A DNA stretch of 64,000 nt from a virus. A program made the translations under genes and the position numbers. Each line of letters begins with the position of its first letter. The first letter of the stretch is position 1. Below the pieces are notes generated by a model. The model ran no database searches. It had not been told where the DNA came from and was given only the letters and a program-made list of their open reading frames with translations. The DNA lies in the IMG/VR virus record IMGVR_UViG_3300042554_001257, positions 5,489-69,488 of that record. One strand, written 5' to 3'. This document shows, in pieces, positions 1 through 64,000 of this stretch.

Positions 1-607
1 GATCTGATGGGGAAACTGGTCCAAGAGATGATCCAGTTTGCTGACCTCTTCCACCAGAAGATCCTCCTTGTCCAGCATCATCAAAATTTCCACCACCACC
101 ATATCCGCCACCAAGTGATGTTATTGCAGAAACTCCATTACCTCCACCAGGATTAAAAACACTAGATGATCCATTACTACCTGGACTAGATGACGTTGAA
201 GATGCTCCCCCACCACCAACTTCAACAGTATAAGTATATGGATTAGAAGGAATAGTTACTGTGGTTCCATATGGTGCATATGGGTGTCCAGAGATATTAG
301 TTTTAAATCCACCTGCTCCCCCTCCACCAGAACAACCTGTTGTATTGTCTTTTGCACCACCACCAGATCCACCCCCACCAATGACCAAATACTCTACAGT
401 ATTGGGAGAACCAACAGATGTAACCTCAAAAGATCCAAGTGAAGTGAAGGTATGGGTTTTATAAGTTATTCCTCCCGATGAAAATGTATCAATTGTTCCG
501 CCCGTGGCAATCCACGGGCGAGGAGCAGCAGCAGAAGCATCAGTTCCAGTTTTAGAAAAATTATCTTTAAATCTTGCTTGTGGATTATTAACAGATCTTA
601 ATCCCAT
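1..607 (-). CDS. Gly-rich tail-fibre/adhesin-like protein (3' end outside window)
   Basis: Not in ORF track; ATG at 607 gives MGLRSVNNPQARFKDNFSKTGTDA...ATGGTI...THTFTS...VEYLVIGGGGSGG, open to the window edge. Confidence 0.75.
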   Translation of the reverse strand, partial: MGLRSVNNPQARFKDNFSKTGTDASAAAPRPWIATGGTIDTFSSGGITYKTHTFTSLGSFEVTSVGSPNTVEYLVIGGGGSGGGAKDNTTGCSGGGGAGGFKTNISGHPYAPYGTTVTIPSNPYTYTVEVGGGGASSTSSSPGSNGSSSVFNPGGGNGVSAITSLGGGYGGGGNFDDAGQGGSSGGRGQQTGSSLGPVSPSD

Positions 608-644
608 TATGCATATTAACTAATTATTGATATTTATTCCGTTA

Positions 645-1535
645 TTATAAAACTTCAATGGTCACTGATCCATTAGCATTATTAGTTGAGTTAGTATATG
701 AAAAACTACTAATCCTGGCAGAATCATAGTAAGAAGATCCGCCACCGCCAGATGAACCACCTTGCCCACAATGTGCGTTACCACCGCCGCCTCCATAATA
801 ACCACCTCCACCAGATCCTCCAGATCCACTGCCATCTGGACAAGTTCCAGATCTACCACCTGTATACCCAGATCCACTTTCGGCACCTTGTGCAGATCCA
901 ACATTATTTAATCCACCAGTACCGGCAGCGGATTGAGTTCCTCCTGTTGGTCTTACCATTGGGGTATCATTTCTTTCCCCATCAGATCCTGTTGGATATC
1001 CACCACCACTATTATAACTAGAAGTTTTTGTAACTGTATCATTACTTCTTCCACCACCACCAGCACCAATCAAAAGATAGTTGGAACGATTTGCAGCATC
1101 TAATGGATTATTATTTGTTCCTCTCCACCATCCACTAAATCCACCACCAGGAGCTCCATTTTGCTGAGAATCTCCACCACCTGGATATCCACCAGTAGTT
1201 CCACTATTTGGACCTGCTTGTCCAACAACAAAATAATATGTACCAGCTGGCGTAGATGTATAAGTACCAGTTACTGATCCACCAAAACCTGCTTCATAAT
1301 ATCTGTTTGAACCTCTTGCACCAACGCAAGTAACTCTAAGTGTAGGAGATCCTAAAACAGTAGTTTCAAAAACTGCACCTGCTGTGGAAAATGATAAAGT
1401 TTGTCCACTAGTATAGACAGTTCCATTATAAGAAATTCCAGATACAGAAGATGGAAGTCTAGAGGCTTTTGTTCCAGTGTTTGCAAAAATATTTCTATAT
1501 GATGCTATCTTATTATTAATAGATTTAATAGTCAT
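645..1535 (-). CDS. Gly-rich adhesin-like virion protein
   Basis: GGGGGYYGGGGG and GGGGSSY motifs; N-terminus resembles that of the 1-607 ORF. Confidence 0.7.
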   Translation of the reverse strand: MTIKSINNKIASYRNIFANTGTKASRLPSSVSGISYNGTVYTSGQTLSFSTAGAVFETTVLGSPTLRVTCVGARGSNRYYEAGFGGSVTGTYTSTPAGTYYFVVGQAGPNSGTTGGYPGGGDSQQNGAPGGGFSGWWRGTNNNPLDAANRSNYLLIGAGGGGRSNDTVTKTSSYNSGGGYPTGSDGERNDTPMVRPTGGTQSAAGTGGLNNVGSAQGAESGSGYTGGRSGTCPDGSGSGGSGGGGYYGGGGGNAHCGQGGSSGGGGSSYYDSARISSFSYTNSTNNANGSVTIEVL

Positions 1536-1547
1536 CTTTTTGCGTTG

Positions 1548-1943
1548 TTAGATATCAGTATCACCATTAATCATAAAGTTAATAGCAGACCCGACACCAA
1601 CACCACCAGTATCAGGTGCAGTAATATCTACTGCTAGTTTATCGCCAGTTGACAATACAATGGGATAGTTAGTTTCAAAGAAAGTTGTTTCATTTGCTGC
1701 AAGATCAATTCTCAGAATTCTATTCGCTGTTACACCAACACCAGTTACAGTCTGACCACTTGGATAAACATAAAGTGATGTTCTTGCAGTTCCAAGACCA
1801 GTATTATGCATAATAACACTTCGGATATAAGTTGTCCCAGCAACACCAGCAGGAGTCGAAGTGGTTCCAGCAGTAAAGATACCAACCGTAGCAATACCAG
1901 TTACCGCCTGAATATTCAAAAGTTTTGTTCTTTGAAGTGTCAT
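1548..1943 (-). CDS. small beta-rich virion protein (adaptor-like family)
   Basis: 131 aa; pattern shared with 9858-10169, 11809-12135, 20742-21083; late-promoter-like ATAAATA upstream. Confidence 0.6.
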   Translation of the reverse strand: MTLQRTKLLNIQAVTGIATVGIFTAGTTSTPAGVAGTTYIRSVIMHNTGLGTARTSLYVYPSGQTVTGVGVTANRILRIDLAANETTFFETNYPIVLSTGDKLAVDITAPDTGGVGVGSAINFMINGDTDI

Positions 1944-1962
1944 CGTATTACTTTTTAGTTAT

Positions 1963-2673
1963 TTATGAGAACAGATATGCATCAAGTACACTAAAACTTG
2001 ATGGTAGATTTGTAAGTTGAGAAGCATCACCTTTAAATGCAGATGCTGTCACAATACCAGTTGCTACAACACCACCAGTTAATGTTAATCCAGAAGTGCT
2101 CAGTGTTGCAGCAGTTCCGACATTTATATTTCCAGAAGAACTTACAGAAGTTGCATATAAAGTTCCAGTGACCGTAGCACCAGCACTGACTGTTTCAAAC
2201 TTCTTACTATTGTCATAATAAAGTTCAGAGGCACCATTGCCAGTGAACTTTGCCATCGTTTCACCAGTAGTATGATGCTGAATGATGACATCAGTTGATC
2301 CAGAAAGATATAAGTTTCCAGTTCCAGTATCTTCTACGTAACTGTTTGTTCCGTCGTGATAGATTCTAAGATCATCACCATCACCAAAGTTTGCCTTAAC
2401 ATTATCACGAAGATTTATGTTCTGGGTGAAGGTGCTTATGCCAGATGCATAAAACCCAGTTACAACAATACTTGGAGATCCAGTTAATCCTGATGCAAGT
2501 GTTGAAGTACCACTAAAAGTTCCACTGAAAGAAGTTGCAGTGATAATACCAGTTGAGTTAATATTTCCTACACTACTAATCCCCGAACCACCTAAGTCAA
2601 GATTATCTCCCGATTGGAGTTCTTGAAGTTGATTCGCATTGGGATTATAAATCAGCGGATATCTATTCGCCAT
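1963..2673 (-). CDS. tail-fibre-like protein
   Basis: GIITATSF repeats and FGDGDDLRIYHDG...ELYYDNSKKFET module typical of cyanomyovirus fibres. Confidence 0.7.
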   Translation of the reverse strand: MANRYPLIYNPNANQLQELQSGDNLDLGGSGISSVGNINSTGIITATSFSGTFSGTSTLASGLTGSPSIVVTGFYASGISTFTQNINLRDNVKANFGDGDDLRIYHDGTNSYVEDTGTGNLYLSGSTDVIIQHHTTGETMAKFTGNGASELYYDNSKKFETVSAGATVTGTLYATSVSSSGNINVGTAATLSTSGLTLTGGVVATGIVTASAFKGDASQLTNLPSSFSVLDAYLFS

Positions 2674-2698
2674 TATATCTGAATAGTCTTTTGATTAT

Positions 2699-3097
2699 TT
2701 ATGCCACATTAAAAGCGATGAATCCTTTGGTGCCATCTCTTTTCAGAACACCAAGTTGTTCGCCATTTAATGCTAGTGTTGCAGCAGTTGTTCTTGTTCC
2801 GATTGTCAAACTTGTCATAGCAGTGGTGTTCAGAGTGGTTCCAAACACAATACAGTAAAATCTACCAGATGAAGATGGGGCAGCAGCAAAGGTGATTTGA
2901 TTCTCACTGATGATATAAGAAACGATTGGTTCCTGAATGACACCATCAAGTGACAAAAGTAATGTATAAGGGTTTGATGTGAAGTATGGTTGACCACCAA
3001 GTGTCAGATTAAAAGTGGTTTTAGTTCCGTCAAACTGATCTGAAATATCATCAAGTTTGATGTATGGACCAGTTTGTTGGGGTCTTCCGATATACAT
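2699..3097 (-). CDS. virion structural protein
   Basis: LDDISDQFDGTKTTFNLT...LDGVIQEP domain common in cyanophage structural proteins. Confidence 0.6.
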   Translation of the reverse strand: MYIGRPQQTGPYIKLDDISDQFDGTKTTFNLTLGGQPYFTSNPYTLLLSLDGVIQEPIVSYIISENQITFAAAPSSSGRFYCIVFGTTLNTTAMTSLTIGTRTTAATLALNGEQLGVLKRDGTKGFIAFNVA

Positions 3098-3114
3098 TGG
3101 AGGTTTTTAGGTAT

Positions 3115-5043
3115 TTATGTTGGGTAGGCGATGAGGACGATACCGGAACCACCCGTACCACCATATGAAGCTTGATCTCCACCACCTCCTCCACCAGATC
3201 CAGTAGAAACTACTCCATTACCACCAGGTTGATTAGTGCTGGAAGCTCCGCTGCCGCCTCCACCAGTTCCACCATTAGATCCAGAACCCCTAACAGCTCC
3301 GCCGCCACCAGCAGCAATCCACCAATAAGTGCTTCCTGGTCCAGGTGCTCCCAAACCACCTCCAGTAGTTGAAGTTGATTGTGATAATGGATTTCTAAAT
3401 GTCGTTGGAAGTTGTGTGCCGGCACCACCATTAGCACCAGGAGCTGAACTTCCGGCACCTCCACCTCCACCGGGAGTTGATGCTCCATTATTACCTTGTG
3501 TTGGTGCAGGAGTTGATGTTCCCGTTACTCTATTTCCAGTTCCTCCTGGACCAGATCCATTAGCACCTCCACCACCACCACCAGATCCACCTGGACCACC
3601 AGCAAATACGTTTTCAATACCGCCAAATCCACCACCCTGAGAAGTTATAGTTGAAAATATCGATGGAGATCCTGCAACAGAAGGTGTTATTTGTTCTCCA
3701 TAGGCGCCAGCACCACCAGCACCAACAGTAACTGGATTTGGTCCAGGATTAACAGCAAAATCAAAAGCACCATTATATCGGTATCCACCAGCTCCGCCGC
3801 CGCCGCCGTCACCAGAACCACCACCACCTCCGCCAGCAATCACAACATATTCAACAGAAAGTGGTCCAGTAGTTACATTAAAATCACCAGAAGAAGTAAA
3901 TGTATGAATTGTCTTACCACCAAAGAAACTAATAGCACCACCAGTAGCTCTTGCTGTTCCAGTGGATGCTGGAAGTGCATATCGGACAACTACGATTCCT
4001 GAACCACCAGCGCCAGAAATAAAGTTATATGGAGTTGGTCCACCACCAGCACCACCGCCTCCACCCCCAGTAGCATAAGTTCCAGGAGTTCCATGATCAC
4101 TAGGAGAATATCCGCCAGCACCTCCTCCACCTACTCCAGCAGCACCTTGAGTTGGAAGTCCACCGGCACCACCGCCGCCACCACCACCAGCAAACCATTG
4201 ATATTGTCCTGGTCCAGGATTTAATACTCCTACACCTGTTGTTGTAGATGCTGGTCCGGCAATGGCAACTTGAACACCAGATCCGCCAGGTCCGCCATTA
4301 GTGGTACTGATTACCCCAGTCCCAGCAGATCCTGCTCCACCACCACCGCCACCAGCTGATCCAGTTCCTGGACCACCACCAGAATATCCTTGTGATGGTG
4401 AGTAAGGAGTTGGACTATTCCCCGATCCACCTGGCTGATTTCTTCCACCACCTCCACCAGATCCGCCAGGATTTCCTACGTTTCCATTAGCACCAGAAAT
4501 TTCAACGCCTCCACCACCGCCGCCGTCTGCACGAATATAAGATGGTGATGGAAAACTTGCAGGAGTAGGATAAAAGTTTGATACATTTCCATTTCCACCA
4601 TTAGTATTATTTCCGGTTTGTGGTGATCCACCTCCACCAATAGTTACAGTATAAGGTCCAGGAGAAACTGAATATGAAGGTCCTGTTAATGGGTTTGTAG
4701 ATGCATCTACAACTCCTGGCAGATTAGTTCTTAATCCACCAGCACCACCGCCACCAGAACCAGCATTTCCCAGAGGTCCTCCGGCACCTCCACCTCCACC
4801 ACCAGCAACCACAAGGTACTGAACAGAAGTAATCGCAGGATCAGTAACCGCAAAGGTTCCCGATGAAGTGAAGATATGTGCTCTATATCTGATTCCTGGT
4901 CCTGGATCCAGATAGTCACTAATCACACCCCCACTTGCACCAGTATAAGTAATGCCTCCACCACCAGAAGGTGCAGCAGAAGTAACAGCAGCAAGACCAA
5001 ACTGATTGATTAATGTTGCAAGAGAAGTAACAATGGGTGCCAT
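3115..5043 (-). CDS. large Gly/Pro-rich adhesin-like protein, two Gly-rich domains
   Basis: Two copies of H(I/T)FTSSG...V(Q/E)Y(L/V)V(V/I)AGGGGGG...GGSGIV(V/L)(V/I)xY. Confidence 0.75.
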   Translation of the reverse strand: MAPIVTSLATLINQFGLAAVTSAAPSGGGGITYTGASGGVISDYLDPGPGIRYRAHIFTSSGTFAVTDPAITSVQYLVVAGGGGGGAGGPLGNAGSGGGGAGGLRTNLPGVVDASTNPLTGPSYSVSPGPYTVTIGGGGSPQTGNNTNGGNGNVSNFYPTPASFPSPSYIRADGGGGGGVEISGANGNVGNPGGSGGGGGRNQPGGSGNSPTPYSPSQGYSGGGPGTGSAGGGGGGAGSAGTGVISTTNGGPGGSGVQVAIAGPASTTTGVGVLNPGPGQYQWFAGGGGGGGAGGLPTQGAAGVGGGGAGGYSPSDHGTPGTYATGGGGGGAGGGPTPYNFISGAGGSGIVVVRYALPASTGTARATGGAISFFGGKTIHTFTSSGDFNVTTGPLSVEYVVIAGGGGGGSGDGGGGGAGGYRYNGAFDFAVNPGPNPVTVGAGGAGAYGEQITPSVAGSPSIFSTITSQGGGFGGIENVFAGGPGGSGGGGGGANGSGPGGTGNRVTGTSTPAPTQGNNGASTPGGGGGAGSSAPGANGGAGTQLPTTFRNPLSQSTSTTGGGLGAPGPGSTYWWIAAGGGGAVRGSGSNGGTGGGGSGASSTNQPGGNGVVSTGSGGGGGGDQASYGGTGGSGIVLIAYPT

Positions 5044-5044
5044 A

Positions 5045-5782
5045 TCAGTAGAACCTAAAATCGCCGTTCTTGATTGAAATGAAGTTATAGTTCGTCATCG
5101 TTGATGCAGAACCAGTGGTATTAATACCAATGAAGTTAAAGATGTCGTAGCAAGAAGTACTGCCAGCAGCAACAGTTCCTGATGGATATGAGATACGAGT
5201 CGAAACTCCAACCGCTGCTGTGGAGTTAAATGTGACCCCATTTAGAACAAGACTTGAACAAGCATATCCAGTTGCACCTTGACGAACAATCACCGCAAAG
5301 TTGATTGAACGATTATCAAAGTCTGATGTAGTAGGGATACCAGTCACACTCAAAGTGATTGGTCCAGTTGCATTATAAACAACAGCAATATTACCACCAC
5401 CAGTATTGTATGCAAGTGATGGTGAGTTATTGGTTGCAACAGTGACCTTATCAGCAACCGATGCCAGACGAAGATCGGTTAATGTTGAAATACCTGTATT
5501 ATTTACACCTGATACCGAAATGCTTGGGTTTCCAGTTAAGTTTTGTGCGACAGTTGAAATACCAGCAGTCGTCGCATAACCTGCGGTAGTAGCATTTGTG
5601 GCAATACCAGCGATGACTGCATAAGTTGCTGTCGTAGAGATTCCAGCAGTCGTCGCATAACCTGCGGTAGTGGCAGTCGTCGCAGTACCAGTTAATGTAC
5701 CAACAACTGTTGCTCCATTTGGAAACGTCGGAGCACCAGTTCCTGCCTCATTTTTAATATTATTAACTCTTATTTCAGACAT
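5045..5782 (-). CDS. tail-fibre-like protein
   Basis: MSEIRVNNIKNEAGTGAP N-terminus; TTAGYATTAGIST repeats. Confidence 0.65.
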   Translation of the reverse strand: MSEIRVNNIKNEAGTGAPTFPNGATVVGTLTGTATTATTAGYATTAGISTTATYAVIAGIATNATTAGYATTAGISTVAQNLTGNPSISVSGVNNTGISTLTDLRLASVADKVTVATNNSPSLAYNTGGGNIAVVYNATGPITLSVTGIPTTSDFDNRSINFAVIVRQGATGYACSSLVLNGVTFNSTAAVGVSTRISYPSGTVAAGSTSCYDIFNFIGINTTGSASTMTNYNFISIKNGDFRFY

Positions 5783-5805
5783 TTTGAGTTATACTTTTCA
5801 GTTAT

Positions 5806-5979
5806 TTATTCAGTTACAACAGTACCTCCGAAATCATAGATCTCAGAGGTTGCTACTGACTTATTTGTATATCTCTTACGGTCATCATAGTTTGTTGACC
5901 ACTTATAATCACCCTGAAAATAAATGGTCTTATCAGTCCCTTGAATGTTCTGAGTCTTAGCAATATGATAGTTTGCCAT
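5806..5979 (-). CDS. 57-aa hypothetical protein, paralog of 6003-6260
   Basis: Not in ORF track; MANYHIAKTQ...YFQGDYKW...EIYDFGGTVVTE; late-promoter-like motif near 6000. Confidence 0.65.
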   Translation of the reverse strand: MANYHIAKTQNIQGTDKTIYFQGDYKWSTNYDDRKRYTNKSVATSEIYDFGGTVVTE

Positions 5980-6002
5980 CTTACAAATAGATTTTCAACT
6001 AT

Positions 6003-6260
6003 TTATTCTACCGATCTCTCAAACTCAGTTCCTTCCTGCACAATTCCATCACCGTCACCATCAACTGCATTAGGATCATAAGTCACATCTTTAATCACAG
6101 TGCCGCCAAAATCATAAAGTTCTTTGGTGGCATCTGCTTTCTTATTATAGATCTTTCGGTGCTCGTGAACAGTTGTCCAGCGATTATCACCCTGATAAAA
6201 GACGGTTACAGTTCCACCCATACCAAAATCTTGTGTATGTTGAATATGATACTTTGCCAT
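6003..6260 (-). CDS. hypothetical protein with DxDGDG Ca-binding-like motif
   Basis: MAKYHIQ...ELYDFGGTVIKD...DGDGDGIVQE. Confidence 0.6.
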   Translation of the reverse strand: MAKYHIQHTQDFGMGGTVTVFYQGDNRWTTVHEHRKIYNKKADATKELYDFGGTVIKDVTYDPNAVDGDGDGIVQEGTEFERSVE

Positions 6261-6265
6261 TTTTT

Positions 6266-6820
6266 TCAAGTATTTATTGCTTGATGGTCTGGAAGTTTAG
6301 GAAGTAAATCAAAAGATATAATGGTTCTTTGCTTTCTTGATTGATTGGGATGAACAAAGTGTAATGTATAAGAAGGTACAATGACTAATGTTCCCTCTTT
6401 GACATCTTGTGGATATGCCAGAGTTGTCGTATCACTTCTAGGGTCTTGCCAAGGAGCAACAAAACAAGTAGGAGTATGATGCTTTGAATCAAACTCCACA
6501 TAAAGAACACCAGAAAATCCCCAACTGCGATGATTGTGAATCGTCTGGTGGTCTCCTTGTTTATACCTAACAGACCAACAATCAGTCATACTGCACGTTA
6601 CTTGTGCTTCCTGGCAAAACTCAAACAGTTGAGGTTTGATAAGGTCTTGAAAGTAGTGTAGATATGACTTCTTGTTTGTTTGTCTGTCAGTTTCAAAAGT
6701 TTGCAATGTGGTTCTTACAAACTTTTGAGAGTTGATGCGATTGAGAAGTCCCTTCTTTTTAAAATCCCAATCATCAATCTGGTATTGATAAGAAGGGTAT
6801 TCAAAAAGTGGTGTCTTCAT
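6266..6820 (-). CDS. putative 2OG-Fe(II) oxygenase
   Basis: HNH...SGVLYV...EGTLVIVPSYTLHFV...RTIISFD pattern. Confidence 0.7.
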   Translation of the reverse strand: MKTPLFEYPSYQYQIDDWDFKKKGLLNRINSQKFVRTTLQTFETDRQTNKKSYLHYFQDLIKPQLFEFCQEAQVTCSMTDCWSVRYKQGDHQTIHNHRSWGFSGVLYVEFDSKHHTPTCFVAPWQDPRSDTTTLAYPQDVKEGTLVIVPSYTLHFVHPNQSRKQRTIISFDLLPKLPDHQAINT

Positions 6821-7539
6821 CGTGCTCTATCCCAAGCACAGTGAGCACGTTGACCGTCTTGCAAAACATAGTGAAAAAAGATCTGATGAAAATAAAGTTC
6901 ACCACTCTTACCAAACAATTTCTTACTCTTCTTTACACCAGGCATTGCATCACGCCAGTGCGGGCGCTCACATCCTTTATAAACCATCCCGTCACCTGCT
7001 TGAAGAACCACAGAACGATTCTCACCAGGAACTAATACTTGTGTCTTCTTTTTGTCGGCATAAGTATCGGGAGTTTTAATCCAGATAGGCCAATCAGCAT
7101 CCTTTCCTTCCAGATTGGTGCTGATATGAACTGTCACAGAAATCTCACAGGCATCACGGTCTGCGTGACGAGTCAGTTCCTGACCAGGAAAATAATAACG
7201 GTCATAATAATAAGTATTATAAAGTTTCCGTCCCAGTGCTTCTTCAAGTTTGAGACGAATACCAGTATGAATCTGACGATACTGTGGGTGCCAGTAACGA
7301 GCCAGAGAACCTTCAACCTGTTGCTCTACTGGTGTGTGATTAAACTGATCTACCTGTTTGCCCCAGTAGTTAATCTGCCCACGTTCTTGTGGAAGTGGAT
7401 GGTAAAGTTCTTCTGCATCCCATAGATTCTTGATGACCAAGTATCCATTCTTCTCAAAGGATTCATTACGAGTCCAAGCAGTTCCAGTGTTTTGACGTTC
7501 TTGGAACATCAACTGCATTTCTGTCATTTGTTCTGCCAT
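6817..7539 (-). CDS. 2OG-Fe(II) oxygenase
   Basis: HADRDACEISVT...GDGMVYKGCERPHWR. Confidence 0.75.
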   Translation of the reverse strand: MAEQMTEMQLMFQERQNTGTAWTRNESFEKNGYLVIKNLWDAEELYHPLPQERGQINYWGKQVDQFNHTPVEQQVEGSLARYWHPQYRQIHTGIRLKLEEALGRKLYNTYYYDRYYFPGQELTRHADRDACEISVTVHISTNLEGKDADWPIWIKTPDTYADKKKTQVLVPGENRSVVLQAGDGMVYKGCERPHWRDAMPGVKKSKKLFGKSGELYFHQIFFHYVLQDGQRAHCAWDRAR

Positions 7540-7547
7540 GATTTACC

Positions 7548-8168
7548 TCACTTCCAACGCTTACCGACCGTCCAACCTACCAAACTCTTACGGGTTCCTT
7601 TTGTAACTTTAAGAACACGGTGCATCGTGCGAGAATCAAACAGAATCACAGTGCCACGCTTACGAGGAGCAATATAACTATTCCCTGCCTCATCAAGAAG
7701 TTGAAGGTTGCCGCCTTCATAATCATCGGGGTCACTCAGTTGAACCACAAATGAAAGTTTTCTTACAAGTTCAATGTTCTCATTTACGAAGTCTTGTGCT
7801 AGACCATCTTGACGATTACCGACACTTACAGGTTTGTATTGAGTTGCAAGTCCTGCGTCATTGTGCCAACCATAGAACTGCCCTTCACTATATTTCGTGA
7901 ACTGCATTGATTCTCCATCAATACAATGCAAGTCATACAGGAAGTTCTCACGGTTTGCCCGTTCAATGTAGTGCCACACAAATCCACCAACCCAATGTGT
8001 GGTGGGAATCCAGGCATTCTGTGAGTTTCGTTTATCTTTGTTTAGGGCATCTCCGTGAAGTCGGGAGTCTGCCATTTGATCTTCGAACTTTTCTGAGAGG
8101 TCTCGTTCAATGATATCTACCACATCTTCTGGTAGATCACTGAAATACCAAATGCTTTGAAATGCCAT
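7548..8168 (-). CDS. 2OG-Fe(II) oxygenase (PKHD/prolyl-hydroxylase-like)
   Basis: YGWHND...RKLS...YEGG...HRVLKVTKGTRKSLVGW. Confidence 0.8.
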   Translation of the reverse strand: MAFQSIWYFSDLPEDVVDIIERDLSEKFEDQMADSRLHGDALNKDKRNSQNAWIPTTHWVGGFVWHYIERANRENFLYDLHCIDGESMQFTKYSEGQFYGWHNDAGLATQYKPVSVGNRQDGLAQDFVNENIELVRKLSFVVQLSDPDDYEGGNLQLLDEAGNSYIAPRKRGTVILFDSRTMHRVLKVTKGTRKSLVGWTVGKRWK

Positions 8169-8224
8169 ACGTTAATAATGTATTCAGGTTTATTATATAG
8201 GATGTTGTGGGGAATGTCAAATAA

Positions 8225-8749
8225 TTAATATAAGAACTCGTAAATACTCATAATTGATCCATATTGCTGGTTTCTTCCATCATCAGAGCTATTTGAATTC
8301 CAAATTTGAAAAGGTTTATCACCACTACTACCACTCCTAGTCTTCCATCCAACAGTCCAGGTTCTACTACCAGATGCTAATTCTGCGGCAGCATCAGTAT
8401 TATCAATAATACGATGAACATATAGTGTAAATCTAGACCATATCTCACTTTGATCAACTCCGGCATACCATACTCCTTTATGCCTATCAGAATCATTGCT
8501 AGTGCTCATACCATCCAAACCAGCATAAATTCCACATTGATCAGAATATGCCACACCACCAGGTAACATCCCCTCCATTAAAATCCATGATGTATTTGCA
8601 TCATATTGTTTTGTAAAACTACCTGTCCAAATAATACCATTAGAAGAATCACTTAATCCTGTTCTAGTGTTATTTCTAAAACGTGTTACGTTTACTAATT
8701 TGTCACCAGTAGTGGTAGTTGAAGTTGAGTTTAATAAATTTCTTGCCAT
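8225..8749 (-). CDS. virion protein, paralog 3 of a tandem trio
   Basis: MARNLLNSTSTTTT N-terminus, C-terminal IYEFLY. Confidence 0.55.
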   Translation of the reverse strand: MARNLLNSTSTTTTGDKLVNVTRFRNNTRTGLSDSSNGIIWTGSFTKQYDANTSWILMEGMLPGGVAYSDQCGIYAGLDGMSTSNDSDRHKGVWYAGVDQSEIWSRFTLYVHRIIDNTDAAAELASGSRTWTVGWKTRSGSSGDKPFQIWNSNSSDDGRNQQYGSIMSIYEFLY

Positions 8750-8751
8750 TT

Positions 8752-9276
8752 TTATCTCGCAATTTCGTAAATTAAAATATGAGTTCCAGACTGATGGTGC
8801 CTATCATTATCCGCATTATTCGGATTCAATACTTCACAACACCTTACAGATTCATTTGAATACCAACCTATTTTTAAACTATGAGATCCAGCAGCAATAT
8901 TCCATTCTTTGAATGATTTATGTACTATTCCCAGTGTATTTTCAGCAGATCGATCGGGTCCACAGTAATAAAATCCTCCACCACCTGCACCATTTCTCGG
9001 TCCACTACTATCATTATAAGCCAAATATAAATCATCAATTGTGCATGAACATCCTATCTGTGGATAGTTAGGCATACCCTGCATTGGAATAATTCCAGCA
9101 ACTTGAATAAAAGACTCTGAATTTGATCTCAACTTTGTAAAAGTAGTATTAACTAATGCACTTCTCCCATCAGATACTGCCGAAATGCCAGATCTACTAT
9201 AATTTTTGTACCTAGTAATATTAATAATACCAGTAAGTGTGGTGGTTGTAGATACATTTAAAATATTTCTAGACAT
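8752..9276 (-). CDS. virion protein, paralog 2 of a tandem trio
   Basis: Start reassigned to ATG 9276 (MSRNILNVSTTTT), overlapping the upstream stop. Confidence 0.55.
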   Translation of the reverse strand: MSRNILNVSTTTTLTGIINITRYKNYSRSGISAVSDGRSALVNTTFTKLRSNSESFIQVAGIIPMQGMPNYPQIGCSCTIDDLYLAYNDSSGPRNGAGGGGFYYCGPDRSAENTLGIVHKSFKEWNIAAGSHSLKIGWYSNESVRCCEVLNPNNADNDRHHQSGTHILIYEIAR

Positions 9277-9827
9277 TAGTATAAAATCTCCCAAACTCTA
9301 AGGTAACCATACCAATTTGTTTGACCTCTGTTATCTACTGAAGAATAAGATCCACCTTTGTTCGGACAGAAATTCCATCCAGGTCTGTTTCCGCCTCCAC
9401 CTGCGGTTTCCCATCTTATAATTATTGGAACAGTTCCAACTCCAAAATTTCCTGATGAAATATTTGCACTCAGACCATTTAATGTTTGTGCATGTGCAAA
9501 GTTTTGGCAGGAGTGTATGTTAAATTCACGCTCATTACCTCCTGTCATCCCCCAAAAATATTGTGATCCATTATATAAATCTGAAGTTTGATTACTACAC
9601 CTAATACAAGGTGCTGGTGCATATGAATATGCTTCTAATGAATTAAACTGTGCAGACATGTACAAATAACTTTCTGATGCAGATCTTTGCTTTGAATAGT
9701 TATAAGTCCAAATGGTATAGTTTGCCTGATCTCCCATACCACTTACTTCTGTCATAACATACTCACCTGTCGCAACTAATTTAGTTGCTGCTGCTGTTGT
9801 TGTTGCGTTTAGTATGGATCTACCCAT
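9276..9827 (-). CDS. virion protein, paralog 1 of a tandem trio
   Basis: MGRSILNATTTAAA N-terminus, C-terminal VWEILY. Confidence 0.55.
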   Translation of the reverse strand: MGRSILNATTTAAATKLVATGEYVMTEVSGMGDQANYTIWTYNYSKQRSASESYLYMSAQFNSLEAYSYAPAPCIRCSNQTSDLYNGSQYFWGMTGGNEREFNIHSCQNFAHAQTLNGLSANISSGNFGVGTVPIIIRWETAGGGGNRPGWNFCPNKGGSYSSVDNRGQTNWYGYLRVWEILY

Positions 9828-9857
9828 TTGAATTTCCTTAACTATTTTGTTGATTTG

Positions 9858-10169
9858 TTAAGATATTTCTACGCCCCAAATATTAAAAGATACGTTTCCA
9901 TTTAAAGAGTTAACTGCAACTGCGTCACCCGTTCCTAAAACAATTCCAGTTCTCTCTATAACTGCTGCTGCCGTTAGACCGGCGAGAGTTTCTATCTCAT
10001 GACGATCACCTCTAGTTGCACCAGAATTAACAAGAGCAACTGAAACTGATGTTGCTGCACCAGCTCTGTTAGTTGCAGAAATATTCACAACTATTGGAGT
10101 TGTTGCAGTAAATGCAGTTGTCCAAGTATTTGCCGAAGATATTAGTGATGTTTGTAATCCAGATGCCAT
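9858..10169 (-). CDS. small beta-rich virion protein (adaptor-like family)
   Basis: 103 aa; IERTGIVLGTGD...VSFNIWGVE. Confidence 0.6.
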   Translation of the reverse strand: MASGLQTSLISSANTWTTAFTATTPIVVNISATNRAGAATSVSVALVNSGATRGDRHEIETLAGLTAAAVIERTGIVLGTGDAVAVNSLNGNVSFNIWGVEIS

Positions 10170-10210
10170 TTAATGTAGTCTCCTTTTCTGTAATATTTAT
10201 ATTCTATAAC

Positions 10211-10792
10211 TTAGAAAGATCCGCAGAAATATGAAAAAGCAATTCCACCACTTCCCATATTTTTATAAGTGGTGCCATTTTCCGAAAATTCCCACTTACC
10301 AGTACTATGATTATATCTTATTTCCCTAGAAGAAGTTACATTACCAGAACCATCAGTAGTTTGAATAACTCTAATACCACCAGTACCAGCAGTAATACTA
10401 TTTCCAGATCTAAGATCAATAGTATTATCCTTTATAGAAAGGTTAACAGTATCAATGGTTGTTGTGGTTCCATTGACCGTTAAGTTTCCACCAATAACGG
10501 CATTACCAGTTACGGTCATTGCACCACCGACCTGAACATCGGTCAGTGTTAATGTATTCGTTACATTAAGATTAGAAGCAGTAATAACCCCAGCAGTGGC
10601 ATTTAGATTGCCAGTAACTGTCAGATTACCACTGTTCGTAAGATTGCCACTGTTCGTAAAGTTACCAGCGTTAGTAATACTACCAGTGCTTGTTACAGAA
10701 ACAATACCCGTCACAGCAAGAGTATTGGTTTCAGGAACAGTAACAACTGTCCCAGTTCTTGATTTAATATTGTCTACTCTTAATGTTGACAT
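10211..10792 (-). CDS. tail-fibre-like protein
   Basis: MSTLRVDNIKSRTG; GNLTVNGTTTTIDTVNLSIKD. Confidence 0.65.
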   Translation of the reverse strand: MSTLRVDNIKSRTGTVVTVPETNTLAVTGIVSVTSTGSITNAGNFTNSGNLTNSGNLTVTGNLNATAGVITASNLNVTNTLTLTDVQVGGAMTVTGNAVIGGNLTVNGTTTTIDTVNLSIKDNTIDLRSGNSITAGTGGIRVIQTTDGSGNVTSSREIRYNHSTGKWEFSENGTTYKNMGSGGIAFSYFCGSF

Positions 10793-10819
10793 CTTGAACT
10801 TACTTTTTAGTTATTTAGA

Positions 10820-11020
10820 TTAGTTTTCTTCTATAATCAAAATACAACCATCACCAACACTCAGTTGAAATCCAGGTTCAACATCAACAGTTACATCCTC
10901 ATCGTGAAGTATAAAGGATGTTTTATAAGGTGGTTCAATATCAATATTAGATTCTATCACATTCTTTTGAGTATCACGAAAAGTATTATCAACAAAACCT
11001 AACTGAACTGGGATTGTCAT
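10820..11020 (-). CDS. small virion protein
   Basis: Shares KNVI(E/D)SNID...VTVD...LSVGDG with the 11017-11418 C-terminus. Confidence 0.55.
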   Translation of the reverse strand: MTIPVQLGFVDNTFRDTQKNVIESNIDIEPPYKTSFILHDEDVTVDVEPGFQLSVGDGCILIIEEN

Positions 11021-11418
11021 ATATCTACAATGCTAAAAAATACTCCATCACCAACACTCAATGTTGACCCAGATTCAATATCAACAGTTACATCTGGATC
11101 AGCATAAATCACAGCAGTTTTTTGTGGTAGATCAAGATCAATATTAGAATCAATCACATTCTTATAAGCAAATACTGTGGCATCATAAACGACTGATGCT
11201 CCACCACCACCAGAAATACTAATATCTACTCGATTATTATGAACTGCAAAAGTATTACCAGTGCCAACAAAGTTCAATGCGGTAATGATACCACTATGAA
11301 TAGCAATACCACCAGAATGAATACCAATTCCCCTAATACCATCGGTAGCAGTAAGAACTCCTACTTGAATATTAGTGGTATCCTTAATAATTCCACCTTG
11401 TATCTTAGTAAGTGCCAT
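11017..11418 (-). CDS. fibre-like virion protein
   Basis: MALTKI; LNFVGTGNTF...DISISGGGG. Confidence 0.6.
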   Translation of the reverse strand: MALTKIQGGIIKDTTNIQVGVLTATDGIRGIGIHSGGIAIHSGIITALNFVGTGNTFAVHNNRVDISISGGGGASVVYDATVFAYKNVIDSNIDLDLPQKTAVIYADPDVTVDIESGSTLSVGDGVFFSIVDI

Positions 11419-11426
11419 AGTTCTAC

Positions 11427-11807
11427 CTAGAAGAGACCAAGAACATTGGTTTGTAAAGTAGTTCCCGATGCTATTCTAAAAGTCGCACCAGAAGCAACTA
11501 CAATATCTGATGCTCTTGTGAATGCTACACTACCTTCATCAGATCCAACTTCAACACTTATAGAAGTTCCAGCAGCAATCCTAAGTTCCTTTGGAGTCTT
11601 AAAGACCTGAAAGAGTGGTGATGATTGACTTGGTGAAAGTGCTGTTGCAAATCCACTCACACCACTAAGTTGAGATCCATCACCAACAAATGAAGTAGCA
11701 GTTACAACACCAGCAAAAGTTGCACCAGAACCAACAATACCACCCGTAAAATTCAACGGGTCTTCAAGTGAGTTACCACCTACTTTTGTGATTCTTGAAA
11801 GTGCCAT
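11427..11807 (-). CDS. fibre-like virion protein
   Basis: MALSRI; GVVTATSFVGDGSQLSGV. Confidence 0.6.
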   Translation of the reverse strand: MALSRITKVGGNSLEDPLNFTGGIVGSGATFAGVVTATSFVGDGSQLSGVSGFATALSPSQSSPLFQVFKTPKELRIAAGTSISVEVGSDEGSVAFTRASDIVVASGATFRIASGTTLQTNVLGLF

Positions 11808-11808
11808 A

Positions 11809-12135
11809 TCAGGTCATCTCCAAGATAGTCAGAGCAACATCAATACTATTATTTGTGTCACTCTGAACCGTAAGAGTATCTGTTGCTTCTAATACAATCT
11901 TATTTCCCTGCATAAACTCCAAAGTTGATCCCTGTGGAATGGGAACATTTTTGAGAAGTTTAATACTATCCGAACTTACTCTACTTACACCTACACCAAC
12001 ATTAATACCAGAACCAGAAGTATTCGCAAGTGTGATTCCAATTACCGTTGTTGTAGTTGCTGCTGGAACAGTATAAACCGAAACCGTAGTCACTCCTACG
12101 TTTGCCTTCGTTTTGAGTTTGAATACGTTCGCCAT
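11809..12135 (-). CDS. small beta-rich virion protein (adaptor-like family)
   Basis: MANVFK...VYTVPAATTT...IPQGSTLE...KIVLEATD. Confidence 0.65.
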   Translation of the reverse strand: MANVFKLKTKANVGVTTVSVYTVPAATTTTVIGITLANTSGSGINVGVGVSRVSSDSIKLLKNVPIPQGSTLEFMQGNKIVLEATDTLTVQSDTNNSIDVALTILEMT

Positions 12136-12140
12136 TTATA

Positions 12141-12911
12141 CTATCCGAATACAATGGAATAAATCAAAGCGTCATCAAGAACGCTACGACCATTAACTCT
12201 ATAAGTTCCTGAGATATTTATATCCCCTCCAACATCCAGTTTATACGCTGGTTGGACGCTATTAATACCAACACTGCCAGTTGAAGGAATAAAAACAAAT
12301 CCAGTTGATGCAATACCAACCGAACTTACACCAGTATTATTCGCAAATGTTGGATATACAGGAGATGCCGTTAAATCCTGAGGAATAACATTAAAAGCAT
12401 TAACCCCTATAAGGTTAGAACCATCACCATAGAATGCAACAGCACTGACAATGCCGGTAGGACCGTACATCGTAATTGCAGATCCAACTTGCAATGTTGA
12501 TTGCGGATTGGTTGTCCCAATACCCAAGTTTCCGGGATTCGGAACAAATACAATCTTATTAGTTGAAATACCAACCGAAGTTACACCAGTATTATTCGCA
12601 AAGGTTGGATATACTGGTGAAGATGTTAGATCTTGGTTAATGACATTGAATGCATTAACCCCTATAAGATTAGAACCATCACCATAATAGACAACAGTTG
12701 TGATTCCAGGTTGAGAAGAAGTTACAATACCTGAGGATGTAACTTTAACCTGATCAAGTATTACATCACCAACAACGTGAAGTTTTGCCTGTGGATTTGT
12801 GGTCCCGATGCCGACATAGGGAGTCGCTGTCGTAGCAATACCAATATTTCTATTGGAGTCGTCTACTATTATAAAACCAGCAACCTGTGACAGCTCCCTA
12901 TTATTTGCCAT
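12141..12911 (-). CDS. tail-fibre-like protein with internal duplication
   Basis: GIGTTNP repeats; two YGDGSNLIGVNAFNV...PVYPTFANNTGV units. Confidence 0.7.
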   Translation of the reverse strand: MANNRELSQVAGFIIVDDSNRNIGIATTATPYVGIGTTNPQAKLHVVGDVILDQVKVTSSGIVTSSQPGITTVVYYGDGSNLIGVNAFNVINQDLTSSPVYPTFANNTGVTSVGISTNKIVFVPNPGNLGIGTTNPQSTLQVGSAITMYGPTGIVSAVAFYGDGSNLIGVNAFNVIPQDLTASPVYPTFANNTGVSSVGIASTGFVFIPSTGSVGINSVQPAYKLDVGGDINISGTYRVNGRSVLDDALIYSIVFG

Positions 12912-12956
12912 TAGAAAGTTATCTTTCTAGTTATTTATTGAACTTCTTTACCCGTA

Positions 12957-13676
12957 TCATTCCAAAATATGATGAGGTACAAATGGCATTTCTGATTTAA
13001 CACCAGAGATCAAATCCTTAATATCATCATACTGATTGCACAGATCATCTTCAACAATTCCATAAGATGGATATAAGGTTTTTACTTCTCCTAAATTTGC
13101 AATTTCAGTTTCATTAATTGAAGTTTTTTTTCCAAGAAGTCCGAATGATTTCACATAGAAATTAGAAAGATCAAAGTTTTTTACCCTATCAATTTCAAAG
13201 TAATCACAAACAATATCAATAGTTTCTTTCTTGTTGCCCAAAAAAGAATTTGTCTCTATCCATAATATTTCAGGAGTATCACTTATCCATTGAATAATAT
13301 TCAACCATATAAAAACAATTTTTTCCAAATCACTATCAAACTGATATTCTTTCAATGACGGATGACAATGATTTAGATGATACTCATACTTCGTAGATAC
13401 TATATTATCAATATAATTTGATGTCTTAATCTTATATAAGTGATGCTTTAATTTCCTATACAGGAATACTTTTTTTCCAGTAAGATGTCCAGAATAGTGA
13501 CATAAAGAACTTTGAAACTTTATGACAGTATTATCGGTTAATTCTTCAATCAGTTTATCATTCTGTATGAGATTATGAATCCAAGACGGTTCAGCATATA
13601 CAACTGTAGAATTTGCAAGCAACGTTGCCATTAAAGTAGAACCACAATGAGACGTATGATATATTTGATTAATCAT
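12957..13676 (-). CDS. sulfotransferase-like protein
   Basis: N-terminal HTSHCGSTL followed by EP, resembling the PAPS-binding loop. Confidence 0.5.
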   Translation of the reverse strand: MINQIYHTSHCGSTLMATLLANSTVVYAEPSWIHNLIQNDKLIEELTDNTVIKFQSSLCHYSGHLTGKKVFLYRKLKHHLYKIKTSNYIDNIVSTKYEYHLNHCHPSLKEYQFDSDLEKIVFIWLNIIQWISDTPEILWIETNSFLGNKKETIDIVCDYFEIDRVKNFDLSNFYVKSFGLLGKKTSINETEIANLGEVKTLYPSYGIVEDDLCNQYDDIKDLISGVKSEMPFVPHHILE

Positions 13677-14316
13677 TTGCTTCTATGCCATCCACATGTA
13701 TTCCAAAAAAATGAGATACGCAATATCTACCATACCCTGAATAGTAATCAGAATCTTCTATTGATACATTCTTAACTCCGTGCTCAATATATGATGGTAA
13801 TAGAATCAAACTATTGTTCATACATTGAAACTCATAATCATCATACTCTGGAAAATAAAGTTCTCCACCAGAAAACTTTCTTGGTTCTTTATGAAAGTAA
13901 CTAAACGCTAAAAAGTCGTGTCTGATATCTGTGTGTGGTTCATAATAATCGCCATCATGATAATATCTTACCTTTGTTCTACAATAATTAATATGATTTA
14001 TTCTTTTATGTTGTGGAAATTTATCATAGAAAATATTCAAAAATCCGTGATTGAATAATTTTTGAGTTACGGTTATAATATTAGAAAGATTTTTATCGGC
14101 ATAGACAGTATCCAGACATAAAGATCTGGATTTTGTCATAAATTCTTGTGTCTCAAAATTCCACGCCCCATGATGCTGACCAGGATCATAAAGTTTTCCA
14201 GGTTTTGTGAGGAACTTTAATTCTTCCCAAATCAATTCTAGTTCTTCGTCAGTGTAAAAATTTTCAATAATCAAATGTGGAAATGGATCTTTTAAAATAT
14301 TAATTCTTCTTTCCAT
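13669..14316 (-). CDS. 2OG-Fe(II) oxygenase (prolyl-4-hydroxylase-like)
   Basis: DPFPHLIIENF; YEPHTD...FSGGELYF...HGV...RY. Confidence 0.75.
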   Translation of the reverse strand: MERRINILKDPFPHLIIENFYTDEELELIWEELKFLTKPGKLYDPGQHHGAWNFETQEFMTKSRSLCLDTVYADKNLSNIITVTQKLFNHGFLNIFYDKFPQHKRINHINYCRTKVRYYHDGDYYEPHTDIRHDFLAFSYFHKEPRKFSGGELYFPEYDDYEFQCMNNSLILLPSYIEHGVKNVSIEDSDYYSGYGRYCVSHFFGIHVDGIEAND

Positions 14317-14353
14317 AATATACCATCTATTCAAATCATTATATCATACTAAA

Positions 14354-14797
14354 TCAACTTTCTGCGTTCCAGGGTCTCCATCCTTCTGAACCTTCAACAA
14401 GATCCCAAGTTAAAGTTTCTTCATTCCACAAATATCTAAAAGTATCTACTGGTTTTTGAACAGGAGCGACAAATCTATTTCTTTCTGTGCTCCAAACCCA
14501 AGAAGGAAATTTTGGCGGCAATGCATAAGTATCATATTCTTCAAGGTAAACATACCCTGGCGAAACAAAAGCATCTCTTTCTGGATCGTAAGTATCTCCT
14601 ATTGCAGCATACTTATATCTAAATTTGTTATTATAAGATGTCTGTATCCAGTTTCTATCTTGACCATACAAATTTTTACAAAACTGAATTCCTACTTGTT
14701 CAGATTCATTTCCATTCTCATCAAGAATATCATCATTTGAAATGACAACTACTTGTGTTACTACGTTATTTTGATCTAATTCTGCGAAATGTGCCAT
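14354..14797 (-). CDS. putative fibre assembly/chaperone protein
   Basis: MAHFAELD...WIQTSYN...YAAIGDTYD...FPSWVW...YLWNEETLTW, a type found next to Gly-rich genes. Confidence 0.55.
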   Translation of the reverse strand: MAHFAELDQNNVVTQVVVISNDDILDENGNESEQVGIQFCKNLYGQDRNWIQTSYNNKFRYKYAAIGDTYDPERDAFVSPGYVYLEEYDTYALPPKFPSWVWSTERNRFVAPVQKPVDTFRYLWNEETLTWDLVEGSEGWRPWNAES

Positions 14798-14805
14798 TGT
14801 TATTA

Positions 14806-15669
14806 TTAATTTACAGTAAAAGTTCCACCAGCAGTGAAGTCGTGAATCACATAATCCGTTCCAGAAACATTTGCGGTGGTAATTGTTCCACCAGTTGCTT
14901 TTGTAGTTGTTCCAGTATATCTCACAATGACTCTTCCAGATCCTCCTGATGCGGAAGTTGTATAGGAATTAGAATTTCTTGCACCACCACCAGTATTGGC
15001 AGCAGGTGAAGAAGTTGTAGTTCCATCACCATTATTTCCAATAGAAGAACTAGAAAGAGTGCCACCAGCGCCACCACCACCAAATGCAACTGTCAACGAA
15101 CTACCACCTCTAAAAGTTGCCAAATCATATCCAGATCCACCAGCGGCGCCATTATTAGGTCCAGCAGTTACACCAGCACTCCCCTTTCCTCCACCACCTC
15201 CACAACCAACAGATGACCTACTTACAAAACTACCACCGCCACCAGCATTTCCCTGCCCTGATGTTCCAGCACCACCAGAAGTAGCATGTCCACCAGATCC
15301 AGATCCACCAGGTTGACCCACTACTCCCACAGTATAGGGGGGATTGAATCCACGTGCTGTTCCATATCCACCACCGATAGCATTACTGGCACCAGTAAAT
15401 GAAGTCACAGACCCATTGTTTTTTCCGCTTCCTCCACCACCTATTGTGACTGTACTGCTACTTCCAGGATTTAAAGTTGCTGAGTAAATATACAATCCAC
15501 CAGCACCTCCTCCACCTCCACCATAAACAGCGAAATCATCATCTGAAGTCGTAAACGTAGTAGATAAAGCAGCATAATCACTGTAAGTTCCACCTCCACC
15601 TGCCATCATAAGAACTTCTATATCTAATGACGTTGTTGTAGTTACAAAAAAGGTTTGAAGTATAGACAT
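14806..15669 (-). CDS. Gly-rich adhesin-like protein
   Basis: AGGGG...GGSGRVIVRY...ATGGTIT...IHDFT. Confidence 0.7.
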   Translation of the reverse strand: MSILQTFFVTTTTSLDIEVLMMAGGGGTYSDYAALSTTFTTSDDDFAVYGGGGGGAGGLYIYSATLNPGSSSTVTIGGGGSGKNNGSVTSFTGASNAIGGGYGTARGFNPPYTVGVVGQPGGSGSGGHATSGGAGTSGQGNAGGGGSFVSRSSVGCGGGGGKGSAGVTAGPNNGAAGGSGYDLATFRGGSSLTVAFGGGGAGGTLSSSSIGNNGDGTTTSSPAANTGGGARNSNSYTTSASGGSGRVIVRYTGTTTKATGGTITTANVSGTDYVIHDFTAGGTFTVN

Positions 15670-15670
15670 A

Positions 15671-16891
15671 TTAGGTTAATCCTCCTCCCATAATTACAAA
15701 TGTATTTGAGGCAACACAAAGAATAGTAGCAACTCCTCTTTGTGCCAGAGTTCTATTTCCAGTCGTTGCTGTTCCAACAAGATACATCGTTACAGAAGTT
15801 CCTTGAGTAATTGTTTGATTACTTGAGGAATTATTGTATATAGATACCGTATCACCTACACTGAATATACCAGAGTTAACTGTAACTCCGCCAGTGGTAA
15901 TAGATATATGCTTTCCAACATCTGATGCGGCAAGAATGTATGCAGAGGTTTGAGCGTTTTGTGGAACTGCACGAACATTTCCAATAGAATCATTTACAGT
16001 AGTTGCAGTAACTACTCCAACTGAAATTCCATTAGATGTGCTGTTTCCTCTATTTGTAACTGAGTTTAAAGTATCAGTTTCAGTGTAAGAGGTTATATAA
16101 GTTGAAGAATCAACAGATCCATCTGCTTTTAGGAATTGACTTGAAGTCCCACCAGATTTGACAAATGAAGTTGCAGTTGCAACTCCAACTGAAATTCCAT
16201 TAGATGTACTATTACCTCTTGAAGTTACATTCGCAAGTGTACTTGTTTCCGTATAAGAAGTTAAGTATGTTGAAGAATCAACAGATCCATCTGCTTTTAG
16301 GAATTGACTTGAAGTTCCACCAGATTTAATAAACGATGATGCAGTAGAAACACCAGAAACACTTAACTGATTTGTAAAAGTTGTTCCAGTAACAGTAACA
16401 CCAGTTCCAATGGTTTCAAATTTTTTATTATCATTATAATAAAGTTCTACTGCACCTCCACTTACGAATTTTGCAAAGTTTTTATTTGTTGAATGTTGTT
16501 GAATATTAATATCAGATCCTGATATGTAAAGAGATCCTGATCCAGTTTCCTCAATTCTACTATCAGTTCCATCATTATAGATTCTCAGATCATTATTATC
16601 ACCAATATTTAAGTTATATCCATTTCTAACACTAATTGCACCTTCAAATGTTGAGACACCAGTTACTGTCAGACTAGTTGCAGAAACTGCTCCACCAACC
16701 ACTGAGGACGATACTCCACTGATATTAGCATAATTTATAGTTCCTGATAGAACCACCCCAGTCAATTGACTTCCATTACCAACAAAGGAAGTTGCACTTA
16801 TAATACCTGCGGTAATATTCCCACCAGAACTTATTGTGGCACCAGTTCCTACCTCAAGTCCGTTTTTGACCCTAAAATTCTGATTAGGCAA
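15671..16891 (-). CDS. tail-fibre protein
   Basis: NFRVKNGLEVG; duplicated KSGGTSSQFLKADGSVD; C-terminal YILAASDVGK...GNRTLAQRG. Confidence 0.75.
   Translation of the reverse strand: MPNQNFRVKNGLEVGTGATISSGGNITAGIISATSFVGNGSQLTGVVLSGTINYANISGVSSSVVGGAVSATSLTVTGVSTFEGAISVRNGYNLNIGDNNDLRIYNDGTDSRIEETGSGSLYISGSDINIQQHSTNKNFAKFVSGGAVELYYNDNKKFETIGTGVTVTGTTFTNQLSVSGVSTASSFIKSGGTSSQFLKADGSVDSSTYLTSYTETSTLANVTSRGNSTSNGISVGVATATSFVKSGGTSSQFLKADGSVDSSTYITSYTETDTLNSVTNRGNSTSNGISVGVVTATTVNDSIGNVRAVPQNAQTSAYILAASDVGKHISITTGGVTVNSGIFSVGDTVSIYNNSSSNQTITQGTSVTMYLVGTATTGNRTLAQRGVATILCVASNTFVIMGGGLT
16010..16330 (-). repeat. 168-bp tandem duplication in a fibre gene
   Basis: 47-nt identical block at 16101 and 16269. 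Confidence 0.8.
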
Positions 16892-16923
16892 GGTTCAATA
16901 TCCCCTTACTTTTTAGGTATTTA

Positions 16924-19900
16924 TCAGACCTTAATCGCAGTAAACTTAATCTTATAACTTGTAGAAGAAGAACTTGTAGGAGTAACGAGCAGTCTCATAT
17001 TACCACCAGAAATATCTACATCAAATGAACCCAAAGAACCATTTGTATAGATGGTTCCATATTCAGTAGGATATGCCAGAGTTCCATTATGGATCGCAAG
17101 AACTTTTGTGACGTGATAGTTACTTCCTTGCGTTGCTTGAATCATATACTCAACTGAACGATAAGAACTTGCACTCAATGTATGAATAGCAGTTTGGGAT
17201 GTTGTTGAGGTTGATGCTGTTACTGTATAATCATTGACCCAATAAGATCCATCATAAGTTAGATTTTCACCTGCTGCTGGTGGAAGAGACAGATTAACAT
17301 CTGAAAGATCATCAAGAAGTGTTGCTCCACTTCCGCCACCACCTCCTCCTCCACCAGTGCTGGTTGTGTTATAAGAAACAAACTCAACAATATCATTAGC
17401 AAATGCGGGGGAGTTTAATGTAACTGATGTACCGTTAGTTGCAACATATTCACTTGCCGTCAACTTAACACCATTTACAAATACATCTAAGAAGTTTACA
17501 TTATAACTGAAACTAAATGATGATTGACCAGAAGTAGCAGTATTAATACCAGTTGTTCTAAGAGTTGGGAATGTTGCCCAAGTTACTCCAACTCCTGTCG
17601 ATTGCAGATATTGTCCTGTTGTTCCTGTGGTTGATCCTGTGCTTACATAACTGTTTAGAACAATTCCATCTTTAAATGTTGATACACCAACAACAGATAG
17701 ACCAGCACCAACAATTGCACCACCATTAAATGTAGATACACCGACAACATATAGACCACCACCAACACTAACATCACTTCTTGCAGTGATGACTCCAATA
17801 GAATCAACATTGGTTACGTCTTCATAAGTTAATGTTCCCGCAATAGAAACATTACCAGTAAATGATGCAGATGTAGCACTTATGTGCCCTAAGGTAGAAA
17901 TGCCAGGAGAAACTGTAAGATTTAAGAATGTTGGTGTATCAGAAACTCTGACCGTAGCAACACCATTAGGTTGAGGATCAGCAGAAGCAATGATGTTATT
18001 GCCTCTGAAATCAAGAGTCGTAATGCTTCCAGAAGTACCTACAACAAGTCCTTCATCATATACATTAAATCCGTTCAGGATATTATTAACAGAGAAAATA
18101 CCAGGAATAGATGCCCATTCCCAAGTGCCAGTACCAGTTGCTCTTAAGATATATTGAGCACCACCAAAATCAATTCCATCTGGTGAAATCTGATTTACAT
18201 CAAGTTTGTTGATGGTTGCGATACCAGCGTTTACATCACCAACAAACTGTCTTGCAGTGGCAACACCAGAAATTAAAGTATCACCAACAACTTGTAATTT
18301 TGCTGTCGGATTTGTTGAACCAATACCAAGATTTCCAAATTCAGGAACATAACCAATTTGAGTTGGTGCAATACCAATCGAAGTAACGCCTGTGCTATTT
18401 GCAAAGGTTGGAAATACTGGTGATGATGTAATATCCTGCTGAATAACATTAAATGCATTAACACCAATCAGGTTAGAACCATCACCATAATACTTAACTG
18501 TGGTTACTCCTGGTTGTGATGATGTGACAATACCAGAAGCGATTGTAACACCATCAATAGTACCGATTCCAGATACAAATAGATTTGTAGCACTAATGAT
18601 TGATGCTGGACCTGTTGCTTCAATGTCACCAACAAACTTTTGTGCTGTTATGATTCCAGTAAAGATTGCATTACCAACAACATTTAACTTAGCAATTGGA
18701 TTTGTTGAACCAATACCAAGATTTCCTGATGTGGGAACGAATCCCATCTCAGTATCGGCAATACCAATTGAAGTAACACCAATGTTATTAGCAAAGGTTG
18801 GATATACAGGAGATGCTGATAAAACTTGATTGACAACATTAAATGCATTAACACCAATCAGGTTCGAACCGTCACCATAATACTTAACAGTTGTTACTCC
18901 TGGTTGAGAAGAAGTTACAATACCACTTGAAATTGTAACACCATCAATGGTGCCAATACCAGTATAATTGAGATTAGTGCCACTAAGATTAGTGATATTA
19001 GCATTGGTGATAGTAGCAACACCAGCATTAATATCACCAACAAATTGGCGAGCAGTGACTACACCATTGAAAATGCCATTATCAATGAATGTTACTGTTG
19101 GTTTAGTGTCAGAGGATAAATTAATTGCCTGATATCCTTGACCACTATTAATTTGACCAACACCAATAGTGCCTTGAAATGCTACATTACCAGTTCCGTC
19201 ATAAACATAGAATGCATTGGTTCCATTTGCCGACTGATAATATCCAGTGCTTGGACGGAAAGAGGAACCTGTTACAATTCCAGTCGCATTCAGTTGAGTT
19301 GTATTGAGTGTCCCATAAACGGTTGCACCAATACCAGAAGTTTCAAATGTTTTTACATTATCATAATAAAGTGCTACTGAACCATTTGAAGTAAAAACAG
19401 CAAGATTTTCTGATGAACTGGAATTTTGAATAAAGTGTGTGCCAGCTCTGTAATAAGTGTTAGATGCATCAATGAAAAGATTTCCAGTTCCAACATCCTG
19501 AATAAAACTATCAAAACTATTATGGAATATTCTTAGGTCATTTCCATCACCAAGATATAGATTTGCATTATCGGCAAGTCTTACATTACTTCTGAATGTC
19601 GATACACCAGAAACACTTAATTGCTTGGAGAATAAAGTATCTCCAGTAACAGTTGTAATTCCAGCAAATGTGGATACACCAGAAACATTTAAATTCCCAG
19701 TGAGAACTGCATTACGAGCATTAAACTCATCAAAGAAAATATCATCCTTTACATAAAGATCTCCACCCACATAGAGATCGCCACCAGTTGTAGTAATACC
19801 ACCATTTGAAGCGAGAGTGGTAATACCAGTTACATTTAAATTATTGGAAAGATTCAGATTAGGGGCACTGATTGTATCATCAGTAAATTGAATTCCCTTA

Positions 19901-20733
19901 ACTGCAAAACGAACTCCGTTTGGAACCAGAGTTGATCCAATACCAACTGCATAGTTAAACATCCAGGCATCGGTTGTCCCAATACCATAAGAGTTTGCAC
20001 CAACCCACATTAACTGCTTGTAGGTTGCTGGTAAACTACTAAATCCAGTAAGAGCAAGATTAACTAATGGGGAACCTTCGGTAGAAGCGATTGCAATACC
20101 GCCGTGATTAGCAGTAATATCATTTGAGACATCATTCCCAAAAGCATCAGTCGTGATACCAAGAGTAATTTCTTTGTCAAAGATTCTTAAATCCTGAGCA
20201 CTAATAACTGTTGTGGTTCCACCAATACTCAGATTTCCTGCAACATAAAGATTGTTATGGAATACTGCCTGAGTATCATAAACATCAAAACCAGTCTGAA
20301 CATTCAGGTTTTGAATTGTTGCAATACCAGTTACATTTAGATTATCTAATGTAGTCCCATTGACAACATCAAGACCAGCATTTGCATCAATAGATCCATT
20401 GAATGTAGAAATACCAGATGCTAAAAGATTTCGTGTGGTAATGTCTTCACCAATTGAAGCACCACCAGTAACATTTACACCACCAACATAAAGTTGATTC
20501 TGAACATATAAACTATCTCTAAATGTTCCGACACCGACAAATGTAGATGCCCCACCTACATTGATATCACCAGCAATATTTGTTGACCCAACAACAAACA
20601 AAGAGTGGTTTTGTGCGTTTGTTGTTCCAATCCCAACCTTACCGATAGTCTGTAAGACTGTGCGATTCTCGGTAACTGAGGTAATACCAAGATTAAGATT
20701 CTGTTGTCTACCGCTCTTATATGGTTGGGACAT
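16924..20733 (-). CDS. long tail-fibre protein (1269 aa)
   Basis: Many GIST/GIGSTNP repeats; GTLTYEDVTNVDSIG; C-terminal YRSVEY...TEYGT domain. Confidence 0.8.
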   Translation of the reverse strand: MSQPYKSGRQQNLNLGITSVTENRTVLQTIGKVGIGTTNAQNHSLFVVGSTNIAGDINVGGASTFVGVGTFRDSLYVQNQLYVGGVNVTGGASIGEDITTRNLLASGISTFNGSIDANAGLDVVNGTTLDNLNVTGIATIQNLNVQTGFDVYDTQAVFHNNLYVAGNLSIGGTTTVISAQDLRIFDKEITLGITTDAFGNDVSNDITANHGGIAIASTEGSPLVNLALTGFSSLPATYKQLMWVGANSYGIGTTDAWMFNYAVGIGSTLVPNGVRFAVKGIQFTDDTISAPNLNLSNNLNVTGITTLASNGGITTTGGDLYVGGDLYVKDDIFFDEFNARNAVLTGNLNVSGVSTFAGITTVTGDTLFSKQLSVSGVSTFRSNVRLADNANLYLGDGNDLRIFHNSFDSFIQDVGTGNLFIDASNTYYRAGTHFIQNSSSSENLAVFTSNGSVALYYDNVKTFETSGIGATVYGTLNTTQLNATGIVTGSSFRPSTGYYQSANGTNAFYVYDGTGNVAFQGTIGVGQINSGQGYQAINLSSDTKPTVTFIDNGIFNGVVTARQFVGDINAGVATITNANITNLSGTNLNYTGIGTIDGVTISSGIVTSSQPGVTTVKYYGDGSNLIGVNAFNVVNQVLSASPVYPTFANNIGVTSIGIADTEMGFVPTSGNLGIGSTNPIAKLNVVGNAIFTGIITAQKFVGDIEATGPASIISATNLFVSGIGTIDGVTIASGIVTSSQPGVTTVKYYGDGSNLIGVNAFNVIQQDITSSPVFPTFANSTGVTSIGIAPTQIGYVPEFGNLGIGSTNPTAKLQVVGDTLISGVATARQFVGDVNAGIATINKLDVNQISPDGIDFGGAQYILRATGTGTWEWASIPGIFSVNNILNGFNVYDEGLVVGTSGSITTLDFRGNNIIASADPQPNGVATVRVSDTPTFLNLTVSPGISTLGHISATSASFTGNVSIAGTLTYEDVTNVDSIGVITARSDVSVGGGLYVVGVSTFNGGAIVGAGLSVVGVSTFKDGIVLNSYVSTGSTTGTTGQYLQSTGVGVTWATFPTLRTTGINTATSGQSSFSFSYNVNFLDVFVNGVKLTASEYVATNGTSVTLNSPAFANDIVEFVSYNTTSTGGGGGGGGSGATLLDDLSDVNLSLPPAAGENLTYDGSYWVNDYTVTASTSTTSQTAIHTLSASSYRSVEYMIQATQGSNYHVTKVLAIHNGTLAYPTEYGTIYTNGSLGSFDVDISGGNMRLLVTPTSSSSTSYKIKFTAIKV
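18230..18960 (-). repeat. tandem 390-bp duplication in the long fibre gene; related units at about 12315-12730
   Basis: gttgaaccaataccaagattt at 18314 and 18704; aaatgcattaacaccaatcaggtt at 18451 and 18841. Confidence 0.8.
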
Positions 20734-20741
20734 TTCTGATA

Positions 20742-21083
20742 TTAGTTAAGTGTTTCTAAGATGCTTCCAATAAATTTAACATTAGTGGCACTATCAGAAC
20801 TAATCTGGATAGAGTCACCTGTTTCAAGAATTAATTTACCAAATAAAAGATTTGTAGAATCATTTGCAGGTATTGGCAAATCTTTCACAATTTCAGTAGT
20901 CACTGCAATACCAGCAACTGATCTCTTATGTGAGAATGAAACAGTATGGGTCTGACTACCAATGTTCGCCGCCTGCGCCAGTAGAATAATTCCACTATAT
21001 CCTACTGGTGCAGTATAAATTCCGACCGTATTGGTATTAACAACTCTTGTAACAGTCTGATATACGTTTAATGGTAATGGCAT
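20742..21083 (-). CDS. small beta-rich virion protein (adaptor-like family)
   Basis: IYTAPVGY...IPAND...GKLILETGD...SILE. Confidence 0.65.
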   Translation of the reverse strand: MPLPLNVYQTVTRVVNTNTVGIYTAPVGYSGIILLAQAANIGSQTHTVSFSHKRSVAGIAVTTEIVKDLPIPANDSTNLLFGKLILETGDSIQISSDSATNVKFIGSILETLN

Positions 21084-21086
21084 TTT

Positions 21087-22958
21087 TTATTCTCCTCCTA
21101 GTGCTAGAATAAATGGAGTCATTGTGGCAAACAAACTCTTGGAATAGAATGTACCAGAAATAGTTCCTGTAACTTGGTTAATTTGGACACCATCACCGAT
21201 TCGGAAGTTACCTGCCTGATCTGTGCTTGTATAAACAACGAGTCCTCCATTTCTAGCGTCTGTCTCATTTTCTTGAATCGGAACTCCACCTTGTGCAGGA
21301 AGAGCAGCGTTAATATTAGTTCCAGAACCAATGTATTCAAATGAATGACCAGAAGCAAGAACACGACTTTGCTTAAAGAATGGAACTGTTGTACCAACAC
21401 CAACAGCATAAGGAACGTTTTCATTCAATACAATGGTACAAATTCCAGCCGATATTGGTGTTGAACGAGTGATTGAATAATAAGTTGGAATTAGTTCTGC
21501 TGTCCCTGTTGCTATATTTATTCCCACATCTGGGGCGGAGAATGTGACTGTTGGAGTTGAAGTATATCCTCTACCATTGGATACCATCTCAACATTCGTT
21601 ACTGAATTTCCAGTTAATTCTACAACTCCTGTTGCAGCAACTCCCCATTCATTTACAGTACTTGGATCAGCAATCGTAACTGTTGGTGGAGTGTTGTATC
21701 CACTTCCAGGATTAGTAATATTAATTTCTTTGACTGTATAATATAAGTCTTCAAAATAAACAACCTGCCCATCAAATGGTCTTATTGTATTAATCTTAAC
21801 TGTTCCACTTCCTTGATATGTGTGGGGAAGAGTTGATGCCCCAACATAAGCAGAAAAACTATTTGCGGCACCTACCGAATCCACACTAAAAACATATCCA
21901 TAGTTGCCACTTGGATAAGTCACAATACCTGGACCAGAAGGGCAAGTAAATTGAAGTCCAGAAATTGTAACTCCCATCCCAACACTTAGGTTATGATTTG
22001 TGTTAGTCGTAACTGTCAAGATACCAGTTACATTATCATAGGATGCGGTTTGAATTCCAAGCGTTGGTACGTTCAGATCAAGAACAAATGTATCAGAATT
22101 TTCTGCGGAAGCAGTACTCACAATTCCAGTATATTGAAGTGCGCTTACACCATCAGCAACAAGAGCATAGTTACCAAATGAAGCGTTTGAGTTTGTTAAG
22201 TCACAAGCACCACCAGATCCACAGTAAACGGCAATGTCATCACAGATTGTAAATAGTGAAACCAACTGTGCATATCCACTGTTGGTGATTGAAACTCCAA
22301 TACCACCCTGATTATATTGGGTGAAGGAGTCGGTCACCATTGACTTGGTTGGACCAATAACATTTTTGCCATCAATTTTCATTCCAATACTATTTGGAAT
22401 GAAGTTAGTGCAGTTACGAATATAGGGTGACTGATCAGAATATCTAATAGTATCTGGGTCAAACGCAAAAACTGCCTTACCAGGATTCAGTGTTCCTGTA
22501 TAAGACATTTCAGTCACGTAATTACCTGGTGCTACGTGAAATAGATCTTGATTCGCATTCTGAGGAACAATAGAAACCTCTCTTAAACTATCCCCAACAA
22601 CACTGACTTGGGGTCCAAGTTTAATTGGATTATCTTCTACGTAAGTTCCAGAAGCAACTTTAACAACTGCTCCTGGAATGGTTGATGCAATCGCTACTGC
22701 TGCCTTAATAGTGAGTTTTGCATCACCAAGTTTTAATCCAGTATTAGTATCCTTTCCGTCTTTTGTAACATAAAAGATATTAGTAACGCTTACACCCGAA
22801 CCGACTCTGACGACATCTGTTCCGATACCAGGACGAGATCTTATCGTAAAAAGATCTGCATCAAATGTGTTAAGAGCTAATTCGCCTAGTTGAAGATCTG
22901 TTACGGCAGGAACCTTTCCTGGTACAGCAGATCGTTTAATTCTAAATGGAGTCGCCAT
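21087..22958 (-). CDS. tail-fibre/baseplate-associated protein with beta-helix-like domain
   Basis: N-terminal IKRSAVPGKVP...LQLGELALN fibre motif; FYVTKDGKD...GTYVEDNPI; SPYIRNCT. Confidence 0.7.
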   Translation of the reverse strand: MATPFRIKRSAVPGKVPAVTDLQLGELALNTFDADLFTIRSRPGIGTDVVRVGSGVSVTNIFYVTKDGKDTNTGLKLGDAKLTIKAAVAIASTIPGAVVKVASGTYVEDNPIKLGPQVSVVGDSLREVSIVPQNANQDLFHVAPGNYVTEMSYTGTLNPGKAVFAFDPDTIRYSDQSPYIRNCTNFIPNSIGMKIDGKNVIGPTKSMVTDSFTQYNQGGIGVSITNSGYAQLVSLFTICDDIAVYCGSGGACDLTNSNASFGNYALVADGVSALQYTGIVSTASAENSDTFVLDLNVPTLGIQTASYDNVTGILTVTTNTNHNLSVGMGVTISGLQFTCPSGPGIVTYPSGNYGYVFSVDSVGAANSFSAYVGASTLPHTYQGSGTVKINTIRPFDGQVVYFEDLYYTVKEINITNPGSGYNTPPTVTIADPSTVNEWGVAATGVVELTGNSVTNVEMVSNGRGYTSTPTVTFSAPDVGINIATGTAELIPTYYSITRSTPISAGICTIVLNENVPYAVGVGTTVPFFKQSRVLASGHSFEYIGSGTNINAALPAQGGVPIQENETDARNGGLVVYTSTDQAGNFRIGDGVQINQVTGTISGTFYSKSLFATMTPFILALGGE

Positions 22959-23017
22959 CTATTCGCATTCGGTATTTACCAGAAGAAGCAGTATATACTG
23001 CCTTTTCATATATTTAT

Positions 23018-23389
23018 TCAAGATGCGTTATTCCTTCTTGGACGATAAGCAAACAGGTTTGTCGGAGGATCTGGTTTCATCCATTCTTCTATTTTGTTAA
23101 ATCTTTCTTCACTATAAAAATATTGCTGAACATACCACAACTTCCAATGCTCATGCCCCTTTGACTGGTTACAATCATGGCAGCAGCAAACTACGTTTTT
23201 TGTAACGTCTGCCCCACCTTTTGATTGGGGAACAATGTGATCAATTGTGAGTCTCTCCTCTGACCCACAATAAGCACATTGATGTCCCCATTCTTCTTTT
23301 ATGTTTTGCCTCCACATTCGTTTCGCCTCCCCAGAACTTGTTACGTGTAAGTTAAACAAGTATTCTTTTGGAGAATGTAGAGGTCCCAT
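23018..23389 (-). CDS. HNH endonuclease
   Basis: CAYCG...TIDHIVPQSKGG...NVVCCCHDCNQSKG. Confidence 0.85.
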   Translation of the reverse strand: MGPLHSPKEYLFNLHVTSSGEAKRMWRQNIKEEWGHQCAYCGSEERLTIDHIVPQSKGGADVTKNVVCCCHDCNQSKGHEHWKLWYVQQYFYSEERFNKIEEWMKPDPPTNLFAYRPRRNNAS

Positions 23390-23408
23390 AAGTTACTGCG
23401 ACTTATGA

Positions 23409-23600
23409 TTATTTATTTTGCTTCTTCTTACAAACACTCCTTGCCCAAGCACGACTTAAACTATTCACATAAGAACAAGATTTTCCAGATTCCCCACAGT
23501 ATGGACATTTCTCATCTGGGGGATCTTTAAGATAACCCTCAGGTGTGTACATCTTTTTCTTTTTAAGATTCTCAGTTTGTTTATGCTTTCTGTGATTCAT
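23409..23600 (-). CDS. small Cys-containing hypothetical protein
   Basis: CPYCG...C...C. Confidence 0.5.
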   Translation of the reverse strand: MNHRKHKQTENLKKKKMYTPEGYLKDPPDEKCPYCGESGKSCSYVNSLSRAWARSVCKKKQNK

Positions 23601-23902
23601 ACAACCACAGGTTCTCCTTGACCTTGTGGAAGTTGAATTAGACCGACATCTTCTAGTTGTTCACGACGAGGAGCACAGCCATTTTCTTTTACATTTGAAG
23701 CAACAACATTTGAAGTTGGAAGTGCTTTTGGAATCTCAATGTCTACAACAGGACCCATTAGAAACTTATTTCTTGTAATCGTTCTATTCTGTGGATCAAA
23801 AGCAACCATTGCCAGTGCATCAATTTCGTCACCACAATCAACAATCTTCCTTCCAGTCTTGGTCTCAATGACTGAAAAATATTCTTCGTTATACTTTTTC
23901 AT
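23597..23902 (-). CDS. hypothetical protein
   Basis: Start reassigned to ATG 23902 (MKKYNEEYF). Confidence 0.5.
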   Translation of the reverse strand: MKKYNEEYFSVIETKTGRKIVDCGDEIDALAMVAFDPQNRTITRNKFLMGPVVDIEIPKALPTSNVVASNVKENGCAPRREQLEDVGLIQLPQGQGEPVVV

Positions 23903-24011
23903 TTTCTGATTTCTTTTTTTCATTATAAGACGGTTCTGGTTTTCTGTAAAGACCTGGCCAAGTATCACGAATGATCTCTGCAAGTTTGTATGGAGTTTCA
24001 GAAGTAATCAT
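23889..24011 (-). CDS. small cyanophage hypothetical protein
   Basis: MITSETPYKLAEIIRDTWPGLYR, downstream of the psbD terminator. Confidence 0.5.
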   Translation of the reverse strand: MITSETPYKLAEIIRDTWPGLYRKPEPSYNEKKKSENEKV

Positions 24012-24088
24012 AAATCTTGTGCAATAGACAATATAAACATAAGGATTCCGAACAGTTGGAATACAAGGAGGATGTAAAGAAAGTCCAT

Positions 24089-24113
24089 AAAAAAGGAGTT
24101 CTTGTGGAACTCC
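24089..24113 (-). terminator. intrinsic terminator after psbD
   Basis: GGAGTTC-CACAA-GAACTCC followed by T6. Confidence 0.75.
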
Positions 24114-24123
24114 CTTATTTATT

Positions 24124-25185
24124 TTAGAGTGCGTTGCCCCTAGGGAGAACTTCCTCTGGAAATACAAATTGTTCATGAGGTTGATCTACTGGAGCCATCC
24201 AAGCACGAAGACCTTCATTCAGAAGAATGTTCTTTGTATAGAAGGTTTCAAACTCAGGATCCTCAGCGGCACGAATCTCCTGACTTACAAAGTCGTAAGC
24301 ACGAAGATTAAGGGCAAGACCAATGATACCAATGCTGGAAGTCCAAAGACCCATGACAGGAACAAATAGCATGAAGAAATGCAACCAACGCTTGTTACTA
24401 AAAGCAATACCAAATATCTGTGACCAGAATCGGTTTGCAGTAACCATTGAATACGTTTCTTCTTCCTGTGTAGGTTCAAATGCTTTAAAAGTGTTCGCTT
24501 GTTCACTATCTTCAAATAGAGTGTTTTCTACTGTTGCACCGTGAATCGCACAGAGCAGTGCTCCTCCCAGTATACCAGCAACTCCCATCATATGAAAGGG
24601 GTTAAGAGTCCAGTTGTGGAAACCTTGTAGGAACAGCAGGAAGCGGAAGATAGCAGCAACTCCAAATGAAGGTGCAAAGAACCAACTGGATTGTCCCAGT
24701 GGATACATTAGGAACACAGAAACGAATACTGCGATAGGACCAGAAAATGCGATTGCATTATAAGGACGGATGCCGACCAGACGAGCAATCTCAAACTGGC
24801 GAAGCATAAATCCAATCAAAGCGAAAGATCCATGGAGCGCCACAAAAGGCCAGAGTCCCCCAAGTTGGCACCACCTGACGAAATCTCCCTGAGACTCAGG
24901 ACCCCAAAGTAGAAGAAGAGAATGACCCATAGCATCTGCAGGCGTCGAAACAGCTGCTGTGAGAAAATTAGCCCCTTCAAGGTAACTAGACGCCAACCCG
25001 TGAGTGTACCAGCTTGTAACAAACGTTGTACCAGTAAGCCAGCCACCAAGGGCCAAATAAGCAGTGGGAAAAAGAAGTAATCCAGACCAACCCACAAATA
25101 CAAAGCGATCTCGTTTAAGCCAGTCATCCAAGACATCAAACCATCCTCGTTGGTTAATTGGTTGTGAAAGTGTTGAAGAAGTCAT
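24124..25185 (-). CDS. psbD: photosystem II D2 protein
   Basis: [16 protein letters not shown]...[12 protein letters not shown]; GGAGG SD; TTGACT-17-TAAACT upstream. Confidence 0.99.
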
Positions 25186-25248
25186 AACCTCCTATGTATT
25201 TCTCATATTTAGTTTACAATACTTTACAATCGAAGTCAATGAGTGATT

Positions 25249-26037
25249 CTACTTAAAGAAATTATCAAGTGGCGCAAAAGAAGAAATTCTATTTTCTGCC
25301 ATATCAATATACTCTTGATGTATTTCAATTCCAAGATATTGACGTTTGAGATCTACACAAGAAATAGCAGTTGTTCCACTTCCCATGAAAGGATCCAAAA
25401 CTACATCACCAACATAAGAATAATACTTGATAATCTTATCACTTAGTTCTTTTGGATATGGTGCAAGATGTTTCGATGCAGTCTCTGGATTTATTTTCCA
25501 CACATTTGATCGTTCATATTCTTCTTTAACTAAGGACTGTTCCAAAATATCTCCCTCATAAGATCTCACAACTTTATCAATCAAAAAGTTTGCTGGTTTC
25601 TGAAAGATAAAGATAGTTTCACTTACAATATTTGGTTTGTAAGCAACTGGTTTACGATGTTGATAGAAACCACCATTACGATTAATAGCAGCGCCTTCGG
25701 GTTTTACCCAAACAATATCATCAATGTACTTCCATCCCATATTCTCCATTAAAGAAAAGAAATGAAATGGAATAGCGAGTCTTTTACTCTCATGTGCTCT
25801 CGATTCTCTTGCTTCAATAACAGGAGAAAGATTTACCGCACACATTCTTCCTGGTTTGGTAACTCTTAGAACCTCAACAAATACATTATCAAGAAATTGC
25901 AAATACTCTTCATAAGTTGGCCAAATAGAATATTCACGAGCATTATAATAAGGAGGAGAAGTGCAGGTTAAATGCACACTCTCACTCTCAATATCTTTTA
26001 AAACCTCAGAACAATCTCCTAGAAAAATTTTATTCAT
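25249..26037 (-). CDS. beta-class amino DNA methyltransferase (N4C/N6A)
   Basis: Motif IV TSPPY near the N-terminus, motif I DPFMGSGTT near the C-terminus. Confidence 0.9.
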   Translation of the reverse strand: MNKIFLGDCSEVLKDIESESVHLTCTSPPYYNAREYSIWPTYEEYLQFLDNVFVEVLRVTKPGRMCAVNLSPVIEARESRAHESKRLAIPFHFFSLMENMGWKYIDDIVWVKPEGAAINRNGGFYQHRKPVAYKPNIVSETIFIFQKPANFLIDKVVRSYEGDILEQSLVKEEYERSNVWKINPETASKHLAPYPKELSDKIIKYYSYVGDVVLDPFMGSGTTAISCVDLKRQYLGIEIHQEYIDMAENRISSFAPLDNFFK

Positions 26038-26465
26038 CCGATATTACGAGCAGAAGATTTATTAGAGTTGCAGTCACCATTTTCAATTGACTTTTTACCA
26101 TGACATAACTTACAAAAAGTCTTCACGTTACCTGGAATATTATTATAATGGTTTCCATCAAGATGGTCAAGGTCAAGAGAATTTTGAAATCCAATCCATC
26201 CGTCACGGGGAACTGGACACTTGAACCCAAGTTGACTATCAAAATTTTCACAAAAAGTTTTTTTGTGAATGGTTACACCAGGAATTGTTTTTCCTTTCTT
26301 ACGAGCATTTGTGCATCGTGAACATTCTGATTTAAAGGACCAATATTTCCACTCACGAACTAAAACTTTTTTATCACACCCATCATTTACACAAATTGGA
26401 TGTTGATTTCCCTCAGAAAGAAACTTTGCTTCCATTTGTTTAGAAAGTTCAGAGCGGGGTGCCAT
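26034..26465 (-). CDS. HNH-family nuclease with Cys clusters
   Basis: Start reassigned to ATG 26465; LDLDHLDGNHYNN...NVKTFCKLCH; ATGA overlap with the MTase. Confidence 0.75.
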   Translation of the reverse strand: MAPRSELSKQMEAKFLSEGNQHPICVNDGCDKKVLVREWKYWSFKSECSRCTNARKKGKTIPGVTIHKKTFCENFDSQLGFKCPVPRDGWIGFQNSLDLDHLDGNHYNNIPGNVKTFCKLCHGKKSIENGDCNSNKSSARNIG

Positions 26466-26497
26466 TTGATTTGTTTGAACTGAAGTTATTATAATAC

Positions 26498-26520
26498 AAA
26501 AAAAGACCCCTTGCGGGGTC
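26498..26520 (-). terminator. intrinsic terminator after psbA, followed by a TATAAT -10
   Basis: GACCCC-GCAA-GGGGTC + T7, then GTATTATAAT. Confidence 0.85.
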
Positions 26521-26545
26521 CTTGTGACAGTTATTAAATTGTCTA

Positions 26546-27628
26546 TCAACCGATGGTTGGAGCAGTCAAGGCAATAGGTGTATTCTCAACAGCAGCCAAA
26601 TCCAGAGGGAAGTTGTGTGCGTTCCTCTCGTGCATTACTTCCATCCCAAGACCAGCACGGTTCAGAACATCTGCCCAAGTATTGAGCACACGACCCTGAG
26701 AGTCAATGATGGACTGGTTGAAATTGAATCCGTTGAGGTTGAATGCCATCGTGGAAACACCAAGAGCGGTGAACCAGATGCCTACGACAGGCCAAGCAGC
26801 GAGGAAGAAGTGCAGCGAACGGGAGTTATTGAAGGAAGCATATTGGAAGATAAGGCGACCAAAATAACCGTGGGCAGCAACGATGTTATAAGTCTCTTCT
26901 TCTTGACCGAACTTGTAACCATAGTTCTGTGACTCTTGCTCAGTGGTTTCACGAACCAGTGAGGAAGTAACCAGAGAACCGTGCATAGCACTGAACAGAG
27001 AACCACCGAAGACACCAGCAACTCCAAGCATATGGAAGGGGTGCATCAGGATGTTGTGCTCAGCCTGGAACACCAGCATGTAGTTGAAAGTACCAGAAAT
27101 ACCAAGAGGCATTGCATCAGAGAAAGAACCTTGACCGAAAGGATAGACCAGGAATACTGCGGATGCAGCAGCAACAGGTGCAGAGTATGCAACACAGATC
27201 CAAGGACGCATACCAAGACGGTAAGAAAGTTCCCACTCACGACCCATATAGGCGTAGATACCAATCAGGAAGTGGAACACAACCAGTTGGAAAGGTCCAC
27301 CGTTGTAAAGCCACTCATCTAGGGAAGCAGCTTCCCAGATAGGATAAAAGTGCAGTCCAATAGCATTGGACGAAGGAATCACAGCACCAGAGATGATGTT
27401 GTTTCCGTACATGAGTGAACCAGCAACGGGTTCACGGATACCGTCGATGTCCACTGGGGGAGCACCGATAAATGCGATGATGAAACACGTTGTTGCGGCA
27501 AGCAAGCAAGGGATCATCAGGACTCCAAACCAACCGACATAAAGACGATTATCGGTTGAAGTAACCCAGTTGCAGAACTGTTCCCAAGTATTCGATTGTT
27601 GTTGACGTGAAGCAATTGAAGCAGTCAT
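26546..27628 (-). CDS. psbA: photosystem II D1 protein (intronless, with C-terminal extension)
   Basis: [14 protein letters not shown]...[12 protein letters not shown]. Confidence 0.99.
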
Positions 27629-27639
27629 TTTTTTAAAAG

Positions 27640-27746
27640 AGTAGTAAGACCATCAGGGAAATGGTGGTGATACTATTCCCCAGTCACCCTCAGACTGGGT
27701 ATGAGAGACGTAATTTATACACCCATAGGTCTCGGTTAACGGGTGT
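27640..27746 (-). ncRNA. PhotoRC-II-like structured RNA in the psbA 5' UTR
   Basis: ACACCC/GGGTGT stem with loop GAGAC pairing downstream GTCTC; CCCAGTC/GACTGGG and ACCAT/ATGGT hairpins; the family is known upstream of cyanophage psbA. Confidence 0.7.
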
Positions 27747-27820
27747 TCGCAATGTTAAGAATTGTTAGAGATCCGTAACATTTGTTTACCTATTTATCAT
27801 AGCACCGTCTGCTTCTGGTG

Positions 27821-28249
27821 TCAAGGGTTCATTCCAGTTTTTTTTAACTCTTTATTAAGTTGATTTAATTTTTCATCAATAAGTGATTTTTTTCTCTCTG
27901 GTTTTTTAAACAACTTTTTCACTAGATTTTTTCTTTTCGCATACTTCTTCTTTTCTATTTCAGCATTTTCATTTACAAAATCTTTTGATACTAGTTGTTT
28001 ATAACTCAACACACCTGCTGGACTCTTAAAAGTTTTTGGATCAGTAAGTTCAATATTCTTTTTAATTGATTTTTGAAGACGTTTAAACAGTTTTATATTC
28101 TCCGGAAAATGAGTGTCAATATATTCTTTTGATAATTCTAATCGATGGTTAAGTAATACATTTCTATCAAATTCAAATAGTTCCTCTATATCTTCTAATG
28201 TTATATTTTCTAATGTAATTACTTTACCCCTATGAATTATTTTCTCCAT
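27821..28249 (-). CDS. Lys-rich hypothetical protein
   Basis: 142-aa ORF. Confidence 0.5.
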   Translation of the reverse strand: MEKIIHRGKVITLENITLEDIEELFEFDRNVLLNHRLELSKEYIDTHFPENIKLFKRLQKSIKKNIELTDPKTFKSPAGVLSYKQLVSKDFVNENAEIEKKKYAKRKNLVKKLFKKPERKKSLIDEKLNQLNKELKKTGMNP

Positions 28250-29256
28250 TATACTCCTCCCAATAAACTTGGTATAAGATTATTCAATATTTTCTGATTT
28301 TTTTCTCCGGGTAAACCTTGATACAATTGCTTTATTGCATTATCTCTGGTAGATCCAGGTGGACTTTTTCTAACAATATCTATGAGTGCTTCAGTTTGAA
28401 GTGGAGTTAAACCAGCAATATATCCGTAAGGTTGTGCTGGTCCTGGATAATAATTTGGATCACCAAGATTATACCTATCTAAAACAATCGGTTTAGGAGG
28501 TATGGCAGGAACCTCCGGAACTTCAGGAGATCCTGGATCAGTCATAAAACGATTTGGTAAAGCAACACCACTTGCATCTGTTGGAATGTATAATGTATAT
28601 GAGTACAAAGCATAGTCTGCTTTCGGAGTTGTAAAAGCAGTCAAATTAGAAGGATAATATTGTGATGCTCCCTTACAATCACCAAAAAGACAATCTAATG
28701 AACCCCAAAGATAAATTACTTTTTGCGTGTAATGTTCAAAGATAGTTCCTGGTTTACCAAGATCATAATAAGCTTGTTGATAAGCACGTCCTAAATCAGT
28801 TGAAGCATTTGCATAAACACCAACAGAAGCAACAGAAGTAAATCCACCAGAACTCAAATATCCCACATAATATGTGGATAACCACCCATCACGCACTCCA
28901 AATGCAAGTGGTGTTACTCCATTAGGATATGTCCCATCTATTTGTCTTATTGCTGCTACTTGTTCTCCATTATAAGTAGTGTATAAGTTGGAAGGTATAT
29001 TGACTGGAGCATTTGGATTACTTCCATCTCCCTGATTTCCCCATACAAAATCATTTGTATTAGAAAGTCCTCCAGTTACATTTTCATAAGTTGGCGGAAC
29101 TGCAGGAATTCCTGGAACTGCTGGAACACCACTGTCAAGACCAGTTGTAAAATAAAAACCAGAAGAAGTCATTCTCTCATTCAGAAGACTAATCTTGTGA
29201 TCTATTTCTTCCGATTTGAGATGATTTAATATTTTGGTATATTTATTTTTTCCCAC
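28249..29256 (-). CDS. late, probably structural, protein
   Basis: Pro-rich PAVP/PEVP segments flanking a central domain; ATAAATA upstream. Confidence 0.5.
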   Translation of the reverse strand: MGKNKYTKILNHLKSEEIDHKISLLNERMTSSGFYFTTGLDSGVPAVPGIPAVPPTYENVTGGLSNTNDFVWGNQGDGSNPNAPVNIPSNLYTTYNGEQVAAIRQIDGTYPNGVTPLAFGVRDGWLSTYYVGYLSSGGFTSVASVGVYANASTDLGRAYQQAYYDLGKPGTIFEHYTQKVIYLWGSLDCLFGDCKGASQYYPSNLTAFTTPKADYALYSYTLYIPTDASGVALPNRFMTDPGSPEVPEVPAIPPKPIVLDRYNLGDPNYYPGPAQPYGYIAGLTPLQTEALIDIVRKSPPGSTRDNAIKQLYQGLPGEKNQKILNNLIPSLLGGV

Positions 29257-29283
29257 TACAAAAATTCAGGTTTAAAATATTTA

Positions 29284-29448
29284 TTATACCCTATATTCTT
29301 CTATCTTATCCAATACCTTATTCAGATAATGATGTGCCAACCACTTTGGGTCATATCCAGACTTATTCATCCACTCTTTATCCAAGTCTGCTTTTAATTT
29401 AATAACTTCACACTTGATAATATCCTTAGTCAATTGTCCTCTTGGCAT
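29284..29448 (-). CDS. 54-aa hypothetical protein
   Basis: Not in ORF track; MPRGQLTKD...KWLAHHYLNKVLDKIEEYRV. Confidence 0.55.
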   Translation of the reverse strand: MPRGQLTKDIIKCEVIKLKADLDKEWMNKSGYDPKWLAHHYLNKVLDKIEEYRV

Positions 29449-29506
29449 ATACAAAAAAACTCTGCTGCCTATTTAGCAACAGAGTTGAATAGTATTAAGT
29501 GTTATA

Positions 29507-30034
29507 TCAGGCAGTAGCACCAACCTTCACATTTGCCGAAACATACTCTAGTACATTTTCTGGTGTCGATACTTCATATGGATCAGTGTCCGCATTGTCA
29601 CGCTTACCGTTTTCCACGAATAGTTTCTCGATGACTCCGTTATCCACGACCGCAGCATAACGCCAAGAGCGATCCCCGAAACCTAGGTTAGACTTGTTGA
29701 CAAGCATTCCCATAGAACGTGTGAAGTAAGCATTGCCATCTGGAATGAGTTTGACTTTCTCAATGTTCTGGTCTTGTGCCCAAGCATTCATCACAAACCC
29801 ATCATTAACAGAGATGCAGTAAATATCGTCGATGCCAAGACCAATAAAGTCGTCGTATTTCTCTTCGAATCCAGGAAGCTGATAGGCACTGCAAGTAGGA
29901 GTGAAAGCACCAGGCAGGCTAAAAATGACCACACGCTTTCCATTGAAGAGTTCAGAAGATGTACGAGTTACAAATTCGCCAGATTCACGAAATTGGAATT
30001 GAACTTCGGGAATAACATAACCTTCAGTACGCAT
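29507..30034 (-). CDS. type II (Prx5-like) peroxiredoxin
   Basis: FSLPGAFTPTCS...SVNDGFVMNAW...RSWRYA; ATG 30034 with GGAGG SD. Confidence 0.9.
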   Translation of the reverse strand: MRTEGYVIPEVQFQFRESGEFVTRTSSELFNGKRVVIFSLPGAFTPTCSAYQLPGFEEKYDDFIGLGIDDIYCISVNDGFVMNAWAQDQNIEKVKLIPDGNAYFTRSMGMLVNKSNLGFGDRSWRYAAVVDNGVIEKLFVENGKRDNADTDPYEVSTPENVLEYVSANVKVGATA

Positions 30035-30045
30035 ATTAACCTCCA

Positions 30046-30165
30046 TCAGAATACACCAGGAATAATTTGTCCAGTGACAAGATAAGAACCAGCGGCGGCA
30101 ACGAATCCAATCATTGCAGCCCAACCATTAATACGTTCTGCCTTTTCAGTAAAAATTTTGTTCAT
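30046..30165 (-). CDS. hli: high-light-inducible protein
   Basis: Not in ORF track; [21 protein letters not shown]...TGQIIPGVF. Confidence 0.92.
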   Translation of the reverse strand: MNKIFTEKAERINGWAAMIGFVAAAGSYLVTGQIIPGVF

Positions 30166-30440
30166 TGTTTTTCTCCTTTATAAGGGTGTTGTTGTTTAAG
30201 TTCTGGATTGGGTTGGGAGAAAACCATAGGACTTCTTGTTTTATTTTTGATTACGATAAAAGCATCGTTCTGATAGGATACGGTTCCAAATGGTTTTGCC
30301 CACTTTACATTTGCATCTGGGTGAGTTGCAGTTCCAGTTACTGCTACACCACCAATTTCAACCACAATTTCATCTTCTCCAGTCCATTTAAGTTCTTGAA
30401 GGGCAATAGAAAGTTGTCCCAACCAGTCAGAACTTCTCAC
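30162..30440 (-). CDS. hypothetical protein
   Basis: GTG start overlapping the petF stop; KWAKPFG...DAFIVIKN. Confidence 0.5.
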
Positions 30441-30727
30441 AGGTTTTCTTCCTGTTCGGTCAGAATCACACAATCAGACTTGGGATAAGCAACACAGAGA
30501 AGTGCAAACCCTTCTGCCATCTGGTCATCATCAAGGAAAGATTGTTCTTCATTATCAATCTCACCAGAGACAACTTTACCAGCACAGGAGGAACAAGCAC
30601 CTGCCTTACAAGAATAAGGAAGGTCAATACCTGCCTCTTCTGCTGCTTCAAGAATATATTGATCTTCGGCACACTGGATAGTGGTTTCGGTGCCGTCAGG
30701 GGTTTGAAGTGTAACGTTGAATGTCAT
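30437..30727 (-). CDS. petF: plant-type [2Fe-2S] ferredoxin
   Basis: [16 protein letters not shown]...LLCVAYP. Confidence 0.95.
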
Positions 30728-30728
30728 T

Positions 30729-30815
30729 TCAATAAGTTTCCGCAACTTTCTCTACAGCATAGCACAGGAGCACAAAAAAGGCAACTGATGTGACAGTGAA
30801 AATTGTTTCAGTCAT
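30729..30815 (-). CDS. 28-aa single-TM peptide
   Basis: Not in ORF track; [28 protein letters not shown]; start overlaps the hli stop. Confidence 0.5.
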
Positions 30816-31009
30816 CAGAAGATACCGAAGAAGAAGTTGCCAGTGCTAACATAAGAAATGATGCCAGCAACAAAACCGACCATTGCCCAGCGTCCATTGG
30901 TTCGCTCCTTTACTTGATTAGGTGTGAGCATACCATAGTTCTCATAATACATGGTGGGCTCTTTGGCAAACATATTCTGTTGCCCATACTCATTAGTTGT
31001 TACGGTCAT
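30815..31009 (-). CDS. hli: high-light-inducible protein
   Basis: MTVTTNEYGQQNMFAKEP...ERTNGRWAMVGF. Confidence 0.92.
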   Translation of the reverse strand: MTVTTNEYGQQNMFAKEPTMYYENYGMLTPNQVKERTNGRWAMVGFVAGIISYVSTGNFFFGIF

Positions 31010-31109
31010 TGTAAATTCGTTAAGAATTGTTACACAATTATATAGCAAAAATAAAGGGAGGTCAAGCCTCCCTGTTACGGTTTTCACATATTATAAGTAT
31101 AAATGCTTA

Positions 31110-31907
31110 CTATTTTCCTTCCCAACCAGGAGGTAGTCTACCCAGATATGGATCATAATCAAAAAATGGATTCCAATCGGATACATCAGCAGATTGATTT
31201 CTCCAAAACTGCCATAATCCATCATGACTACTGCGATGAAATACATCAACATGAATATCATGAATATCAGATCCTAAATCAATCTTATACAAGAATAAAG
31301 GAATCGCAAAAGTATTCCCAGAGTTATAAATCAAATCATCAGCAACTGCTCTTGGTTTAACACCCTGATCAAGTTTATACTTATCACCACGACAATGAAG
31401 ATTGATAAGTTTCTGTGCGTGATGGCGAGTGATCATATAGCAGGCAGTTGAAAAGTCATTCACAAAACGACGATGCAACTGGACGTGAACCTGTGCAGGA
31501 TTAATGATTGCAAGTTGTATCACATCATAATCATAAGGAACTTTTGCATAGAAATCTTTCCAAGAAAATCCCCAATGAATGACAGTGCTTATGTCACAAT
31601 CATCTTCCATCATTAAAGCACAAGGGGAATCAGAAGTCTCCAACCAATGCTTCATTGCTTTGAGATGTGAAGTTACACATCCAACTTCACCAGAAGACAT
31701 CATATCAGGATAACGACCTTTGAGAATATCTCCAAGATCTTTATCTCCCCGACCATCATATGCAGAGATACGAGTATAGTTTTCAACTTCCCAGTATTTA
31801 AACTGATCTTCCATAAACTGTGCTCTCTCTGGTTTTTCATCCAGATTGATATAGTAAATGGGAGGAAGACCTTTGAGTTTATATGCTGATTTATTTTTAT
31901 CCATCAT
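31110..31907 (-). CDS. glycosyltransferase family 25
   Basis: YYINLDEKPER...RISAYDG...GEVGCVTSH...MEDD. Confidence 0.8.
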   Translation of the reverse strand: MMDKNKSAYKLKGLPPIYYINLDEKPERAQFMEDQFKYWEVENYTRISAYDGRGDKDLGDILKGRYPDMMSSGEVGCVTSHLKAMKHWLETSDSPCALMMEDDCDISTVIHWGFSWKDFYAKVPYDYDVIQLAIINPAQVHVQLHRRFVNDFSTACYMITRHHAQKLINLHCRGDKYKLDQGVKPRAVADDLIYNSGNTFAIPLFLYKIDLGSDIHDIHVDVFHRSSHDGLWQFWRNQSADVSDWNPFFDYDPYLGRLPPGWEGK

Positions 31908-32656
31908 TCGGAAAGAATACTTTCAATAATTTGATTGAACACTTTTGTCTTATTGGCAAGAGGATCTTCAGACCCTCTCCAATTAGAATGCCAATTAGTA
32001 GCAGCACGATAATGAAGAAATTTACCATCCAGATGTAACTCAAAATTATATCCTCTGGTTACCTCTTCATTTTGCAAATCAATGTCATTGAAATGCGTTG
32101 GATATTGAACATCAGTTTCCTTCATCCAAAAATTGTTTCGCTTAAAATAATAATAAGTATTTCCACCAACATCAGTGAGTTCACCATTTACTACGCCATC
32201 AGAAAAATCAATATTATAATCTTTTATCTTTGGCATATTGAAAAACATAATACCATTCCACATATAAGTGATAGATCCTCTGTATTGTGGCAAACCCGCA
32301 ATAATAGCATCTTCCATATACTCGGATATGCTGAAATCATCAATTAAGAATAAATCAGAATCACAAAAGAATACAACGTCATTTTGATGATCAACTTTAA
32401 TGATATTATCATAAGTCCACTGAACAGTATCAGCACAAGCTTGTGCAGGATTTAATGCTACTGTCCTTTCTGGTTTTTTATAATAAGAGAACCCATTATC
32501 AAAACAGATTGATTTAAATTGCTCCGAAATCGACGATTCGATAGAGTCATCGACAATATGGAATTGATATTGATCTTTTAAAAATTTTTTAAAGAGTTTA
32601 TCTTGCAATTCAATAAACTCTGGGCGATTAACGACCGAAGTAAAAATATGAATCAT
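31904..32656 (-). CDS. putative GT-A glycosyltransferase
   Basis: FCDSDLF DxD motif; cluster context. Confidence 0.5.
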   Translation of the reverse strand: MIHIFTSVVNRPEFIELQDKLFKKFLKDQYQFHIVDDSIESSISEQFKSICFDNGFSYYKKPERTVALNPAQACADTVQWTYDNIIKVDHQNDVVFFCDSDLFLIDDFSISEYMEDAIIAGLPQYRGSITYMWNGIMFFNMPKIKDYNIDFSDGVVNGELTDVGGNTYYYFKRNNFWMKETDVQYPTHFNDIDLQNEEVTRGYNFELHLDGKFLHYRAATNWHSNWRGSEDPLANKTKVFNQIIESILSE

Positions 32657-33555
32657 AGTTTAGATTGAATCCAGTCTTCCAGTTTAACTTTTGGTTGCCA
32701 ACTAAAAACACCATGCATTCGATCAGTATTGGCAAGAGTAACTCTTGATTCTCCAACACGTGGAGGAATATTTACAGTGTTGTCTGAGATCATAGCAGCA
32801 AGTTCATTCACAGAGTAATTTACTCCAGATCCAATATTAAAAACTTCACCATAAATCTCTGGATCGGGATTTGAAATTGCTACCTTAATATTTGCATCTA
32901 CAACATCGCCAACATAAGTAAAGTCTCTACGTTGTTCACCATCACCAACGATTGTCAATGGTTCACCAGCGGCAAGTTGACGAAGAAAAATACCAACAAC
33001 AGGAGCATACTGTCCACGAAGAGGTTGACGTTCACCATAGACATTAAAGTATCTGAAAATAACAGTTTTCAGTCCAAATAGTTGAGTGTACATTGTACAC
33101 AGTTTCTCGCCATTGACTTTTGAAACTGAATATGGATTCAGACAATTATCAGGTTGAGTTTCTACGTTAGGAGGTTGATTAATCATTCCATAAGCAGAAG
33201 AAGTAGATGAGTAAATTACTTTCTGCACACCTGCTTCTCTTGCACATTGTAGAACTGTACAGGTTCCGACAGAGTTAATACTCACCGCCTCAATTGGATT
33301 AACAATTGCTGGTTGAATACGTGCCTCTGCCGCAAGATGAAACACATAATCCACACCATCGTAAAGAGGACGAGTGTTTTCATAGTCACGAATATCATAC
33401 TTATAATTTCGTGCATTATCGTTCCAGTAAAATTGATCGTGAGCATCAGAATACTCATTATCAATTACAACAACCTCATGACCCATTTCAAGAAGACGGT
33501 CTACAAGGTTTGAACCAATAAATCCAGCACCACCAGTAACTAGTGATTTAGTCAT
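32653..33555 (-). CDS. NAD-dependent nucleotide-sugar epimerase/dehydratase
   Basis: VTGGAGFIGS; YSVSK; RYFNVYG; RDFTYVGD. Confidence 0.9.
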   Translation of the reverse strand: MTKSLVTGGAGFIGSNLVDRLLEMGHEVVVIDNEYSDAHDQFYWNDNARNYKYDIRDYENTRPLYDGVDYVFHLAAEARIQPAIVNPIEAVSINSVGTCTVLQCAREAGVQKVIYSSTSSAYGMINQPPNVETQPDNCLNPYSVSKVNGEKLCTMYTQLFGLKTVIFRYFNVYGERQPLRGQYAPVVGIFLRQLAAGEPLTIVGDGEQRRDFTYVGDVVDANIKVAISNPDPEIYGEVFNIGSGVNYSVNELAAMISDNTVNIPPRVGESRVTLANTDRMHGVFSWQPKVKLEDWIQSKL

Positions 33556-34202
33556 ACAATTCTCTCAGGTAGGAAATAAGTTTTATTAAAGTTAAAGCAT
33601 TCCTCAGTAGGGTAGCTAGTCAGTGGATTCACAGTTCCATGATATCCACTTGTTTGGAAGAAAAATGGATCATCAAAAGTATAAACATTAAACCAACGCT
33701 GAATCTCAGCAAATCCAATATCTTGATAATCTTCAATTACATAACCAGCATGATAGGTTATCCTTTGACACATTCTAACATATTCATCAGTAAGATACAA
33801 TACTGAATGACCACCAAGCATATTATACACACGATAAAGATCATCCTTAACGTGTTCATACTGAACATAAGGTCCAGAATGTCCGTTCATTCTTCCCCAA
33901 GATGAAATACCAAGATAAACTGCATCGGCATCATCGGGAACTTCAATCTCTGGACGAAAGTTCTTGATTACACAGTCATCCTCAAATAAAATAAAGGGAG
34001 GATCTATCTCAGATAGACCCTTGTGATGAGCAGAAGAACATCCAGCAACTGGATTATCTGGACGAGCAACTCCTTCTACACGAATGATATGTTTAAATCC
34101 ACATTCTTTTAAAAGAGTTTGCATACTCTCATTCTTTTCGGTATGCTGCTCCAAATTCATGTAAAGAGCAGGTATTTCTCTAAGGTCTATTTTCATATTC
34201 AT
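33552..34202 (-). CDS. GT25-like glycosyltransferase
   Basis: YMNL...RVEGV...GCSSAH...LFEDD. Confidence 0.6.
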   Translation of the reverse strand: MNMKIDLREIPALYMNLEQHTEKNESMQTLLKECGFKHIIRVEGVARPDNPVAGCSSAHHKGLSEIDPPFILFEDDCVIKNFRPEIEVPDDADAVYLGISSWGRMNGHSGPYVQYEHVKDDLYRVYNMLGGHSVLYLTDEYVRMCQRITYHAGYVIEDYQDIGFAEIQRWFNVYTFDDPFFFQTSGYHGTVNPLTSYPTEECFNFNKTYFLPERIV

Positions 34203-34912
34203 TTTTGAACTAAAATCCAAGTTTGCGACTGACAATGATCTACATTTTCGATTATTCCATCAGTCATAACATCAAAAGTATTAGGCCACCCAAAATGAGT
34301 AAAAATGTGATTTATATAAGAAAGATTTCCCCAGTATCCACATTCAAGTATATTAAAACCAACACTTGCACATAAAGTACATAACCCAGTTGGCGTCATA
34401 CCCCAAAAATGAAATGGAACTTGATGTGGAATGTTAATAGTCGGAACAGTAGTGTATAGATAACCACCAGGTTTTAAATGATCATACAAATTTTTTATAC
34501 TAATAAAAGGATTGTATAGATGCTCCAAAGTTTGATTGAAAATAATCATATCATAATCTTTATCATCCAAGTCTATCTTATGAAGATCATATTTTTTATC
34601 TTGAAGATAATCGCATACAGTAATACTATCGTAACTAATGTATTCTAATTCACAATCTCCTGAGCAAGTCGATAGAAGTTTTTCAACGTGATTTAAATCA
34701 TATTTTCCAACCCAATCTTTAAAATCAAATAAAGATGCTAATCTAGGAAAATCACAGTTAAACCATTTTTGTTTTTCTGAGTCAGAAAGTTTTTGATATT
34801 CATCATGCGCTTTTCTATAATATTCCTCAGGTTTTTCAACATGTTTGTTGTAAATATCGATTATTTCTTCTTCGGTTAATAAATTAATTTCTAAATTTAC
34901 TTTTGTACTCAT
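34199..34912 (-). CDS. SAM-dependent methyltransferase-like protein
   Basis: QTLEHLYNP...LKPGGYLYTTVP. Confidence 0.65.
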   Translation of the reverse strand: MSTKVNLEINLLTEEEIIDIYNKHVEKPEEYYRKAHDEYQKLSDSEKQKWFNCDFPRLASLFDFKDWVGKYDLNHVEKLLSTCSGDCELEYISYDSITVCDYLQDKKYDLHKIDLDDKDYDMIIFNQTLEHLYNPFISIKNLYDHLKPGGYLYTTVPTINIPHQVPFHFWGMTPTGLCTLCASVGFNILECGYWGNLSYINHIFTHFGWPNTFDVMTDGIIENVDHCQSQTWILVQK

Positions 34913-35604
34913 GATCTCAACTCACTATGATTTTTCTTTAAAGCAATAATTTTGGGAGAAAATGGATAGTCTGGATTTTCCATTTGTTCTTCTGCAAAAC
35001 AATATGAAGGAGTAAGACTTAAAGTTGGTGGATTATCAATCAGATAGCGATTCATCTGCGACTCATCGTGCCATAAAGCAATCACACCATTTTCAAGGTC
35101 CTTGGTCACACGATCTGCAAGAACCTCTGCCATTTCTAGAAATCTTTTTGTAGATCCACCATTAAATCCGCCAGCATAATAGTGCTCTCCTTCCTCACCC
35201 ACAGGAACGTATGCCAGCGACTGTGGATTTCTATCATACGACCTCTGCTCCTTAGGATAGAAGGACTGGTAGGGGTGCTGAGTGGCAACCAGGTCGCTTA
35301 GAACCTCATCACCAACATTATCCACCAGACCCATATCCACATCAAAGTAAAAACAATAATCAAACTGAGAGATAAACTCTTTTTCTTTTACAAAGTAATT
35401 GTATCTCTTTAAAGTAGGCATTGGCCAAAGTTCATGGTCAATCTGACAAACTCTTACATTATCGGATGCTTCTACTTCATGATCTGTAAATAGCAAGCAT
35501 TCAATTTCATGTCCGTTCAGAAAGTTCTCTTCAATGTTATCAAGAAGTCTCTCAACAAACTGAATATATTTGTTTGTCGCAATAGTAAGAATGCAGATTT
35601 TCAT
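34909..35604 (-). CDS. glycosyltransferase family 6 (ABO-like)
   Basis: IATNKY...FTD...FDVD...YYAGGFNGG...WHDESQMNRY. Confidence 0.88.
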   Translation of the reverse strand: MKICILTIATNKYIQFVERLLDNIEENFLNGHEIECLLFTDHEVEASDNVRVCQIDHELWPMPTLKRYNYFVKEKEFISQFDYCFYFDVDMGLVDNVGDEVLSDLVATQHPYQSFYPKEQRSYDRNPQSLAYVPVGEEGEHYYAGGFNGGSTKRFLEMAEVLADRVTKDLENGVIALWHDESQMNRYLIDNPPTLSLTPSYCFAEEQMENPDYPFSPKIIALKKNHSELRS

Positions 35605-36194
35605 ACTTGAATATACCAAACATGAACTGGTCCAGGTACTCCTTGAACCTCATCACCATAATGTTCCAAAACCGCTTTCTGAACACCAGGAAATCCACTA
35701 TGTTCCCAATCATGACCCATTACATATCCACCTTTACGAACACGATTATGCCAATAATTAATGTCATTATAGCAATTCTCATAATCATGAATGGCATCGA
35801 TGAAAACAAAATCAAGAGATTCATCCTCAAAATCTGGTGCCGCTTCGGTAGATTTTTTACGTACTAGTTCCACACGATCACCATATTGACTTAACATTTC
35901 ACTGACTTCTCTAAACAATCCATCAAATCCACCATAGTCATCATCTACACTAAAAAATTGATGCATGTCCCAACTATCAGAAATAAATGGGTCAACACCG
36001 TAGATTTTTTCAATTTTAGTGTTATCTAAAAGTGCTTTAATATGTTGCCCACCAGCAATGCCAATTTCAGCACCAACTTTTAAATCAGTATGTTTATTAA
36101 AAAAGTCTACTGTCCAGTCATAAGTATTTTCCCAGATAAGACGGGTTTTCCCTCTTGTCGGATCAGCAATTAAATTCTCTTTAAGTTTACCCAT
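35601..36194 (-). CDS. class I methyltransferase (Methyltransf_24-like)
   Basis: GAEIG...DFVFIDAIHDY...GHDW. Confidence 0.8.
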   Translation of the reverse strand: MGKLKENLIADPTRGKTRLIWENTYDWTVDFFNKHTDLKVGAEIGIAGGQHIKALLDNTKIEKIYGVDPFISDSWDMHQFFSVDDDYGGFDGLFREVSEMLSQYGDRVELVRKKSTEAAPDFEDESLDFVFIDAIHDYENCYNDINYWHNRVRKGGYVMGHDWEHSGFPGVQKAVLEHYGDEVQGVPGPVHVWYIQV

Positions 36195-36820
36195 TAGTTT
36201 TTCTCCGTTTTAATATAGAGGGCATCTCCCCATTTATACCAAGTCTCTGGCCAATGAGTTTCAACTCTCTCAAATCCATAATCACCAAGAAATGTATCTA
36301 GTTCTTCAACCATAGGATTTCCCTCATACATCTCACCACGATTCACTTCACAATATATGTAATCAATGTGATTTAAAGTTTTTTTACCACCTTTAAATAC
36401 TTCTAATTCATACCCCTGAACATCAACATTAATAAAATTTGCATCACCAATATCATAACTGTCAAGGGTATCAACTTCAACTTCTTCAGTCCCATCAAAA
36501 GAAACATCTGGATGATGTTCCAAATGTTCTTTTGGTTTTAAAATAGAACTACTTTGAGCCTCATTGCTACTAAGATACATCGTAGCACTTCCCTTTTTAC
36601 TACCAAGAGCAACTTGATGCCCACTAATGTCGGCATTTACGTCTTTTAAACGTTCAAATAAAATATCAAAATTCTTTGAAAGGGGTTCAAAAACGGTAAT
36701 TTTTTGAATACCATTATCAACATACTCTTGAATTTCTTCACCGTAGTGAGCACCAATATGGACTATACCCTTGATGTCCATATTATATTTGGTTTGAAGA
36801 TTTGTGAAACTTATTAACAT
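36194..36820 (-). CDS. FkbM-family methyltransferase
   Basis: HIGAHYG...FEP...NVDVQGYELEVFKG. Confidence 0.85.
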   Translation of the reverse strand: MLISFTNLQTKYNMDIKGIVHIGAHYGEEIQEYVDNGIQKITVFEPLSKNFDILFERLKDVNADISGHQVALGSKKGSATMYLSSNEAQSSSILKPKEHLEHHPDVSFDGTEEVEVDTLDSYDIGDANFINVDVQGYELEVFKGGKKTLNHIDYIYCEVNRGEMYEGNPMVEELDTFLGDYGFERVETHWPETWYKWGDALYIKTEKN

Positions 36821-36822
36821 TT

Positions 36823-37704
36823 TTATTTTGAAATTATTTTTGCAATTTGATTTAAGGTTCCATCCCAAGTCAAATACTTATCATAAACCATTCTACCATA
36901 CTCTAGATATTTTTCATACTCACCAGTTTCCAAAAGGTTATCAACGATTCTTGGAATATTATCTATACTATTTTCATCGATAAGTATTGCTGCCTTATCC
37001 CACTCAATTTCATCTTCAAAAGGTAACCAAAAAATATCACTAATGTAGATAGGAATTGCATCCATTTGCATGGTTTCATATAATCTAAAAGAAGTTGGAC
37101 CATATCCTCTTGGAGCCAACCCAAATACAGAATCGTAGATAATATTTCTAAATGCTCCCGACAATCCGTCAGAAAGATTAACGGCAAATTCATATCCATC
37201 AATTCCCATTAACTTATCACACATTACTTTACGAATTGGATGAGTATCATTTCGCCCAGCAAATCCAACTTTATTCATTCGATTCTCTTTCGGAAAACCA
37301 GGATGGGGATCAGAAAGCAAAGGAATAGGTATGTATTCTGTCGTTTCAGATTTAGGAGACTTTGGAGAATTTGAAGAGGCAAATATTTTACAGTTATCAA
37401 TAGAAACTAATGTACCATCATCATATTGAACAATAGTAAAAAATTTTTCTCCTGGATATTTTGAAGAAAGTTCATTCACCCAATTTTGAATTTCACCAAT
37501 TTTTTCCTTATCATTTCCCCAGTTATTACTACAATGATATTGAGTCCATTGAATAGGAATGTAAATGTAACTACTATCAACATCAACAGTAGTAAAATAA
37601 GAAAAAGCCCTCTCTTCAATCAATGGATTTAATCCTTGATGAGGGGGATAACTAAATGTATTTTTTGGTAACCACTTTTGTGGAGTATCTACAATTCTAA
37701 TCAT
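36823..37704 (-). CDS. exostosin-like glycosyltransferase (GT47)
   Basis: FGLAPRGYGPTSFRLYE...IPIYISD...LPF. Confidence 0.8.
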   Translation of the reverse strand: MIRIVDTPQKWLPKNTFSYPPHQGLNPLIEERAFSYFTTVDVDSSYIYIPIQWTQYHCSNNWGNDKEKIGEIQNWVNELSSKYPGEKFFTIVQYDDGTLVSIDNCKIFASSNSPKSPKSETTEYIPIPLLSDPHPGFPKENRMNKVGFAGRNDTHPIRKVMCDKLMGIDGYEFAVNLSDGLSGAFRNIIYDSVFGLAPRGYGPTSFRLYETMQMDAIPIYISDIFWLPFEDEIEWDKAAILIDENSIDNIPRIVDNLLETGEYEKYLEYGRMVYDKYLTWDGTLNQIAKIISK

Positions 37705-38444
37705 AAGTTTACTATTTGCTCTTTATAATATTCAACCGACTGTGCAGAATAAGATCCACAAGCATTCCAATTACTCTGGGGACGAAGACGATGATTGTGT
37801 CTTAGATCATTTACAACCACGAATTCACCACCATTCTTTAACCAAAAATAATATGCAGCCGCAGTGTCTGCATGAAGTAGTGGTGTACTATCATTTTCAT
37901 ATGGATGTGCAAGGGAATCCAAATACATTTGACGATTTACTACATAATTACCACTATTCAAAAACCAATCAAACCACTTTGTTTTCTTAAAAATAGCGTC
38001 TTTGCTTTCTTCAATACCAATTATATCATATTTGAAAGTATAATCAGAAATATGTTCATAGTCTATTTTATCGTCATTCTTACAAAACAGTTGTCTTGGT
38101 GAATAACAAATATTAGAATGATCATCAGGTATATTTCTAATAATCTGATATGTTTCCTCAAAGGGATGGTTATCACTATCTAACAAATATACCCACTCAT
38201 TGGTACAGTTTTTAACTGTGAGATATTTGTTTCGAAAAGCTCCAAGATTTCTTTGATTACGAAATACCTTTATCTTACTAATTTCATTAGATAAAGAAAC
38301 AATATTTTCATACTCTTGTTGGGAAGAAAAATCATCATTCACAACAATTTCAGAAACAAATTCATCTTCAACTGCATACTTAATACAATCCAAAAAATAT
38401 TCAGAAGTATTATAAAAAGGTATGGCTAAACTAATAGTTTTCAT
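37701..38444 (-). CDS. glycosyltransferase family 2
   Basis: ISLAIPFYN...VNDDFS...NLG...LLDSD. Confidence 0.8.
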   Translation of the reverse strand: MKTISLAIPFYNTSEYFLDCIKYAVEDEFVSEIVVNDDFSSQQEYENIVSLSNEISKIKVFRNQRNLGAFRNKYLTVKNCTNEWVYLLDSDNHPFEETYQIIRNIPDDHSNICYSPRQLFCKNDDKIDYEHISDYTFKYDIIGIEESKDAIFKKTKWFDWFLNSGNYVVNRQMYLDSLAHPYENDSTPLLHADTAAAYYFWLKNGGEFVVVNDLRHNHRLRPQSNWNACGSYSAQSVEYYKEQIVNL

Positions 38445-39196
38445 TTTTTTAGAATAAACTCGGCAAGTTTTGTAGAGTCAACGACCATATTATCATACTG
38501 ATCAATTTTAGCAACATCAATAAATCTTCTAAAAGAAATATTAAGAGCACGACATACATCGATATATTGATCACAATATTGATGTGGATTTGGTGGATAG
38601 ATCTCAACCACATCAGCATTCTTATTAGCAAAAATAGTAAATGTCAACCCACCACTTTGAGGTGCGACAATTTGAGTTGCTTTTCTTACAATTTGAATTT
38701 TTTGCCTCATCGTATAGTCTTCAAAGAAAATTGGTCTAATACCAATTTTTTCTAAAGATTCAACAACTTCATTTTCATTTATAATCTGCCTACGCCTAGC
38801 ATTTCCATCCTGAACATTTCCTAGAAGAAGATGTGCTCTGCCGCGACAGATATAAATTTTTTCAAATCCAGTAGTATCAAAATCATCTTCTACCCTAGAA
38901 TTAAAAAGTTCTCTCAAAAAATAATAAGTACTATGATCAATAAGAGGAAGACCACTATTATTAGTAAAATCAAGAGGTTTTACTGATGGTATTAATTGCA
39001 CATCATCAGTTTTAGGAACAACATTCAAAACATCAGACAAAATTTCGAATGATTCTTTTTGATATGAGAGATAATCTTCCATATCAAAACATATGTCAAT
39101 TTTATTAGACAAATCGACATCTTTTAATGCACCAAGCATAAGAGCAATCCAATGAAATATCCATTGAGCTCCCGCTTCTTCTATTTTATAAATCAT
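38441..39196 (-). CDS. GT61-like glycosyltransferase
   Basis: FHW...KIYICR...RQIINENEV...IVAPQSGGL. Confidence 0.7.
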   Translation of the reverse strand: MIYKIEEAGAQWIFHWIALMLGALKDVDLSNKIDICFDMEDYLSYQKESFEILSDVLNVVPKTDDVQLIPSVKPLDFTNNSGLPLIDHSTYYFLRELFNSRVEDDFDTTGFEKIYICRGRAHLLLGNVQDGNARRRQIINENEVVESLEKIGIRPIFFEDYTMRQKIQIVRKATQIVAPQSGGLTFTIFANKNADVVEIYPPNPHQYCDQYIDVCRALNISFRRFIDVAKIDQYDNMVVDSTKLAEFILKK

Positions 39197-39633
39197 AAAA
39201 TTGCAGTGTAATCAGTACATATGCCATATGGAGTTTCGCCATATGGTACAAAACATTCAACATCATCTTTATCAATTAATGGAATAATTGTATTTTCATC
39301 AATTTTCATAGAAAGATCGTGTAACCATATTTTTCCAGTTGATGTATATGTAAATGGATCTCCCGTATGGCAAAAAGAATGATATGCCCAACATTCCTTT
39401 GCTGCTTCAAGATTTTTACAATGCAACCATAGATAATGTCTACGTTTATCTAACCAGTTATGGTCAACTTTATATTGAGGAAAATCATGACCCAACCACA
39501 ACTCTCCATCTATTGAACGAATATCAATTTCTACATGATATCCATTTCCAATTGCACAGTCAATATAACTTGGACGATTTTCTTTATCAGGAACTGGTCC
39601 CCGAATATTACCACGATGAGAAATAATAATCAC
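39193..39633 (-). CDS. glycerophosphodiester phosphodiesterase-like protein
   Basis: ISHRGN...EN...VEIDI...LGHD...ICTD. Confidence 0.65.
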   Translation of the reverse strand: MIIISHRGNIRGPVPDKENRPSYIDCAIGNGYHVEIDIRSIDGELWLGHDFPQYKVDHNWLDKRRHYLWLHCKNLEAAKECWAYHSFCHTGDPFTYTSTGKIWLHDLSMKIDENTIIPLIDKDDVECFVPYGETPYGICTDYTAIL

Positions 39634-39941
39634 AGTTCTTCAATCCTTAACGACTTATCTTCAATGAACAAGTCATAGAATGGTTTATCTACTCTTAGTT
39701 CATGATATTTTGCTCCCCATGCCGCAAGTTGTCTTGCAGTAAGTTCCGTCCAGTCAATTTGCTTTCTCGATCCACGAGCAGTCCAATAAACTATTGTATG
39801 ACCTTCATCATAAAGTTTATTAATTTTATCTATATTTTCTTGAACGGGTTTTGCCTTTGAATAATCGTGAGTGGTCCCAAAGTCAACAGAAGTTTCGCGC
39901 TGACAAATAGTTTCATCAATATCAACATAAATGATTTTCAT
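39630..39941 (-). CDS. HAD-family phosphatase
   Basis: DIDETIC...WTARG...KP..D..IEDK. Confidence 0.75.
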   Translation of the reverse strand: MKIIYVDIDETICQRETSVDFGTTHDYSKAKPVQENIDKINKLYDEGHTIVYWTARGSRKQIDWTELTARQLAAWGAKYHELRVDKPFYDLFIEDKSLRIEEL

Positions 39942-40609
39942 TGATACATATTTCTCCTATAATTTTCATTTGGGCAAGTATCAACATCAGCGACTTCTTG
40001 TTCGGTCAAAAACTTAACCCCACCCAAAAGTTTTGCTCCAATAAAAATATCGGCAGACTTTTCGCACATTAAAGTGGAAGCTGCACAATCTTTCTTAGAT
40101 GCAGATGCTGAAATTATACCATGATTTTGTAGGAGAATCAACTTAGGAAAATATCCCTCATCATCCACAAACTTTGAGACATGTTTATCAACTAACTTTA
40201 AAATTGCTTCGCCAGGAGGAGCATAAGGAACCACACAAGACTTGATTCCATTCCTCACAATCTGATCGGGAAACCAACGGTGTTCTGCAAAATCATAGAG
40301 AACAGTTGGTTCAGAACAAAGAATCTTTGTTGTATGTGGTGGATGTGTATGTGCAATAAAATTAATATCAGGAAATGTCTTCATAATCCAAGCATGGAAT
40401 GAAGTTTCAATACTTGGTTTTTTATGGAGAAGTTCTATCTGAGATCCATTTGTATTGCACAAGGTCAAGTCTTCTTCTGACAATGTATGAAGACTTGTTC
40501 CACTTGCTTTGATTAGGAATGTATTTTCATCTACTCTTACCGATACATTACCTTCACCACAGATGGTGTATTCACTAATTTCTCTTGCTAATTCTAGTAT
40601 TTCAGACAT
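39938..40609 (-). CDS. class II aldolase/epimerase
   Basis: GNVSVR...KPSIETSFH...HTHP...LLQNHG. Confidence 0.8.
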   Translation of the reverse strand: MSEILELAREISEYTICGEGNVSVRVDENTFLIKASGTSLHTLSEEDLTLCNTNGSQIELLHKKPSIETSFHAWIMKTFPDINFIAHTHPPHTTKILCSEPTVLYDFAEHRWFPDQIVRNGIKSCVVPYAPPGEAILKLVDKHVSKFVDDEGYFPKLILLQNHGIISASASKKDCAASTLMCEKSADIFIGAKLLGGVKFLTEQEVADVDTCPNENYRRNMYQ

Positions 40610-41705
40610 CTTTAAGGAATAATGCTAGTTTATTTAGATTTACCTTCCAAGGAGAGTTTAGACCGCCAGAGATAGAAAGAGCACCATCACTTTCTACACT
40701 TTCTTCTACTTTTTCTACAAACTCCGTATCATTAAAGTGATGAAGTTGAGTATGTGACATTGAATATTCGAATCGTGTATTAACATCAAAGAACAAAGGA
40801 CTATTAATAGAAATAACTTTTGTTTCTGGTGGTGAGAAGATTACATTACACATACCACCACCAATTGGTCCAGCAACATACTTAGCAGAGTTAAATAAAC
40901 CAATCTTCTCTTTCATCGTCATATTTTCACAGAAGACTTCTTCATATCCATGAGACTTGAAAAGTTCTGCTACTTCATCCTCATTCACACAACGACGACG
41001 CTCAGTATAGTTGGTTCCAATATTATCGAAATTATTATGCAACCAAGTGCGCCGTGAAATATAAATCTTTTCTGGTCCCTGACATTCTCCCTTCATACGA
41101 TTGATAATATCAAATACACCAGAATGTGGTGGAGTATTTGAAAGACCGTTATGAGTCAATGAAGAAGACACTACAACAGTATTATAAAGAGTCTCTGAGT
41201 TCAGAAATACAACATCTTTTCTTCTAATGCCAAGAAGTTCCAAACATTCCCATACAAATGGGTATAAATCATCTTTACCTTCTGGTGAACTTACAAGGAG
41301 TTTAAGATCTGGATGAATCTCTTTCTCATTGAAGTAAGAGTAGAGATAAGGCAACGTATCGTAGATAAAATGATAGTAGTTCGCCATATTATATACAAAG
41401 TAAAATACAGGAACTGAGCAGAAGTTCTTAAAATGAAAAGGAAGTTCTACTTCATACTCCATTGTTTCTTCATAAACTGTTCCTCTTCCAAGAGACATAA
41501 ACATTTCTTTGGTTGGAAGAGTCAGTCGATGAGTTTGATGTGAATAGATCAGTGGTTGTGGGTAATGTTTAGATAGACCTACAAATTGGCAAGAAAAGAA
41601 ATACGCTACTTCTATATCTCTACCATTTTCATCCTTTTCTTTTATAAGTCTTGTTCTTCCAGAATTCCAGTATTCAATTGGTAAAATAGTCTTTTGAGTA
41701 TTCAT
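40602..41705 (-). CDS. GT61-like glycosyltransferase
   Basis: NYYHFIYDTLP...KIYISRR...NE...AGPIGGGMCN. Confidence 0.7.
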   Translation of the reverse strand: MNTQKTILPIEYWNSGRTRLIKEKDENGRDIEVAYFFSCQFVGLSKHYPQPLIYSHQTHRLTLPTKEMFMSLGRGTVYEETMEYEVELPFHFKNFCSVPVFYFVYNMANYYHFIYDTLPYLYSYFNEKEIHPDLKLLVSSPEGKDDLYPFVWECLELLGIRRKDVVFLNSETLYNTVVVSSSLTHNGLSNTPPHSGVFDIINRMKGECQGPEKIYISRRTWLHNNFDNIGTNYTERRRCVNEDEVAELFKSHGYEEVFCENMTMKEKIGLFNSAKYVAGPIGGGMCNVIFSPPETKVISINSPLFFDVNTRFEYSMSHTQLHHFNDTEFVEKVEESVESDGALSISGGLNSPWKVNLNKLALFLKDV

Positions 41706-43227
41706 AAGGATGCCATTCAACTTTATTAAAAAATCTTTGCCAATATTGATATGTTTTTAAATCGTTAGGTGTACCCCAACAAATGTAGTTATCAATCTCA
41801 AAATTCTTTACTTTGTATCCCAACTCTATTGCCTCGTTGAGCATACTATCTACATAAAACTCACCATTAGTTCTGCTATCATTATCATATAGAGATTTTA
41901 AAGAACGGAAAAAGATTTCCCTTGAACGGAAAAACATAGTTCCAGTGATAGCAAACTCGTTTACAGGATCAGTTCCAGTAAACTTTTTAACATCGACACG
42001 ACTTACATTTCCATCTTCATCACATTTAACCCAAGAATATGCTTCTGGTTGCAAATGACTAGTATAGTTATTTCTATAAGTCCATACTATTATATCATTT
42101 TCTTCATCATTTACCAAATCTAAAAACTTATCAGCATCGTAAAATACTCCATTATCACAAGCAGAAATCAAAATAGAAGAATCTGGATCAATCACATTGA
42201 CGATTCTTTCAGTAGTACATGCTTGTCCTTCAAGAACATCATCAATCCAAATAGTATTTTGACCAGGAGACTGATGACCTTTTAAGCAAGCATAAATGAC
42301 ATCATCAGTTTTTGGTAGGCAGCGAACTGCCTGATCTACCATATTTTTACCATTGACTTGAATGAATGGTTTGGGTGCATCATAACCTTCTTTTGAGAAA
42401 CGACTTCCAGCACCTGCCATTGGAAGAGCAAGAATACAGTTTTCAAGTCTAACTTCTTTCTGACCTTCTAATGCTTTACGATAATAGTTTGACCAACTAT
42501 TATAAACATCAAGATCAAATGGAGTTCCCCATTGAAGCATATAAGGAACTTCATAAACTTGGTTATTCAAACCATCACGAATGAGAAGGTTATATACAAG
42601 ACTTACATAATACTCACCATTGATGTTAATATCTTCATCAATCAACTGTTTAAAGTATTTTTTAACGTAACTTCCTTTTCTAAAATAATAATTTCCAGCA
42701 GAAGCAAACTCAGACATTTTATCGTCTGTAAATGGTTGCTTCTCACGAACTTCTAGGATTCTATTACTCTCATCAGTTTTGCAGAAAGCATAGTTATCAC
42801 TTCCCAACATATGTGGATGAAAACCAGTATAGCATATTACGCATCCATCACACTCCGTCGCATCAACAAAACCCTTAAAATGACGATAATCCCAATAGAT
42901 TGAAAAATCACAATAGTTGATAATGACTTCTTCATCATCATCGATTAAATTTTCAAACTCAGAAACAGAAAATACTGGACCCCTTTTATGTCTAGGGATA
43001 GTGACTATTTCTTTTTGCTCTACAAGTTTATCTAATACATCTACAATATTGGTTTCTTCCTTATGCTTATCATTGATAATAAAAACAAATTTACTATCTT
43101 CCGGATAAAGATTGACGATATGTTCTATAACCTTTCTTCCATCAACTTCAATAAGATATTTTGGAATATCATATCCAGCAGCAACAAATCTGCTGCTCAT
43201 GCCAGACATCGGAATAACAACTTTCAT
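41674..43227 (-). CDS. tandem-duplicated nucleotidyltransferase
   Basis: Two domains, PMSGMSSRF..GY..PK and PMAGAGSRF..GY..PKP, each with NGE(Y/F)YV and WGTP. Confidence 0.8.
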   Translation of the reverse strand: MKVVIPMSGMSSRFVAAGYDIPKYLIEVDGRKVIEHIVNLYPEDSKFVFIINDKHKEETNIVDVLDKLVEQKEIVTIPRHKRGPVFSVSEFENLIDDDEEVIINYCDFSIYWDYRHFKGFVDATECDGCVICYTGFHPHMLGSDNYAFCKTDESNRILEVREKQPFTDDKMSEFASAGNYYFRKGSYVKKYFKQLIDEDININGEYYVSLVYNLLIRDGLNNQVYEVPYMLQWGTPFDLDVYNSWSNYYRKALEGQKEVRLENCILALPMAGAGSRFSKEGYDAPKPFIQVNGKNMVDQAVRCLPKTDDVIYACLKGHQSPGQNTIWIDDVLEGQACTTERIVNVIDPDSSILISACDNGVFYDADKFLDLVNDEENDIIVWTYRNNYTSHLQPEAYSWVKCDEDGNVSRVDVKKFTGTDPVNEFAITGTMFFRSREIFFRSLKSLYDNDSRTNGEFYVDSMLNEAIELGYKVKNFEIDNYICWGTPNDLKTYQYWQRFFNKVEWHPYEYSKDYFTN

Positions 43228-43248
43228 AAGAAAAAACTTTTAAAATAT

Positions 43249-43950
43249 TTATTGATGCCTGGAAGAATCTAGTATATAAGGTTGCTGAAAGTAGTTAATG
43301 GTTAATTGTTTATCATAAGCATTTTGAGTTACAGATGGTTCAAAACTACATTGATATCTTCCATCAAATAATTCTACCATTTCCATACAAAAATTATGAG
43401 TATCCGTATATGCCCTCATTGATTCTCGGTTTCCATACACAGTTGCATCAGAAACCCATGAAACTAATTCACCATATCCCAATGGATTTCGGGTTAGAAC
43501 TGGTACAGTATAATTACACCAAGGAACAACAGAAAATATTTCATATTCTTCACTTTTTTTAACATTAGGTAAACTTGAAGTTATAATATCAGATCTATAT
43601 TTAAGATAAGCATCATATTCAAACATATTTTCATCAGCATATTCAGTAGCCATATCAAATGCTTTCCTATCATTGAAAAACATAGACATAGGATTGTAAG
43701 GTTTTGGTTCTGGACTATTTGTATTCATGTTAATAAAAATTTCCATAAACCTTTGTGGAAATGAATATGGAGAAACATATAATCCCTTTAACCAGGGAGA
43801 TAGATTTTTTCTAACACTATCATAGTATTCACATTCAACATCATTAATTGATGCAAAAAGATCGACATTATATTTCGCATTTTGCAGCAAAGGTAAGAGA
43901 CACGACTCATAGCACTTAATGCGCCCAGAAATTAAAAGTGCAATTCTCAT
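43249..43950 (-). CDS. glycan-associated hypothetical protein
   Basis: MRIALLISGRI...YD...RSD pattern; cluster context. Confidence 0.5.
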   Translation of the reverse strand: MRIALLISGRIKCYESCLLPLLQNAKYNVDLFASINDVECEYYDSVRKNLSPWLKGLYVSPYSFPQRFMEIFINMNTNSPEPKPYNPMSMFFNDRKAFDMATEYADENMFEYDAYLKYRSDIITSSLPNVKKSEEYEIFSVVPWCNYTVPVLTRNPLGYGELVSWVSDATVYGNRESMRAYTDTHNFCMEMVELFDGRYQCSFEPSVTQNAYDKQLTINYFQQPYILDSSRHQ

Positions 43951-44747
43951 ATTACAATCCATCCTGGAATATATAGATCGCTAATATCTTTGGAAGCATC
44001 TGGTCCAGCAAACCAAATACTAGGAGCAACTGTTTTTTTACTTTTTGCTAACCAAGCGCCCCACCAAGAGAATGAGGAGTTTGCAATGATATGATAAGTA
44101 CAAAGAGATTGAAGACAAAGATCAACGCCAGTACTATTTCCTTCTGCAAAAATAAAACGATCTCCCTGAAAAACTTCTTGTTCTTTACACCACTCAATCC
44201 CATCAGAAAAAATCATAACTGGAATGTCTTCTGGCATATGGGACAATCCCTGAGCATAATACTCTAACGTTTGTACTGGGTGATGTGGATATTGCAGATA
44301 ATCTCCCCTACGAAGATGAATTGCAATTACTTCTTCATTACCAAAATTTGATTTAAATGCTTCTTCTGTTGGTTCACGAATTTCATCGGCAAAAGTAAAT
44401 GCCTCACGAATTTGCTTTTCAATATGTTTGAAATACTTCTCAGTCTGAAAATATCCATAGAGACTGATATTATCAGGACATCTTTCCCAGAGATTTTGAT
44501 CTAATCCAAAATTTGCTTCCATTACTTTTGGAAAATTAGTCACATATTTTGGTGCTTCGGGAATCTTAAAGCACTCAAACATTGTAATATCCGAGTTTAC
44601 ACAATTAATATCTCTTGTCGCAACAACTGCTCTTGGTGGCAAGCAATACTCATATCCATGTCTTTGAGCAAGACCACGAAGAGCAGTATATTGAAACATC
44701 TGGTTACCAAGTCTTCCCAGATTTCCTAGATCATCATTTGCAAGCAT
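43947..44747 (-). CDS. alpha-1,2-fucosyltransferase (GT11)
   Basis: GRLGNQMFQY...GYFQTEKYF...HLRRGDY...IIANSSFSWWGAWL. Confidence 0.92.
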   Translation of the reverse strand: MLANDDLGNLGRLGNQMFQYTALRGLAQRHGYEYCLPPRAVVATRDINCVNSDITMFECFKIPEAPKYVTNFPKVMEANFGLDQNLWERCPDNISLYGYFQTEKYFKHIEKQIREAFTFADEIREPTEEAFKSNFGNEEVIAIHLRRGDYLQYPHHPVQTLEYYAQGLSHMPEDIPVMIFSDGIEWCKEQEVFQGDRFIFAEGNSTGVDLCLQSLCTYHIIANSSFSWWGAWLAKSKKTVAPSIWFAGPDASKDISDLYIPGWIVI

Positions 44748-45669
44748 AATCTTTGTACCATTCGTAAGTTGATTTAATACCTTCTTTTAATGAAATTTTT
44801 GGTTCCCAACCAAGTGCCTTGATTTTATCTACATTCAAAACTTTGCGCGGAGTACCATTTGGTTTTGTAGTATCCCAATTAATATAACGATCATAACCAA
44901 CAACATCAGCGATAGTTTCAGCAAGTTCTTTGATCGTTACATCTTCACCAGTACCAACATTAATGTGTTCAGATTCATTATAGTCTCTCATGCAAATAAA
45001 ACACGCTTCTGCAAGATCATCAACGTGCAGAAATTCTCTCATTGCAGAACCATCACCCCAGAGTTTCACTTCCCAATGTCTACTATGATTGAGAGCAGTA
45101 TGAAACTTAGCAATCATTGCAGGAAGAACGTGTGATGTTTCCAAATCAAAATTATCATTAGGACCATAAAGATTTGTGGGCATCAAAGAGATAGCATTAA
45201 ATCCATACTGCTTTCGATATGCCTGACACATCTTAATGCCAGCAATTTTAGCAATCGCATAAGCATCATTTGTTGGTTCAAGAGCACCAGTCATCAATTG
45301 GTCTTCTGTGATTGGTTGAGTTGCAAACTTAGGATAGATACAGGATGAACCAAGAAACAAAAGTTTCTTTACACCAAACTTTCTAGCAGCATCGATGATG
45401 TTTGTTTGAATCATCAAGTTATCATAGATGAAGTGTGCTGGATAGTCATTGTTTGCACCAATACCACCAACTTTTGCTGCTGCAAGATAGACATACTCTG
45501 GTTCATTTACTCTAAAAAATCTCTCAACATCTTCTTGCCTTCTCAAATCCCAATGAGAAGATGGTGTTGAAATAATATTCGTATATCCCTTCATATGAAG
45601 CATACGAACAATTGCAGAACCGACTAATCCTGTATTTCCAGCAACATAAACACGACTTTCACTGTCCAT
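44734..45669 (-). CDS. fcl: GDP-L-fucose synthase
   Basis: AAAKVGGI...LGSSCIYPK...[12 protein letters not shown]...REFLHVDD. Confidence 0.93.
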
Positions 45670-46660
45670 AAATGCACATATCCTCAACAAGTTGTTTAAA
45701 AGAAATTTTAGGTTCCCAACCTAGATTTTCCTTTGCCTTAGTGGCATCACCTAATAAAGTCTCTACTTCAGCAGGTCGAAAATATTTAGGATTAACCTTA
45801 ATGACCGTTCTACCAGTAGTCTTATCAATACCTACTTCATCAAGTCCTTCACCTTCCCAAACAATATTCATACCAAAATAAGGTGCCGATTCTTCTACAA
45901 ACTCCTTTACAGAATACTGAACACCAGTAGCAATCACATAATCTTCTGGTTCATCTTGTTGGAGCATCAACCACATTGCCTCCACAAAGTCCTTTGCGTG
46001 TCCCCAGTCACGTTTTGCATTTAGATTACCAAGTTCAAGAACATCTTGAAGACCAGAAGAAATTTTAGAAAGTCCACGAGTAATCTTACGAGTCACGAAA
46101 GTTTCACCACGCCTAGGAGATTCGTGATTGAACAGAATGCCAGTACAAGCATACATTCCATATGCCTCACGATAGTTCTTTGTAATCCAGTACCCATAAA
46201 GCTTCGCCACACCATAGGGAGAACGGGGGTAGAAGGGTGTGGTCTCCTTCTGTGGGGTTTCCTGAACTAGTCCGTAGAGTTCGCTAGTAGATGCCTGATA
46301 GATCCGCACACGGTCTTCCATGCCCAGAAGACGCACTGCTTCAAGGATACGTAGAGTTCCCACACCATCGACATCAGCAGTGTATTCAGGCATCTCAAAG
46401 GATACTTTGACATGGCTCTGAGCACCAAGATTGTAAATTTCATCTGGTTGGACTTTTTGTATGACTCTTACTATATTAGTAGAATCTGTTAAGTCTCCGT
46501 AATGTAACTTAACATTTTGATACAAATGATCAATTCGATGGGTATTGATTAGAGAAGACCTTCTTACAATACCATGAACTTGATAACCCTTTTCCAAAAG
46601 AAGTTCGGCAAGATAAGATCCATCTTGTCCTGTAATACCAGTAATTAAAGCAACTTTCAT
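45659..46660 (-). CDS. gmd: GDP-mannose 4,6-dehydratase
   Basis: [14 protein letters not shown]...QSHVKVSF...[16 protein letters not shown]. Confidence 0.96.
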
Positions 46661-46680
46661 ATAATAAAGTCTTTCGTATC

Positions 46681-46716
46681 ATTATACTAAAAAAGGAGAG
46701 TTTATGCAACTCTCCC
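46681..46716 (-). promoter_or_regulatory. terminator hairpin overlapping a sigma70-like promoter for the gmd cluster
   Basis: GGAGAGTT/AACTCTCC + T6; TTGCAT-17-TATAAT. Confidence 0.6.
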
Positions 46717-46721
46717 ATTAG

Positions 46722-46828
46722 GTCTTTCATGCACGCCACCAATTCTTTGACTGGAAATTGGAAACCAGGCGGGAGTTATAAACCCCATCCGCACCAGTCG
46801 GCATATTTAACGTCCATCCGACGAGGAC
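46722..46828 (-). ncRNA. wcaG-like structured RNA (two pseudoknots, each followed by UGGYG)
   Basis: GTCC/GGAC + GTCGG/CCGAC then TGGTG; CTGG/CCAG + CCAATT/AATTGG then TGGCG; upstream of gmd/fcl. Family assignment is from memory of the motif description. Confidence 0.6.
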
Positions 46829-46836
46829 AATTAAAT

Positions 46837-47340
46837 TTAAATTTTATCTGGAGGCATACTCGAAAAAAATGTAAGTGTCATCCTACTATTTTCTTTTGTA
46901 TTTCCAAATAAATCTGTTGGTCCATGCATATTTCTTGCATTGTAGAAAATCATCCTATTAAAAACATTTTCAACAGAAAACAAAAAATTGCGGGCATCAT
47001 CATAAAAGGAAGTTCCAGAATTAGAAGTAGGATTTGGTGTTAGGTATACTAAACCAGCATACTCACAAAAGTCAGGATGAACTTTCCATTCATGAAAATC
47101 ATATGGACACGTCCATTTATTTTTTTCTAGTGAATATCTAAAAACAAAATAAAATTTTTCTATTTCCCTAGACTCAGTAACATGATTATGAATCATGCTA
47201 GTAAACTCTCTTGAAAGATTTTCATCAGTTATATGATGAGTATATCCAAGAAATGGATCTTCAAAATATTCAGATTCAAGAGATATGTCCCTTATATTAT
47301 TTGGACATTCAAAAAAATTTTCTACTATTTTAACGTTCAT
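46837..47340 (-). CDS. 2OG-Fe(II) oxygenase-like protein
   Basis: VHPD...AGLVYLTP...GTSFY...ENVFNRMIFY...H...RMTLTFF. Confidence 0.65.
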   Translation of the reverse strand: MNVKIVENFFECPNNIRDISLESEYFEDPFLGYTHHITDENLSREFTSMIHNHVTESREIEKFYFVFRYSLEKNKWTCPYDFHEWKVHPDFCEYAGLVYLTPNPTSNSGTSFYDDARNFLFSVENVFNRMIFYNARNMHGPTDLFGNTKENSRMTLTFFSSMPPDKI

Positions 47341-47367
47341 ATGGGTCATTGACTCCACCACTTGGTT

Positions 47368-47595
47368 TTAAGAAACCAAGAAAAGTTGGGTTAACTTTGA
47401 TATTTCGGTAATACCAAAGAATGCTATCAGAAACAGCACATCCCAAAGTTTAAGTTTGATTGCAAAAGGAATACCAAGTAGTCCTCCGATAAACTTAATG
47501 ATTAAACCGTTTTTAAAATCTCCCCATAACATGATTTGATAACCAAGTAAGAGGAGAAAGTTCCCAAGATACCTTAGGATACTTATTTTAGACAT
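47368..47595 (-). CDS. small membrane protein
   Basis: Three hydrophobic segments. Confidence 0.55.
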   Translation of the reverse strand: MSKISILRYLGNFLLLLGYQIMLWGDFKNGLIIKFIGGLLGIPFAIKLKLWDVLFLIAFFGITEISKLTQLFLVS

Positions 47596-47621
47596 AAGGG
47601 GTTTGCTCCCGACCAGTGCTT

Positions 47622-47873
47622 TTAAAGACTCTCCGTGTCTTCATCATCTCTAACATAACAAGGAACTCTGTCTGGATCTAACCATTTCGCATACTCAATA
47701 TCCTCCATTGCAGTAGAACATTGTAGAACATTATCAAAAAGATAAATGTCATTCCAGCGTTTGGTATAATAATTTTGCTTTTGCAAACGATAATCGGGTT
47801 TACCGTTTATCTCAAGAATACCCGCTTCAATAAAGCGGTATCCTTCACGTTCCAGAAGAACTTTGGTTTTCAT
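47622..47873 (-). CDS. hypothetical protein
   Basis: 83-aa ORF. Confidence 0.55.
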   Translation of the reverse strand: MKTKVLLEREGYRFIEAGILEINGKPDYRLQKQNYYTKRWNDIYLFDNVLQCSTAMEDIEYAKWLDPDRVPCYVRDDEDTESL

Positions 47874-48005
47874 ATCAATTCAAGTAGATATAATCTGGAT
47901 GTTGCACTTTAAATGAATTAACTTGCTCTTCATTTTTAAAAAACTTACGAAGAACAGTATTTTGATGTTCTTTGAACAGATACTTTACTTCAATTAGTTT
48001 TTCCA

Positions 48006-48221
48006 TCACGCAACCTCAATAGATTCAAGATCTTGATCGATGTACTCCATAAGCATTTCGTAATCATCAAGGGGGTCACCAGAAAATACGACGCCTTCGT
48101 TTTCATAAAAGCGACGAACCTTTTTATAAAGTTTCGGATTCTTTACATCAAGGTAGATTTCCCCGTTAGCAGCAAGACGAAGAGTGCTAACATCTTTCTT
48201 GAATTTTTGGATCAGAGACAT
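48006..48221 (-). CDS. cyanophage hypothetical protein
   Basis: Start reassigned to ATG 48221 (MSLIQKF); TTGACA-17-TATAAT upstream. Confidence 0.6.
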   Translation of the reverse strand: MSLIQKFKKDVSTLRLAANGEIYLDVKNPKLYKKVRRFYENEGVVFSGDPLDDYEMLMEYIDQDLESIEVA

Positions 48222-48297
48222 TGTTTTGTTTGTTGACCTAGTTATTATAAGGTGTTTAGACTTGTGTGTCAAGTGTGCCAGTGAAGTAACTGGCGAG

Positions 48298-48372
48298 TCG
48301 GGGTGACAGAATTCGAATCTGCGACTTCCGCTTCCCAAAAGCGGCGCTCTATCCAAGCTGAGCTACACCCCG
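48298..48372 (-). tRNA. trnP: tRNA-Pro(TGG)
   Basis: Cloverleaf, CCGCT-TT-TGG-GA-AGCGG; own TTGACA-17-TATAAT promoter. Confidence 0.92.
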
Positions 48373-48564
48373 TTGCGTTGAGTAGTCTTGCTTCTCAACA
48401 GAACTAATTATACTACTTCTTGTACCCTTTGTCAAATGGTGCCCAGTGCTGCCAGTTGTATTTATGAATTGCCCAGATACCCATAATAGGAAGCACAATC
48501 AAAATATATCCAAGAAATCCAAGAGTATAGGGGTTTTCAAGAACCCATCGTGCAAAGTGTCCCA

Positions 48565-48786
48565 TCAATATCCCCTCCAAGTTTTAAATTCATAATAAAA
48601 ATATTGATCCAGTATCCTATCATCCAATGGGGCATTTTCAGTTCTATGAGCCCATACCTCACAGAATTCTAAGATACGACGATCGTGTAATGAACTATGC
48701 CCCCACATTCTTACAAATGCCGATACTGCAAAGTGATACCGCTGTCTAATGTGCGGTTCCGTTTCCTTTATACTTTTCGGTATCAT
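48565..48786 (-). CDS. hypothetical protein
   Basis: 73-aa ORF. Confidence 0.45.
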   Translation of the reverse strand: MIPKSIKETEPHIRQRYHFAVSAFVRMWGHSSLHDRRILEFCEVWAHRTENAPLDDRILDQYFYYEFKTWRGY

Positions 48787-48867
48787 AATACCCTCCTTTT
48801 GTTCCGAAATAAAGAGTTGTTAATACGAAAGGAATTGAAACAAATAAAAGTGCTTTTGCTAATAACA

Positions 48868-49368
48868 TCATACCATCTCCATTGCTCTTGAAAGTTCAAT
48901 ATAGTGATTGATTTCATCCACTGCGATTTCACCTATTCTGGCGTCTTCTGGATGATCCCAGAAGTAGTTTAGATAGGTTTCTGTGGCGTGATACTCAATA
49001 CCTGCATTCAGGTGATAAGCAGAGACAGGAGCAATAAAATAATAACCCACCAAAATCCAATAATAGACGAGAACCAAGTGATAAGCAATAAAACGGTCAT
49101 GCCAACGGTCGGCACCACCACGCCTTTCCATTTCGATGAGATGTTCGGTTTCATTGAGTGTCTGTGCAAAGTGTTCTTTCATTAAGTAGTAGTGTGATAA
49201 ATCTCTGAGTCCTAATGATTCTTTAAGATGCAGCACACTCACGAAAGCAAAGTATGGTGCTCTGGCAATTGTTTCCAAAACCCAGAATCTTTGTATGGGT
49301 AAGTCACGATACAGAAAGTCAATGATTGATATCGTGACTAGCAGGATTGTATCGTTGAACTTTTTCAT
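48868..49368 (-). CDS. ptoX: plastoquinol terminal oxidase
   Basis: RFWVLETIARAPYF...NETEHL...EYHATETY...DEINH di-iron ligands. Confidence 0.92.
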   Translation of the reverse strand: MKKFNDTILLVTISIIDFLYRDLPIQRFWVLETIARAPYFAFVSVLHLKESLGLRDLSHYYLMKEHFAQTLNETEHLIEMERRGGADRWHDRFIAYHLVLVYYWILVGYYFIAPVSAYHLNAGIEYHATETYLNYFWDHPEDARIGEIAVDEINHYIELSRAMEMV

Positions 49369-49532
49369 AAAAATACGCCTGGTTTGTAATCTACTAACTT
49401 TCGAATCTCATCCAGAAGTGCTCCATACTCTTTAAATTTTCTGTCACCAGCGATAAAATGTCTTTGCCTTGTCCAGACTGCATCTGCTAAAAGTTTCAGT
49501 TCGTATTCTGATAATCCGTTAAATCTTTCCAT
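49365..49532 (-). CDS. 55-aa hypothetical protein
   Basis: Not in ORF track; MERFNGLSEYELKLLADAVW..., stop overlaps the ptoX start. Confidence 0.5.
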   Translation of the reverse strand: MERFNGLSEYELKLLADAVWTRQRHFIAGDRKFKEYGALLDEIRKLVDYKPGVFL

Positions 49533-49543
49533 TTAATAACTCC

Positions 49544-50587
49544 TTATCTTACGTGATGACCACCGAACATATAACGCATTCCATTTAAGATTTTTGCTCC
49601 GAAGGATCCGAGATTGCGTGAGTTAAATCTTTCAAATAGTGCAGTAGTAATGACAGGAGCGGGAACCCCCAGATCCACAGCGGCAGAAACAGTCCAACGA
49701 CCCTCACCACTGTCGGATACGCCGCCAGAGAACTGTTTAAGCTCACCATCCCTGCGTAACACATCAGCAGTAAGATCGAGTAACCAAGACCCAACCACGC
49801 TACCACGACGCCATAACTCAGCCACCTCAGCAACATCAATATCATAACAATAACTTTCGGGGTCTGCCATTGGGGCAACCTCTGCATCTCCTTCTCTGAC
49901 ATACTTGGCACCTGCATTGGCGTTTTTAATAATGTTAAATCCTTCTGCATATGCCTGCATTATTCCATACTCAATTCCATTATGAACCATTTTAACAAAG
50001 TGCCCTGCGCCTGGACCACCACAATGCAACCAACCAAACTCAGCAGAAGTTACGTCTGAGTTAAATTGAGTCCTGGTGGCAGCACCGATTCCTGGTGCGA
50101 GGGCATCAAAAATGCTTGCACAAGTGGCGACTGCAGTATTTCCACCTCCAACCATAAGACAGTATCCACGATCCAAGCCATAAACACCACCGCTAGTGCC
50201 GCAATCAATATATTGGATACCCAACTTTGCAAGACGCTCTGCTCTTTTCCGACTGTCTTTAAAATTGCTATTGCCATGATCAATAATAATATCTCCTTCG
50301 TCACAATATCGTAGTAACTCATTAATCGTCTCCTCTACTGTTTCTGCTGGTACAACCATCATAAAGATGCCTGGTCCATATTTGTCTGATACTCCACTCT
50401 GAGTATGTTTTACTACTTGAGCAAGGCTTTGTATAGAAGTTGTAATACCATTAACATATCCGTTTTCGTATGCTTCGTTTGCTTTTTCATAATTTCTTCG
50501 ATACCCCCAAACTTCTATTCCTGCTTTCATCATACGGCGAGACATGCCCTCACCCATTCTTCCCAAACCAATTAATCCTACTTTCAT
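49544..50587 (-). CDS. gnd: 6-phosphogluconate dehydrogenase (short type)
   Basis: GLIGLGRMG...GAGHFVKMVHNGIEYG...SDSGEGRW...FGGH. Confidence 0.93.
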   Translation of the reverse strand: MKVGLIGLGRMGEGMSRRMMKAGIEVWGYRRNYEKANEAYENGYVNGITTSIQSLAQVVKHTQSGVSDKYGPGIFMMVVPAETVEETINELLRYCDEGDIIIDHGNSNFKDSRKRAERLAKLGIQYIDCGTSGGVYGLDRGYCLMVGGGNTAVATCASIFDALAPGIGAATRTQFNSDVTSAEFGWLHCGGPGAGHFVKMVHNGIEYGIMQAYAEGFNIIKNANAGAKYVREGDAEVAPMADPESYCYDIDVAEVAELWRRGSVVGSWLLDLTADVLRRDGELKQFSGGVSDSGEGRWTVSAAVDLGVPAPVITTALFERFNSRNLGSFGAKILNGMRYMFGGHHVR

Positions 50588-50784
50588 ACAACTCCTGGAT
50601 ATGCGTGTGTAAGTCCCCAATAAATGAATAGTATAATAGAACCAAAAAGTAAAAATGAAGATATAAAAAGATTACTCATCGTCCTCATCCTCATAAGTTG
50701 AAGGTTCTTCAAATAGTTCGTCTATTTTCTGTTGTAAAACTCTCCTTTGGAGTTCTTGCAAATCTTTTTCTGTAATTATCCCCA

Positions 50785-50991
50785 TTAGTTTAAAGTAATT
50801 TTAAGAAATGGAAGTAACGGGGGAATAACCCCAATCAACCTTAAAAGTCCCTCAGCAAATAAAGCAAGAACCACCCAACCGACGCACATACTAATGATAG
50901 AAGCATTACGGTTGTGTCGTCGTATTGCAGCATCGATCATCTCCTGCACTTCTGTGCGAGTTACATAATCATCGTCAAATGGTTCCATCAT
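50785..50991 (-). CDS. small membrane protein
   Basis: IRRHNRNASIISM...TM segment. Confidence 0.55.
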   Translation of the reverse strand: MMEPFDDDYVTRTEVQEMIDAAIRRHNRNASIISMCVGWVVLALFAEGLLRLIGVIPPLLPFLKITLN

Positions 50992-51137
50992 TTCTCATCT
51001 CCAAGAAACTTTGCCAGAGGATCTCTTCTGGTTTTAACGATTTCTACTGCTCTCTTATAGAACATATTATCGGTGTTCCCAGAAGATTCAAAAGTCTCCT
51101 TGATCTTCACCCAATTGTCATAGGTGTGCTGATCCAT
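50988..51137 (-). CDS. 49-aa hypothetical protein
   Basis: Not in ORF track; MDQHTYDNWVKIKETFESSGNTDNMFYKRA. Confidence 0.5.
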   Translation of the reverse strand: MDQHTYDNWVKIKETFESSGNTDNMFYKRAVEIVKTRRDPLAKFLGDEK

Positions 51138-51249
51138 AGGGTTTTAGGTTGAATACTACTAGTTATTCTAGTAAGTACTTTTACTATGTCAAGTTTGTGT
51201 TGATACAAAAATATAGATTAAGAAAATCTAAAATTTGTAATATTTGTAA

Positions 51250-51333
51250 CGGAAGCGGTTGGATTCGAACCAACGGTGCTATTAACACGCTTGTTTTCAA
51301 GACAAGTTCCTTAAACCACTCGGACACGCTTCC
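51250..51333 (-). tRNA. trnS: tRNA-Ser(TGA)
   Basis: CTTGT-CT-TGA-AA-ACAAG; long variable arm; G73. Confidence 0.92.
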
Positions 51334-51344
51334 AATAAAAGTCC

Positions 51345-51602
51345 TTAACGGACTTCAAAATCTAAACGTCTTACTTTACGTTGTCTCCTTGCCTCCTGAA
51401 AGGCAAGATCTTCATTAGTCAGAACACCAGGTTTTGATTTGTGTCCATAAGAGTTTAACATAACAACAGCAGATAAGTCAACTGCCGAAATCTTATCACC
51501 ACGAATGGATGCCATATTAGGGCAACCACAAGACACAGTTTTCGTAGGATGCCCTTCTAACTCCCTACCACAGGAGCGGCATCTAATTCTTAAATTTTCC
51601 AT
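51345..51602 (-). CDS. Zn-binding hypothetical protein
   Basis: CRSCG...SCGCPN. Confidence 0.6.
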   Translation of the reverse strand: MENLRIRCRSCGRELEGHPTKTVSCGCPNMASIRGDKISAVDLSAVVMLNSYGHKSKPGVLTNEDLAFQEARRQRKVRRLDFEVR

Positions 51603-51618
51603 CTCTATAATAAGTTAA

Positions 51619-52056
51619 TTATTTTTCAGTAAATGAGCGAAGCATCCAAACGAACTTACCGTGTGCTTCATTTAAATCATCAAGAAGATTGATCGTTCCT
51701 CTTGACTTCTGTTCCTCTGCTTCAGTAGCAGCATTGGAAAGCATAGTAATTATTTTTTGATGACCATCCATCAAATCACGAATCATTTCCATTTCGGAAA
51801 TATTAGATTTTGCTTCACCAACACCAGAAACCTCTATTACCCTTGACAATGAACTAACTGGTTTTGCACCAAGATACCTCATATGCTCAGAAACACGATC
51901 AACTTCCTCTTGAATAGCAAGATATTGCTCACCAAATAAGTCGTGAATCTGCTTAAAGTCAGGCCCAACAATGTGCCAATGATAAACCCAAGTTTTCTGA
52001 AATAAGACAAAAAGACTTGCCTGAGTGTCAGAAAGTAACTTATATAATTTTTCCAT
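51619..52056 (-). CDS. dps: Dps/ferritin-like protein
   Basis: HWHIVGPDFKQIHDLF...DRVSEH...KFVWML; TATAAATA late promoter at 52074-52081. Confidence 0.88.
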   Translation of the reverse strand: MEKLYKLLSDTQASLFVLFQKTWVYHWHIVGPDFKQIHDLFGEQYLAIQEEVDRVSEHMRYLGAKPVSSLSRVIEVSGVGEAKSNISEMEMIRDLMDGHQKIITMLSNAATEAEEQKSRGTINLLDDLNEAHGKFVWMLRSFTEK

Positions 52057-52083
52057 TATACCAGTTTTTTAGGTATTTATAAG

Positions 52084-52155
52084 TGGGCAATATCGGATTC
52101 GAACCAATGACCGTCTGCGTGTAAAGCAGCTGCGCTACCGCTGCGCCAATCGCCC
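52084..52155 (-). tRNA. trnV: tRNA-Val(TAC), outside the main array
   Basis: CTGC-TT-TAC-AC-GCAG; A73. Confidence 0.92.
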
Positions 52156-52505
52156 ATAAAAAGTCAATACTGACTCATAAGATATTCTACTGTATTTGCT
52201 ACATCATTCATAGCATCTCGTAGATCTGTTTGCTGCCCTGACTCTTGCTTAATAATCGGACGATGATCATCAGTTAGAGTCCAACGCCATTGATCCATAT
52301 CCTTACAGAACCAGAGATTAATTTTCATTCTTAAAATACTCCAATTCTATCCAGCGAAGAAGTGTGTTATAGGCATAGATTGATGCTTCTGTACAGTTGT
52401 CTTCTTTAAGTCTCTGGATATAATACTCAAGTGCCTCAATAACCATTTGACGGTCCATCTGGGAAATAAGAGACATAACCCTCCTAACTCGTTATCTATA
52501 ATACA

Positions 52506-52895
52506 CTAAAAAGGGGGTTTTGTCAACTCCCCCTCTTCTTGTTTGTTTTTGTTGACTTGTTTAGCACTCCAAACAATGATAGATATGAGCGCAAAGTAAA
52601 ACAGATAGTCGTCAATCATAACCAAAAAGAAAATAACTGAACCACCTATTCTCAAATAATCTGGCATTGGAATCTTGTTACAGACCCAACGAACTTGTTT
52701 TTCAAAGATAAAGTATAGTGGTATGAGTGCAGTGACTACAAACTCACTATACGGAATCACAAAATATAGAGAGAGCAATATAAAGATTGGGAAGTATTGC
52801 CTCTCTGGTATCCTCTTTAGATATGAAACATATAGATCAATCCATCCCTGACGGGTTTTTGGTCTTTTTTTCCAACGCTTGATCAATTGCTTCAT
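52506..52895 (-). CDS. membrane protein
   Basis: Several hydrophobic segments. Confidence 0.5.
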   Translation of the reverse strand: MKQLIKRWKKRPKTRQGWIDLYVSYLKRIPERQYFPIFILLSLYFVIPYSEFVVTALIPLYFIFEKQVRWVCNKIPMPDYLRIGGSVIFFLVMIDDYLFYFALISIIVWSAKQVNKNKQEEGELTKPPF

Positions 52896-52919
52896 ATTTA
52901 AAAATTAATACTATCTATA

Positions 52920-53897
52920 TCACTTCTCACCCATACCGATTTGTTGAACCTTGATACGGGATTTATTCAAAATAGAACCAGCAAGAGGAACATAACCAAG
53001 ATCATCAGCAAGTGATTGTGCCTTAGAACTTAGAGCATAGTTGATAGCATCACGAACTGCGGTTGCCTTACCAGGAGCATAACCACTCTTATAGGCAATA
53101 ATCCAGGTCAGAGTGGAGATAGGATATGCCTGAGCACCTGCGGGGTTAGGATCTTCACCAGCAAGGGTCACGGGGTCCAATTTGATGCCATTCAGAGCAG
53201 CGGCACCAGTTACAGCAGAAGGTCCAACGAACTTACCTGCCTTGTTTTGGAGAACTGCTGCTTGAAGTTTGTTGGGACGAACAAATCCAGTGTTCACATA
53301 ACCAATGGCACCAGGAGTGTTCTTGATCGTGCCAGAGACACCTTCATTACCCTTAGCACCAACACCAGTAGGCCAGTTTACGGACTTACCCACACCAGGA
53401 GCCCAACCACCAAAAGCATCCAGAGAGTTGGTGAACGCATAAGTAGTTCCAGAACCATCAGAACGATGAACAACCATCATCTTACCAGCAGTACAACCGA
53501 CTTGTTTCCAGTCCTTAATACGACCAGAAAAAATATCAACGGTTTGTTTCTGAGTTAGTTTCAGTTTGCAACCAGGTTTGTTATAGGCAATAGCAATCGT
53601 TCCACCCACCATAGGAATCTGAACGACACCACGCTTTACTTTCTTTGCTTCAGATGACTTAATGGGTTCATCAGAGGCACCGAAATCTACGGTTCCAGCA
53701 ACAAATTGACGAATACCAGCACCAGAACCAACGGACTGATAGTTCACACGGTTACCAGAAGATGTGGAGTAATCCTGGAACCAACGTTGATAGATGGGTG
53801 CGGGGAACGTAGCACCAGCACCATTAATAGCAGGTCCAGCAAGTGCAGAAGTAGGTGCAAGAGCAAGACCAATTGTAGCAATGTGTTTGAGTTTCAT
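52920..53897 (-). CDS. pstS: phosphate ABC transporter binding protein
   Basis: GAGATFPAPIY...YQSVGSGAG...VHRSDGSGTT...AYPI. Confidence 0.95.
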   Translation of the reverse strand: MKLKHIATIGLALAPTSALAGPAINGAGATFPAPIYQRWFQDYSTSSGNRVNYQSVGSGAGIRQFVAGTVDFGASDEPIKSSEAKKVKRGVVQIPMVGGTIAIAYNKPGCKLKLTQKQTVDIFSGRIKDWKQVGCTAGKMMVVHRSDGSGTTYAFTNSLDAFGGWAPGVGKSVNWPTGVGAKGNEGVSGTIKNTPGAIGYVNTGFVRPNKLQAAVLQNKAGKFVGPSAVTGAAALNGIKLDPVTLAGEDPNPAGAQAYPISTLTWIIAYKSGYAPGKATAVRDAINYALSSKAQSLADDLGYVPLAGSILNKSRIKVQQIGMGEK

Positions 53898-53919
53898 AAA
53901 AATTAAAAACTTCTTTGTA

Positions 53920-53952
53920 ATTGTACTTGATTGAGTTTAAGAGAAAGTTAAA
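53920..53952 (-). promoter_or_regulatory. Pho box and -10 upstream of pstS
   Basis: TTTAACTT-tct-CTTAAACT (two YTTAAYY-like repeats, 11-bp period), then TACAAT. Confidence 0.7.
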
Positions 53953-53966
53953 TGTCACCAAACACC

Positions 53967-53990
53967 AAAAAACCTCCCCGAAAGGAGGTT
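53967..53990 (-). terminator. intrinsic terminator after the porin gene
   Basis: CCTCC-TTTCGG-GGAGG + T6. Confidence 0.8.
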
Positions 53991-54009
53991 TAGAGGTATC
54001 AGGATTCTA

Positions 54010-55488
54010 TCAGAAACGGAAGGTCGTCTGAATCACACCACCATAGTTAGAAGATGCGTTCTTAAATGCCTGATTATTAGAAACATAGAAGATTGCAGGA
54101 GTCACGCTGATGTTATCGCTAACCTTGTAACGATAGAAGGCTTCCCACATCAGAGCGTCTTTGGTCAGCGTAGGTGCGTTGCCAGGTTGACCGATGGCAA
54201 AACCAGAGGCATTACCCTTAGCAAACACATCACTCCACTGAACACCAGCCATCCAAGTTTGGGAGTTGGTAGCAGCATTAGGAGTTGCAGGACCACTCAC
54301 ATAGTTCCAACCATAAGCGGCAGAGACCGAAGGAATGATGCCAGACTTCTTAGGTTGCCAGTAAGCATTCAGAGCATAACCGTTAGAGGTTTGGTTAGCG
54401 GCAAGAGTACCACCATTACCAGCAACACCATTGAAGGTACGAACACGAGTGCCTTCCGTACCATTACGATAACCGAAAGCAATACCGTATTGAGGAGCAC
54501 GATAACCAACTTGTGCCAGAGTATTCAGAGCACCAGAGGCATCAAATTCACCTTTGGTAGAATCAGAACCGTTCTGAGCAACATAGTTCAAGTTAGCAAC
54601 GAAACCTTTCTTACCCGCTTGTGCCCACTGAGCACCGAAACCAGAACCAGTTGCCTTGTTATAGACACCAGGAGCACCAGCAACAGCAAAGAAGTCAAGA
54701 ACATCCGACTTGTATGCAGTAGGAATCCATGCCATCTCAGTGTTACGAACCAGAGCACCAGCAGTCAGGGTTACGCCCTTAGCAAGTGCGGGGAAGCTGT
54801 AGTACAGACGGTCAAGATTGACTTGGTTTGCATAAGATTCTGCCTTATCCAGTTTGAACAGAGAAGAGGAAGAACCGAAAGGTTGCGAAGAGAAGTTACC
54901 AGAACGCAGACGAGTGCGAAGCAGATCCTTACCAGTGAAGGAAGTATCAAAGTTCAGACGAAGATCGTAGTTGAATGCGGTGTTACCAACGTTGGTTCCG
55001 TTAGCAAGACGAGCACCTTCTACACCACCAAGAACGAAGGTTGCTTCACCTTTCAGTTTGGTAGTAGTAGAAAACTGAGTTGCTTGAAGTTGACCAACTT
55101 GTGCTTCCAGTTTATCAACACGACCACGAATAACAGCAAGTTCTTCACGGAACTCAGTAGCAAGACGTTGAAGTTCATCAGTAACTTCGGTTACACGATC
55201 AAGGCAAGCATTCAGAAGTGCAGCTGCCTCATAACGAGTCATTGCCTTACCACCACCATAGGTGCCGTTAGGATAACCAGCAACACAACCATAACGCTCA
55301 ACAAGATTATTGAGTGCCTGATATGCCCAATCAGTAGGTTGAACATCAGACAGTTGAGTGATACTTGAAACCTGTTCCGAAGTGGAATATTGGTTGACTG
55401 CTACCATATTCAGATCTGCGGCATTCGCAGTAACAGGAGCAACCATTCCCAGAGCAACAGGTGCAAGCATCAGTTGTTTGAGTTTCAT
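54010..55488 (-). CDS. som: cyanobacterial outer-membrane porin (SLH + beta-barrel, SomA/B type)
   Basis: Signal peptide; SDVQPTDWAYQAL..LVERYGCVAGYP; FSTTTKLKGE; terminal TFRF. Confidence 0.9.
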   Translation of the reverse strand: MKLKQLMLAPVALGMVAPVTANAADLNMVAVNQYSTSEQVSSITQLSDVQPTDWAYQALNNLVERYGCVAGYPNGTYGGGKAMTRYEAAALLNACLDRVTEVTDELQRLATEFREELAVIRGRVDKLEAQVGQLQATQFSTTTKLKGEATFVLGGVEGARLANGTNVGNTAFNYDLRLNFDTSFTGKDLLRTRLRSGNFSSQPFGSSSSLFKLDKAESYANQVNLDRLYYSFPALAKGVTLTAGALVRNTEMAWIPTAYKSDVLDFFAVAGAPGVYNKATGSGFGAQWAQAGKKGFVANLNYVAQNGSDSTKGEFDASGALNTLAQVGYRAPQYGIAFGYRNGTEGTRVRTFNGVAGNGGTLAANQTSNGYALNAYWQPKKSGIIPSVSAAYGWNYVSGPATPNAATNSQTWMAGVQWSDVFAKGNASGFAIGQPGNAPTLTKDALMWEAFYRYKVSDNISVTPAIFYVSNNQAFKNASSNYGGVIQTTFRF

Positions 55489-55609
55489 AAAAATTTGTTT
55501 TTAGTACTAAACGACATAGTGAAAATCGTGCAAGTAGTTGCGGCACGATTGATCACGGTATTTATCTTAACATTTTCTTTGGGATCAGTCAAGTTTTTTG
55601 GTTTTCATA

Positions 55610-55681
55610 AGCGGAAGACGAGATTCGAACTCGCAACAACCTGCTTGGAAGGCAGGGACTCTACCGTTGAGTTACTTCCGC
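55610..55681 (-). tRNA. trnG: tRNA-Gly(TCC)
   Basis: CCTGC-CT-TCC-AA-GCAGG; U73. Confidence 0.93.
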
Positions 55682-55683
55682 AA

Positions 55684-55737
55684 TGGTGGGGATTTACCCA
55701 GCCTCAGAGTTTCCTCTTCACAGGCACGGAACCCCAC
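55684..55737 (-). ncRNA. candidate small RNA with a kink-turn and GAAA tetraloop
   Basis: GUGGGG...GCC-UGU-GA-AGAG-GAAA-CUCU-GA-GGC...CCCCAC-CA. Confidence 0.55.
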
Positions 55738-55763
55738 GCACTTCACTTCACACGGACTTGTAA

Positions 55764-55792
55764 AGTATATGACATAATGATCATTATGTCAA
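55764..55792 (-). promoter_or_regulatory. sigma70-like promoter containing a perfect 22-bp palindrome
   Basis: TTGACA-17-TATACT; TGACATAATGATCATTATGTCA at 55770-55791. Confidence 0.75.
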
Positions 55793-55793
55793 G

Positions 55794-55866
55794 AGCCCCC
55801 GACAAGACTTGAACTTGCGACAACCGCTTTACAAAAGCGGTGCTCTACCAGCTGAGCTACAAGGGC
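55794..55866 (-). tRNA. trnT: tRNA-Thr(TGT)
   Basis: CCGCT-TT-TGT-AA-AGCGG. Confidence 0.93.
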
Positions 55867-55869
55867 GAA

Positions 55870-56077
55870 TGGGTATCGAGTGCCCGACACCCGCAGAAGA
55901 CACTTTCTGCGATTTTCACTGCATTAGAGGGCAGTGATAAAAGAAAACACCAAACCTTATTTTTCCTGTTCTCAGGAAGGCACCCAAATGGGGTGGGAGA
56001 CCTTGCAAGGGTTTATACCTCCAAAGTTTGTCCAGCGTTTTCAATTTGAAAGAATCGGACATTTCCAATCCTTTCAA
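55870..56077 (-). ncRNA. candidate ~200-nt multi-stem RNA
   Basis: 14-bp hairpin, a multibranch domain closed by 13 bp, three more hairpins; many G-U pairs on the minus strand. Confidence 0.55.
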
Positions 56078-56150
56078 CTGGGGCGGCAGGGATCGAACCT
56101 GCGACCTAGATGTTAACAGCATCCCGCTACTACCGCTGAGCTACACCCCA
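56078..56150 (-). tRNA. trnN: tRNA-Asn(GTT)
   Basis: GATG-CT-GTT-AA-CATC; U1-A72, G73. Confidence 0.92.
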
Positions 56151-56215
56151 ATATTTGTTTTTATGTGTAAGGGAAAGGAGAGCTCTTGGACGGAACCGCA
56201 GGATCACTTTCCCAG

Positions 56216-56286
56216 TGGAGAATAGCAGAATCGAACTGCTAATAAGTGCTTGCAAAGCACCCGTTATACCGTTTAACTAATTCCCC
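56216..56286 (-). tRNA. trnA: tRNA-Ala(TGC)
   Basis: GTGC-TT-TGC-AA-GCAC; G3-U70. Confidence 0.92.
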
Positions 56287-56290
56287 AAAT

Positions 56291-56365
56291 TGGAGGCGGG
56301 GGGTGGAGTTGAACCACCTACCTGAAGCTTATGAGACTTCTGTGCAACCGTTACACTTCCCCACG
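56291..56365 (-). tRNA. trnM: tRNA-Met(CAT), initiator-like 1:72 mismatch
   Basis: GAAGT-CT-CAT-AA-GCTTC; C1xC72; encoded CCA. Confidence 0.8.
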
Positions 56366-56429
56366 ATGATGGATTGAGTGTGATACATCTCATAAGGATG
56401 TAACAGGGACTCAACCTCCAACAATTTAT

Positions 56430-56458
56430 ATAGTAACAAACTTTTGCAAGTTTGTCAA
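56430..56458 (-). promoter_or_regulatory. internal sigma70-like promoter with an inverted repeat
   Basis: TTGACA-17-TACTAT then ATAAAT; ACAAACTT-GCAA-AAGTTTGT. Confidence 0.7.
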
Positions 56459-56459
56459 G

Positions 56460-56533
56460 CGTCCTTTGAGAGATTCGAACTCCCGACACATAGGTTCGTA
56501 GCCTACTGCTCTATTCCACTGAGCTAAAAGGAC
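56460..56533 (-). tRNA. trnR: tRNA-Arg(ACG)
   Basis: GTAGG-CT-ACG-AA-CCTAT. Confidence 0.93.
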
Positions 56534-56536
56534 AGG

Positions 56537-56608
56537 CGAAGGGTGAGGGATTTGAACCCCCATCGCAAGGTTTTGGAGACCTGCATCTTACCATTAGACC
56601 AACCCAAC
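56537..56608 (-). tRNA. trnW: tRNA-Trp(CCA)
   Basis: AGGT-CT-CCA-AA-ACCT; two U-U pairs in the acceptor stem. Confidence 0.85.
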
Positions 56609-56612
56609 AAGG

Positions 56613-56685
56613 TGTCCGTGAGAGGATTCGAACCTCCAACAAATAGATCCTTAGTCTATTGCCTCTTCCATTGGGCTACACGGAC
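56613..56685 (-). tRNA. trnL: tRNA with AAG anticodon (Leu) and a short variable loop
   Basis: ATAGA-CT-AAG-GA-TCTAT; 5-nt variable loop; A73. Confidence 0.8.
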
Positions 56686-56759
56686 TGGTTGAGAAACTAG
56701 GACTCGAACCTAGATAAACTCCTTCAAAGGGAGGTGTCCTGCCATTAGACGATTTCTCA
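56686..56759 (-). tRNA. trnQ: tRNA-Gln(TTG)
   Basis: CTCC-CT-TTG-AA-GGAG; U1-A72; encoded CCA. Confidence 0.9.
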
Positions 56760-56764
56760 ATAGG

Positions 56765-56840
56765 AGTTCAGGGTGGGATTTGAACCCACGGTGAAAGAAG
56801 TTTTGCAGACTTCTGCATTCGACCACTCTGCCACCTGAAC
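56765..56840 (-). tRNA. trnC: tRNA-Cys(GCA)
   Basis: GAAGT-CT-GCA-AA-ACTTC; U73. Confidence 0.92.
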
Positions 56841-56842
56841 GG

Positions 56843-56914
56843 GGTGACGTATGGGAATCGAACCCATCTACCCAGATTCACAATCTGGTTCCTTATCCGC
56901 TAGGATAACGTCAC
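56843..56914 (-). tRNA. trnH: tRNA-His(GTG)
   Basis: CCAGA-TT-GTG-AA-TCTGG; C73. Confidence 0.9.
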
Positions 56915-56915
56915 A

Positions 56916-56989
56916 TAGCAGTAGGTGGATTTGAACCACCGTCCATAGGAATATGAGTCCCGTACTCTACCAGACTGAGCTATACTGCT
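56916..56989 (-). tRNA. tRNA(CAT), Met or lysidine-modified Ile
   Basis: GGGA-CT-CAT-AT-TCCT; A1-U72; A73. Confidence 0.8.
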
Positions 56990-56993
56990 GAGG

Positions 56994-57076
56994 CGGAAGA
57001 TGTTGGATTCGAACCAACGGAGGTTTTACCCTCACGGTTTAGCAAACCGCTGCATTAACCACTCTGCCAATCTTCC
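56994..57076 (-). tRNA. trnS: tRNA-Ser(GCT)
   Basis: GCGGT-TT-GCT-AA-ACCGT; long variable arm. Confidence 0.93.
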
Positions 57077-57190
57077 ATAAAGAAGGATAGTCAGTCCTCC
57101 TACCTTTATTCTCCTTGTCGAAATACTTGTCTCTACGGATTGACTAGATCCTAAAACTTTCTTCCTCAGATGGATTAAGGTTCACCAGAG

Positions 57191-57262
57191 TGGAACCGAC
57201 AAGATTTGAACTTGTGACCGCTCGGTTATCAGCCGAGTGCTCTACCACTGAGCTACGGTTCC
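57191..57262 (-). tRNA. trnI: tRNA-Ile(GAT)
   Basis: CTCGG-CT-GAT-AA-CCGAG. Confidence 0.94.
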
Positions 57263-57374
57263 AAAACTGGGTGAAAGGTCATTTGCTCTTTGCCCTTTCC
57301 ATTCCACATTCAGAAGATTGCGTTTGCAACCACTTTCTTCCTATACCCAGTAAGTTTGAGAGTAAAACTCTCAA

Positions 57375-57448
57375 TGGGAACAATCGGATTTGAACCGATA
57401 ACACCTTGATCTTCAATCAAGTGCTCTACCAATTGGAGCTATGTTCCC
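57375..57448 (-). tRNA. trnF: tRNA-Phe(GAA)
   Basis: CTTGA-TT-GAA-GA-TCAAG. Confidence 0.92.
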
Positions 57449-57451
57449 AAG

Positions 57452-57523
57452 TCCAGAAGGTTGGATTTGAACCAACGTCCTCACCGCCCCAAACGGTGCC
57501 GTCTACCGCTGACTTACTCCTGG
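57452..57523 (-). tRNA. trnP: tRNA-Pro(TGG), second divergent copy
   Basis: CACCG-TT-TGG-GG-CGGTG; C1-G72, A73. Confidence 0.88.
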
Positions 57524-57524
57524 A

Positions 57525-57599
57525 TGGTAGTCTCGAAGGGATTTGAACCCTCGTTTTTGCTGTGAAAGAGCAACGTCCTAACCATTAGACGACGAGACC
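57525..57599 (-). tRNA. trnE: tRNA-Glu(TTC)
   Basis: TTGCT-CT-TTC-AC-AGCAA; encoded CCA. Confidence 0.92.
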
Positions 57600-57795
57600 A
57601 GATGGGAGGGGTATCCCACACGAAGTTACTTACGGATTACGCTTCGTAGCCTTATGAATCCTGCCATCATCCGATGGTGGTTAGAAATCCCTCCCCAATT
57701 CCAGTTCTTGCTACGTCATTCCTTACCTAACTGGCAACATTCAGGATGACGTGCTACAACCGCCAAGGAGGGACACTCCATCGGCAGCGTAGCAA

Positions 57796-57868
57796 CGACC
57801 CTAACGGGATTCGAACCCGTGATACCACCGTGACAGGGTAGCGTGATAGACCACTTCACTATAGGGTC
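57796..57868 (-). tRNA. trnD: tRNA-Asp(GTC)
   Basis: CTACC-CT-GTC-AC-GGTGG; G73. Confidence 0.92.
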
Positions 57869-57872
57869 AAGG

Positions 57873-57963
57873 TGGGAGAGGAGGGAATTGAACCCCCGAT
57901 GGTTCCGATGTAACGGTTTTACAGACCGCAGCCACACATATTGCCAACAGTAGCCACTCTCCC
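57873..57963 (-). tRNA. trnY: tRNA-Tyr(GTA) with an enlarged D arm
   Basis: GCGGT-CT-GTA-AA-ACCGT; D arm GCTAC...GTGGC with a 14-nt loop. Confidence 0.85.
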
Positions 57964-57966
57964 AAA

Positions 57967-58039
57967 TGGGTCTGGTCGGACTCGAACCGACGACTTACAG
58001 GTTAAAAGCCCGCTACTCTACCAACTGAGTTACAGACCC
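57967..58039 (-). tRNA. trnK: tRNA-Lys(TTT), first gene of the array
   Basis: GCGGG-CT-TTT-AA-CCTGT. Confidence 0.94.
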
Positions 58040-58056
58040 ACATAATATAGGATAAA

Positions 58057-58099
58057 TATTCAGTTGTCTAGGTTCTCGGTGAGGGGTGATCCCTCAACC
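58057..58099 (-). promoter_or_regulatory. boxB-like hairpin + boxA-like antitermination signal
   Basis: TGAGGG/CCCTCA hairpin, then GAACCTAGACAACTGAATA, close to cyanobacterial rrn boxA GAACCTTGA(A/C)AA. Confidence 0.6.
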
Positions 58100-58171
58100 A
58101 CTTGATTAGAATACCACCGTTTGGTCTCTGGGGGGAGATTGGTGGACGCTTAGGAAACTGTCACAGGCAAC

Positions 58172-58206
58172 AAAAAAGGGGAGGAAACTTTTGGTTTCTC
58201 TCCCCT
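58172..58206 (-). terminator. attenuator terminator between the leader ORF and the tRNA array
   Basis: AGGGGAG-A-GAAAC-CAAAA-GTTTC-CTCCCC + T6. Confidence 0.85.
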
Positions 58207-58232
58207 GTCTTTTTGCTTTTATGGATTACATC

Positions 58233-58334
58233 TTACATATGTCTATCCATATCCGCAAACAGGGGAGCACCCTCAATATGCCAATAGCGGCAATCGAGAT
58301 TACTAAACTGTTTTGTGGGCATCGGGAAAGACAT
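58233..58334 (-). CDS. 33-aa putative attenuator leader peptide MSFPMPTKQFSNLDCRYWHIEGAPLFADMDRHM
   Basis: Not in ORF track; ATG 58334, TAA 58235-58233; AGGT 8 nt upstream; codons 5-23 all different amino acids; codons 23-26 complementary to the terminator 5' arm. Confidence 0.8.
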   Translation of the reverse strand: MSFPMPTKQFSNLDCRYWHIEGAPLFADMDRHM

Positions 58335-58355
58335 TGTTTTCGACCTAAGTATGTT

Positions 58356-58386
58356 TATTTATAAGACTTTTATTTTAAAAAGTCAA
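58356..58386 (-). promoter_or_regulatory. composite sigma70-like / T4-late promoter for the leader
   Basis: TTGACT-17-TATAAA, where the -10 is part of TATAAATA (gp55 consensus). Confidence 0.7.
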
Positions 58387-58460
58387 CGGGTTAGGTAGGA
58401 TTCGAACCTACGACTCACGCTTTAGAAGAGCGTTACTCTATTCCACTGAGTTACTAACCC
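58387..58460 (-). tRNA. trnR: tRNA-Arg(TCT), upstream of the leader
   Basis: ACGCT-CT-TCT-AA-AGCGT; own TTGACA-17-TATAAT promoter at about 58475-58503. Confidence 0.93.
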
Positions 58461-58506
58461 CTGTGAACCCTCATATTATAAGGTATGAGGAGAACCTTGT
58501 CAACCC

Positions 58507-59100
58507 TCAACCAAGATAAACATTGAAAGAGATAGAAATTCTATCTTCCATACTTTCATTTGCTTCCACATAATGCCACAAATATCCTGGCATCAAATAT
58601 AAACGTCCTTGCTTTGGTTCAAGATTAAGTTCTAACAAGTCAGAACGTCCATCATACAAATTACAATATTGTGACCCATCATTTCTTAAAATCACAAAGT
58701 TACCAGAGTCTTCTGGAACAGAAACATAATAAATGCCAATCAGATCTGCACGACCGTGAGAATGCATTACATTATAGTTATAAGACTTATTAACATTTAC
58801 CCAAAAGGAAAGTTCTCCAACATCAGATCGTAAGTTCTTTGAGATAAGAGTATCTTGTGCGAATACTTTTGCAGCGCCAATCAAAGTAGTTAATTGATTA
58901 AATTGCTCGTACTCAAATGACTTCTCAGTAGTAAAACTGGGAGAATGATATCCATTACGATTTGAATTATCAGTATTTTCAAAAAAATCTTTAACCTGAT
59001 AACATTCTTGGTTTAATATCTCTAAATCAATATTTGGTGAACAAGAACTAATAAAACTTGGAAAAATATCAGCATTAAAAGTTTGATTATAAAGATTCAT
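58507..59100 (-). CDS. putative 2OG-Fe(II) oxygenase
   Basis: WVNVN...HSH...GIYYV...MPGYLWHYV...RISISFN. Confidence 0.75.
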   Translation of the reverse strand: MNLYNQTFNADIFPSFISSCSPNIDLEILNQECYQVKDFFENTDNSNRNGYHSPSFTTEKSFEYEQFNQLTTLIGAAKVFAQDTLISKNLRSDVGELSFWVNVNKSYNYNVMHSHGRADLIGIYYVSVPEDSGNFVILRNDGSQYCNLYDGRSDLLELNLEPKQGRLYLMPGYLWHYVEANESMEDRISISFNVYLG

Positions 59101-59500
59101 TTGAGACACAATCTTCCACCCATACTGCACAAATTCTCATTTCACCGCCTAGTAGTTTTTGCGCTTCACTACCGTCTGGTTCTTTTTCAATATACTTTGG
59201 TTTATATTTTTGATTTGCTTCTCCGATTATTCTATCATATTCGGGAGAAACTTGCTTAATCGCCCTATCAACGTCTCTTTCTACTCTACGATTTACTTTA
59301 TCAGGATCTTGAATAAGAATCTCATTGAGAATAGTTTGTGGAAAATACTTTCTTTGAACCTCATCCAATAAGTCCCAAAGTTTATTTTCCGATACTCCTG
59401 TGCATTGTGAGAGTGATGCAATGAGAGTGGATAATACAATACTCAGTATTATAAGTTGCTTTTTATCGGGTTTCTTTTTACCAAAGTTAAAATTAATCAT
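59087..59500 (-). CDS. membrane-anchored protein
   Basis: Basic N-terminus, TM segment ending SLSQC, helical C-terminal part. Confidence 0.55.
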   Translation of the reverse strand: MINFNFGKKKPDKKQLIILSIVLSTLIASLSQCTGVSENKLWDLLDEVQRKYFPQTILNEILIQDPDKVNRRVERDVDRAIKQVSPEYDRIIGEANQKYKPKYIEKEPDGSEAQKLLGGEMRICAVWVEDCVSNESL

Positions 59501-59538
59501 AGGGGAGTTAAACACTCCCCCGTATTTATTCTATTGTA

Positions 59539-60180
59539 TCAAACTTCTACCGTGATCAGTCGGTTGGCATAGTCATGTGCATAAGATGTACGGGCACCAT
59601 GATGCCCCCAACCAATCCAACTATACGCATAGTCCATGTAACGATTGATAGACTTACCAGGAGTTTTCATTCGGTCTTCAATACGTTGCCATTGAACCTC
59701 AGTCGTTAGATAACGAAGTTGCGTTGGAAGTGATGATGGAGAACCACCATACTTCTTAGCAAAATCACCCAATCCATAATAACGATCGGCAGATGTCCAT
59801 TGGATCAGACCATAACCACGTCCGCAGTGATGGTACTGAGTCCTACTACCACCTTCACAAATATTAGGAACGAATGTTGATTCTTGTCTAATATTGCCCA
59901 TAATGGTAGCAAGGGCGTTTCTGTCTTTAATACCACGATCCTGGAAAAATGCCAGGGTAGCATTCTCATGTTCATTACACCCTTTACAAATTAGCCTTTT
60001 CTCTTTTGGCTTTTCGGGAGCAACCTCTTTGGTCGCTGTCTTTAATGTAGGCTCCTCTTGAATAATAGCAAATGGTGGAGGACCACTTACAGGTGGAGGA
60101 GGAAACACGCCAGGCAGTGTTGCCGTATTGGTTGTAACCGATGCCAGAAGGGGCAGGGCTACAGTAAAGATGTTTTGCAT
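59539..60180 (-). CDS. phage tail-lysozyme-type peptidoglycan hydrolase with a signal-like N-terminus
   Basis: ATIMGNIRQES...GYGLIQWT...QLRY; start reassigned to ATG 60180. Confidence 0.75.
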   Translation of the reverse strand: MQNIFTVALPLLASVTTNTATLPGVFPPPPVSGPPPFAIIQEEPTLKTATKEVAPEKPKEKRLICKGCNEHENATLAFFQDRGIKDRNALATIMGNIRQESTFVPNICEGGSRTQYHHCGRGYGLIQWTSADRYYGLGDFAKKYGGSPSSLPTQLRYLTTEVQWQRIEDRMKTPGKSINRYMDYAYSWIGWGHHGARTSYAHDYANRLITVEV

Positions 60181-60391
60181 TAAAATTAATTGAACTCTAC
60201 ATCCGTATAGAAGGGGGGTACACCACCTCTCTCGAAGGGCACCTTCCACGGCTCTAATGTCACATCACAGACTCATGATGTAATCCCTGTTAGGGGATTT
60301 TCCATATTAAGTTTTTATTTAGGATTTGTCAAGTATTCCACTTCTAAAAATGGTTACGCTAAATACTTGTAGTGTTTATTACTCAAGAAAA

Positions 60392-60856
60392 ATGAAGAAA
60401 GTTCTTTTAGTCCTTTCTACATTATTCTTAGTTAATCCTGCTGGTGCTGCTGAAATTACATCAAAAATTACTGATTCCGTTCAACTTGGTGTTCAGGGTG
60501 CAGCGATTCAAACTGAAAGAGTAGGGGCTTCCTATTCCGTTTCAGGTACAAATATTGACGTTACTACTCTTGGTGGAGTTGGTGGCGCAGGTTCATATGG
60601 CATTGATACAAACGGTCAAGCATTTACTTTCTCAGAAACTCAACGTGCTGCTGATACAGCAGTCACCACTCAGTCGGTCTCTGGTGGAGCTATTGCTTCT
60701 CCCAACCTTTATGGGAATTCTACTACTCAGTTAGCAGGAGATAAAGGTTCTCTTGCAGGTTCTCTAAGTGGAACTGGCGTTCCTAGCGTAACTGCTGGTG
60801 GTCCTGGTACAACTGCAACAGCACAACGTACAATTGAACTGAGCGTATTCAAATGA
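60392..60856 (+). CDS. exported beta-rich protein
   Basis: MKKVLL...AGA signal peptide; CTAAATA late-promoter-like motif at 60359; terminal VFK. Confidence 0.65.
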   Translation: MKKVLLVLSTLFLVNPAGAAEITSKITDSVQLGVQGAAIQTERVGASYSVSGTNIDVTTLGGVGGAGSYGIDTNGQAFTFSETQRAADTAVTTQSVSGGAIASPNLYGNSTTQLAGDKGSLAGSLSGTGVPSVTAGGPGTTATAQRTIELSVFK

Positions 60857-61218
60857 GACTTATAACTCCCGCGTTGCTTTTAGCAGCGGGAGTCATTTGT
60901 ACTCCTGCATATGCTGAAAGTGTTGTACCTAATTTTACCAGAGGAACAATCACAGCAGAAACTAAAACTCGCACAGAAATCGTTGAAACGATTAAACAAA
61001 TAGAATATACCACTGGGACATCTTATACAGTCACAGGCACGAATATCAATATTCCTGGTACTCCTGCTCCTGGTGCTAATTATAGCGTTATGACTCAAGG
61101 TGCTCCGTTCCAGTTCAGTGAAACCACACTTGGGCCTGGGGTGGCTAAGGAAACATGGATAGAAAGAACCACTACACAAGATTCAACAACAAACTCAGTA
61201 TCGGTCTTTACACAATAG
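60853..61218 (+). CDS. exported beta-rich protein, related to the preceding gene
   Basis: Signal peptide ending AYA; shares SY(S/T)V(S/T)GTNI and F(T/Q)FSET with 60392-60856. Confidence 0.65.
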   Translation: MRLITPALLLAAGVICTPAYAESVVPNFTRGTITAETKTRTEIVETIKQIEYTTGTSYTVTGTNINIPGTPAPGANYSVMTQGAPFQFSETTLGPGVAKETWIERTTTQDSTTNSVSVFTQ

Positions 61219-61769
61219 CAACCGTATTATTATTAACGCTTGCAGGTTCGAGTAGAAGTAAAGCACAACAAGCTCCATCTAATACAAATATAGCAGGACC
61301 TTCTGCGTCTGCTACTGGTAATGTCACAAACCAGGCAGTTCAGGTATTACAAGGTCCTTATGCCATGAATACTTTTGGTAGTGGAGTTAGTTGTCAAGGA
61401 CCAACAATGAGTCTCTCTCCTTTTGTTTTAGGAAGTCTAAATGGTGGAGGAGACCCAACACAATACCAATCTCATAGTGGAAATGCTGGTTTCTCAATGG
61501 GTTTTAACTTTCCTCTTGATGGAAGTCTTACTGAGATCTGTAAAGCAAGAGCAAAGGTAGAGATATCTAGACAACAAGCAGAAGCAGATAAGGCAAGACT
61601 TGATTTTGAACTTGTAAGATTATTAAAGTGCGGTGAAGCGATTAAAAATGGAATTAGTTTCCATCCAGAAAGTCCCTATTTTAAAATTTGTGCTGATGTT
61701 GTTGTGAAGTATCCACGAGTACAGGATGTCGTCAATGGAAATACAACCAATCAAATCAGTAAAAATTGA
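61155..61769 (+). CDS. exported/membrane Cys-containing protein
   Basis: TM/signal segment; GVSCQGPT...GFSMGFNFPLD...C...RLLKC. Confidence 0.6.
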   Translation: MDRKNHYTRFNNKLSIGLYTIATVLLLTLAGSSRSKAQQAPSNTNIAGPSASATGNVTNQAVQVLQGPYAMNTFGSGVSCQGPTMSLSPFVLGSLNGGGDPTQYQSHSGNAGFSMGFNFPLDGSLTEICKARAKVEISRQQAEADKARLDFELVRLLKCGEAIKNGISFHPESPYFKICADVVVKYPRVQDVVNGNTTNQISKN

Positions 61770-62550
61770 TTCTCCACGAATCATACCTACAATAGAACCT
61801 CCTGTTACCCAAACTACACAACAACCACTTATTCGTGGATTGGAAGTACCAGTTATTAATATTACAAATCCAGCAATAAATTATCCTGTTATTAATGTCC
61901 CAACACAAGAAGAATTTGATGCTGCTGTAAAAGCAGAAAAACAAAAACAGGAACCAGAGCAACAAGAAAAGAGTAGAGGTCTTCCAGATCCTACTCCCCC
62001 TCCCGAACTTCCTCAAGTTGCTCAAACCCCTCCCACTCAAACACCCATTGCTGAAATACCAGCAGATAAACCAACAACACCATCTTTTAGTGTTTATGGA
62101 GTCAATGTTAATCTACCTGACCCTTCTCTTGTTGCTACGGCTGGTGCTGTCGCAGTAGTTACTACCGCTGCTACTATGGCATCGACGGCTGTTTTAAATG
62201 TAGTTAAAAATGCTGCGGAACCAATAATAAGAGAAGCGACAAAGAATAAGTTTAAAATTAAAATCAAACAAGTCAAACCTGTTTTACATTATGTTATGTC
62301 TGAAGGGGGTCATGTTGATATATTTGAATACTCATCAGAAGGAACTCGTTTGGTGGCACAGACAGATAACGTAGAACAGTATCTTCGTGACCAAGTAGAT
62401 ACTAATTCTCTCTATGAAATTGAGAACAAAGTTATCATCGACGATGTGATGAAAGATAAATTCACAAAAGAGGGGCAAGAGAGATTTAAAGGTCTCTATG
62501 CCCCACCAAAAAAGATTGCTAAAAAATTATCAGCAAGATTATCCTTTTAA
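61726..62550 (+). CDS. Pro-rich membrane-anchored protein
   Basis: Pro/Gln-rich N-terminal half; central hydrophobic ATAGAVAVVTTAA segment. Confidence 0.6.
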   Translation: MSSMEIQPIKSVKIDSPRIIPTIEPPVTQTTQQPLIRGLEVPVINITNPAINYPVINVPTQEEFDAAVKAEKQKQEPEQQEKSRGLPDPTPPPELPQVAQTPPTQTPIAEIPADKPTTPSFSVYGVNVNLPDPSLVATAGAVAVVTTAATMASTAVLNVVKNAAEPIIREATKNKFKIKIKQVKPVLHYVMSEGGHVDIFEYSSEGTRLVAQTDNVEQYLRDQVDTNSLYEIENKVIIDDVMKDKFTKEGQERFKGLYAPPKKIAKKLSARLSF

Positions 62551-62745
62551 TTTATTTTTTAACTTAAAAGCAGCGTCACCAAGAAAAGAACCAACAGCAA
62601 GAGTAAGAACCTTAGCATAAGCATCACGACTCGTACTTTCAAGTTCCACTTGCCCCTCTGTACGAATAGCAACAGATTCAACAGCAGAAATCATACAAGC
62701 ACTCCAAATAATAAGAAATAATCTAACAATATTAAAGTAAATCAC
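62539..62745 (-). CDS. small membrane protein
   Basis: Two hydrophobic segments. Confidence 0.45.
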   Translation of the reverse strand: MIYFNIVRLFLIIWSACMISAVESVAIRTEGQVELESTSRDAYAKVLTLAVGSFLGDAAFKLKNKLKG

Positions 62746-63155
62746 TTCTTACGCTTTGCGTCTAGTTCAGCAAAGTTCTTGACCTTTGTACCACCATCAT
62801 AATTCCAAGCATAACCTTCGGCAATCATCTGGTTATTCAGTGATGTTGATTCATCATTGATAAACAGATGACCGATAATTCTTCCATACTTCTCAGTAGA
62901 GTCAGGAAGTTCGGTCTTGATCAGAATGTTTTTAGCACCTTCGCAACGATGCTTTAACCATTCCTTTGATTCAAGTCCATATTTCTTTTCATTCGTGTCT
63001 GCTGTGCGTGATTCAGGAGTATCAACCCCAGCAAGGCGAATCCGTTTAGTAAGAGATATATCGAACCCCAAATCAATATCAGCGTCAATAGTGTCCCCAT
63101 CGACTACTTTATGGATTTCTCGAATACGATATATGTATGGATCTTGGTTTGACAT
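62742..63155 (-). CDS. thermonuclease (SNase family)
   Basis: VVDGDTID...RIRLAGVDTPE...KYGRI. Confidence 0.88.
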   Translation of the reverse strand: MSNQDPYIYRIREIHKVVDGDTIDADIDLGFDISLTKRIRLAGVDTPESRTADTNEKKYGLESKEWLKHRCEGAKNILIKTELPDSTEKYGRIIGHLFINDESTSLNNQMIAEGYAWNYDGGTKVKNFAELDAKRKK

Positions 63156-63367
63156 CAGAAAGGAAACTTAATACTCCCAGTATTTAGTTTTGGAATTGGT
63201 AATTTCTCAAAAGCCTTATTGACCTGTTTCTCTACAACAGCACCAACAAATTCTTCGGGATTATTAAGAATCTTCTGTGCTTTCTGATAAGTGATATAAG
63301 CACCCACGCCAATAGCAGCACTAATGCTTAGACTTGTGATCGATAGAATTAGACTCAGATGTTTCAT
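63155..63367 (-). CDS. small membrane protein
   Basis: N-terminal TM segment. Confidence 0.5.
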   Translation of the reverse strand: MKHLSLILSITSLSISAAIGVGAYITYQKAQKILNNPEEFVGAVVEKQVNKAFEKLPIPKLNTGSIKFPF

Positions 63368-63472
63368 CTTTCATCTCCTCAGATGCTAACTTTAATATGT
63401 AGTAAATGATGTATGCGGTAAAAGTAAGTCCACAAGACAAGATTATCACAACACCATAAGGAAACTGATCCA

Positions 63473-63664
63473 TTATCTCCCCTCTTCTTTATGTATCCAA
63501 ACTTTCAAATCTTTTACATATTTTCTTAATATTTCTGCTTGTGATAAATGCCAATCATCTCCTGTTTTGACATATGCCTTGACGTGCTCATCAACAGCGT
63601 CAAGGCATTTTTTAATTACAGGATTCCAAGGTTGCCGAATTGGAGTATTCCATTCACGTGGCAT
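63473..63664 (-). CDS. hypothetical protein
   Basis: 63-aa ORF MPREWNTPIRQPWN. Confidence 0.55.
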   Translation of the reverse strand: MPREWNTPIRQPWNPVIKKCLDAVDEHVKAYVKTGDDWHLSQAEILRKYVKDLKVWIHKEEGR

Positions 63665-63673
63665 AAAACCTCA

Positions 63674-63790
63674 TTATTTTTTCTTACCACCGTTCTTTGC
63701 TTTCTTAGCAGTAGCATTACCCTGATTCTGTTTGGAGTTCTTTTGACCTCCAGCAGAACCTTTCTTACCTTTGTTTGGTGACTTAGACAT
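63674..63790 (-). CDS. 38-aa Lys/Gly-rich basic peptide
   Basis: Not in ORF track; MSKSPNKGKKGSAGGQKNSKQ...NGGKKK. Confidence 0.5.
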   Translation of the reverse strand: MSKSPNKGKKGSAGGQKNSKQNQGNATAKKAKNGGKKK

Positions 63791-64000
63791 TATGCTCCTG
63801 GAGTACGTGGTTGAACTTGACCCTCTTCAAGAGCTTCAACTCTTTCTTCAAGAGATGGAGCTGCTGCTTCGGGAGCAGGTGGTTCTGGTGGAGTTTCTAC
63901 AAACTCTTCCCTTTTAGGTTCTGCTTTTTTTTCATCTTCTTCATCTCCACCTTTCTTCATAGTATTAATTCCAAAGGTTGCGGCAGAGGCAGTAAAAACA
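63790..64000 (-). CDS. partial protein with an acidic/Pro-rich tail (5' end outside window)
   Basis: ...VFTASAATFGINTMKKGGDEED...QPRTPGA*. Confidence 0.5.
   Translation of the reverse strand, partial: VFTASAATFGINTMKKGGDEEDEKKAEPKREEFVETPPEPPAPEAAAPSLEERVEALEEGQVQPRTPGA

What the first reader, a model, noticed from the sequence alone, without database searches (positions are those of the whole stretch)
55610..58334. Leader codons and array anticodons match one-to-one, including the shared absence of Val
Seen: the array carries Lys, Tyr, Asp, Glu, Pro, Phe, Ile, Ser, CAU, His, Cys, Gln, Leu, Trp, Arg, Met, Ala, Asn, Thr, Gly. That is 19 amino acids with no Val; tRNA-Val sits alone at 52084-52155 beyond the porin terminator. 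The leader run also lacks only Val. For the six-codon amino acids the run uses the codon box served by the array: Ser AGU (array GCU; Ser UGA is outside), Arg CGC (array ACG; Arg UCU is upstream), Leu CUC (array AAG). Several run codons end in G/C (CCC, CAG, CUC, UGC, CGC, GAG) although the phage is AT-rich, as expected if host tRNAs are being probed. Inference: the array products could relieve the stall, giving negative feedback. Pro CCC and Gly GGU would need extended U34 wobble.
Basis: partly seen in the sequence, partly recalled or inferred. Interest (0 to 1): 0.88.

Follow-up and report, generated by a model that had tools for sequence, protein, structure and literature searches.

The report
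Phage tRNA leader match mostly coincidental
A tiny translated "test" gene wired to a switchable transcription stop sits before this lake cyanophage's tRNA genes; here it uses exactly the amino acids whose tRNAs follow, but related phages show that this exact match, including the missing valine, is largely coincidence.

Summary
The 33-codon leader (58334-58233, minus strand) has 19 amino-acid kinds and no Val. The tRNA block 58040-55610 also serves 19 kinds and no Val.

The leader belongs to a conserved trp-type attenuator: promoter, ORF, regions 1:2, 2:3 and 3:4, and a U-tract. It occurs in 148 loci, including cultured phage S-PM2, and covariation supports both alternative folds.

The leader is nearly constant, while the arrays vary from 6 to 25 tRNAs. 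The two amino-acid sets are equal in 1 of 58 distinct leader/array combinations, and that one is this window. Val-less leaders precede arrays that do contain tRNA-Val in 37 of 58. In relatives tRNA-Val follows tRNA-Gly directly. Here a 3.45-kb stretch holding the porin and pstS ORFs separates them.

Most G/C-ending codons of the leader touch the switch helices (8 of 11).

A weak cognate signal remains. Pro codons go with tRNA-Pro, and loss of the core Tyr codon goes with tRNA-Tyr deletion (label permutation p about 0.025). It depends on the tree used and may reflect linkage.

This scan has already reported the attenuator on at least 10 other genomes. Seven literature searches found no published account.

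The parts
58475..58503 (-). Consensus sigma-70-type promoter TTGACA-17-TATAAT upstream of tRNA-Arg(TCT). It is a possible early source of transcripts that enter the leader.
   Evidence: 12 of 12 matches
58387..58460 (-). tRNA-Arg(TCT), 52 nt upstream of the leader ATG. It reads the leader's AGA codon but lies outside the array.
   Evidence: In 54 of 88 distinct upstream regions the nearest upstream tRNA is Arg(TCT) within 150 nt.
58356..58386 (-). Leader promoter. The T4-type late octamer TATAAATA is at 58363-58356. TTGACT lies 17 nt upstream at 58386-58381, giving an overlapping early/late type.
   Evidence: The octamer (T/C)ATAAATA is present in 88 of 88 distinct upstream regions, ending 19-22 nt before the ATG. 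TTGACT is 17 nt upstream in 45 of 88. The late-promoter consensus is taken from passages of PMC2984593.
58233..58334 (-). Leader ORF of 33 codons plus TAA: MSFPMPTKQFSNLDCRYWHIEGAPLFADMDRHM.
   Evidence: Homologous ORFs occur in 148 loci as 77 distinct peptides. The 4 distinct indels before the ORF's 3' end are all multiples of 3, against 3 of 22 downstream of the stop.
58308..58313 (-). Region 1 (AAACAG, Lys-Gln codons 8-9). It pairs with region 2.
   Evidence: helix 1 has 6 pairs with 98.1% of cells paired. One pair changes AU to GC in 8 sequences.
58272..58298 (-). Hairpin H1 over codons 13-21 (L-DCRYWHI-E). It may act as a pause hairpin and sensing segment.
   Evidence: helix 3 has 8 pairs and is 100% paired; 6 of the 8 pairs never vary. 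Its loop codons vary in relatives (R to Q or L; Y to D or E, or deleted).
58255..58267 (-). Region 2 (CTCCCCTGTTTGC, codons 23-27). It pairs either with region 1 or with region 3.
   Evidence: Covariation is coordinated across three partners at columns 93-162-182 and 39-100-150.
58221..58250 (-). Hairpin that carries the stop codon in its loop.
   Evidence: helices 5 and 6 are 94.3% and 84.8% paired. Four of 9 pairs have changes on both sides.
58172..58216 (-). Region 3 (GCAAA...CAGGGGAG), then the terminator hairpin (58205-58178) and T6 tract (58177-58172).
   Evidence: Folds (hairpin -17.8 kcal/mol); 11 pairs, 96.8% paired, 7 with compensatory change. The simple scan listed this hairpin on the + strand only.
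58041..58171 (-). Structured spacer with a conserved box (ACCTAGACAA here, ACCTTGACAA in most relatives) just before tRNA-Lys.
   Evidence: The promoter-like match TAGACA-17-TATTAT ends 1 nt before the tRNA, so a transcript started there would begin inside tRNA-Lys.
55610..58040 (-). tRNA array of 20 genes: Lys, Tyr(?), Asp, Glu, Pro, Phe, Ile, Ser(GCT), CAT, His, Cys, Gln, Leu(AAG), Trp, Arg(ACG), CAT no. 2, Ala, Asn, Thr, Gly.
52083..52155 (-). tRNA-Val(TAC). It is the distal member of the ancestral array, cut off here by a 3454-nt stretch that holds the porin and pstS ORFs.

Best explanation
The leader is the sensing ORF of a ribosome-mediated transcription attenuator of the trp-leader type, placed in front of the phage's main tRNA block.

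Proposed mechanism:
- Transcripts start at the TATAAATA promoter or read in from the tRNA-Arg promoter, and carry the 33-codon ORF.
- If a ribosome lags in roughly codons 3-16, region 2 (codons 23-27) pairs with region 3. The terminator then cannot form and RNA polymerase runs on into the array.
- If the ribosome runs through, or no ribosome loads, region 2 is covered or pairs with region 1. The terminator forms and transcription stops.

The ORF holds 18-20 kinds of codon in nearly every relative, so it can report shortage of almost any charged tRNA, host or phage.

The exact identity between the leader's and the array's amino-acid sets in this window is a by-product of two things. The leader is nearly complete and nearly invariant. 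This phage also has one of the most complete arrays. The shared lack of Val arises because most leaders lack Val whatever the array holds, and because a stretch with the porin and pstS ORFs separates tRNA-Val from the array here.

Shown: the anatomy, its conservation, the covariation of both folds, and the signs of translation.
Inferred: the promoter class, the stall window, the readthrough itself, and any feedback through the array's tRNAs.
For: Conservation. The same layout is present in S-PM2 and in 148 loci in all.

Both folds are kept (alignment A1, 78 distinct sequences).
- Terminated state: 96.9% of cells paired, against 43-54% when partners are slid.
- Antiterminated state: 93.4% paired, against 39-57% slid.
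- Seven of 11 terminator pairs and 4 of 13 region 2:3 pairs change on both sides.
- The window's leader folds at -63.4 kcal/mol, z = -5.45.

Stall modelling. With the A site at codon 10 or 14 the antiterminator is the minimum-energy fold. From codon 17 on it is the terminator.

Signs of translation.
- Indels before the ORF's 3' end are in frame in 4 of 4 distinct cases, against 3 of 22 after the stop.
- The ORF frame holds 18.5 kinds of amino acid on average, against 14.15 in each of the other two frames of the same RNA (86 distinct ORFs).

No promoter that could yield a whole tRNA-Lys lies between the terminator and the array.

The match is a by-product.
- The sets are equal in 1 of 58 combinations.
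- For Val the counts are: leader and array both have it 0; leader only 6; array only 37; neither 15.
- The distance from tRNA-Gly to tRNA-Val ranges from 1 to 3454 nt in relatives.
- Ten of 45 leader peptides occur with more than one array.
- Shuffling residues within alignment columns gives the same diversity (18.72 against the observed 18.76). The diversity therefore sits in the invariant core and is not maintained by compensating changes.
Against: Some co-variation between leader and array exists.
- Own-array tRNAs read 66.1% of leader codons, against 64.4% for other phages' arrays (none of 10,000 permutations reached this; not corrected for relatedness).
- Pro codons in the variable N-terminal part against tRNA-Pro: 38 / 4 / 2 / 27.
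- On the tree of the intervening sequence, about 7 of 9 independent contrasts go the same way and 0 the other way (p about 0.016).
- In the cognate versus non-cognate matrix the true amino-acid labelling beats 97.5% of 720 label permutations.
- Seven of 8 observable leaders with Y17 changed to D or E lack tRNA-Tyr.

No experiment shows termination, readthrough or translation. The simple terminator scan did not list the hairpin on the minus strand. RNA-library contigs that bridge the terminator come from relatives and cannot exclude DNA carry-over. Arrays were called with ARAGORN only, which misses atypical tRNAs.
Confidence: 0.68

Rival explanations
1. One reading: the leader is tailored to the array. 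Each array tRNA has its codon in the leader, codons without an array tRNA are purged, and the array's products relieve the stall. This would give closed-loop negative feedback for each tRNA species.
For: - The sets are exactly equal in this window.
- Leader Pro codons against tRNA-Pro: 38 / 4 / 2 / 27. Independent contrasts: 6.9 the same way, 0 the opposite way.
- In the 8 codon/tRNA tests, contrasts that differ in both traits go the same way almost always. Same/opposite: Phe 2.1/0, Ser AGY 2.4/0.2, Ser TCY 0/0, Met 1.9/0.3, Thr ACH 3.6/0, Thr ACY 4.4/0.4, Leu CTY 1.8/0.
- The cognate labelling lies in the top 2.5% of label permutations and above all 265 complete mismatches.
- The Tyr codon of the core is unchanged in most leaders. 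It is replaced by Asp or Glu in 11 loci. Of the 8 where the slot can be seen, 7 lack tRNA-Tyr.
- All 7 combinations whose leader lacks Gly also lack tRNA-Gly in the array.
Against: - Equality occurs in only 1 of 58 combinations.
- tRNA-Val is present in 37 of the 52 arrays whose leader lacks Val (of 58 combinations). tRNA-Asn is present without an Asn codon in 13.
- Leaders keep Ala, Cys, Phe, Pro and Trp codons without the cognate array tRNA in 46, 39, 32, 29 and 19 of 58 combinations.
- Identical leaders occur with different arrays, for 10 of 45 peptides.
- On the right-flank tree only 3-4 contrasts in leader Pro remain (2 the same way, p = 0.5). L088 looks like a recombination mosaic.
- Leader Pro co-varies almost as well with tRNA-Cys (3.0/0) and tRNA-Phe (2.8/0) as with tRNA-Pro (3.8/0).
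- The Tyr case is compatible with one mutation kept beside a nearby deletion about 330 nt away by linkage. L137, L147 and L153 have lost the codon but keep the tRNA.
- TCT, CTG and AGA in this very leader are not read by the array.
Confidence: 0.22
2. The small ORF, or its RNA, is a stand-alone late gene: a 33-residue peptide effector or a small RNA with its own promoter and terminator. On this reading it merely lies inside the tRNA region and does not control it.
For: - It has its own promoter octamer in 88 of 88 distinct upstream regions and its own terminator.
- The core DCRYWHI is strongly conserved.
- The unit is compact, about 170 nt.
Against: - A second, mutually exclusive pairing of an ORF segment with the 5' arm of the terminator is conserved, with coordinated three-way changes. 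A plain terminator does not need this.
- The N-terminal third of the peptide varies freely while the frame is kept. Much of the conserved peptide sequence coincides with base-paired RNA.
- The position directly before tRNA-Lys is nearly constant.
- No usable promoter lies between the terminator and tRNA-Lys.
- There is no Pfam or PHROG family. Only 3 clusters turn up among 1.84 billion representatives.
Confidence: 0.08

Closest known systems
Leader-peptide transcription attenuators of enterobacterial amino-acid operons (trpL, hisL, pheL, thrL, leuL, and the multivalent ilvGMEDA leader). Named from textbook knowledge; PMC1183508 and PMC3082878 were seen as abstracts in the listing.
   Same: A short translated leader, followed by an intrinsic terminator. 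A leader segment (region 2) can pair with an upstream partner (region 1) or with the 5' arm of the terminator (region 3). The position of the ribosome decides which fold forms.
   Different: - It controls tRNA genes of a virus, not biosynthetic or synthetase genes.
- It has no run of one kind of codon. The leader holds 18-20 kinds, and in this window 19 different ones in a row.
- Region 2 lies inside the ORF, and a further hairpin carries the stop codon.
- The promoter looks like a T4-type late promoter overlapping an early one.
T-box riboswitches (uncharged-tRNA sensors of Gram-positive bacteria, Rfam RF00230)
   Same: Transcription readthrough is coupled to tRNA status through a terminator/antiterminator choice.
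   Different: A T-box binds one tRNA directly and needs no translation. Here an ORF is conserved with in-frame indels. No Rfam family reached E <= 0.1 in 58041-58386.
rRNA/tRNA operon antitermination (boxB-boxA and Nus factors).
   Same: A conserved box (ACCTTGACAA or ACCTAGACAA), preceded by a hairpin, lies just before the first array tRNA.
   Different: It lies downstream of the leader terminator, so it cannot be the switch. Its identity as boxA was not tested here.

Membership tests
Ribosome-mediated leader-peptide transcription attenuator | Short translated leader ORF upstream of the controlled genes | tested here: met
   The ORF is intact in 148 loci. The 4 distinct indels before the ORF's 3' end are all multiples of 3, against 3 of 22 downstream of the stop. 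An AGG-containing stretch before the ATG is nearly invariant. Translation itself was not observed.
Ribosome-mediated leader-peptide transcription attenuator | Intrinsic terminator (G+C-rich hairpin plus U-tract) between the leader and the controlled genes | tested here: met
   Hairpin of -17.8 kcal/mol followed by T6. Eleven pairs are 96.8% paired, 7 of them with compensatory change. Caveat: the simple scan listed the site on the + strand only.
Ribosome-mediated leader-peptide transcription attenuator | Antiterminator pairing that excludes the terminator and involves a leader segment | tested here: met
   Region 2:3 has 13 pairs, 91.3% and 96.6% paired. Four pairs change on both sides. Slid controls give 39-57% for the whole structure.
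Ribosome-mediated leader-peptide transcription attenuator | Upstream partner (region 1) that sequesters region 2 when no ribosome is stalled | tested here: met
   Six pairs, 98.1% paired, but only 1 pair has a compensatory change, in 8 sequences. The support is weaker than for the other helices.
Ribosome-mediated leader-peptide transcription attenuator | Control codons are a run of codons for the amino acid(s) of the regulated pathway | tested here: not met
   There is no run. Seventy-two of 77 distinct peptides have 18-20 kinds of residue.
Ribosome-mediated leader-peptide transcription attenuator | Readthrough rises when the ribosome stalls (experimental) | not testable with these tools
   Only thermodynamic modelling of stalled states was possible.
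T-box riboswitch | Match to the T-box covariance model (specifier loop and T-box sequence) | tested here: not met
   cmscan of 47000-60000 at E <= 0.1 lists only tRNA, one weak tmRNA hit and three weak plastid-UTR hits. None lies in 58041-58386.
   Equal in 1 of 58 distinct leader/complete-array combinations, namely this window.
   - Pro: p about 0.016 on one tree and p = 0.5 on another.
- Cognate labelling: 2.5% tail of 720 label permutations.
- Tyr: 7 of 8, but compatible with one event plus linkage.
- Val and Asn go against it.

The most novel reading that the evidence does not exclude
The leader's codon repertoire is tuned to the tRNA genes behind it. When a lineage gains tRNA-Pro, Pro codons appear in the sensing part. 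When tRNA-Tyr is deleted, the Tyr codon of the core, otherwise unchanged in most leaders, is replaced. The attenuator would then be a closed-loop controller in which the phage's own tRNAs shut off their own transcription, species by species. Codons without a phage tRNA would report the host pool.
Probability: 0.22. Interest if true: 0.9.

Novelty: new variant of a known kind. Interest (0 to 1): 0.7.

Why it matters
Phage tRNA arrays are usually discussed as fixed supplements to the host's tRNA pool. A translated sensor that opens transcription into the array when ribosomes lag would mean the phage measures decoding capacity and supplies tRNA on demand.

It would also be a natural attenuator that samples nearly all amino acids rather than one. 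That makes it a compact reporter of global charged-tRNA status and a ready-made part for synthetic biology.

This report narrows the claim. The sensor appears generic, not custom-fitted to each phage's array. The tidy one-to-one match and the "shared missing Val" in this window should not be used as evidence for feedback.

The residual Pro and Tyr co-variation gives two concrete, cheap predictions for testing feedback in S-PM2-like phages.

Tried and rejected
- Val as a meaningful shared absence: rejected.
- Compensatory maintenance of amino-acid diversity: a column shuffle of 54 main-clade peptides gave 18.72 +/- 0.07 against the observed 18.76, and 33% of shuffles reached it. No evidence.
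- Own promoter for the array: the 10-of-12 match before tRNA-Lys ends 1 nt before the tRNA and is weak or absent in most relatives. Rejected as a source of whole tRNA-Lys.
- G/C-ending codons as probes of host tRNAs: 8 of 11 touch switch helices, against 9 of 17 A/T-ending codons. Pairing is the simpler reading, but codons 3, 4 and 6 remain unexplained.
- Peptide families: no PHROG or Pfam hit at E <= 1. There were 3 clusters at E <= 0.001 among 1.84 billion representatives.
- Cultured relatives: blastn of the ORF against 50,697 phage records found only the three S-PM2 records. Records near the window's own genome may be left out by that tool.
- RNA evidence: contigs of four RNA libraries were laid. 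Record 14 of X20 (912 nt) and record 23 of X21 (262 nt) cover leader plus terminator of relatives. Contigs cannot show ends, strand or level, and DNA carry-over is possible. I draw no conclusion from them. Parts without cover mean nothing.
- More data: the exact CGT-variant scan added only 3 loci. I did not use the metagenome or genome collections.
- Literature: seven searches gave no account of a leader-peptide attenuator before phage tRNA genes. PMC10690425 and PMC2864571 were checked by term passages only. PMC2984593 was read in passages for the late-promoter consensus. Supplementary files were not opened and might list this intergenic motif.
- Rows dropped: L046, L096 and L156 (chance matches of the pattern); L110 (no ATG at the usual place); L127 (the ORF reads on into unrelated sequence); leaders cut by a contig end (L083, L144, L146). 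Arrays counted as complete only if more than 700 nt followed the last tRNA, and the array was ended at the first gap over 700 nt. tRNAs that ARAGORN missed count as absent, except that a 93-nt 'Arg gcg' call was read as Tyr. In some searches, gaps holding a Tyr-like anticodon loop and T loop were also counted as Tyr.

Full report
WHAT IS IN THE WINDOW

ARAGORN finds 23 tRNA genes, all on the minus strand. Nineteen lie in 55610-58040. Rfam confirms 18 of these as tRNA and adds a second CAT tRNA at 56294-56365 (46.4 bits), which ARAGORN missed.

The 93-nt gene at 57871-57963 is called Arg(gcg) by ARAGORN. Rfam gives it only a weak tmRNA match. Its anticodon loop reads CTGTAAA and its acceptor, anticodon and T arms align with the tRNA-Tyr of phage S-PM2. 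Its D arm is atypical.

No Val tRNA lies in the block. tRNA-Val(TAC) is at 52083-52155, beyond the porin and pstS ORFs.

The minus-strand ORF 58334-58233 encodes MSFPMPTKQFSNLDCRYWHIEGAPLFADMDRHM. It has 19 kinds of residue and no Val. Codons 5-23 are 19 different residues in a row, the longest such run in the six frames of the window; the next longest is 16. At the amino-acid level, then, the leader and the block 58040-55610 carry the same 19 kinds.

At the codon level, array tRNAs read 26 of 33 codons under strict wobble and 30 of 33 if U34 reads whole four-codon boxes. TCT (codon 2), CTG (25) and AGA (31) are not read in either case. The contig held for this genome is 69.5 kb with 38.9% G+C, and all of its 23 ARAGORN tRNAs lie in the window.

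THE LEADER IS PART OF A CONSERVED SWITCH

S-PM2 has the same order of parts: tRNA-Arg(TCT), a 34-codon ORF sharing the core DCRYWHI, a terminator, then Lys, Tyr, Asp, Glu and so on.

A back-translated pattern of the core found 119 stretches in IMG/VR, and 117 of them carry the homologous ORF. A scan with the 5'-untranslated 18-mer added leaders with changed cores. In all, 148 loci carry a leader, as 77 distinct peptides.

Every one of 88 distinct upstream regions has (T/C)ATAAATA ending 19-22 nt before the ATG, and 45 also have TTGACT 17 nt further upstream. NATAAATA is the late-promoter motif reported for S-PM2, and overlapping early and late promoters are reported for that phage (passages of PMC2984593).

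I aligned 78 distinct leader regions (A1) and counted two mutually exclusive structures.
- Terminated state: region 1 with region 2, a hairpin over the DCRYWHI codons, and the terminator. Here 96.9% of cells are paired, against 43-54% when partners are slid. Seven of 11 terminator pairs change on both sides.
- Antiterminated state: region 2 with the 5' arm of the terminator and the GCAAA before it, enclosing a hairpin that holds the stop codon. Here 93.4% of cells are paired, against 39-57% slid.

Columns 93, 162 and 182 change together, as do columns 39, 100 and 150. That is what alternative pairing predicts.

The window's leader folds at -63.4 kcal/mol, z = -5.45. If the RNA hidden by a ribosome is removed, the antiterminator is the best fold for an A site at codon 10 or 14, and the terminator from codon 17 on.

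Translation is supported indirectly. The four distinct indels before the ORF's 3' end are 3, 3, 6 and 9 nt long, whereas only 3 of 22 indels after the stop are multiples of three. The ORF frame holds 18.5 kinds of residue on average, against 14.15 in each of the other two frames of the same RNA.

Between the terminator and tRNA-Lys there is a conserved box but no promoter that could give a whole tRNA-Lys. The 10-of-12 match in this window ends one base before the tRNA. One caveat: the simple terminator scan listed the hairpin on the + strand only. On the minus strand the stem has one bulge, and my evidence for it is the folds and the covariation.

IS THE LEADER FITTED TO THE ARRAY?

I called tRNAs in all loci with ARAGORN. 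I defined the array as the plus-sense tRNAs after the leader up to the first gap over 700 nt. I kept the loci where more than 700 nt followed the last tRNA. This left 58 distinct leader/array combinations, with arrays of 6-25 genes serving 5-19 amino-acid kinds.

- The two amino-acid sets are equal in exactly one combination, this window.
- Val: leader and array both have it 0; leader only 6; array only 37; neither 15.
- tRNA-Val follows tRNA-Gly in 37 of 47 combinations that have tRNA-Gly. It is 1-3 nt away in six, and within 815 nt in 22 more. In 36 of the 37 the leader has no Val codon.
- Only this window and three relatives (L045, L040, L076) have 3.0-3.5 kb between Gly and Val. Here that stretch holds the porin and pstS ORFs. 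The "lonely" tRNA-Val is therefore a displaced array member, and the shared absence is not a design feature.
- Leaders keep codons for Ala, Cys, Phe, Pro, Trp and Leu although the array lacks the tRNA in 46, 39, 32, 29, 19 and 15 of 58 combinations.
- Ten of 45 leader peptides occur with more than one array.

The leader is thus close to a constant and the array is the variable. The two coincide here because this phage has one of the four most complete arrays.

WHERE THE LEADER'S DIVERSITY COMES FROM

Thirty-three-residue windows with 19 kinds make up 0.7% of windows in the window's 51 long ORFs. Twenty-two-residue windows with 18 kinds make up 0.02%. Against shuffles that keep the leader's own base composition at each codon position, 19 or more kinds occur in about 5%.

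Shuffling residues within alignment columns does not lower the diversity (18.72 against 18.76). There is therefore no sign that a lost residue is compensated elsewhere. The diversity sits in the invariant positions (K, Q, D, C, R, Y, W, H, I, E, G, P, L, F, M), many of which are also base-paired.

But 8 of 11 touch the switch helices, so pairing strength is the simpler reason.

Own arrays read slightly more leader codons than other phages' arrays do (66.1% against 64.4%). No permutation of 10,000 reached this, but the test ignores relatedness.

Pro codons in the variable N-terminal part go with tRNA-Pro between Glu and Ile: 38 / 4 / 2 / 27. On a tree of the sequence between the two traits, about 7 of 9 independent contrasts go the same way and none the other way (p about 0.016). 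The other codon/tRNA pairs in that test lean the same way.

On a tree of the right flank, however, only 3-4 contrasts remain and p is 0.5. L088 moves to the clade whose leader and array it shares, as expected of a recombination mosaic.

A matrix of all leader traits against all tRNA traits, on a tree of the anchor tRNAs plus the spacer after the leader, shows that leader Pro goes with tRNA-Cys (3.0/0) and tRNA-Phe (2.8/0) nearly as well as with tRNA-Pro (3.8/0). Large-array lineages simply have the Pro-rich leader. Even so, the true labelling of six amino acids gives a higher sum than 97.5% of the 720 relabellings, and higher than all 265 complete mismatches.

The core Tyr codon (Y17) is unchanged in most leaders. 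It is replaced by Asp or Glu in 11 loci. In 7 of the 8 where the slot can be seen, tRNA-Tyr is absent: Lys and Asp are 1 nt apart in six, and the whole proximal array is gone in L133. This is what feedback logic would predict.

Still, the codon and the deletion lie only about 330 nt apart. The change may have arisen once and stayed linked. L137, L147 and L153 have lost the codon but keep the tRNA. On the tree the contrasts are 1.7 the same way, 0 the opposite way and 4.3 unchanged. I rate this as suggestive only.

MECHANISM I COMMIT TO

The element is a generic, ribosome-mediated attenuator. Slow decoding of almost any codon kind within about codons 3-16 lets the antiterminator form and opens transcription into the array. 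Smooth decoding, or no translation at all, terminates.

The anatomy, the conservation and the covariation are shown. The promoter class, the stall window, readthrough and any feedback are inferred.

I put about 0.8 on the attenuator as such, 0.68 on the full statement that the one-to-one match is a by-product, and about 0.22 on real tailoring with feedback.

COMPARISON WITH WHAT IS KNOWN

The logic is that of the trp, his, phe, thr and ilv leaders. The differences are the controlled genes (viral tRNAs), the near-complete codon sampling in place of a run, region 2 lying inside the ORF, and the stop-codon hairpin.

No Rfam family, T-box included, matches the leader at E <= 0.1. No Pfam or PHROG family matches the peptide. 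Only three clusters resemble it among 1.84 billion representatives. Among 50,697 cultured phage records only S-PM2 matched.

The DNA is held by freshwater and lake metagenome runs. RNA-library contigs of relatives cover the leader and terminator, but as contigs they prove little. Seven full-text searches found no description of such control of tRNA genes.

This scan's own records show that the same attenuator was already reported on at least 10 other genomes. Two of those notes say the leader is "written in the codons its own tRNAs read", which my counts do not bear out as a rule. I consulted those records after my own analysis, except for the notes on this window.

Noticed in passing
window 57871-57963 (-): A 93-nt tRNA-like gene with a Tyr-type anticodon loop and an enlarged D arm. 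ARAGORN calls it Arg(gcg), and Rfam's tRNA model does not list it (tmRNA 22.5 bits only). ARAGORN makes the same 'Arg gcg' call at this slot in several relatives (for example L088, L025, L041, L010, L060, L061).
   Followed up: partly
window 56294-56365 (-): A second CAT-anticodon tRNA, found only by Rfam (46.4 bits). By eye its first and last acceptor bases are C and C, a 1:72 mismatch. Its identity (initiator-like, elongator Met or Ile2) remains open.
   Followed up: no
window 58041-58100 (-) and the same place in relatives: A conserved hairpin plus a box (ACCTTGACAA, ACCTAGACAA or ACATCGACAA) lies directly before tRNA-Lys. It resembles a -35/-10 pair, but the transcript start would fall inside the tRNA. 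It could be a boxA-like or a processing element.
   Followed up: partly
window 52156-55609: The ORFs for a porin-like protein (54010-55488) and a PstS-like protein (52920-53897) lie between tRNA-Gly and tRNA-Val. In relatives this junction holds anything from 1 nt to 3.1 kb, so it looks like a cargo insertion site within the array.
   Followed up: partly
L001 3943-4299 (S-PM2 record, annotated CDS S-PM2d160): The annotated 118-residue 'hypothetical protein' runs antisense across tRNA-Arg(TCT) and the leader. It is probably a spurious call. The 34-codon leader itself is not annotated.
   Followed up: no
L133, L042/L085, L027, L082: In some relatives most of the proximal array is missing. The first tRNA after the leader is Arg(ACG), or Lys is followed directly by distal tRNAs. 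The leader and terminator are nevertheless kept.
   Followed up: no
L140/L141, L127, L110: Odd leaders. L140/L141 have the core DCGRTWQHI with a rebuilt hairpin. In L127 the ORF reads on into unrelated sequence. L110 has no ATG at the usual place.
   Followed up: no
relatives such as L013, L079, L085, L093, L108: ARAGORN calls a tRNA 'His' with anticodon ATG in the distal part of several arrays. This is an unusual anticodon and was not checked with a second program.
   Followed up: no
window 58381-58370 region (-): An inverted repeat GACTTTT...AAAAGTC lies between tRNA-Arg(TCT) and the TATAAATA octamer, and is conserved in many relatives. It overlaps the TTGACT hexamer. Its role (weak terminator, processing site or promoter element) is unknown.
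   Followed up: no

What the first reader, a model, noticed from the sequence alone, without database searches (positions are those of the whole stretch)
58172..58268. Mutually exclusive terminator/antiterminator hairpins positioned for ribosome control
Seen (minus-strand RNA): the terminator is AGGGGAG-A-GAAAC-CAAAA-GUUUC-CUCCCC-U6 (58206-58172). Its 5' arm ACAGGGGAG (58208-58200) is perfectly complementary to CUCCCCUGU inside the leader ORF (58267-58259, codons 23-26). That alternative helix extends through UUGC/GCAA, UAUGGAU/AUCCAUA and ACAU/AUGU, with the stop codon in its loop. The antiterminator arm starts at the last codon of the 19-codon run. Inference: smooth translation to the stop masks the arm, the terminator forms and the array is off; stalling in the run frees the arm and allows read-through. 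Stalls at the last codons (Glu, Gly, Ala) would partly cover the arm and be sensed less well; trnA and trnG lie behind internal promoters.
Basis: partly seen in the sequence, partly recalled or inferred. Interest (0 to 1): 0.9.

Follow-up and report, generated by a model that had tools for sequence, protein, structure and literature searches.

The report
Leader-ORF attenuator before cyanophage tRNA genes
A 33-codon mini-gene, three competing RNA helices and a transcription stop signal sit just ahead of this cyanophage's main tRNA genes, laid out like the classical trp attenuator, so the phage may tie its tRNA output to how well ribosomes are translating.

Summary
Terminator 58206-58172 and the alternative helix CUCCCCUGU (58267-58259)/ACAGGGGAG (58208-58200) lie exactly as described. 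A 9-nt match this good arose in 17 of 20,000 shuffles.

The element recurs in S-PM2 and in over 130 IMG/VR cyanophage loci. tRNA-Lys, head of the tRNA array, follows in 122 of 126 loci with readable flanks.

It pairs the start-codon half of the ORF with its 3' half, giving a full 1:2 / 2:3 / 3:4 attenuator layout. All helices are conserved, with compensatory changes.

The ORF frame is kept in 70 of 71 unique copies. Loop indels are -3 and +6 nt.

The antiterminator forms in 93 of 93 unique copies when region 1 is removed, and in 51 of 93 when it is present. At equilibrium the full transcript always folds to the terminator, so any switch must be kinetic.

No transcript ends, translation or regulation have been shown.

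This scan has already reported the same element on at least 8 other genomes. Six literature searches found no published account.

Verdict: a probable ribosome-dependent attenuator of a phage tRNA array, untested at the bench.

The parts
58356..58386 (-). Promoter region. TTGACT (58386-81), a 17-nt spacer and TATAAA overlap a T4-late-type TATAAATA box (58363-56). The -35 and spacer form a palindrome, GACUUUUU..AAAAGUC (58384-65).
   Evidence: Sequence. ATAAATA is invariant in the 71 rows of A2. NATAAATA as the S-PM2 late promoter, and overlapping early plus late promoters, come from PMC2984593 passages. The palindrome covaries: GACAUUUU/AAAAUGUC, and S-PM2 GAGUUU/AAACUC. The start site is not mapped.
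58233..58334 (-). Leader ORF, 33 codons plus UAA: MSFPMPTKQFSNLDCRYWHIEGAPLFADMDRHM.
   Evidence: The frame is kept in 70 of 71 unique homologues, with L085 shifted by a 1-nt deletion. The 22 intact copies with apical-loop variants keep the frame, including -3 nt and +6 nt indels. No Pfam or PHROG family matches. Translation itself is not shown.
58300..58347 (-). Region 1: the 5' strand of helix P1, covering the 5' UTR, the AUG and codons 1-12.
   Evidence: MFE folds. P1 has 34 pairs and 87.5% of 2340 cells paired, against 27-43% when slid; 10 pairs changed on both sides. Example: AUGACCUACC pairs with GGUAGGUCA in L031.
58271..58299 (-). Apical hairpin, codons 12-22. It contains the 20-mer GATTGCCGCTATTGGCATAT (58295-58276).
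   Evidence: The exact 20-mer occurs in 107 IMG/VR stretches. In a sample anchored outside it, 96 of 119 copies have it or the CGT variant, and the other 23 vary only in the loop or rearrange the stem. There is a single copy in the window.
58239..58269 (-). Region 2: the 3' strand of P1, which is also the 5' strand of the antiterminator (core CUCCCCUGU 58267-58259, UUGC 58258-55, UAUGGAU 58251-45, ACAU 58242-39).
   Evidence: Codon choice fits the pairing. Pro is CCC in 84 of 88 Pro codons and Leu is CUG in 89 of 90, although CCC is only 10% of Pro codons and CUG 13% of Leu codons in 39 long ORFs of the window. CCC is unpaired in P1.
58200..58231 (-). Region 3: the 3' strand of the antiterminator (AUGU 58231-28, AUCCAUA 58226-20, GCAA 58216-13, ACAGGGGAG 58208-00). 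The last 7 nt are also the base of the terminator 5' arm.
   Evidence: Compensatory examples: UUGU/ACAA in L113, L118 and L119 against UUGC/GCAA; CCCCUUU/AAAGGGG in L020.
58172..58206 (-). Intrinsic terminator (regions 3:4): a 12-bp stem with one bulged A, loop CAAAA and a U6 tract.
   Evidence: -17.8 kcal/mol; 96.9% paired; 6 pairs changed on both sides. It is GGGGGC-A-GGU/ACC-GCCCCC in the L015 clade.
58041..58171 (-). Structured spacer leading to tRNA-Lys: conserved hairpins (CCACC..GGUGG; GGUUGAGGG..CCCUCACC 58099-78) and a boxA-like GAACCUAGACAAC (58075-63). A sigma70-like match lies at 58070-58042.
   Evidence: The -10-like box ends 0-2 nt before the tRNA in 30 of 31 matches scoring 10/12 or better, so a start there would fall inside tRNA-Lys (inference). 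L152/L153 have only about 48 nt here and the L015 clade 73 nt, with no promoter-like match.
57966..58040 (-). tRNA-Lys(UUU), the first gene of the main tRNA array and the presumed regulated unit.
   Evidence: It is the next downstream tRNA in 122 of the 126 loci whose flank is held.

Best explanation
This is a ribosome-dependent transcription attenuator at the head of the phage's main tRNA array.

Transcription starts at an overlapping sigma70-like and T4-late-type promoter (TATAAATA, 58363-56) and enters a 33-codon ORF.

The RNA can fold in two ways.
- State A: P1 (the 5' half of the ORF including the AUG, paired with the 3' half), plus the apical hairpin, plus terminator 58206-58172.
- State B: the 3' half of the ORF pairs instead with the post-stop region and the base of the terminator 5' arm (CUCCCCUGU/ACAGGGGAG). 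Only a 5-bp A-U-rich remnant of the terminator is left, so RNA polymerase runs on through the boxA-like spacer into tRNA-Lys and the array.

Inferred logic:
- With no ribosome, P1 forms first and the terminator follows.
- With a ribosome that has passed region 1, upper P1 re-forms behind it and the terminator again follows.
- With a ribosome still sitting on region 1 or the apical hairpin (P-site codons up to about 18) when region 3 emerges, region 2 is free, the antiterminator forms, and the tRNA genes are transcribed.

Slow or late translation would thus raise tRNA output, a negative feedback on decoding capacity.

Shown here: the sequences, their mutual exclusivity, their conservation and covariation, frame conservation and synteny. 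Inferred: translation of the ORF, the kinetic choice between folds, and the direction and signal of regulation.
For: 1. Anatomy at the stated coordinates.
2. The 58345-58165 RNA folds far better than shuffles (z = -5.98; 0 of 200 shuffles as good) into P1 plus terminator.
3. Cut at the end of the terminator 5' arm, the window RNA's MFE is the antiterminator (-43.8 / -44.2 kcal/mol). Regions 2-4 are nearly isoenergetic: -34.9 with the terminator against -33.9 with the antiterminator forced.
4. Across 93 unique elements, P1 is in the full-length MFE of 93 of 93. The antiterminator is in the truncated MFE of 51 of 93, and of 93 of 93 once region 1 and the apical hairpin are removed. The mean energy gain is -14.4 kcal/mol against -7.5 (sd 2.8) for arm-shuffled controls; 35 of 93 beat all 60 shuffles and 67 of 93 were matched by at most 3 of 60.
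5. All four helices show pairing and compensatory changes. The same nucleotides (GGAUAGACAU) covary with two different partners.
6. Rare CCC and CUG codons are fixed where they pair with the G-run, while CCC is unpaired in P1.
7. The frame is conserved in 70 of 71 copies, with in-frame indels including -3 and +6 nt in a hairpin loop. Radical residue changes (ERH to VGQ or ESL) track base-pair covariation, so the RNA and the frame matter more than the peptide sequence.
8. Synteny: tRNA-Lys follows in 122 of 126 loci, whereas the upstream neighbour varies (Arg 90, Ala 18, Asn 9, Gly 3, none 9). In L152/L153 and the L015 clade the spacer is too short and promoter-less, so array transcripts must cross this terminator.
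9. Weak hint: a 262-nt contig from an RNA library of a relative spans 58339-58120, that is, across the terminator.
Against: - At equilibrium the full transcript folds to the terminator at all 15 masked ribosome positions tried. Forcing the antiterminator in the whole RNA costs about 13 kcal/mol (-51.0 against -64.3). The model therefore rests on untested kinetics.
- In 39 of 93 unique copies the truncated RNA keeps P1, and in 3 of 93 the arm pairs with region 1 instead.
- Covariation in the competing 10-bp core is thin: 6 cells changed on both sides, and 38 of 500 shuffles reach the same number of covarying pairs. C-runs pair with G-runs even when slid (56-72%).
- RNAalifold on A2 recovers only the apical hairpin, the terminator and part of the inner hairpin.
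- A second reading frame is also open across the region (my reading). The Shine-Dalgarno-like AGG is lost in several copies (L031, L041, L058, L118, L119, L127).
- There is no run of regulatory codons, and region 1 is the least conserved part of the peptide.
- The window has a sigma70-like match abutting tRNA-Lys and further promoter-like sites inside the array.
- The homologues share ancestry (about 3-4 clades), so counts such as 93 of 93 are not independent.
- The RNA-library contigs may derive from DNA, and contigs cannot show transcript ends.
- Transcription-translation coupling in the cyanobacterial host is assumed, not shown.
Confidence: 0.55

Rival explanations
1. A stand-alone small gene or dual-function small RNA. 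The promoter, the 33-codon ORF and a constitutive terminator make a transcript of about 170 nt of their own. P1 hides the AUG to limit or time its translation, or to stabilise the RNA. The 2:3 pairing is only a folding intermediate or a translation-open form, and the tRNA array is driven from elsewhere.
For: It has its own promoter and a strong terminator. At equilibrium the terminator always forms. P1 sequesters the AUG and is the best-supported helix. The core of the peptide and the apical stem are highly conserved. The window has promoter-like sites downstream. From memory: T4's tRNA cluster also carries small stable RNAs of unknown function (species 1 and 2).
Against: The pairing that specifically invades the base of the terminator is conserved, even in a clade with a different terminator sequence. 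It is enforced by rare codons that P1 does not use. The peptide's ends change radically to follow RNA pairing, and its core positions 16-17 vary (R to Q or L; Y to D or E), which argues against a functional protein. The element keeps its place directly before tRNA-Lys while the upstream neighbour changes. Short spacers without a promoter leave no other way to transcribe the array.
Confidence: 0.2
2. A non-coding riboregulator. The same three-helix switch controls the terminator, but the trigger is a bound factor (a protein, a tRNA or another RNA at the invariant apical hairpin, or temperature) rather than a ribosome. The ORF is then incidental.
For: The apical stem is fixed at nucleotide level beyond what coding requires: synonymous variants at Asp, Cys, Tyr and His were seen in none of about 117 true homologues returned by a pattern that allowed them. 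A second frame is open too (my reading). The Shine-Dalgarno-like AGG is lost in some copies. P1 would block most ribosome entry.
Against: The frame is kept in 70 of 71 copies. Indels inside the hairpin loop come as -3 and +6 nt. The first in-frame stop always falls in the inner hairpin, even where that hairpin's sequence is entirely different (L023, L015 clade). The apical loop varies in both sequence and length, which is not what a specific binding site would show. Synonymous third positions vary where they are unpaired (GGN in all four forms; GCG/GCU/GCA). No Rfam family, including T-box, matches (best E 0.2).
Confidence: 0.15
3. A chance complementarity next to an ordinary terminator that simply ends the tRNA-Arg or small-ORF transcript.
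For: C-rich and G-rich runs pair easily: slid controls still pair in 56-72% of cells, and arm-shuffled controls still gain -7.5 kcal/mol.
Against: P=0.00085 for the 9-mer in the window alone. The pairing is conserved in 64 of 64 distinct strand combinations across clades. There are compensatory changes and a codon bias toward the pairing.
Confidence: 0.02

Closest known systems
Leader-peptide transcription attenuators of amino-acid operons (E. coli/Salmonella trpL, hisL, pheL, leuL, thrL, ilvL); recalled from textbook knowledge, and listed in abstracts PMC1183508 and PMC3082878
   Same: A short ORF in the leader. Four RNA regions forming 1:2, 2:3 (antiterminator) and 3:4 (intrinsic terminator with a U-tract). 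The ORF overlaps region 1. The default without translation is termination. Ribosome position is proposed to choose the fold.
   Different: The regulated genes are tRNAs, not biosynthetic enzymes. The element lies in a virus of cyanobacteria. There is no run of one regulatory codon; instead the peptide uses 18-20 amino-acid kinds. The ORF spans regions 1 and 2, and its stop codon lies in the loop between regions 2 and 3, rather than between 1 and 2. The AUG itself is sequestered in 1:2.
pyrBI-type attenuation and other coupling sensors (recalled)
   Same: Read-through depends on how closely a ribosome follows RNA polymerase, not on one particular amino acid.
   Different: In pyrBI a close ribosome physically prevents the terminator hairpin. 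Here a lagging ribosome is predicted to favour read-through through an antiterminator.
rrn-type antitermination leaders (boxB/boxA with NusB/NusE), recalled
   Same: A hairpin plus a boxA-like GAACCUAGACAAC / CACCUUGACAA lies between the terminator and tRNA-Lys, and is conserved across clades.
   Different: That system makes polymerase resistant to Rho after the leader. It does not use an ORF or an intrinsic terminator switch. Its presence here is a motif resemblance only and was not tested.
Small stable RNAs in the phage T4 tRNA cluster (species 1 and 2), recalled
   Same: Non-tRNA RNA genes embedded in a T4-like phage tRNA cluster.
   Different: Those RNAs are not known to carry an ORF or a terminator switch.

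Membership tests
Ribosome-mediated leader-peptide attenuator | Short ORF with a start codon in the leader, maintained as a reading frame | tested here: met
   The ORF is 33 codons. The frame is kept in 70 of 71 unique copies, and loop indels of -3 and +6 nt keep it. Translation itself was not tested.
Ribosome-mediated leader-peptide attenuator | Intrinsic terminator (G+C-rich hairpin plus U-tract) between the leader ORF and the regulated genes | tested here: met
   At 58206-58172, -17.8 kcal/mol, with U6. 96.9% of cells are paired and 6 pairs covary.
Ribosome-mediated leader-peptide attenuator | Antiterminator (2:3) mutually exclusive with the terminator | tested here: met
   It shares AGGGGAG with the terminator. 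93.6% of cells are paired. It forms in 93 of 93 copies when region 1 is absent. Covariation in the core is thin.
Ribosome-mediated leader-peptide attenuator | Anti-antiterminator (1:2) whose 5' strand is covered by the translating ribosome | tested here: met
   P1 has 34 pairs, 87.5% paired, and 10 pairs covary. It is in the MFE of 93 of 93 copies. Its 5' strand is the AUG plus codons 1-12.
Ribosome-mediated leader-peptide attenuator | Regulatory codons: a cluster of codons for the amino acid whose supply is sensed | tested here: not met
   There is no repeated codon cluster, and region 1 varies (MSYPMPTKQFSIL, MSFQMNKQIITS, MSNFSKQIEIFMES). Instead 69 of 74 peptides hold 18 or more amino-acid kinds.
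Ribosome-mediated leader-peptide attenuator | Regulated genes lie downstream in the same transcription unit | tested here: inconclusive
   tRNA-Lys follows in 122 of 126 loci, and the short spacers have no promoter. However, the window has a promoter-like match abutting the tRNA, and no transcript map exists. One RNA-library contig crosses the terminator.
Ribosome-mediated leader-peptide attenuator | Termination frequency responds to translation of the leader | not testable with these tools
   This needs Term-seq, reporters or in vitro coupled transcription-translation.
T-box or other curated cis-regulatory RNA (Rfam 15) | Match to a curated covariance model | tested here: not met
   There is no family at gathering score. 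The best hit below it is E 0.2, an unrelated sRNA model.
T4-type late promoter | TATAAATA box at -10 | tested here: met
   It lies at 58363-58356 and is invariant in A2. The motif definition comes from PMC2984593 passages. Activity was not tested.
Known protein family for the 33-aa product | Profile match | tested here: not met
   Pfam and PHROGs: 0 families at E up to 1. tblastn against 50,697 phage records: no match.

The most novel reading that the evidence does not exclude
The leader is a general decoding-capacity sensor. It is a near-pangram peptide (18-20 amino-acid kinds in 32-33 codons) whose slow translation, for want of almost any charged tRNA or simply of free ribosomes, opens the antiterminator and switches on transcription of the phage's near-complete tRNA set. 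That would be the first attenuator known to control tRNA genes, and a homeostat for translation capacity during infection.
Probability: 0.3. Interest if true: 0.9.

Novelty: new variant of a known kind. Interest (0 to 1): 0.75.

Why it matters
How phages regulate the tRNA genes they carry is essentially unknown. Those genes are usually treated as constitutively transcribed cargo.

A leader-ORF attenuator in front of a tRNA array would link tRNA supply to the performance of translation itself. It would extend a textbook enterobacterial mechanism to viruses of cyanobacteria and to RNA genes.

It would also offer a compact natural sensor of translation speed. The element is testable now, because S-PM2 and its host Synechococcus WH7803 are in culture and S-PM2 carries a homologue.

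It also flags an unannotated, widely conserved mini-ORF. In S-PM2 the region is annotated only as an opposite-strand hypothetical gene.

Tried and rejected
- Equilibrium masking of a 28-nt ribosome footprint at 15 positions never produced the antiterminator in the full transcript. I therefore dropped the idea that thermodynamics alone shows a switch.
- Folding from the AUG without the 5' UTR gave yet another partner for the terminator arm: UCUUUCCC of codons 2-4. The same occurred in 3 of 93 copies. I treat this as evidence that the predictions are degenerate, not as a fourth helix.
- RNAalifold on A2 did not recover P1 or the antiterminator.
- After seeing only S-PM2 I thought the peptide's amino-acid diversity was peculiar to the window. 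One search corrected this: 69 of 74 peptides have 18 or more kinds. All copies share one ancestral core, however, so this is a single event and not repeated selection.
- A functional-microprotein reading was considered and ranked low.
- Pfam, PHROGs and tblastn gave nothing. The search for homologous proteins rejected the 33-aa query as too short, and I did not pursue protein searches further.
- blastn of the 206-nt element against 50,697 phage records found only three S-PM2 records.
- Sequencing runs: no run held even half of the sampled words, the best share being 0.19. The four runs laid are contigs of relatives, so they show no starts, ends or levels. The stretch 58055-58111 had no cover, which means nothing.
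- My first spacer script failed on a bad pattern and returned 3 rows. It was redone.
- Literature searches found no paper describing a leader ORF or attenuator before phage or cellular tRNA genes. I saw listings and abstracts only, passages of PMC10690425, PMC2984593 and PMC9964418, and nothing of Millard et al. 2010, which is not held. Supplementary files were not consulted and may hold S-PM2 transcript maps that bear on this.

Rows dropped before counts:
- 4 of 110 hits were too near a contig end.
- the unrelated L121 and L132.
- 18 of 134 loci were dropped (8 with no downstream tRNA held, 6 with no U-tract pattern, 4 with the tRNA more than 460 nt away).
- hits with under 120 nt downstream.
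- only elements fitting my promoter-ATG, TGGCA and C-run/T-run patterns were kept. Copies with a CCCUAUUUU tract (the L040, L045 and L123 group) and the broken L139 were left out.
Full report
**Setting.** The window is a T4-like cyanomyovirus. Rfam finds PhotoRC-II and wcaG RNAs and 23 tRNAs. ARAGORN finds 23 tRNA genes, all on the minus strand between 48297 and 58460. The finding lies between tRNA-Arg(UCU) (58460-58387) and tRNA-Lys(UUU) (58040-57966), the first gene of the dense array.

**The observation.** Reading the minus strand confirms every element at the stated coordinates:
- terminator AGGGGAG-A-GAAAC / CAAAA / GUUUC-CUCCCC plus U6 (58206-58172);
- ACAGGGGAG (58208-58200), perfectly complementary to CUCCCCUGU (58267-58259);
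- the extensions UUGC/GCAA, UAUGGAU/AUCCAUA and ACAU/AUGU, with the stop codon UAA (58235-33) in the loop.

The ORF 58334-58233 encodes MSFPMPTKQFSNLDCRYWHIEGAPLFADMDRHM, and CUCCCCUGU spans codons 23-26. ViennaRNA reproduces the alternative helix exactly when the RNA is cut at the end of the terminator 5' arm. The terminator hairpin alone is -17.8 kcal/mol. A perfect complement of 9 nt or more to the 17-nt arm arose in 17 of 20,000 shuffles of the 135 upstream bases.

The minimum-energy fold of 58345-58165 is not the antiterminator. It is a long hairpin, P1, in which the 5' UTR, the AUG and codons 1-12 pair with codons 22-33. P1 is capped by an apical hairpin (codons 12-22) and followed by the terminator. 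The fold is -61.4 kcal/mol with z = -5.98, and 0 of 200 shuffles fold as well. The RNA therefore has the four regions of a classical attenuator:
- 1:2 is P1;
- 3:4 is the terminator.

**Homologues.**
- S-PM2 carries a 75%-identical stretch between its tRNA-Arg and tRNA-Lys. The ORF there is unannotated; only an opposite-strand hypothetical gene is listed.
- A 20-mer in the apical hairpin is found exactly in 107 IMG/VR stretches.
- A pattern allowing all synonymous variants added only CGC to CGU, among about 117 true homologues.
- A search anchored outside the hairpin, in the 5' UTR plus AUG, gave 119 copies. Of these, 96 are canonical and 23 vary in the apical loop or rearrange the stem.
- Among 50,697 phage records only S-PM2 matched the 206-nt element.

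**Is the ORF real?**
- The frame from the conserved AUG is kept in 70 of 71 unique copies; L085 has a 1-nt deletion.
- Indels are in frame: -3 nt at codons 7-8, a net +3 in the S-PM2 clade, -3 nt (L159/L160) and +6 nt (L152/L153) inside the apical loop.
- The first in-frame stop always falls in the inner hairpin, even where that hairpin has a different sequence (L023; L015 clade).
- Unpaired third positions vary synonymously: GGU/A/G/C and GCG/U/A.
- The peptide itself is not well kept. Its tail changes from ERHM to VGQM or ESLM together with residue 2, following P1 base-pair covariation. Core positions 16-17 also vary.

This pattern fits a translated leader whose frame and RNA matter more than its product. 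There are caveats. A second frame is also open (my reading). The Shine-Dalgarno-like AGG is lost in several copies. No family matches the peptide.

**Conservation of the helices on alignment A2 (71 unique rows).**

| Helix | Pairs | Cells paired | Paired when slid | Pairs changed on both sides |
|---|---|---|---|---|
| P1 | 34 | 87.5% | 27-43% | 10 (31 cells) |
| Inner stop-codon hairpin plus UUGC/GCAA | 14 | 89.5% | 24-45% | 4 |
| Competing antiterminator core | 10 | 93.6% | 56-72% | 3 (6 cells) |
| Terminator | 12 | 96.9% | 57-73% | 6 (18 cells) |

Clear compensatory cases:
- AUGACCUACC with GGUAGGUCA in L031;
- UUGC/GCAA changing through UUGU/GCAA to UUGU/ACAA in L113, L118 and L119;
- CCCCUGU/ACAGGGG changing to CCCCUUU/AAAGGGG in L020;
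- the L015 clade, where the terminator stem is GGGGGC-A-GGU/ACC-GCCCCC and the leader strand is C(C/G)CCCCUG.

Codon choice points the same way. Pro is CCC in 84 of 88 Pro codons and Leu is CUG in 89 of 90. Yet CCC is only 10% of Pro codons and CUG 13% of Leu codons in 39 long ORFs of the window, and CCC is unpaired in P1.

**Energetics.**
- In the window, regions 2-4 fold to -34.9 kcal/mol with the terminator and -33.9 with the antiterminator forced.
- Over 93 unique elements, P1 is in the full-length MFE of all 93. In the RNA cut before the terminator 3' arm, the antiterminator is the MFE in 51, the arm pairs with region 1 in 3, and P1 persists in 39.
- With region 1 and the apical hairpin removed, mimicking a ribosome there, the antiterminator forms in 93 of 93. 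It gains -14.4 kcal/mol against -7.5 (sd 2.8) for arm-shuffled controls.
- Against the model, the complete transcript folds to the terminator at equilibrium whatever 28-nt stretch is masked (15 of 15 positions). Only a co-transcriptional, kinetic choice can give read-through.

**What lies downstream.**
- tRNA-Lys(UUU) is the next tRNA in 122 of the 126 loci whose flank is held.
- The upstream neighbour varies: tRNA-Arg 90, Ala 18, Asn 9, Gly 3, Thr 1, none 9, contig edge 4. The element therefore travels with the head of the array.
- The spacer holds conserved hairpins and a boxA-like CACCUUGACAA / GAACCUAGACAAC.
- Of 79 unique spacers, 31 hold a sigma70-like match of 10/12 or better. In 30 of these, including the window's, the -10 box ends 0-2 nt before the tRNA, so a start there would fall inside tRNA-Lys (inference).
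- L152/L153 (about 48 nt) and the L015 clade (73 nt) have no promoter-like match. In those phages array transcripts must cross this terminator.
- The promoter in front of the ORF combines TTGACT-17-TATAAA with TATAAATA, the T4/S-PM2 late motif. Overlapping early and late promoters have been proposed to give the middle mode of transcription in RB49, S-PM2 and Syn9 (PMC2984593 passages).

**Expression.** No run holds the window's sequence well. Contigs from RNA libraries of relatives cover the element. One contig of 262 nt spans 58339-58120, that is, across the terminator. This is a hint only: contigs show no ends, and DNA may be present in such libraries.

**Mechanism proposed.**
- Without a ribosome, P1 zips up from the apical hairpin as soon as region 2 is made, region 3 stays free, and the terminator forms.
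- A ribosome that loaded on the nascent AUG and is still on region 1 or the apical hairpin (P-site codon up to about 18) when region 3 emerges keeps region 2 single-stranded. 2:3 then forms, only GAAAC/GUUUC is left of the terminator, and polymerase continues into the array.
- A ribosome that has moved on lets upper P1 re-form behind it (codons 33/34), and termination follows.

The steps from 'ribosome loaded' onward are inference.

The leader holds 18-20 amino-acid kinds in 69 of 74 unique peptides; for random 33-mers P(18 or more) = 0.039. This fits a general decoding sensor, but it rests on one ancestral core, and the exact 19-residue run is in only 3 of 74 peptides.

**Comparison and novelty.** The layout matches leader-peptide attenuators, except for the absence of a regulatory codon cluster, the nature of the regulated genes, and the position of the stop codon. 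No Rfam family matches, and six literature searches found no description. This scan has already reported the same element on at least 8 other genomes, with the same reading. Those are unchecked AI notes that I read after forming my own view, and they are not independent evidence.

**Verdict.** The element is most likely a ribosome-dependent attenuator of the tRNA array (0.55). The rivals are a stand-alone small gene or RNA (0.2) and a non-coding switch (0.15).

Noticed in passing
window 58365-58384 (-): A palindrome, GACUUUUU..AAAAGUC, spans the -35 box and spacer of the leader promoter and covaries in homologues (GACAUUUU/AAAAUGUC; S-PM2 GAGUUU/AAACUC). It could be an operator for a dimeric protein, or an RNA hairpin closing the upstream tRNA transcript.
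   Followed up: partly
window 58041-58171 (-): The spacer has two or three conserved hairpins and a boxA-like motif (58075-58063). Some relatives carry a duplicated or extended version (spacers of 211-308 nt), and others only 48-73 nt. The sigma70-like match at 58070-58042 ends 1 nt before tRNA-Lys.
   Followed up: partly
window 58233-58334 (-) and homologues: The leader peptides are near-pangrams across the family: 69 of 74 unique peptides have 18 or more amino-acid kinds, 5 have all 20, and Val is absent in 56 of 74. The median longest run of distinct residues is 15, against P(15 or more) of about 0.002 for random 33-mers.
   Followed up: partly
window 58270-58272 with about 58130-58136 (-): RNAalifold pairs the GGG after the apical hairpin with the C-run in the loop of the first spacer hairpin. 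Three or four rows are changed on both sides at each of the 3 pairs. This may be a long-range contact or an artefact.
   Followed up: no
window 56294-56365 (-): Rfam calls a tRNA here (46.4 bits) that ARAGORN does not list.
   Followed up: no
window 57871-57963 (-): ARAGORN calls a 93-nt tRNA-Arg(GCG) at the second array position, where many relatives have tRNA-Tyr(GUA). The length is unusual for tRNA-Arg.
   Followed up: no
L015:2853-3096 and downstream: In L015 the tRNA-Lys after the element appears truncated and fused to the next tRNA, and ARAGORN's first downstream call is tRNA-Asp.
   Followed up: no
L001 (S-PM2) 1443-1799: S-PM2 annotates a 357-nt opposite-strand hypothetical gene (S-PM2d160/p160) across tRNA-Arg and the leader element. 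It is probably spurious.
   Followed up: no

What the first reader, a model, noticed from the sequence alone, without database searches (positions are those of the whole stretch)
58233..58334. Near-pangram leader peptide: 19 consecutive codons for 19 different amino acids directly upstream of the tRNA array
Seen: an unannotated minus-strand ORF (ATG 58334, TAA 58233) encodes MSFP-MPTKQFSNLDCRYWHIEGA-PLFADMDRHM. Codons 5-23 give each amino acid exactly once except Val. With equal independent frequencies, the chance for one 19-codon run is 20!/20^19, about 4.6e-7, or about 0.06 expected over all six frames of this window. It lies between a promoter (58356-58386) and a terminator, less than 200 nt before a 20-tRNA array. 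Established: classical attenuator leaders (trpL, hisL, thrL) repeat codons for one or a few amino acids to sense those aminoacyl-tRNAs. Inference: this is the inverse design, a one-of-each checklist. Shortage or cleavage of any host tRNA (starvation, anticodon-nuclease defence, host tRNA decay in infection) would stall the ribosome and turn on the phage replacement tRNA set. I know of no described phage system like this.
Basis: partly seen in the sequence, partly recalled or inferred. Interest (0 to 1): 0.97.

Follow-up and report, generated by a model that had tools for sequence, protein, structure and literature searches.

The report
Leader mini-gene before cyanophage tRNA genes
A conserved 33-codon mini-gene, folded together with a transcription stop signal like a classical attenuator, sits at the head of this cyanophage's tRNA genes and may tune tRNA production to how well ribosomes are decoding; its run of 19 different amino acids is a quirk of this one variant.

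Summary
The minus-strand ORF 58334-58233 encodes 33 aa, and residues 5-23 are 19 different amino acids. With the window's own composition, 0.004 such runs are expected per window.

The run itself is not conserved. Only 4 of 150 related loci have one.

The ORF is real. It recurs at 31-34 codons in 150 of 151 cyanomyovirus loci with a complete frame, and in S-PM2 and S-CREM1. Its substitutions are frame-specific, as expected for coding sequence.

It lies inside a covarying long hairpin followed by an intrinsic terminator. Its 3' half can instead pair with the terminator's 5' arm. That pairing is far commoner than in shuffled or synonymously recoded controls.

tRNA-Lys and the main tRNA array follow in 106 of 119 loci.

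Best reading (about 0.5): a ribosome-mediated leader-peptide attenuator of the phage tRNA operon that senses the general pace of decoding. It is not a one-of-each checklist.

I found no published account. This scan has flagged the same family before on other cyanophage DNA, and the same kind of element in giant phages. Nothing has been tested at the bench.

The parts
58475..58503 (-). Sigma-70-type promoter-like site (TTGACA, 17 nt, TATAAT; 12 of 12) ahead of tRNA-Arg(tct). It could feed transcripts into the leader.
58387..58460 (-). tRNA-Arg(tct), the single tRNA upstream of the leader unit.
   Evidence: It is the upstream neighbour in 73 of 119 loci.
58356..58386 (-). Overlapping promoter: -35 TTGACT (58386-58381), 17 nt, TATAAA, with the T4-type late motif TATAAATA at 58363-58356.
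   Evidence: Searches give the coordinates. TATAAATA has 0.12 changes per site over 80 unique relatives. The motif's meaning comes from passages of PMC2984593.
58335..58355 (-). 5' untranslated leader. It pairs with the 3' UTR in the long hairpin.
58233..58334 (-). Leader ORF of 33 codons plus TAA. Residues 5-23 are the 19-different run.
58226..58348 (-). Long imperfect hairpin (region 1 : region 2) enclosing the whole ORF. The apical loop is at 58288-58283 (codons 16-17), and the start codon pairs with codons 31-33.
   Evidence: MFE -64.3 kcal/mol, z -6.67; pair list; covariation
58255..58267 (-). C-rich strand in codons 23-27 (region 2) that can pair with the terminator's 5' arm and the bases before it (58216-58200). 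This is the candidate antiterminator.
   Evidence: Its Pro codon is CCC in 81 of 85 cases.
58220..58251 (-). Small hairpin of the alternative fold, with the stop codon in its loop.
   Evidence: RNAalifold; pairs with changes on both sides; coordinates
58171..58208 (-). Intrinsic terminator (regions 3 and 4): 12-bp G+C-rich stem and U6.
58064..58100 (-). boxB-like hairpin (58100-58077) and boxA-like GAACCUAGACAA (58075-58064). The latter matches 10 of 12 positions of the cyanobacterial rrn boxA.
   Evidence: One search gives fold and coordinates. The boxA consensus comes from a passage of bioRxiv 10.1101/2021.01.08.426015. The element is also seen in S-PM2, L128, L129, L136 and S-CREM1.
57966..58040 (-). 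tRNA-Lys(ttt), the first gene of the main array, which runs down to 55610.
   Evidence: It follows the unit in 106 of 119 loci.

Best explanation
The ORF is the leader of a ribosome-mediated transcription attenuator placed in the 5' leader of the phage's main tRNA operon.

Transcripts start at the overlapping early/late promoter (58386-58356), or further up at the tRNA-Arg promoter. Three outcomes follow.
- No ribosome loads: the 5' half (region 1) and the 3' half (region 2) of the ORF zip into a long hairpin, the terminator (regions 3:4) forms, and transcription stops at about 58171.
- A ribosome loads but moves slowly through roughly codons 4-18: region 2 is left free when region 3 emerges. 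Its C-rich strand (58267-58255) pairs with the terminator's 5' arm, the terminator cannot form, and RNA polymerase runs on through the boxB/boxA-like element into tRNA-Lys and the array.
- A ribosome moves quickly and reaches codons of about 20-30: it covers region 2, so termination occurs.

The leader has no run of any one codon, so it would report the general pace of decoding rather than one amino acid. This may give feedback from the phage's own tRNAs.

Shown: conservation, coding selection, both folds with covariation, and the position of the element.
Inferred: that termination is regulated, the direction of regulation, and the signal.

The 19-different run is an accident of this variant within a family that is unusually diverse in composition.
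For: (1) Family. An independent promoter/UTR anchor gave 36 more loci. Of 151 loci with a complete frame, 150 have 31-34 codons. S-PM2 and S-CREM1 carry it.

(2) Coding. Synonymous to non-synonymous changes are 85:156 in the ORF frame, against 39:202 and 35:199 in the other two frames. Stop-creating changes number 0, against 4 and 30. The ATG is invariant, and ORF lengths stay at 31-34 codons.

(3) Long hairpin. MFE is -64.3 kcal/mol with z -6.67. 89.9% of cells are paired, against 38-48% when partners are slid. 80 cells changed on both sides, against 27.6 in shuffles (0 of 500 shuffles reach this). The apical stem is kept by compensatory changes in L136, L128 and L129 while the peptide there changes from CRYWH to YRED.

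(4) Alternative fold. 91.3% of cells are paired, against 39-52% when slid. Double changes occur in the small hairpin (7 and 10 sequences) and in the UGC/GCA helix (3 sequences).

(5) Nascent-transcript model on 99 unique sequences. The terminator's 5' arm pairs with the ORF's 3' half over at least 6 nt in 71-76 sequences with a ribosome at codons 6-14, in 52 at codon 18, and in 0 at codons 22 or 26. The native figure is 74 of 99, against 17 of 297 for a shuffled region 2 and 39 of 297 for a synonymously recoded one. The Pro codon in region 2 is CCC in 81 of 85 cases, against 10% CCC among 644 Pro codons in the window's long ORFs.

(6) Position. tRNA-Lys follows in 106 of 119 loci, and the upstream neighbour varies. 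A boxB/boxA-like element lies between the terminator and tRNA-Lys in all subfamilies read.

(7) No confident peptide fold (pLDDT 57.8) and no Pfam or PHROG family.
Against: - No experiment supports any step.
- In full-length folding the terminator stays in the MFE at every simulated stall position, so antitermination would have to be kinetic.
- In the nascent-transcript model, 40 of 99 sequences form the alternative pairing even without a ribosome.
- Covariation for the 9-bp antiterminator core alone is weak. Two pairs changed on both sides, and 283 of 500 shuffles do as well. Related sequences can also inflate the shuffle statistics.
- A sigma-70-like site (TAGACA, 17 nt, TATTAT; 58070-58042; 10 of 12) could give the array its own promoter, although by the usual spacing (recalled) its start would fall inside tRNA-Lys.
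- The peptide is well conserved in the main family: D14 and I20 are invariant, and eight more positions are at least 90% conserved. That also fits a functional peptide.
- The unit has its own promoter and a strong terminator, like a stand-alone gene.
- There are no regulatory codon runs, which is the hallmark of known attenuators.
- A/U-ending codons are not enriched in region 1 (8 of 16, counted by eye).
- The RNA evidence is one contig from an RNA library that bridges the terminator, and DNA carry-over is not excluded.
Confidence: 0.5

Rival explanations
1. A stand-alone small gene. The 33-aa peptide is a trans-acting phage microprotein, expressed from its own early/late promoter and ended by its own terminator. 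The hairpin controls mRNA stability or restricts translation to the nascent transcript. Linkage to the tRNA array is inherited synteny.
For: The unit has its own promoter with an invariant TATAAATA, placed 21 nt before the ATG, like the motif before two other ORFs in the window. It has a strong terminator. The frame shows coding selection. D14 and I20 are invariant, and K8, Q9, C15, R16, W18, H19, P24 and L25 are at least 90% conserved. Gene callers list it as a hypothetical protein, and it is annotated as SCREM1_59 in S-CREM1.
Against: In divergent subfamilies the core changes non-conservatively (CRYWH to YRED) while the RNA pairing is kept by compensatory changes. The complementarity to the terminator arm goes beyond what the peptide requires: 74 of 99 native against 39 of 297 recoded. 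There is no confident fold and no family. A strong terminator directly ahead of about 16 tRNA genes, with no clearly usable promoter between, then needs another explanation.
Confidence: 0.2
2. A structured small RNA or processing element. The roughly 170-nt terminated transcript acts as an sRNA (its unpaired C-rich internal loop as a seed), or the long hairpin is an RNase III/E processing or stability element of the tRNA precursor. The ORF would be secondary.
For: The fold is very stable (z -6.67). It shows covariation. Synonymous sites are strongly conserved, with no change at the third positions of D14, C15, Y17 and H19 among 80 unique relatives (those sequences were selected with a pattern that left these positions free). 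The C-run is unpaired in the long hairpin. There is no Rfam family, so it would be undescribed.
Against: The excess of synonymous changes and the absence of stop-creating changes are specific to the ORF frame. The ATG is invariant and the ORF stays at 31-34 codons in 150 of 151 loci, across subfamilies with only 25-50% peptide identity. A purely non-coding RNA does not predict this.
Confidence: 0.12
3. One reading: a one-of-each 'checklist' leader whose composition is selected, so that shortage or cleavage of any host tRNA stalls the ribosome and switches on a matched replacement tRNA set.
For: The family is unusually diverse. 74 of 81 distinct peptides have 18-20 kinds of amino acid in 31-34 residues; random 33-mers average 15.1 kinds, with P(at least 19) = 0.006. 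The divergent L136 peptide has all 20 kinds. Array isotypes missing from the peptide average only 0.9 per locus. The attenuator layout is supported, as in the best explanation.
Against: The 19-different run is present in 4 of 150 loci. Val is in 19% of loci and Asn in 70%. S-PM2 has 15 kinds and S-CREM1 has 17. There is no positive link between Val in the peptide and tRNA-Val in the array (counts 5, 6, 40, 13). The peptide names on average 3.4 amino acids per locus whose tRNA is not in the fetched array. Stalls at codon 22 or later block the antiterminator in the model. Duplicated residues (P24, L25, F26, M29) are as conserved as single ones. A hairpin-encoded ORF is already 3-4 times more likely to reach 19 kinds.
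Confidence: 0.07
4. A peptide-specific arrest leader. The conserved nascent chain (D-C-R-x-W-H-I-x-G-x-P-L) stalls the ribosome at a defined codon, perhaps in response to a small molecule or factor, and so sets the RNA fold. This works like TnaC or SecM (recalled) rather than by tRNA supply.
For: Conservation is concentrated in residues 14-25. The leader has no regulatory codon runs. It shares the attenuator layout.
Against: The core is replaced non-conservatively in L128, L129, L136 and S-CREM1 while the RNA fold is kept. Much of the conservation is accounted for by pairing of both arms. A stall near codon 24 would cover the antiterminator strand. There is no similarity to any known arrest peptide in Pfam.
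Confidence: 0.08

Closest known systems
Leader-peptide transcription attenuators of amino-acid operons (trpL, hisL, thrL, ilvL, pheL, leuL of enterobacteria; recalled textbook knowledge)
   Same: A short translated leader ORF overlaps a 1:2 hairpin. A mutually exclusive 2:3 pairing competes with a 3:4 intrinsic terminator, and the regulated genes lie downstream on the same strand.
   Different: There is no run of regulatory codons. The genes downstream are tRNA genes, not biosynthetic enzymes. The stop codon lies at the 3' end of region 2 rather than between regions 1 and 2. The element is phage-encoded, sits behind an early/late promoter, and is followed by a boxB/boxA-like element. Regulation is untested.
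Anabaena sp. PCC 7120 trn operon (long tRNA array induced under translational stress; PMC8421152, passages read; PMC10272220, search listing only)
   Same: A long tRNA array in the cyanobacterial world whose expression rises when translation is impaired.
   Different: Control there works through direct repeats at the promoter and a repressor. The words 'leader', 'attenuat' and 'terminator' do not occur in the main text of PMC8421152. It is chromosomal or plasmid-borne, not in a phage.
T-box riboswitches (recalled)
   Same: A terminator/antiterminator switch in a 5' leader that reports the state of the tRNA pool.
   Different: A T-box binds uncharged tRNA directly and has no leader ORF. No T-box or other Rfam family matches here.
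rrn-type boxB/boxA antitermination leaders of cyanobacteria (boxA consensus from a passage of bioRxiv 10.1101/2021.01.08.426015)
   Same: A hairpin followed by GAACCUAGACAA (10 of 12 matches to boxA) just before the first gene for a stable RNA. S-PM2 and L129 have 11 of 12.
   Different: It stands before a tRNA array in a phage and downstream of an intrinsic terminator. Binding of Nus factors is untested.
The same sORF family and the same kind of element noted earlier in this scan (unchecked AI notes: e1-5667269, e1-6072449, e1-5659168, e1-5986212; giant-phage cases e1-5618024 and others)
   Same: The same 32-33-codon unit before cyanophage tRNA genes, read there as a leader-peptide attenuator. 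Giant-phage tRNA blocks behind small leader ORFs are also noted.
   Different: Those notes concern other genomes and are not independent evidence. The giant-phage notes claim that leaders match their arrays, which I did not find here for Val.

Membership tests
Leader-peptide (ribosome-mediated) transcription attenuator | A short leader ORF that is translated, upstream of and on the same strand as the regulated genes | tested here: met
   The ORF is conserved at 31-34 codons in 150 of 151 loci. The synonymous excess is frame-specific and no change creates a stop. Translation itself is inferred, not observed.
Leader-peptide (ribosome-mediated) transcription attenuator | An intrinsic terminator between the leader ORF and the regulated genes | tested here: met
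   A 12-bp G+C-rich stem plus U6 at 58206-58171, with compensatory pairs in relatives. tRNA-Lys lies 131 nt further on.
Leader-peptide (ribosome-mediated) transcription attenuator | An antiterminator pairing (2:3) that excludes the terminator and uses a strand inside the leader ORF | tested here: met
   58267-58255 pairs with 58216-58200. 90.6% of cells are paired. The pairing forms in 71-76 of 99 relatives in the stalled-ribosome model: 74 of 99 native against 17 of 297 shuffled and 39 of 297 recoded. This is computational only.
Leader-peptide (ribosome-mediated) transcription attenuator | A 1:2 pairing that sequesters region 2 when no ribosome is present | tested here: met
   The long hairpin has z -6.67. 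The start region is paired with the ORF end in the full-length MFE of 90 of 99 sequences.
Leader-peptide (ribosome-mediated) transcription attenuator | Clustered or repeated codons for the amino acid(s) sensed | tested here: not met
   No codon run is present. Residues 5-23 are all different. No amino acid is enriched in region 1 in any subfamily read.
Leader-peptide (ribosome-mediated) transcription attenuator | The regulated genes depend on read-through, with no promoter of their own after the terminator | tested here: inconclusive
   A 10-of-12 sigma-70-like site lies at 58070-58042. It overlaps the boxA-like element, and by the usual spacing (recalled) it would start inside tRNA-Lys. Its -10 part is missing in S-PM2, L128, L129, L136 and S-CREM1.
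Leader-peptide (ribosome-mediated) transcription attenuator | Read-through responds to ribosome position or aminoacyl-tRNA supply | not testable with these tools
   This needs reporter fusions, Term-seq or in vitro coupled assays. Only one RNA-library contig bridges the terminator.
T4-type late promoter (gp55-dependent) | TATAAATA / NATAAATA motif a short distance before the gene | tested here: met
   TATAAATA lies at 58363-58356, 21 nt before the ATG, and is nearly invariant. The motif's meaning comes from passages of PMC2984593. Its activity was not tested.
Any described RNA family (Rfam 15) | A match to a covariance model | tested here: not met
   There is no hit in 58041-58386 at E up to 1, apart from a sub-threshold match to SpF41 that spans the tRNA-Arg.
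Any described protein family (Pfam-A, PHROGs) | A profile match | tested here: not met
   0 families at E up to 10. Database members are all named 'hypothetical protein'.

The most novel reading that the evidence does not exclude
The leader is a selected pan-amino-acid gauge. Its 18-20 kinds of amino acid in 31-34 codons are kept so that a shortage of almost any aminoacyl-tRNA (host tRNA decay, anticodon nucleases, poor decoding of phage-type codons) slows the ribosome in the leader and raises transcription of a near-complete phage tRNA set. The phage's own tRNAs would then close a feedback loop.
Probability: 0.15. Interest if true: 0.9.

Novelty: new variant of a known kind. Interest (0 to 1): 0.74.

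Why it matters
Phage tRNA genes have been known for decades, but how phages decide when and how much tRNA to make is largely unknown. If this unit is a leader-peptide attenuator, it shows translation-sensing control of tRNA genes themselves, in a phage. The design has no regulatory codon run, so it would be a gauge of overall decoding speed rather than of one amino acid.

The idea is directly testable in cultured systems: S-PM2 on Synechococcus WH7803 and S-CREM1 on CB0101 both carry the unit. It would bear on two current views of phage tRNAs, as compensation for codon usage and as replacements for depleted or cleaved host tRNAs.

Tried and rejected
- Pfam and PHROGs scans of the peptide found nothing.
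- The ESM Atlas gave only unnamed small clusters with low recognition, which was uninformative.
- A whole-library HMMER search gave three clusters of 32-35 aa, all 'hypothetical protein' or unnamed.
- An Rfam scan of 55000-59000 found no family over the unit.
- tblastn of the peptide against isolated phages found only S-PM2, at E = 0.7.
- RNAalifold on the 79-sequence alignment recovered only the apical stem, the small hairpin and the terminator, because the N-terminal part aligns poorly between subfamilies. I therefore counted pairs on structures that I named myself.
- Full-length constrained folding with a parked ribosome never removed the terminator. I therefore dropped a purely thermodynamic switch in favour of a kinetic, nascent-transcript model.
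- I tested whether the hairpin alone explains the high amino-acid diversity. It explains it only partly: P(at least 19 kinds) rises from 0.009 to 0.02-0.03.
- The AlphaFold2 model had pLDDT 57.8 and no secondary structure. This is weak evidence and was not searched further.
- Sequencing runs: all 12 listed runs held at most 0.09 of the sampled words. In the four runs laid, parts of the stretch had no cover, which shows nothing. Contigs cannot show transcript ends, strand or level.
- Literature: four searches found no account of a leader ORF or attenuator before phage tRNA genes. Supplementary files were not opened and may hold transcript maps of S-PM2 or S-CREM1 that I could not see.
- I considered and rejected a chance ORF (conservation) and a degenerate tRNA (no tRNA or tmRNA call over 58041-58386).
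Full report
**Observation.** The minus-strand ORF from ATG 58334 to TAA 58235-58233 translates to MSFPMPTKQFSNLDCRYWHIEGAPLFADMDRHM. Residues 5-23 are 19 different amino acids and only Val is missing. This is the only 19-residue all-different run in the six frames of the window; the next longest is 16. With the window's own six-frame composition the figures are 3.0e-8 per position and 0.0038 per window. That is rare for one window, but to be expected somewhere in a scan of about 250,000 windows. The promoter-like site is TTGACT 58386-58381, 17 nt, then TATAAA overlapped by TATAAATA 58363-58356. The hairpin-plus-U6 terminator lies at 58206-58171. One correction: tRNA-Arg(tct) at 58387-58460, behind a 12-of-12 sigma-70 consensus site at 58503-58475, lies directly upstream. 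The ORF is therefore inside the array, between its first tRNA and tRNA-Lys (57966-58040).

**A conserved family, but not a conserved pangram.** S-PM2 has a homologous 34-codon ORF at the same place, between tRNA-Arg(tct) and tRNA-Lys. Its start and stop align, and the peptide is MSNISKQIEIIMESDCRYWHIAQSLLLANKDKRM. That pattern fixes the core by construction, so I ran a second scan anchored on the promoter and 5' UTR. It returned 118 stretches, 36 of them new, and showed that the core does vary: DCRDWHI, DCQYWHI, an in-frame loss of Tyr, and divergent forms such as L128, L129 and L136. Of the 151 loci with a complete frame, 150 have 31-34 codons and one (L125) has a 42-codon frame. L111, which has a one-base gap, has no usable start and is not among the 151. 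The 81 distinct peptides of 30-35 aa have all-different runs of 10-19 residues. Only 4 of 150 loci, this window included, reach 19. Val occurs in 19% of loci and Asn in 70%. S-PM2's peptide has 15 kinds of amino acid. The S-CREM1 homologue, annotated SCREM1_59 'hypothetical protein', has 17.

The family is nevertheless unusually diverse. 74 of 81 distinct peptides have 18-20 kinds of amino acid, whereas random 33-mers of the window's coding composition average 15.1 kinds, with P(at least 19) = 0.006. L136 has all 20 kinds in 32 residues. A simulated ORF written on both arms of a hairpin reaches 19 kinds 3-4 times more often than a random ORF (0.02-0.03 against 0.009). That explains part of the diversity, but not all of it.

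**It is coding.** On a tree of 80 unique 460-nt regions, inferred changes in codons 8-33 split 85 synonymous to 156 non-synonymous in the ORF frame. The other two frames give 39:202 and 35:199. Stop-creating changes number 0, against 4 and 30. The ATG never changes. ORF length stays at 31-34 codons across subfamilies with only 25-50% peptide identity.

**It is also a structured RNA.** The transcript 58350-58166 folds at -64.3 kcal/mol (z -6.67, 0 of 200 shuffles as good). It forms a long hairpin that encloses the whole ORF, with the start codon paired to codons 31-33 and the apical loop at codons 16-17, followed by the terminator. On the 79-sequence alignment, 89.9% of cells are paired, against 38-48% when partners are slid. 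80 cells changed on both sides, against 27.6 in shuffles. For example, Ser2 UCU to ACY goes with codon 31 AGA to GGU or AGU. The apical stem UGCC/GGCA becomes UACC/GGUA in L136 and UAUC/GAUA in L128 and L129, while the peptide there changes from CRYWH to YRED. This double constraint explains why several synonymous sites never change.

**An alternative fold.** When the transcript is cut just before the terminator's 3' arm, its MFE structure is different. The apical hairpin remains. A small hairpin (58251-58239 with 58231-58220) holds the stop codon in its loop. A helix joins the C-rich strand of codons 23-27 (58267-58255) to the terminator's 5' arm and the bases before it (58216-58200). On the alignment this fold has 91.3% of cells paired, against 39-52% when slid. 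Double changes occur in the small hairpin (7 and 10 sequences) and in the UGC/GCA helix (3 sequences, where Ala27 to Val goes with G to A in the 3' UTR). Where the two folds compete, one of these changes breaks the corresponding pair of the long hairpin. The 9-bp core alone is 90.6% paired but has little covariation of its own.

I then parked a ribosome footprint at chosen codons in 99 unique family sequences. At least 6 nt of the terminator's 5' arm pair with the ORF's 3' half in 71-76 sequences for codons 6-14, in 52 at codon 18, in 0 at codons 22 and 26, in 22 at codon 30, and in 40 without a ribosome. Controls: 74 of 99 native, 17 of 297 with region 2 shuffled, and 39 of 297 with region 2 synonymously recoded by phage codon usage. 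The Pro codon in this strand is CCC in 81 of 85 cases, although CCC makes up 10% of 644 Pro codons in the window's long ORFs. In full-length folding the terminator always wins, so any switch must be kinetic. By recall, that is also true of the trp attenuator.

**Context.** TATAAATA is almost invariant, with 0.12 changes per site. It is the T4 late-promoter motif, and NATAAATA is the S-PM2 late motif. Overlapping early and late promoters have been proposed for S-PM2 (passages of PMC2984593). In the window the same motif stands 25 and 17 nt before the ATGs of two other ORFs. Downstream, tRNA-Lys(ttt) follows in 106 of 119 loci, and 10-28 tRNAs lie beyond it. The upstream neighbour varies: tRNA-Arg(tct) in 73 loci, Ala in 14, Asn in 9, Gly in 3, and something other than a nearby tRNA in 16. 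Between the terminator and tRNA-Lys there is a hairpin (58100-58077) followed by GAACCUAGACAA (58075-58064). This matches 10 of 12 positions of the cyanobacterial rrn boxA (passage of bioRxiv 10.1101/2021.01.08.426015). S-PM2 and L129 match at 11 of 12, and the element is kept in L128, L136 and S-CREM1. The sigma-70-like site at 58070-58042 overlaps this element. By the usual spacing (recalled) it would start inside tRNA-Lys, and its -10 part is absent from the other subfamilies. I think it is more likely boxA than a promoter, but this remains open. If it is not a promoter, the first 16 or so tRNAs depend on transcripts that pass the leader terminator.

**Expression evidence is thin.** One 912-nt contig from an RNA library (run X2) covers 58086-58386. 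It bridges the ORF, the terminator and the spacer and runs on towards the tRNAs, but DNA carry-over cannot be excluded.

**Testing the checklist idea.** The run is not conserved, as shown above. tRNA-Val is in the downstream array in 45 of 64 non-redundant loci with at least 15 downstream tRNAs, and the peptide lacks Val in 40 of those 45. Asn shows a weak positive link (counts 33, 5, 16, 10). On average the peptide contains 3.4 amino acids per locus whose tRNA is not in the fetched array, while 0.9 array isotypes per locus are missing from the peptide. Truncated loci and ARAGORN miscalls add noise. Codons 19-23 of the run lie on the 3' arm, where a stalled ribosome would hide the antiterminator strand. 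Duplicated residues (P24, L25, F26, M29) are as conserved as single ones. The structure also predicts that loss of the start codon lowers read-through, not that it becomes constitutive.

**Verdict on mechanism.** The best-supported reading (about 0.5) is a ribosome-mediated attenuator in the leader of the phage tRNA operon, gauging the general pace of decoding over roughly codons 4-18. The peptide has no confident fold (pLDDT 57.8), no Pfam or PHROG family and no name beyond 'hypothetical protein'. The RNA has no Rfam family.

**Comparison with what is known.** The element works like the trp/his/thr/ilv leaders (recalled), but it fails one defining feature, the regulatory codon runs, and it controls tRNA genes. 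The nearest case in print that I found is the Anabaena trn array. It is induced by translational stress, but through promoter repeats and a repressor; the words 'leader', 'attenuat' and 'terminator' do not occur in that paper's main text (PMC8421152, passages; PMC10272220, search listing only). Four literature searches found no leader-ORF control of phage tRNA genes. For PMC10690425 and PMC9964418 I read passages only, and neither mentions this unit. Supplements were not seen.

**Earlier notes of this scan.** I had already modelled the switch when I looked up the earlier notes on other genomes. They show that the same sORF family was flagged on other cyanophage genomes and read as a leader-peptide attenuator. 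Similar leader ORFs were noted before tRNA blocks of giant phages. These are unchecked AI notes and I do not count them as evidence. A note on this window (e1-6197412) gave the antiterminator lead, which I tested. Another (e1-6197413, shared absence of Val) does not hold in relatives.

**Limits.** The sequences are related, so the shuffle controls overstate significance. Folding models ignore kinetics. Transcription start sites, termination efficiency and translation are all unmeasured.

Noticed in passing
window 57871-57963 (minus): ARAGORN calls a 93-nt tRNA-Arg(gcg) here. The anticodon-loop letters read like GTA (Tyr), and S-PM2 and S-CREM1 have an annotated tRNA-Tyr at the same relative place. 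Rfam gives only a weak tmRNA-clan hit. This is probably a miscalled class II tRNA-Tyr.
   Followed up: partly
window 56294-56365 (minus): The Rfam tRNA model hits here (46.4 bits), but ARAGORN made no call. This may be one further tRNA or tRNA-like gene in the array.
   Followed up: no
window 58064-58100 (minus): A boxB-like hairpin plus a boxA-like dodecamer lies just before tRNA-Lys and is kept in all subfamilies read. It suggests rrn-type (Nus-dependent) antitermination for a phage tRNA operon.
   Followed up: partly
window 52056-52081 (minus): TATAAATA directly follows tRNA-Val (52083-52155) and lies 17 nt before the ATG of a 145-codon ORF (51619-52056). This is the same tRNA-then-late-promoter arrangement as at the leader.
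   Followed up: no
L001 1443-1799 (S-PM2 S-PM2d160 / S-PM2p160): The annotated 118-aa CDS on the opposite strand overlaps tRNA-Arg(tct) and the whole leader unit. It is probably a spurious call.
   Followed up: partly
L016, L035, L044, L081: In these loci tRNA-Lys lies about 726-730 nt after the core motif, instead of about 245 nt. Roughly 480 nt are therefore inserted between the leader unit and the array. I did not read the insert.
   Followed up: no
window 55764-55792 and 56430-56458 (minus): Two further strong sigma-70-like sites (11 of 12 and 10 of 12) lie inside the array, so its distal part may have promoters of its own.
   Followed up: no
L158 600-640 (S-CREM1): The S-CREM1 unit has TATATATA where the others have TATAAATA, and a protein-coding gene rather than a tRNA lies upstream.
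   Followed up: no
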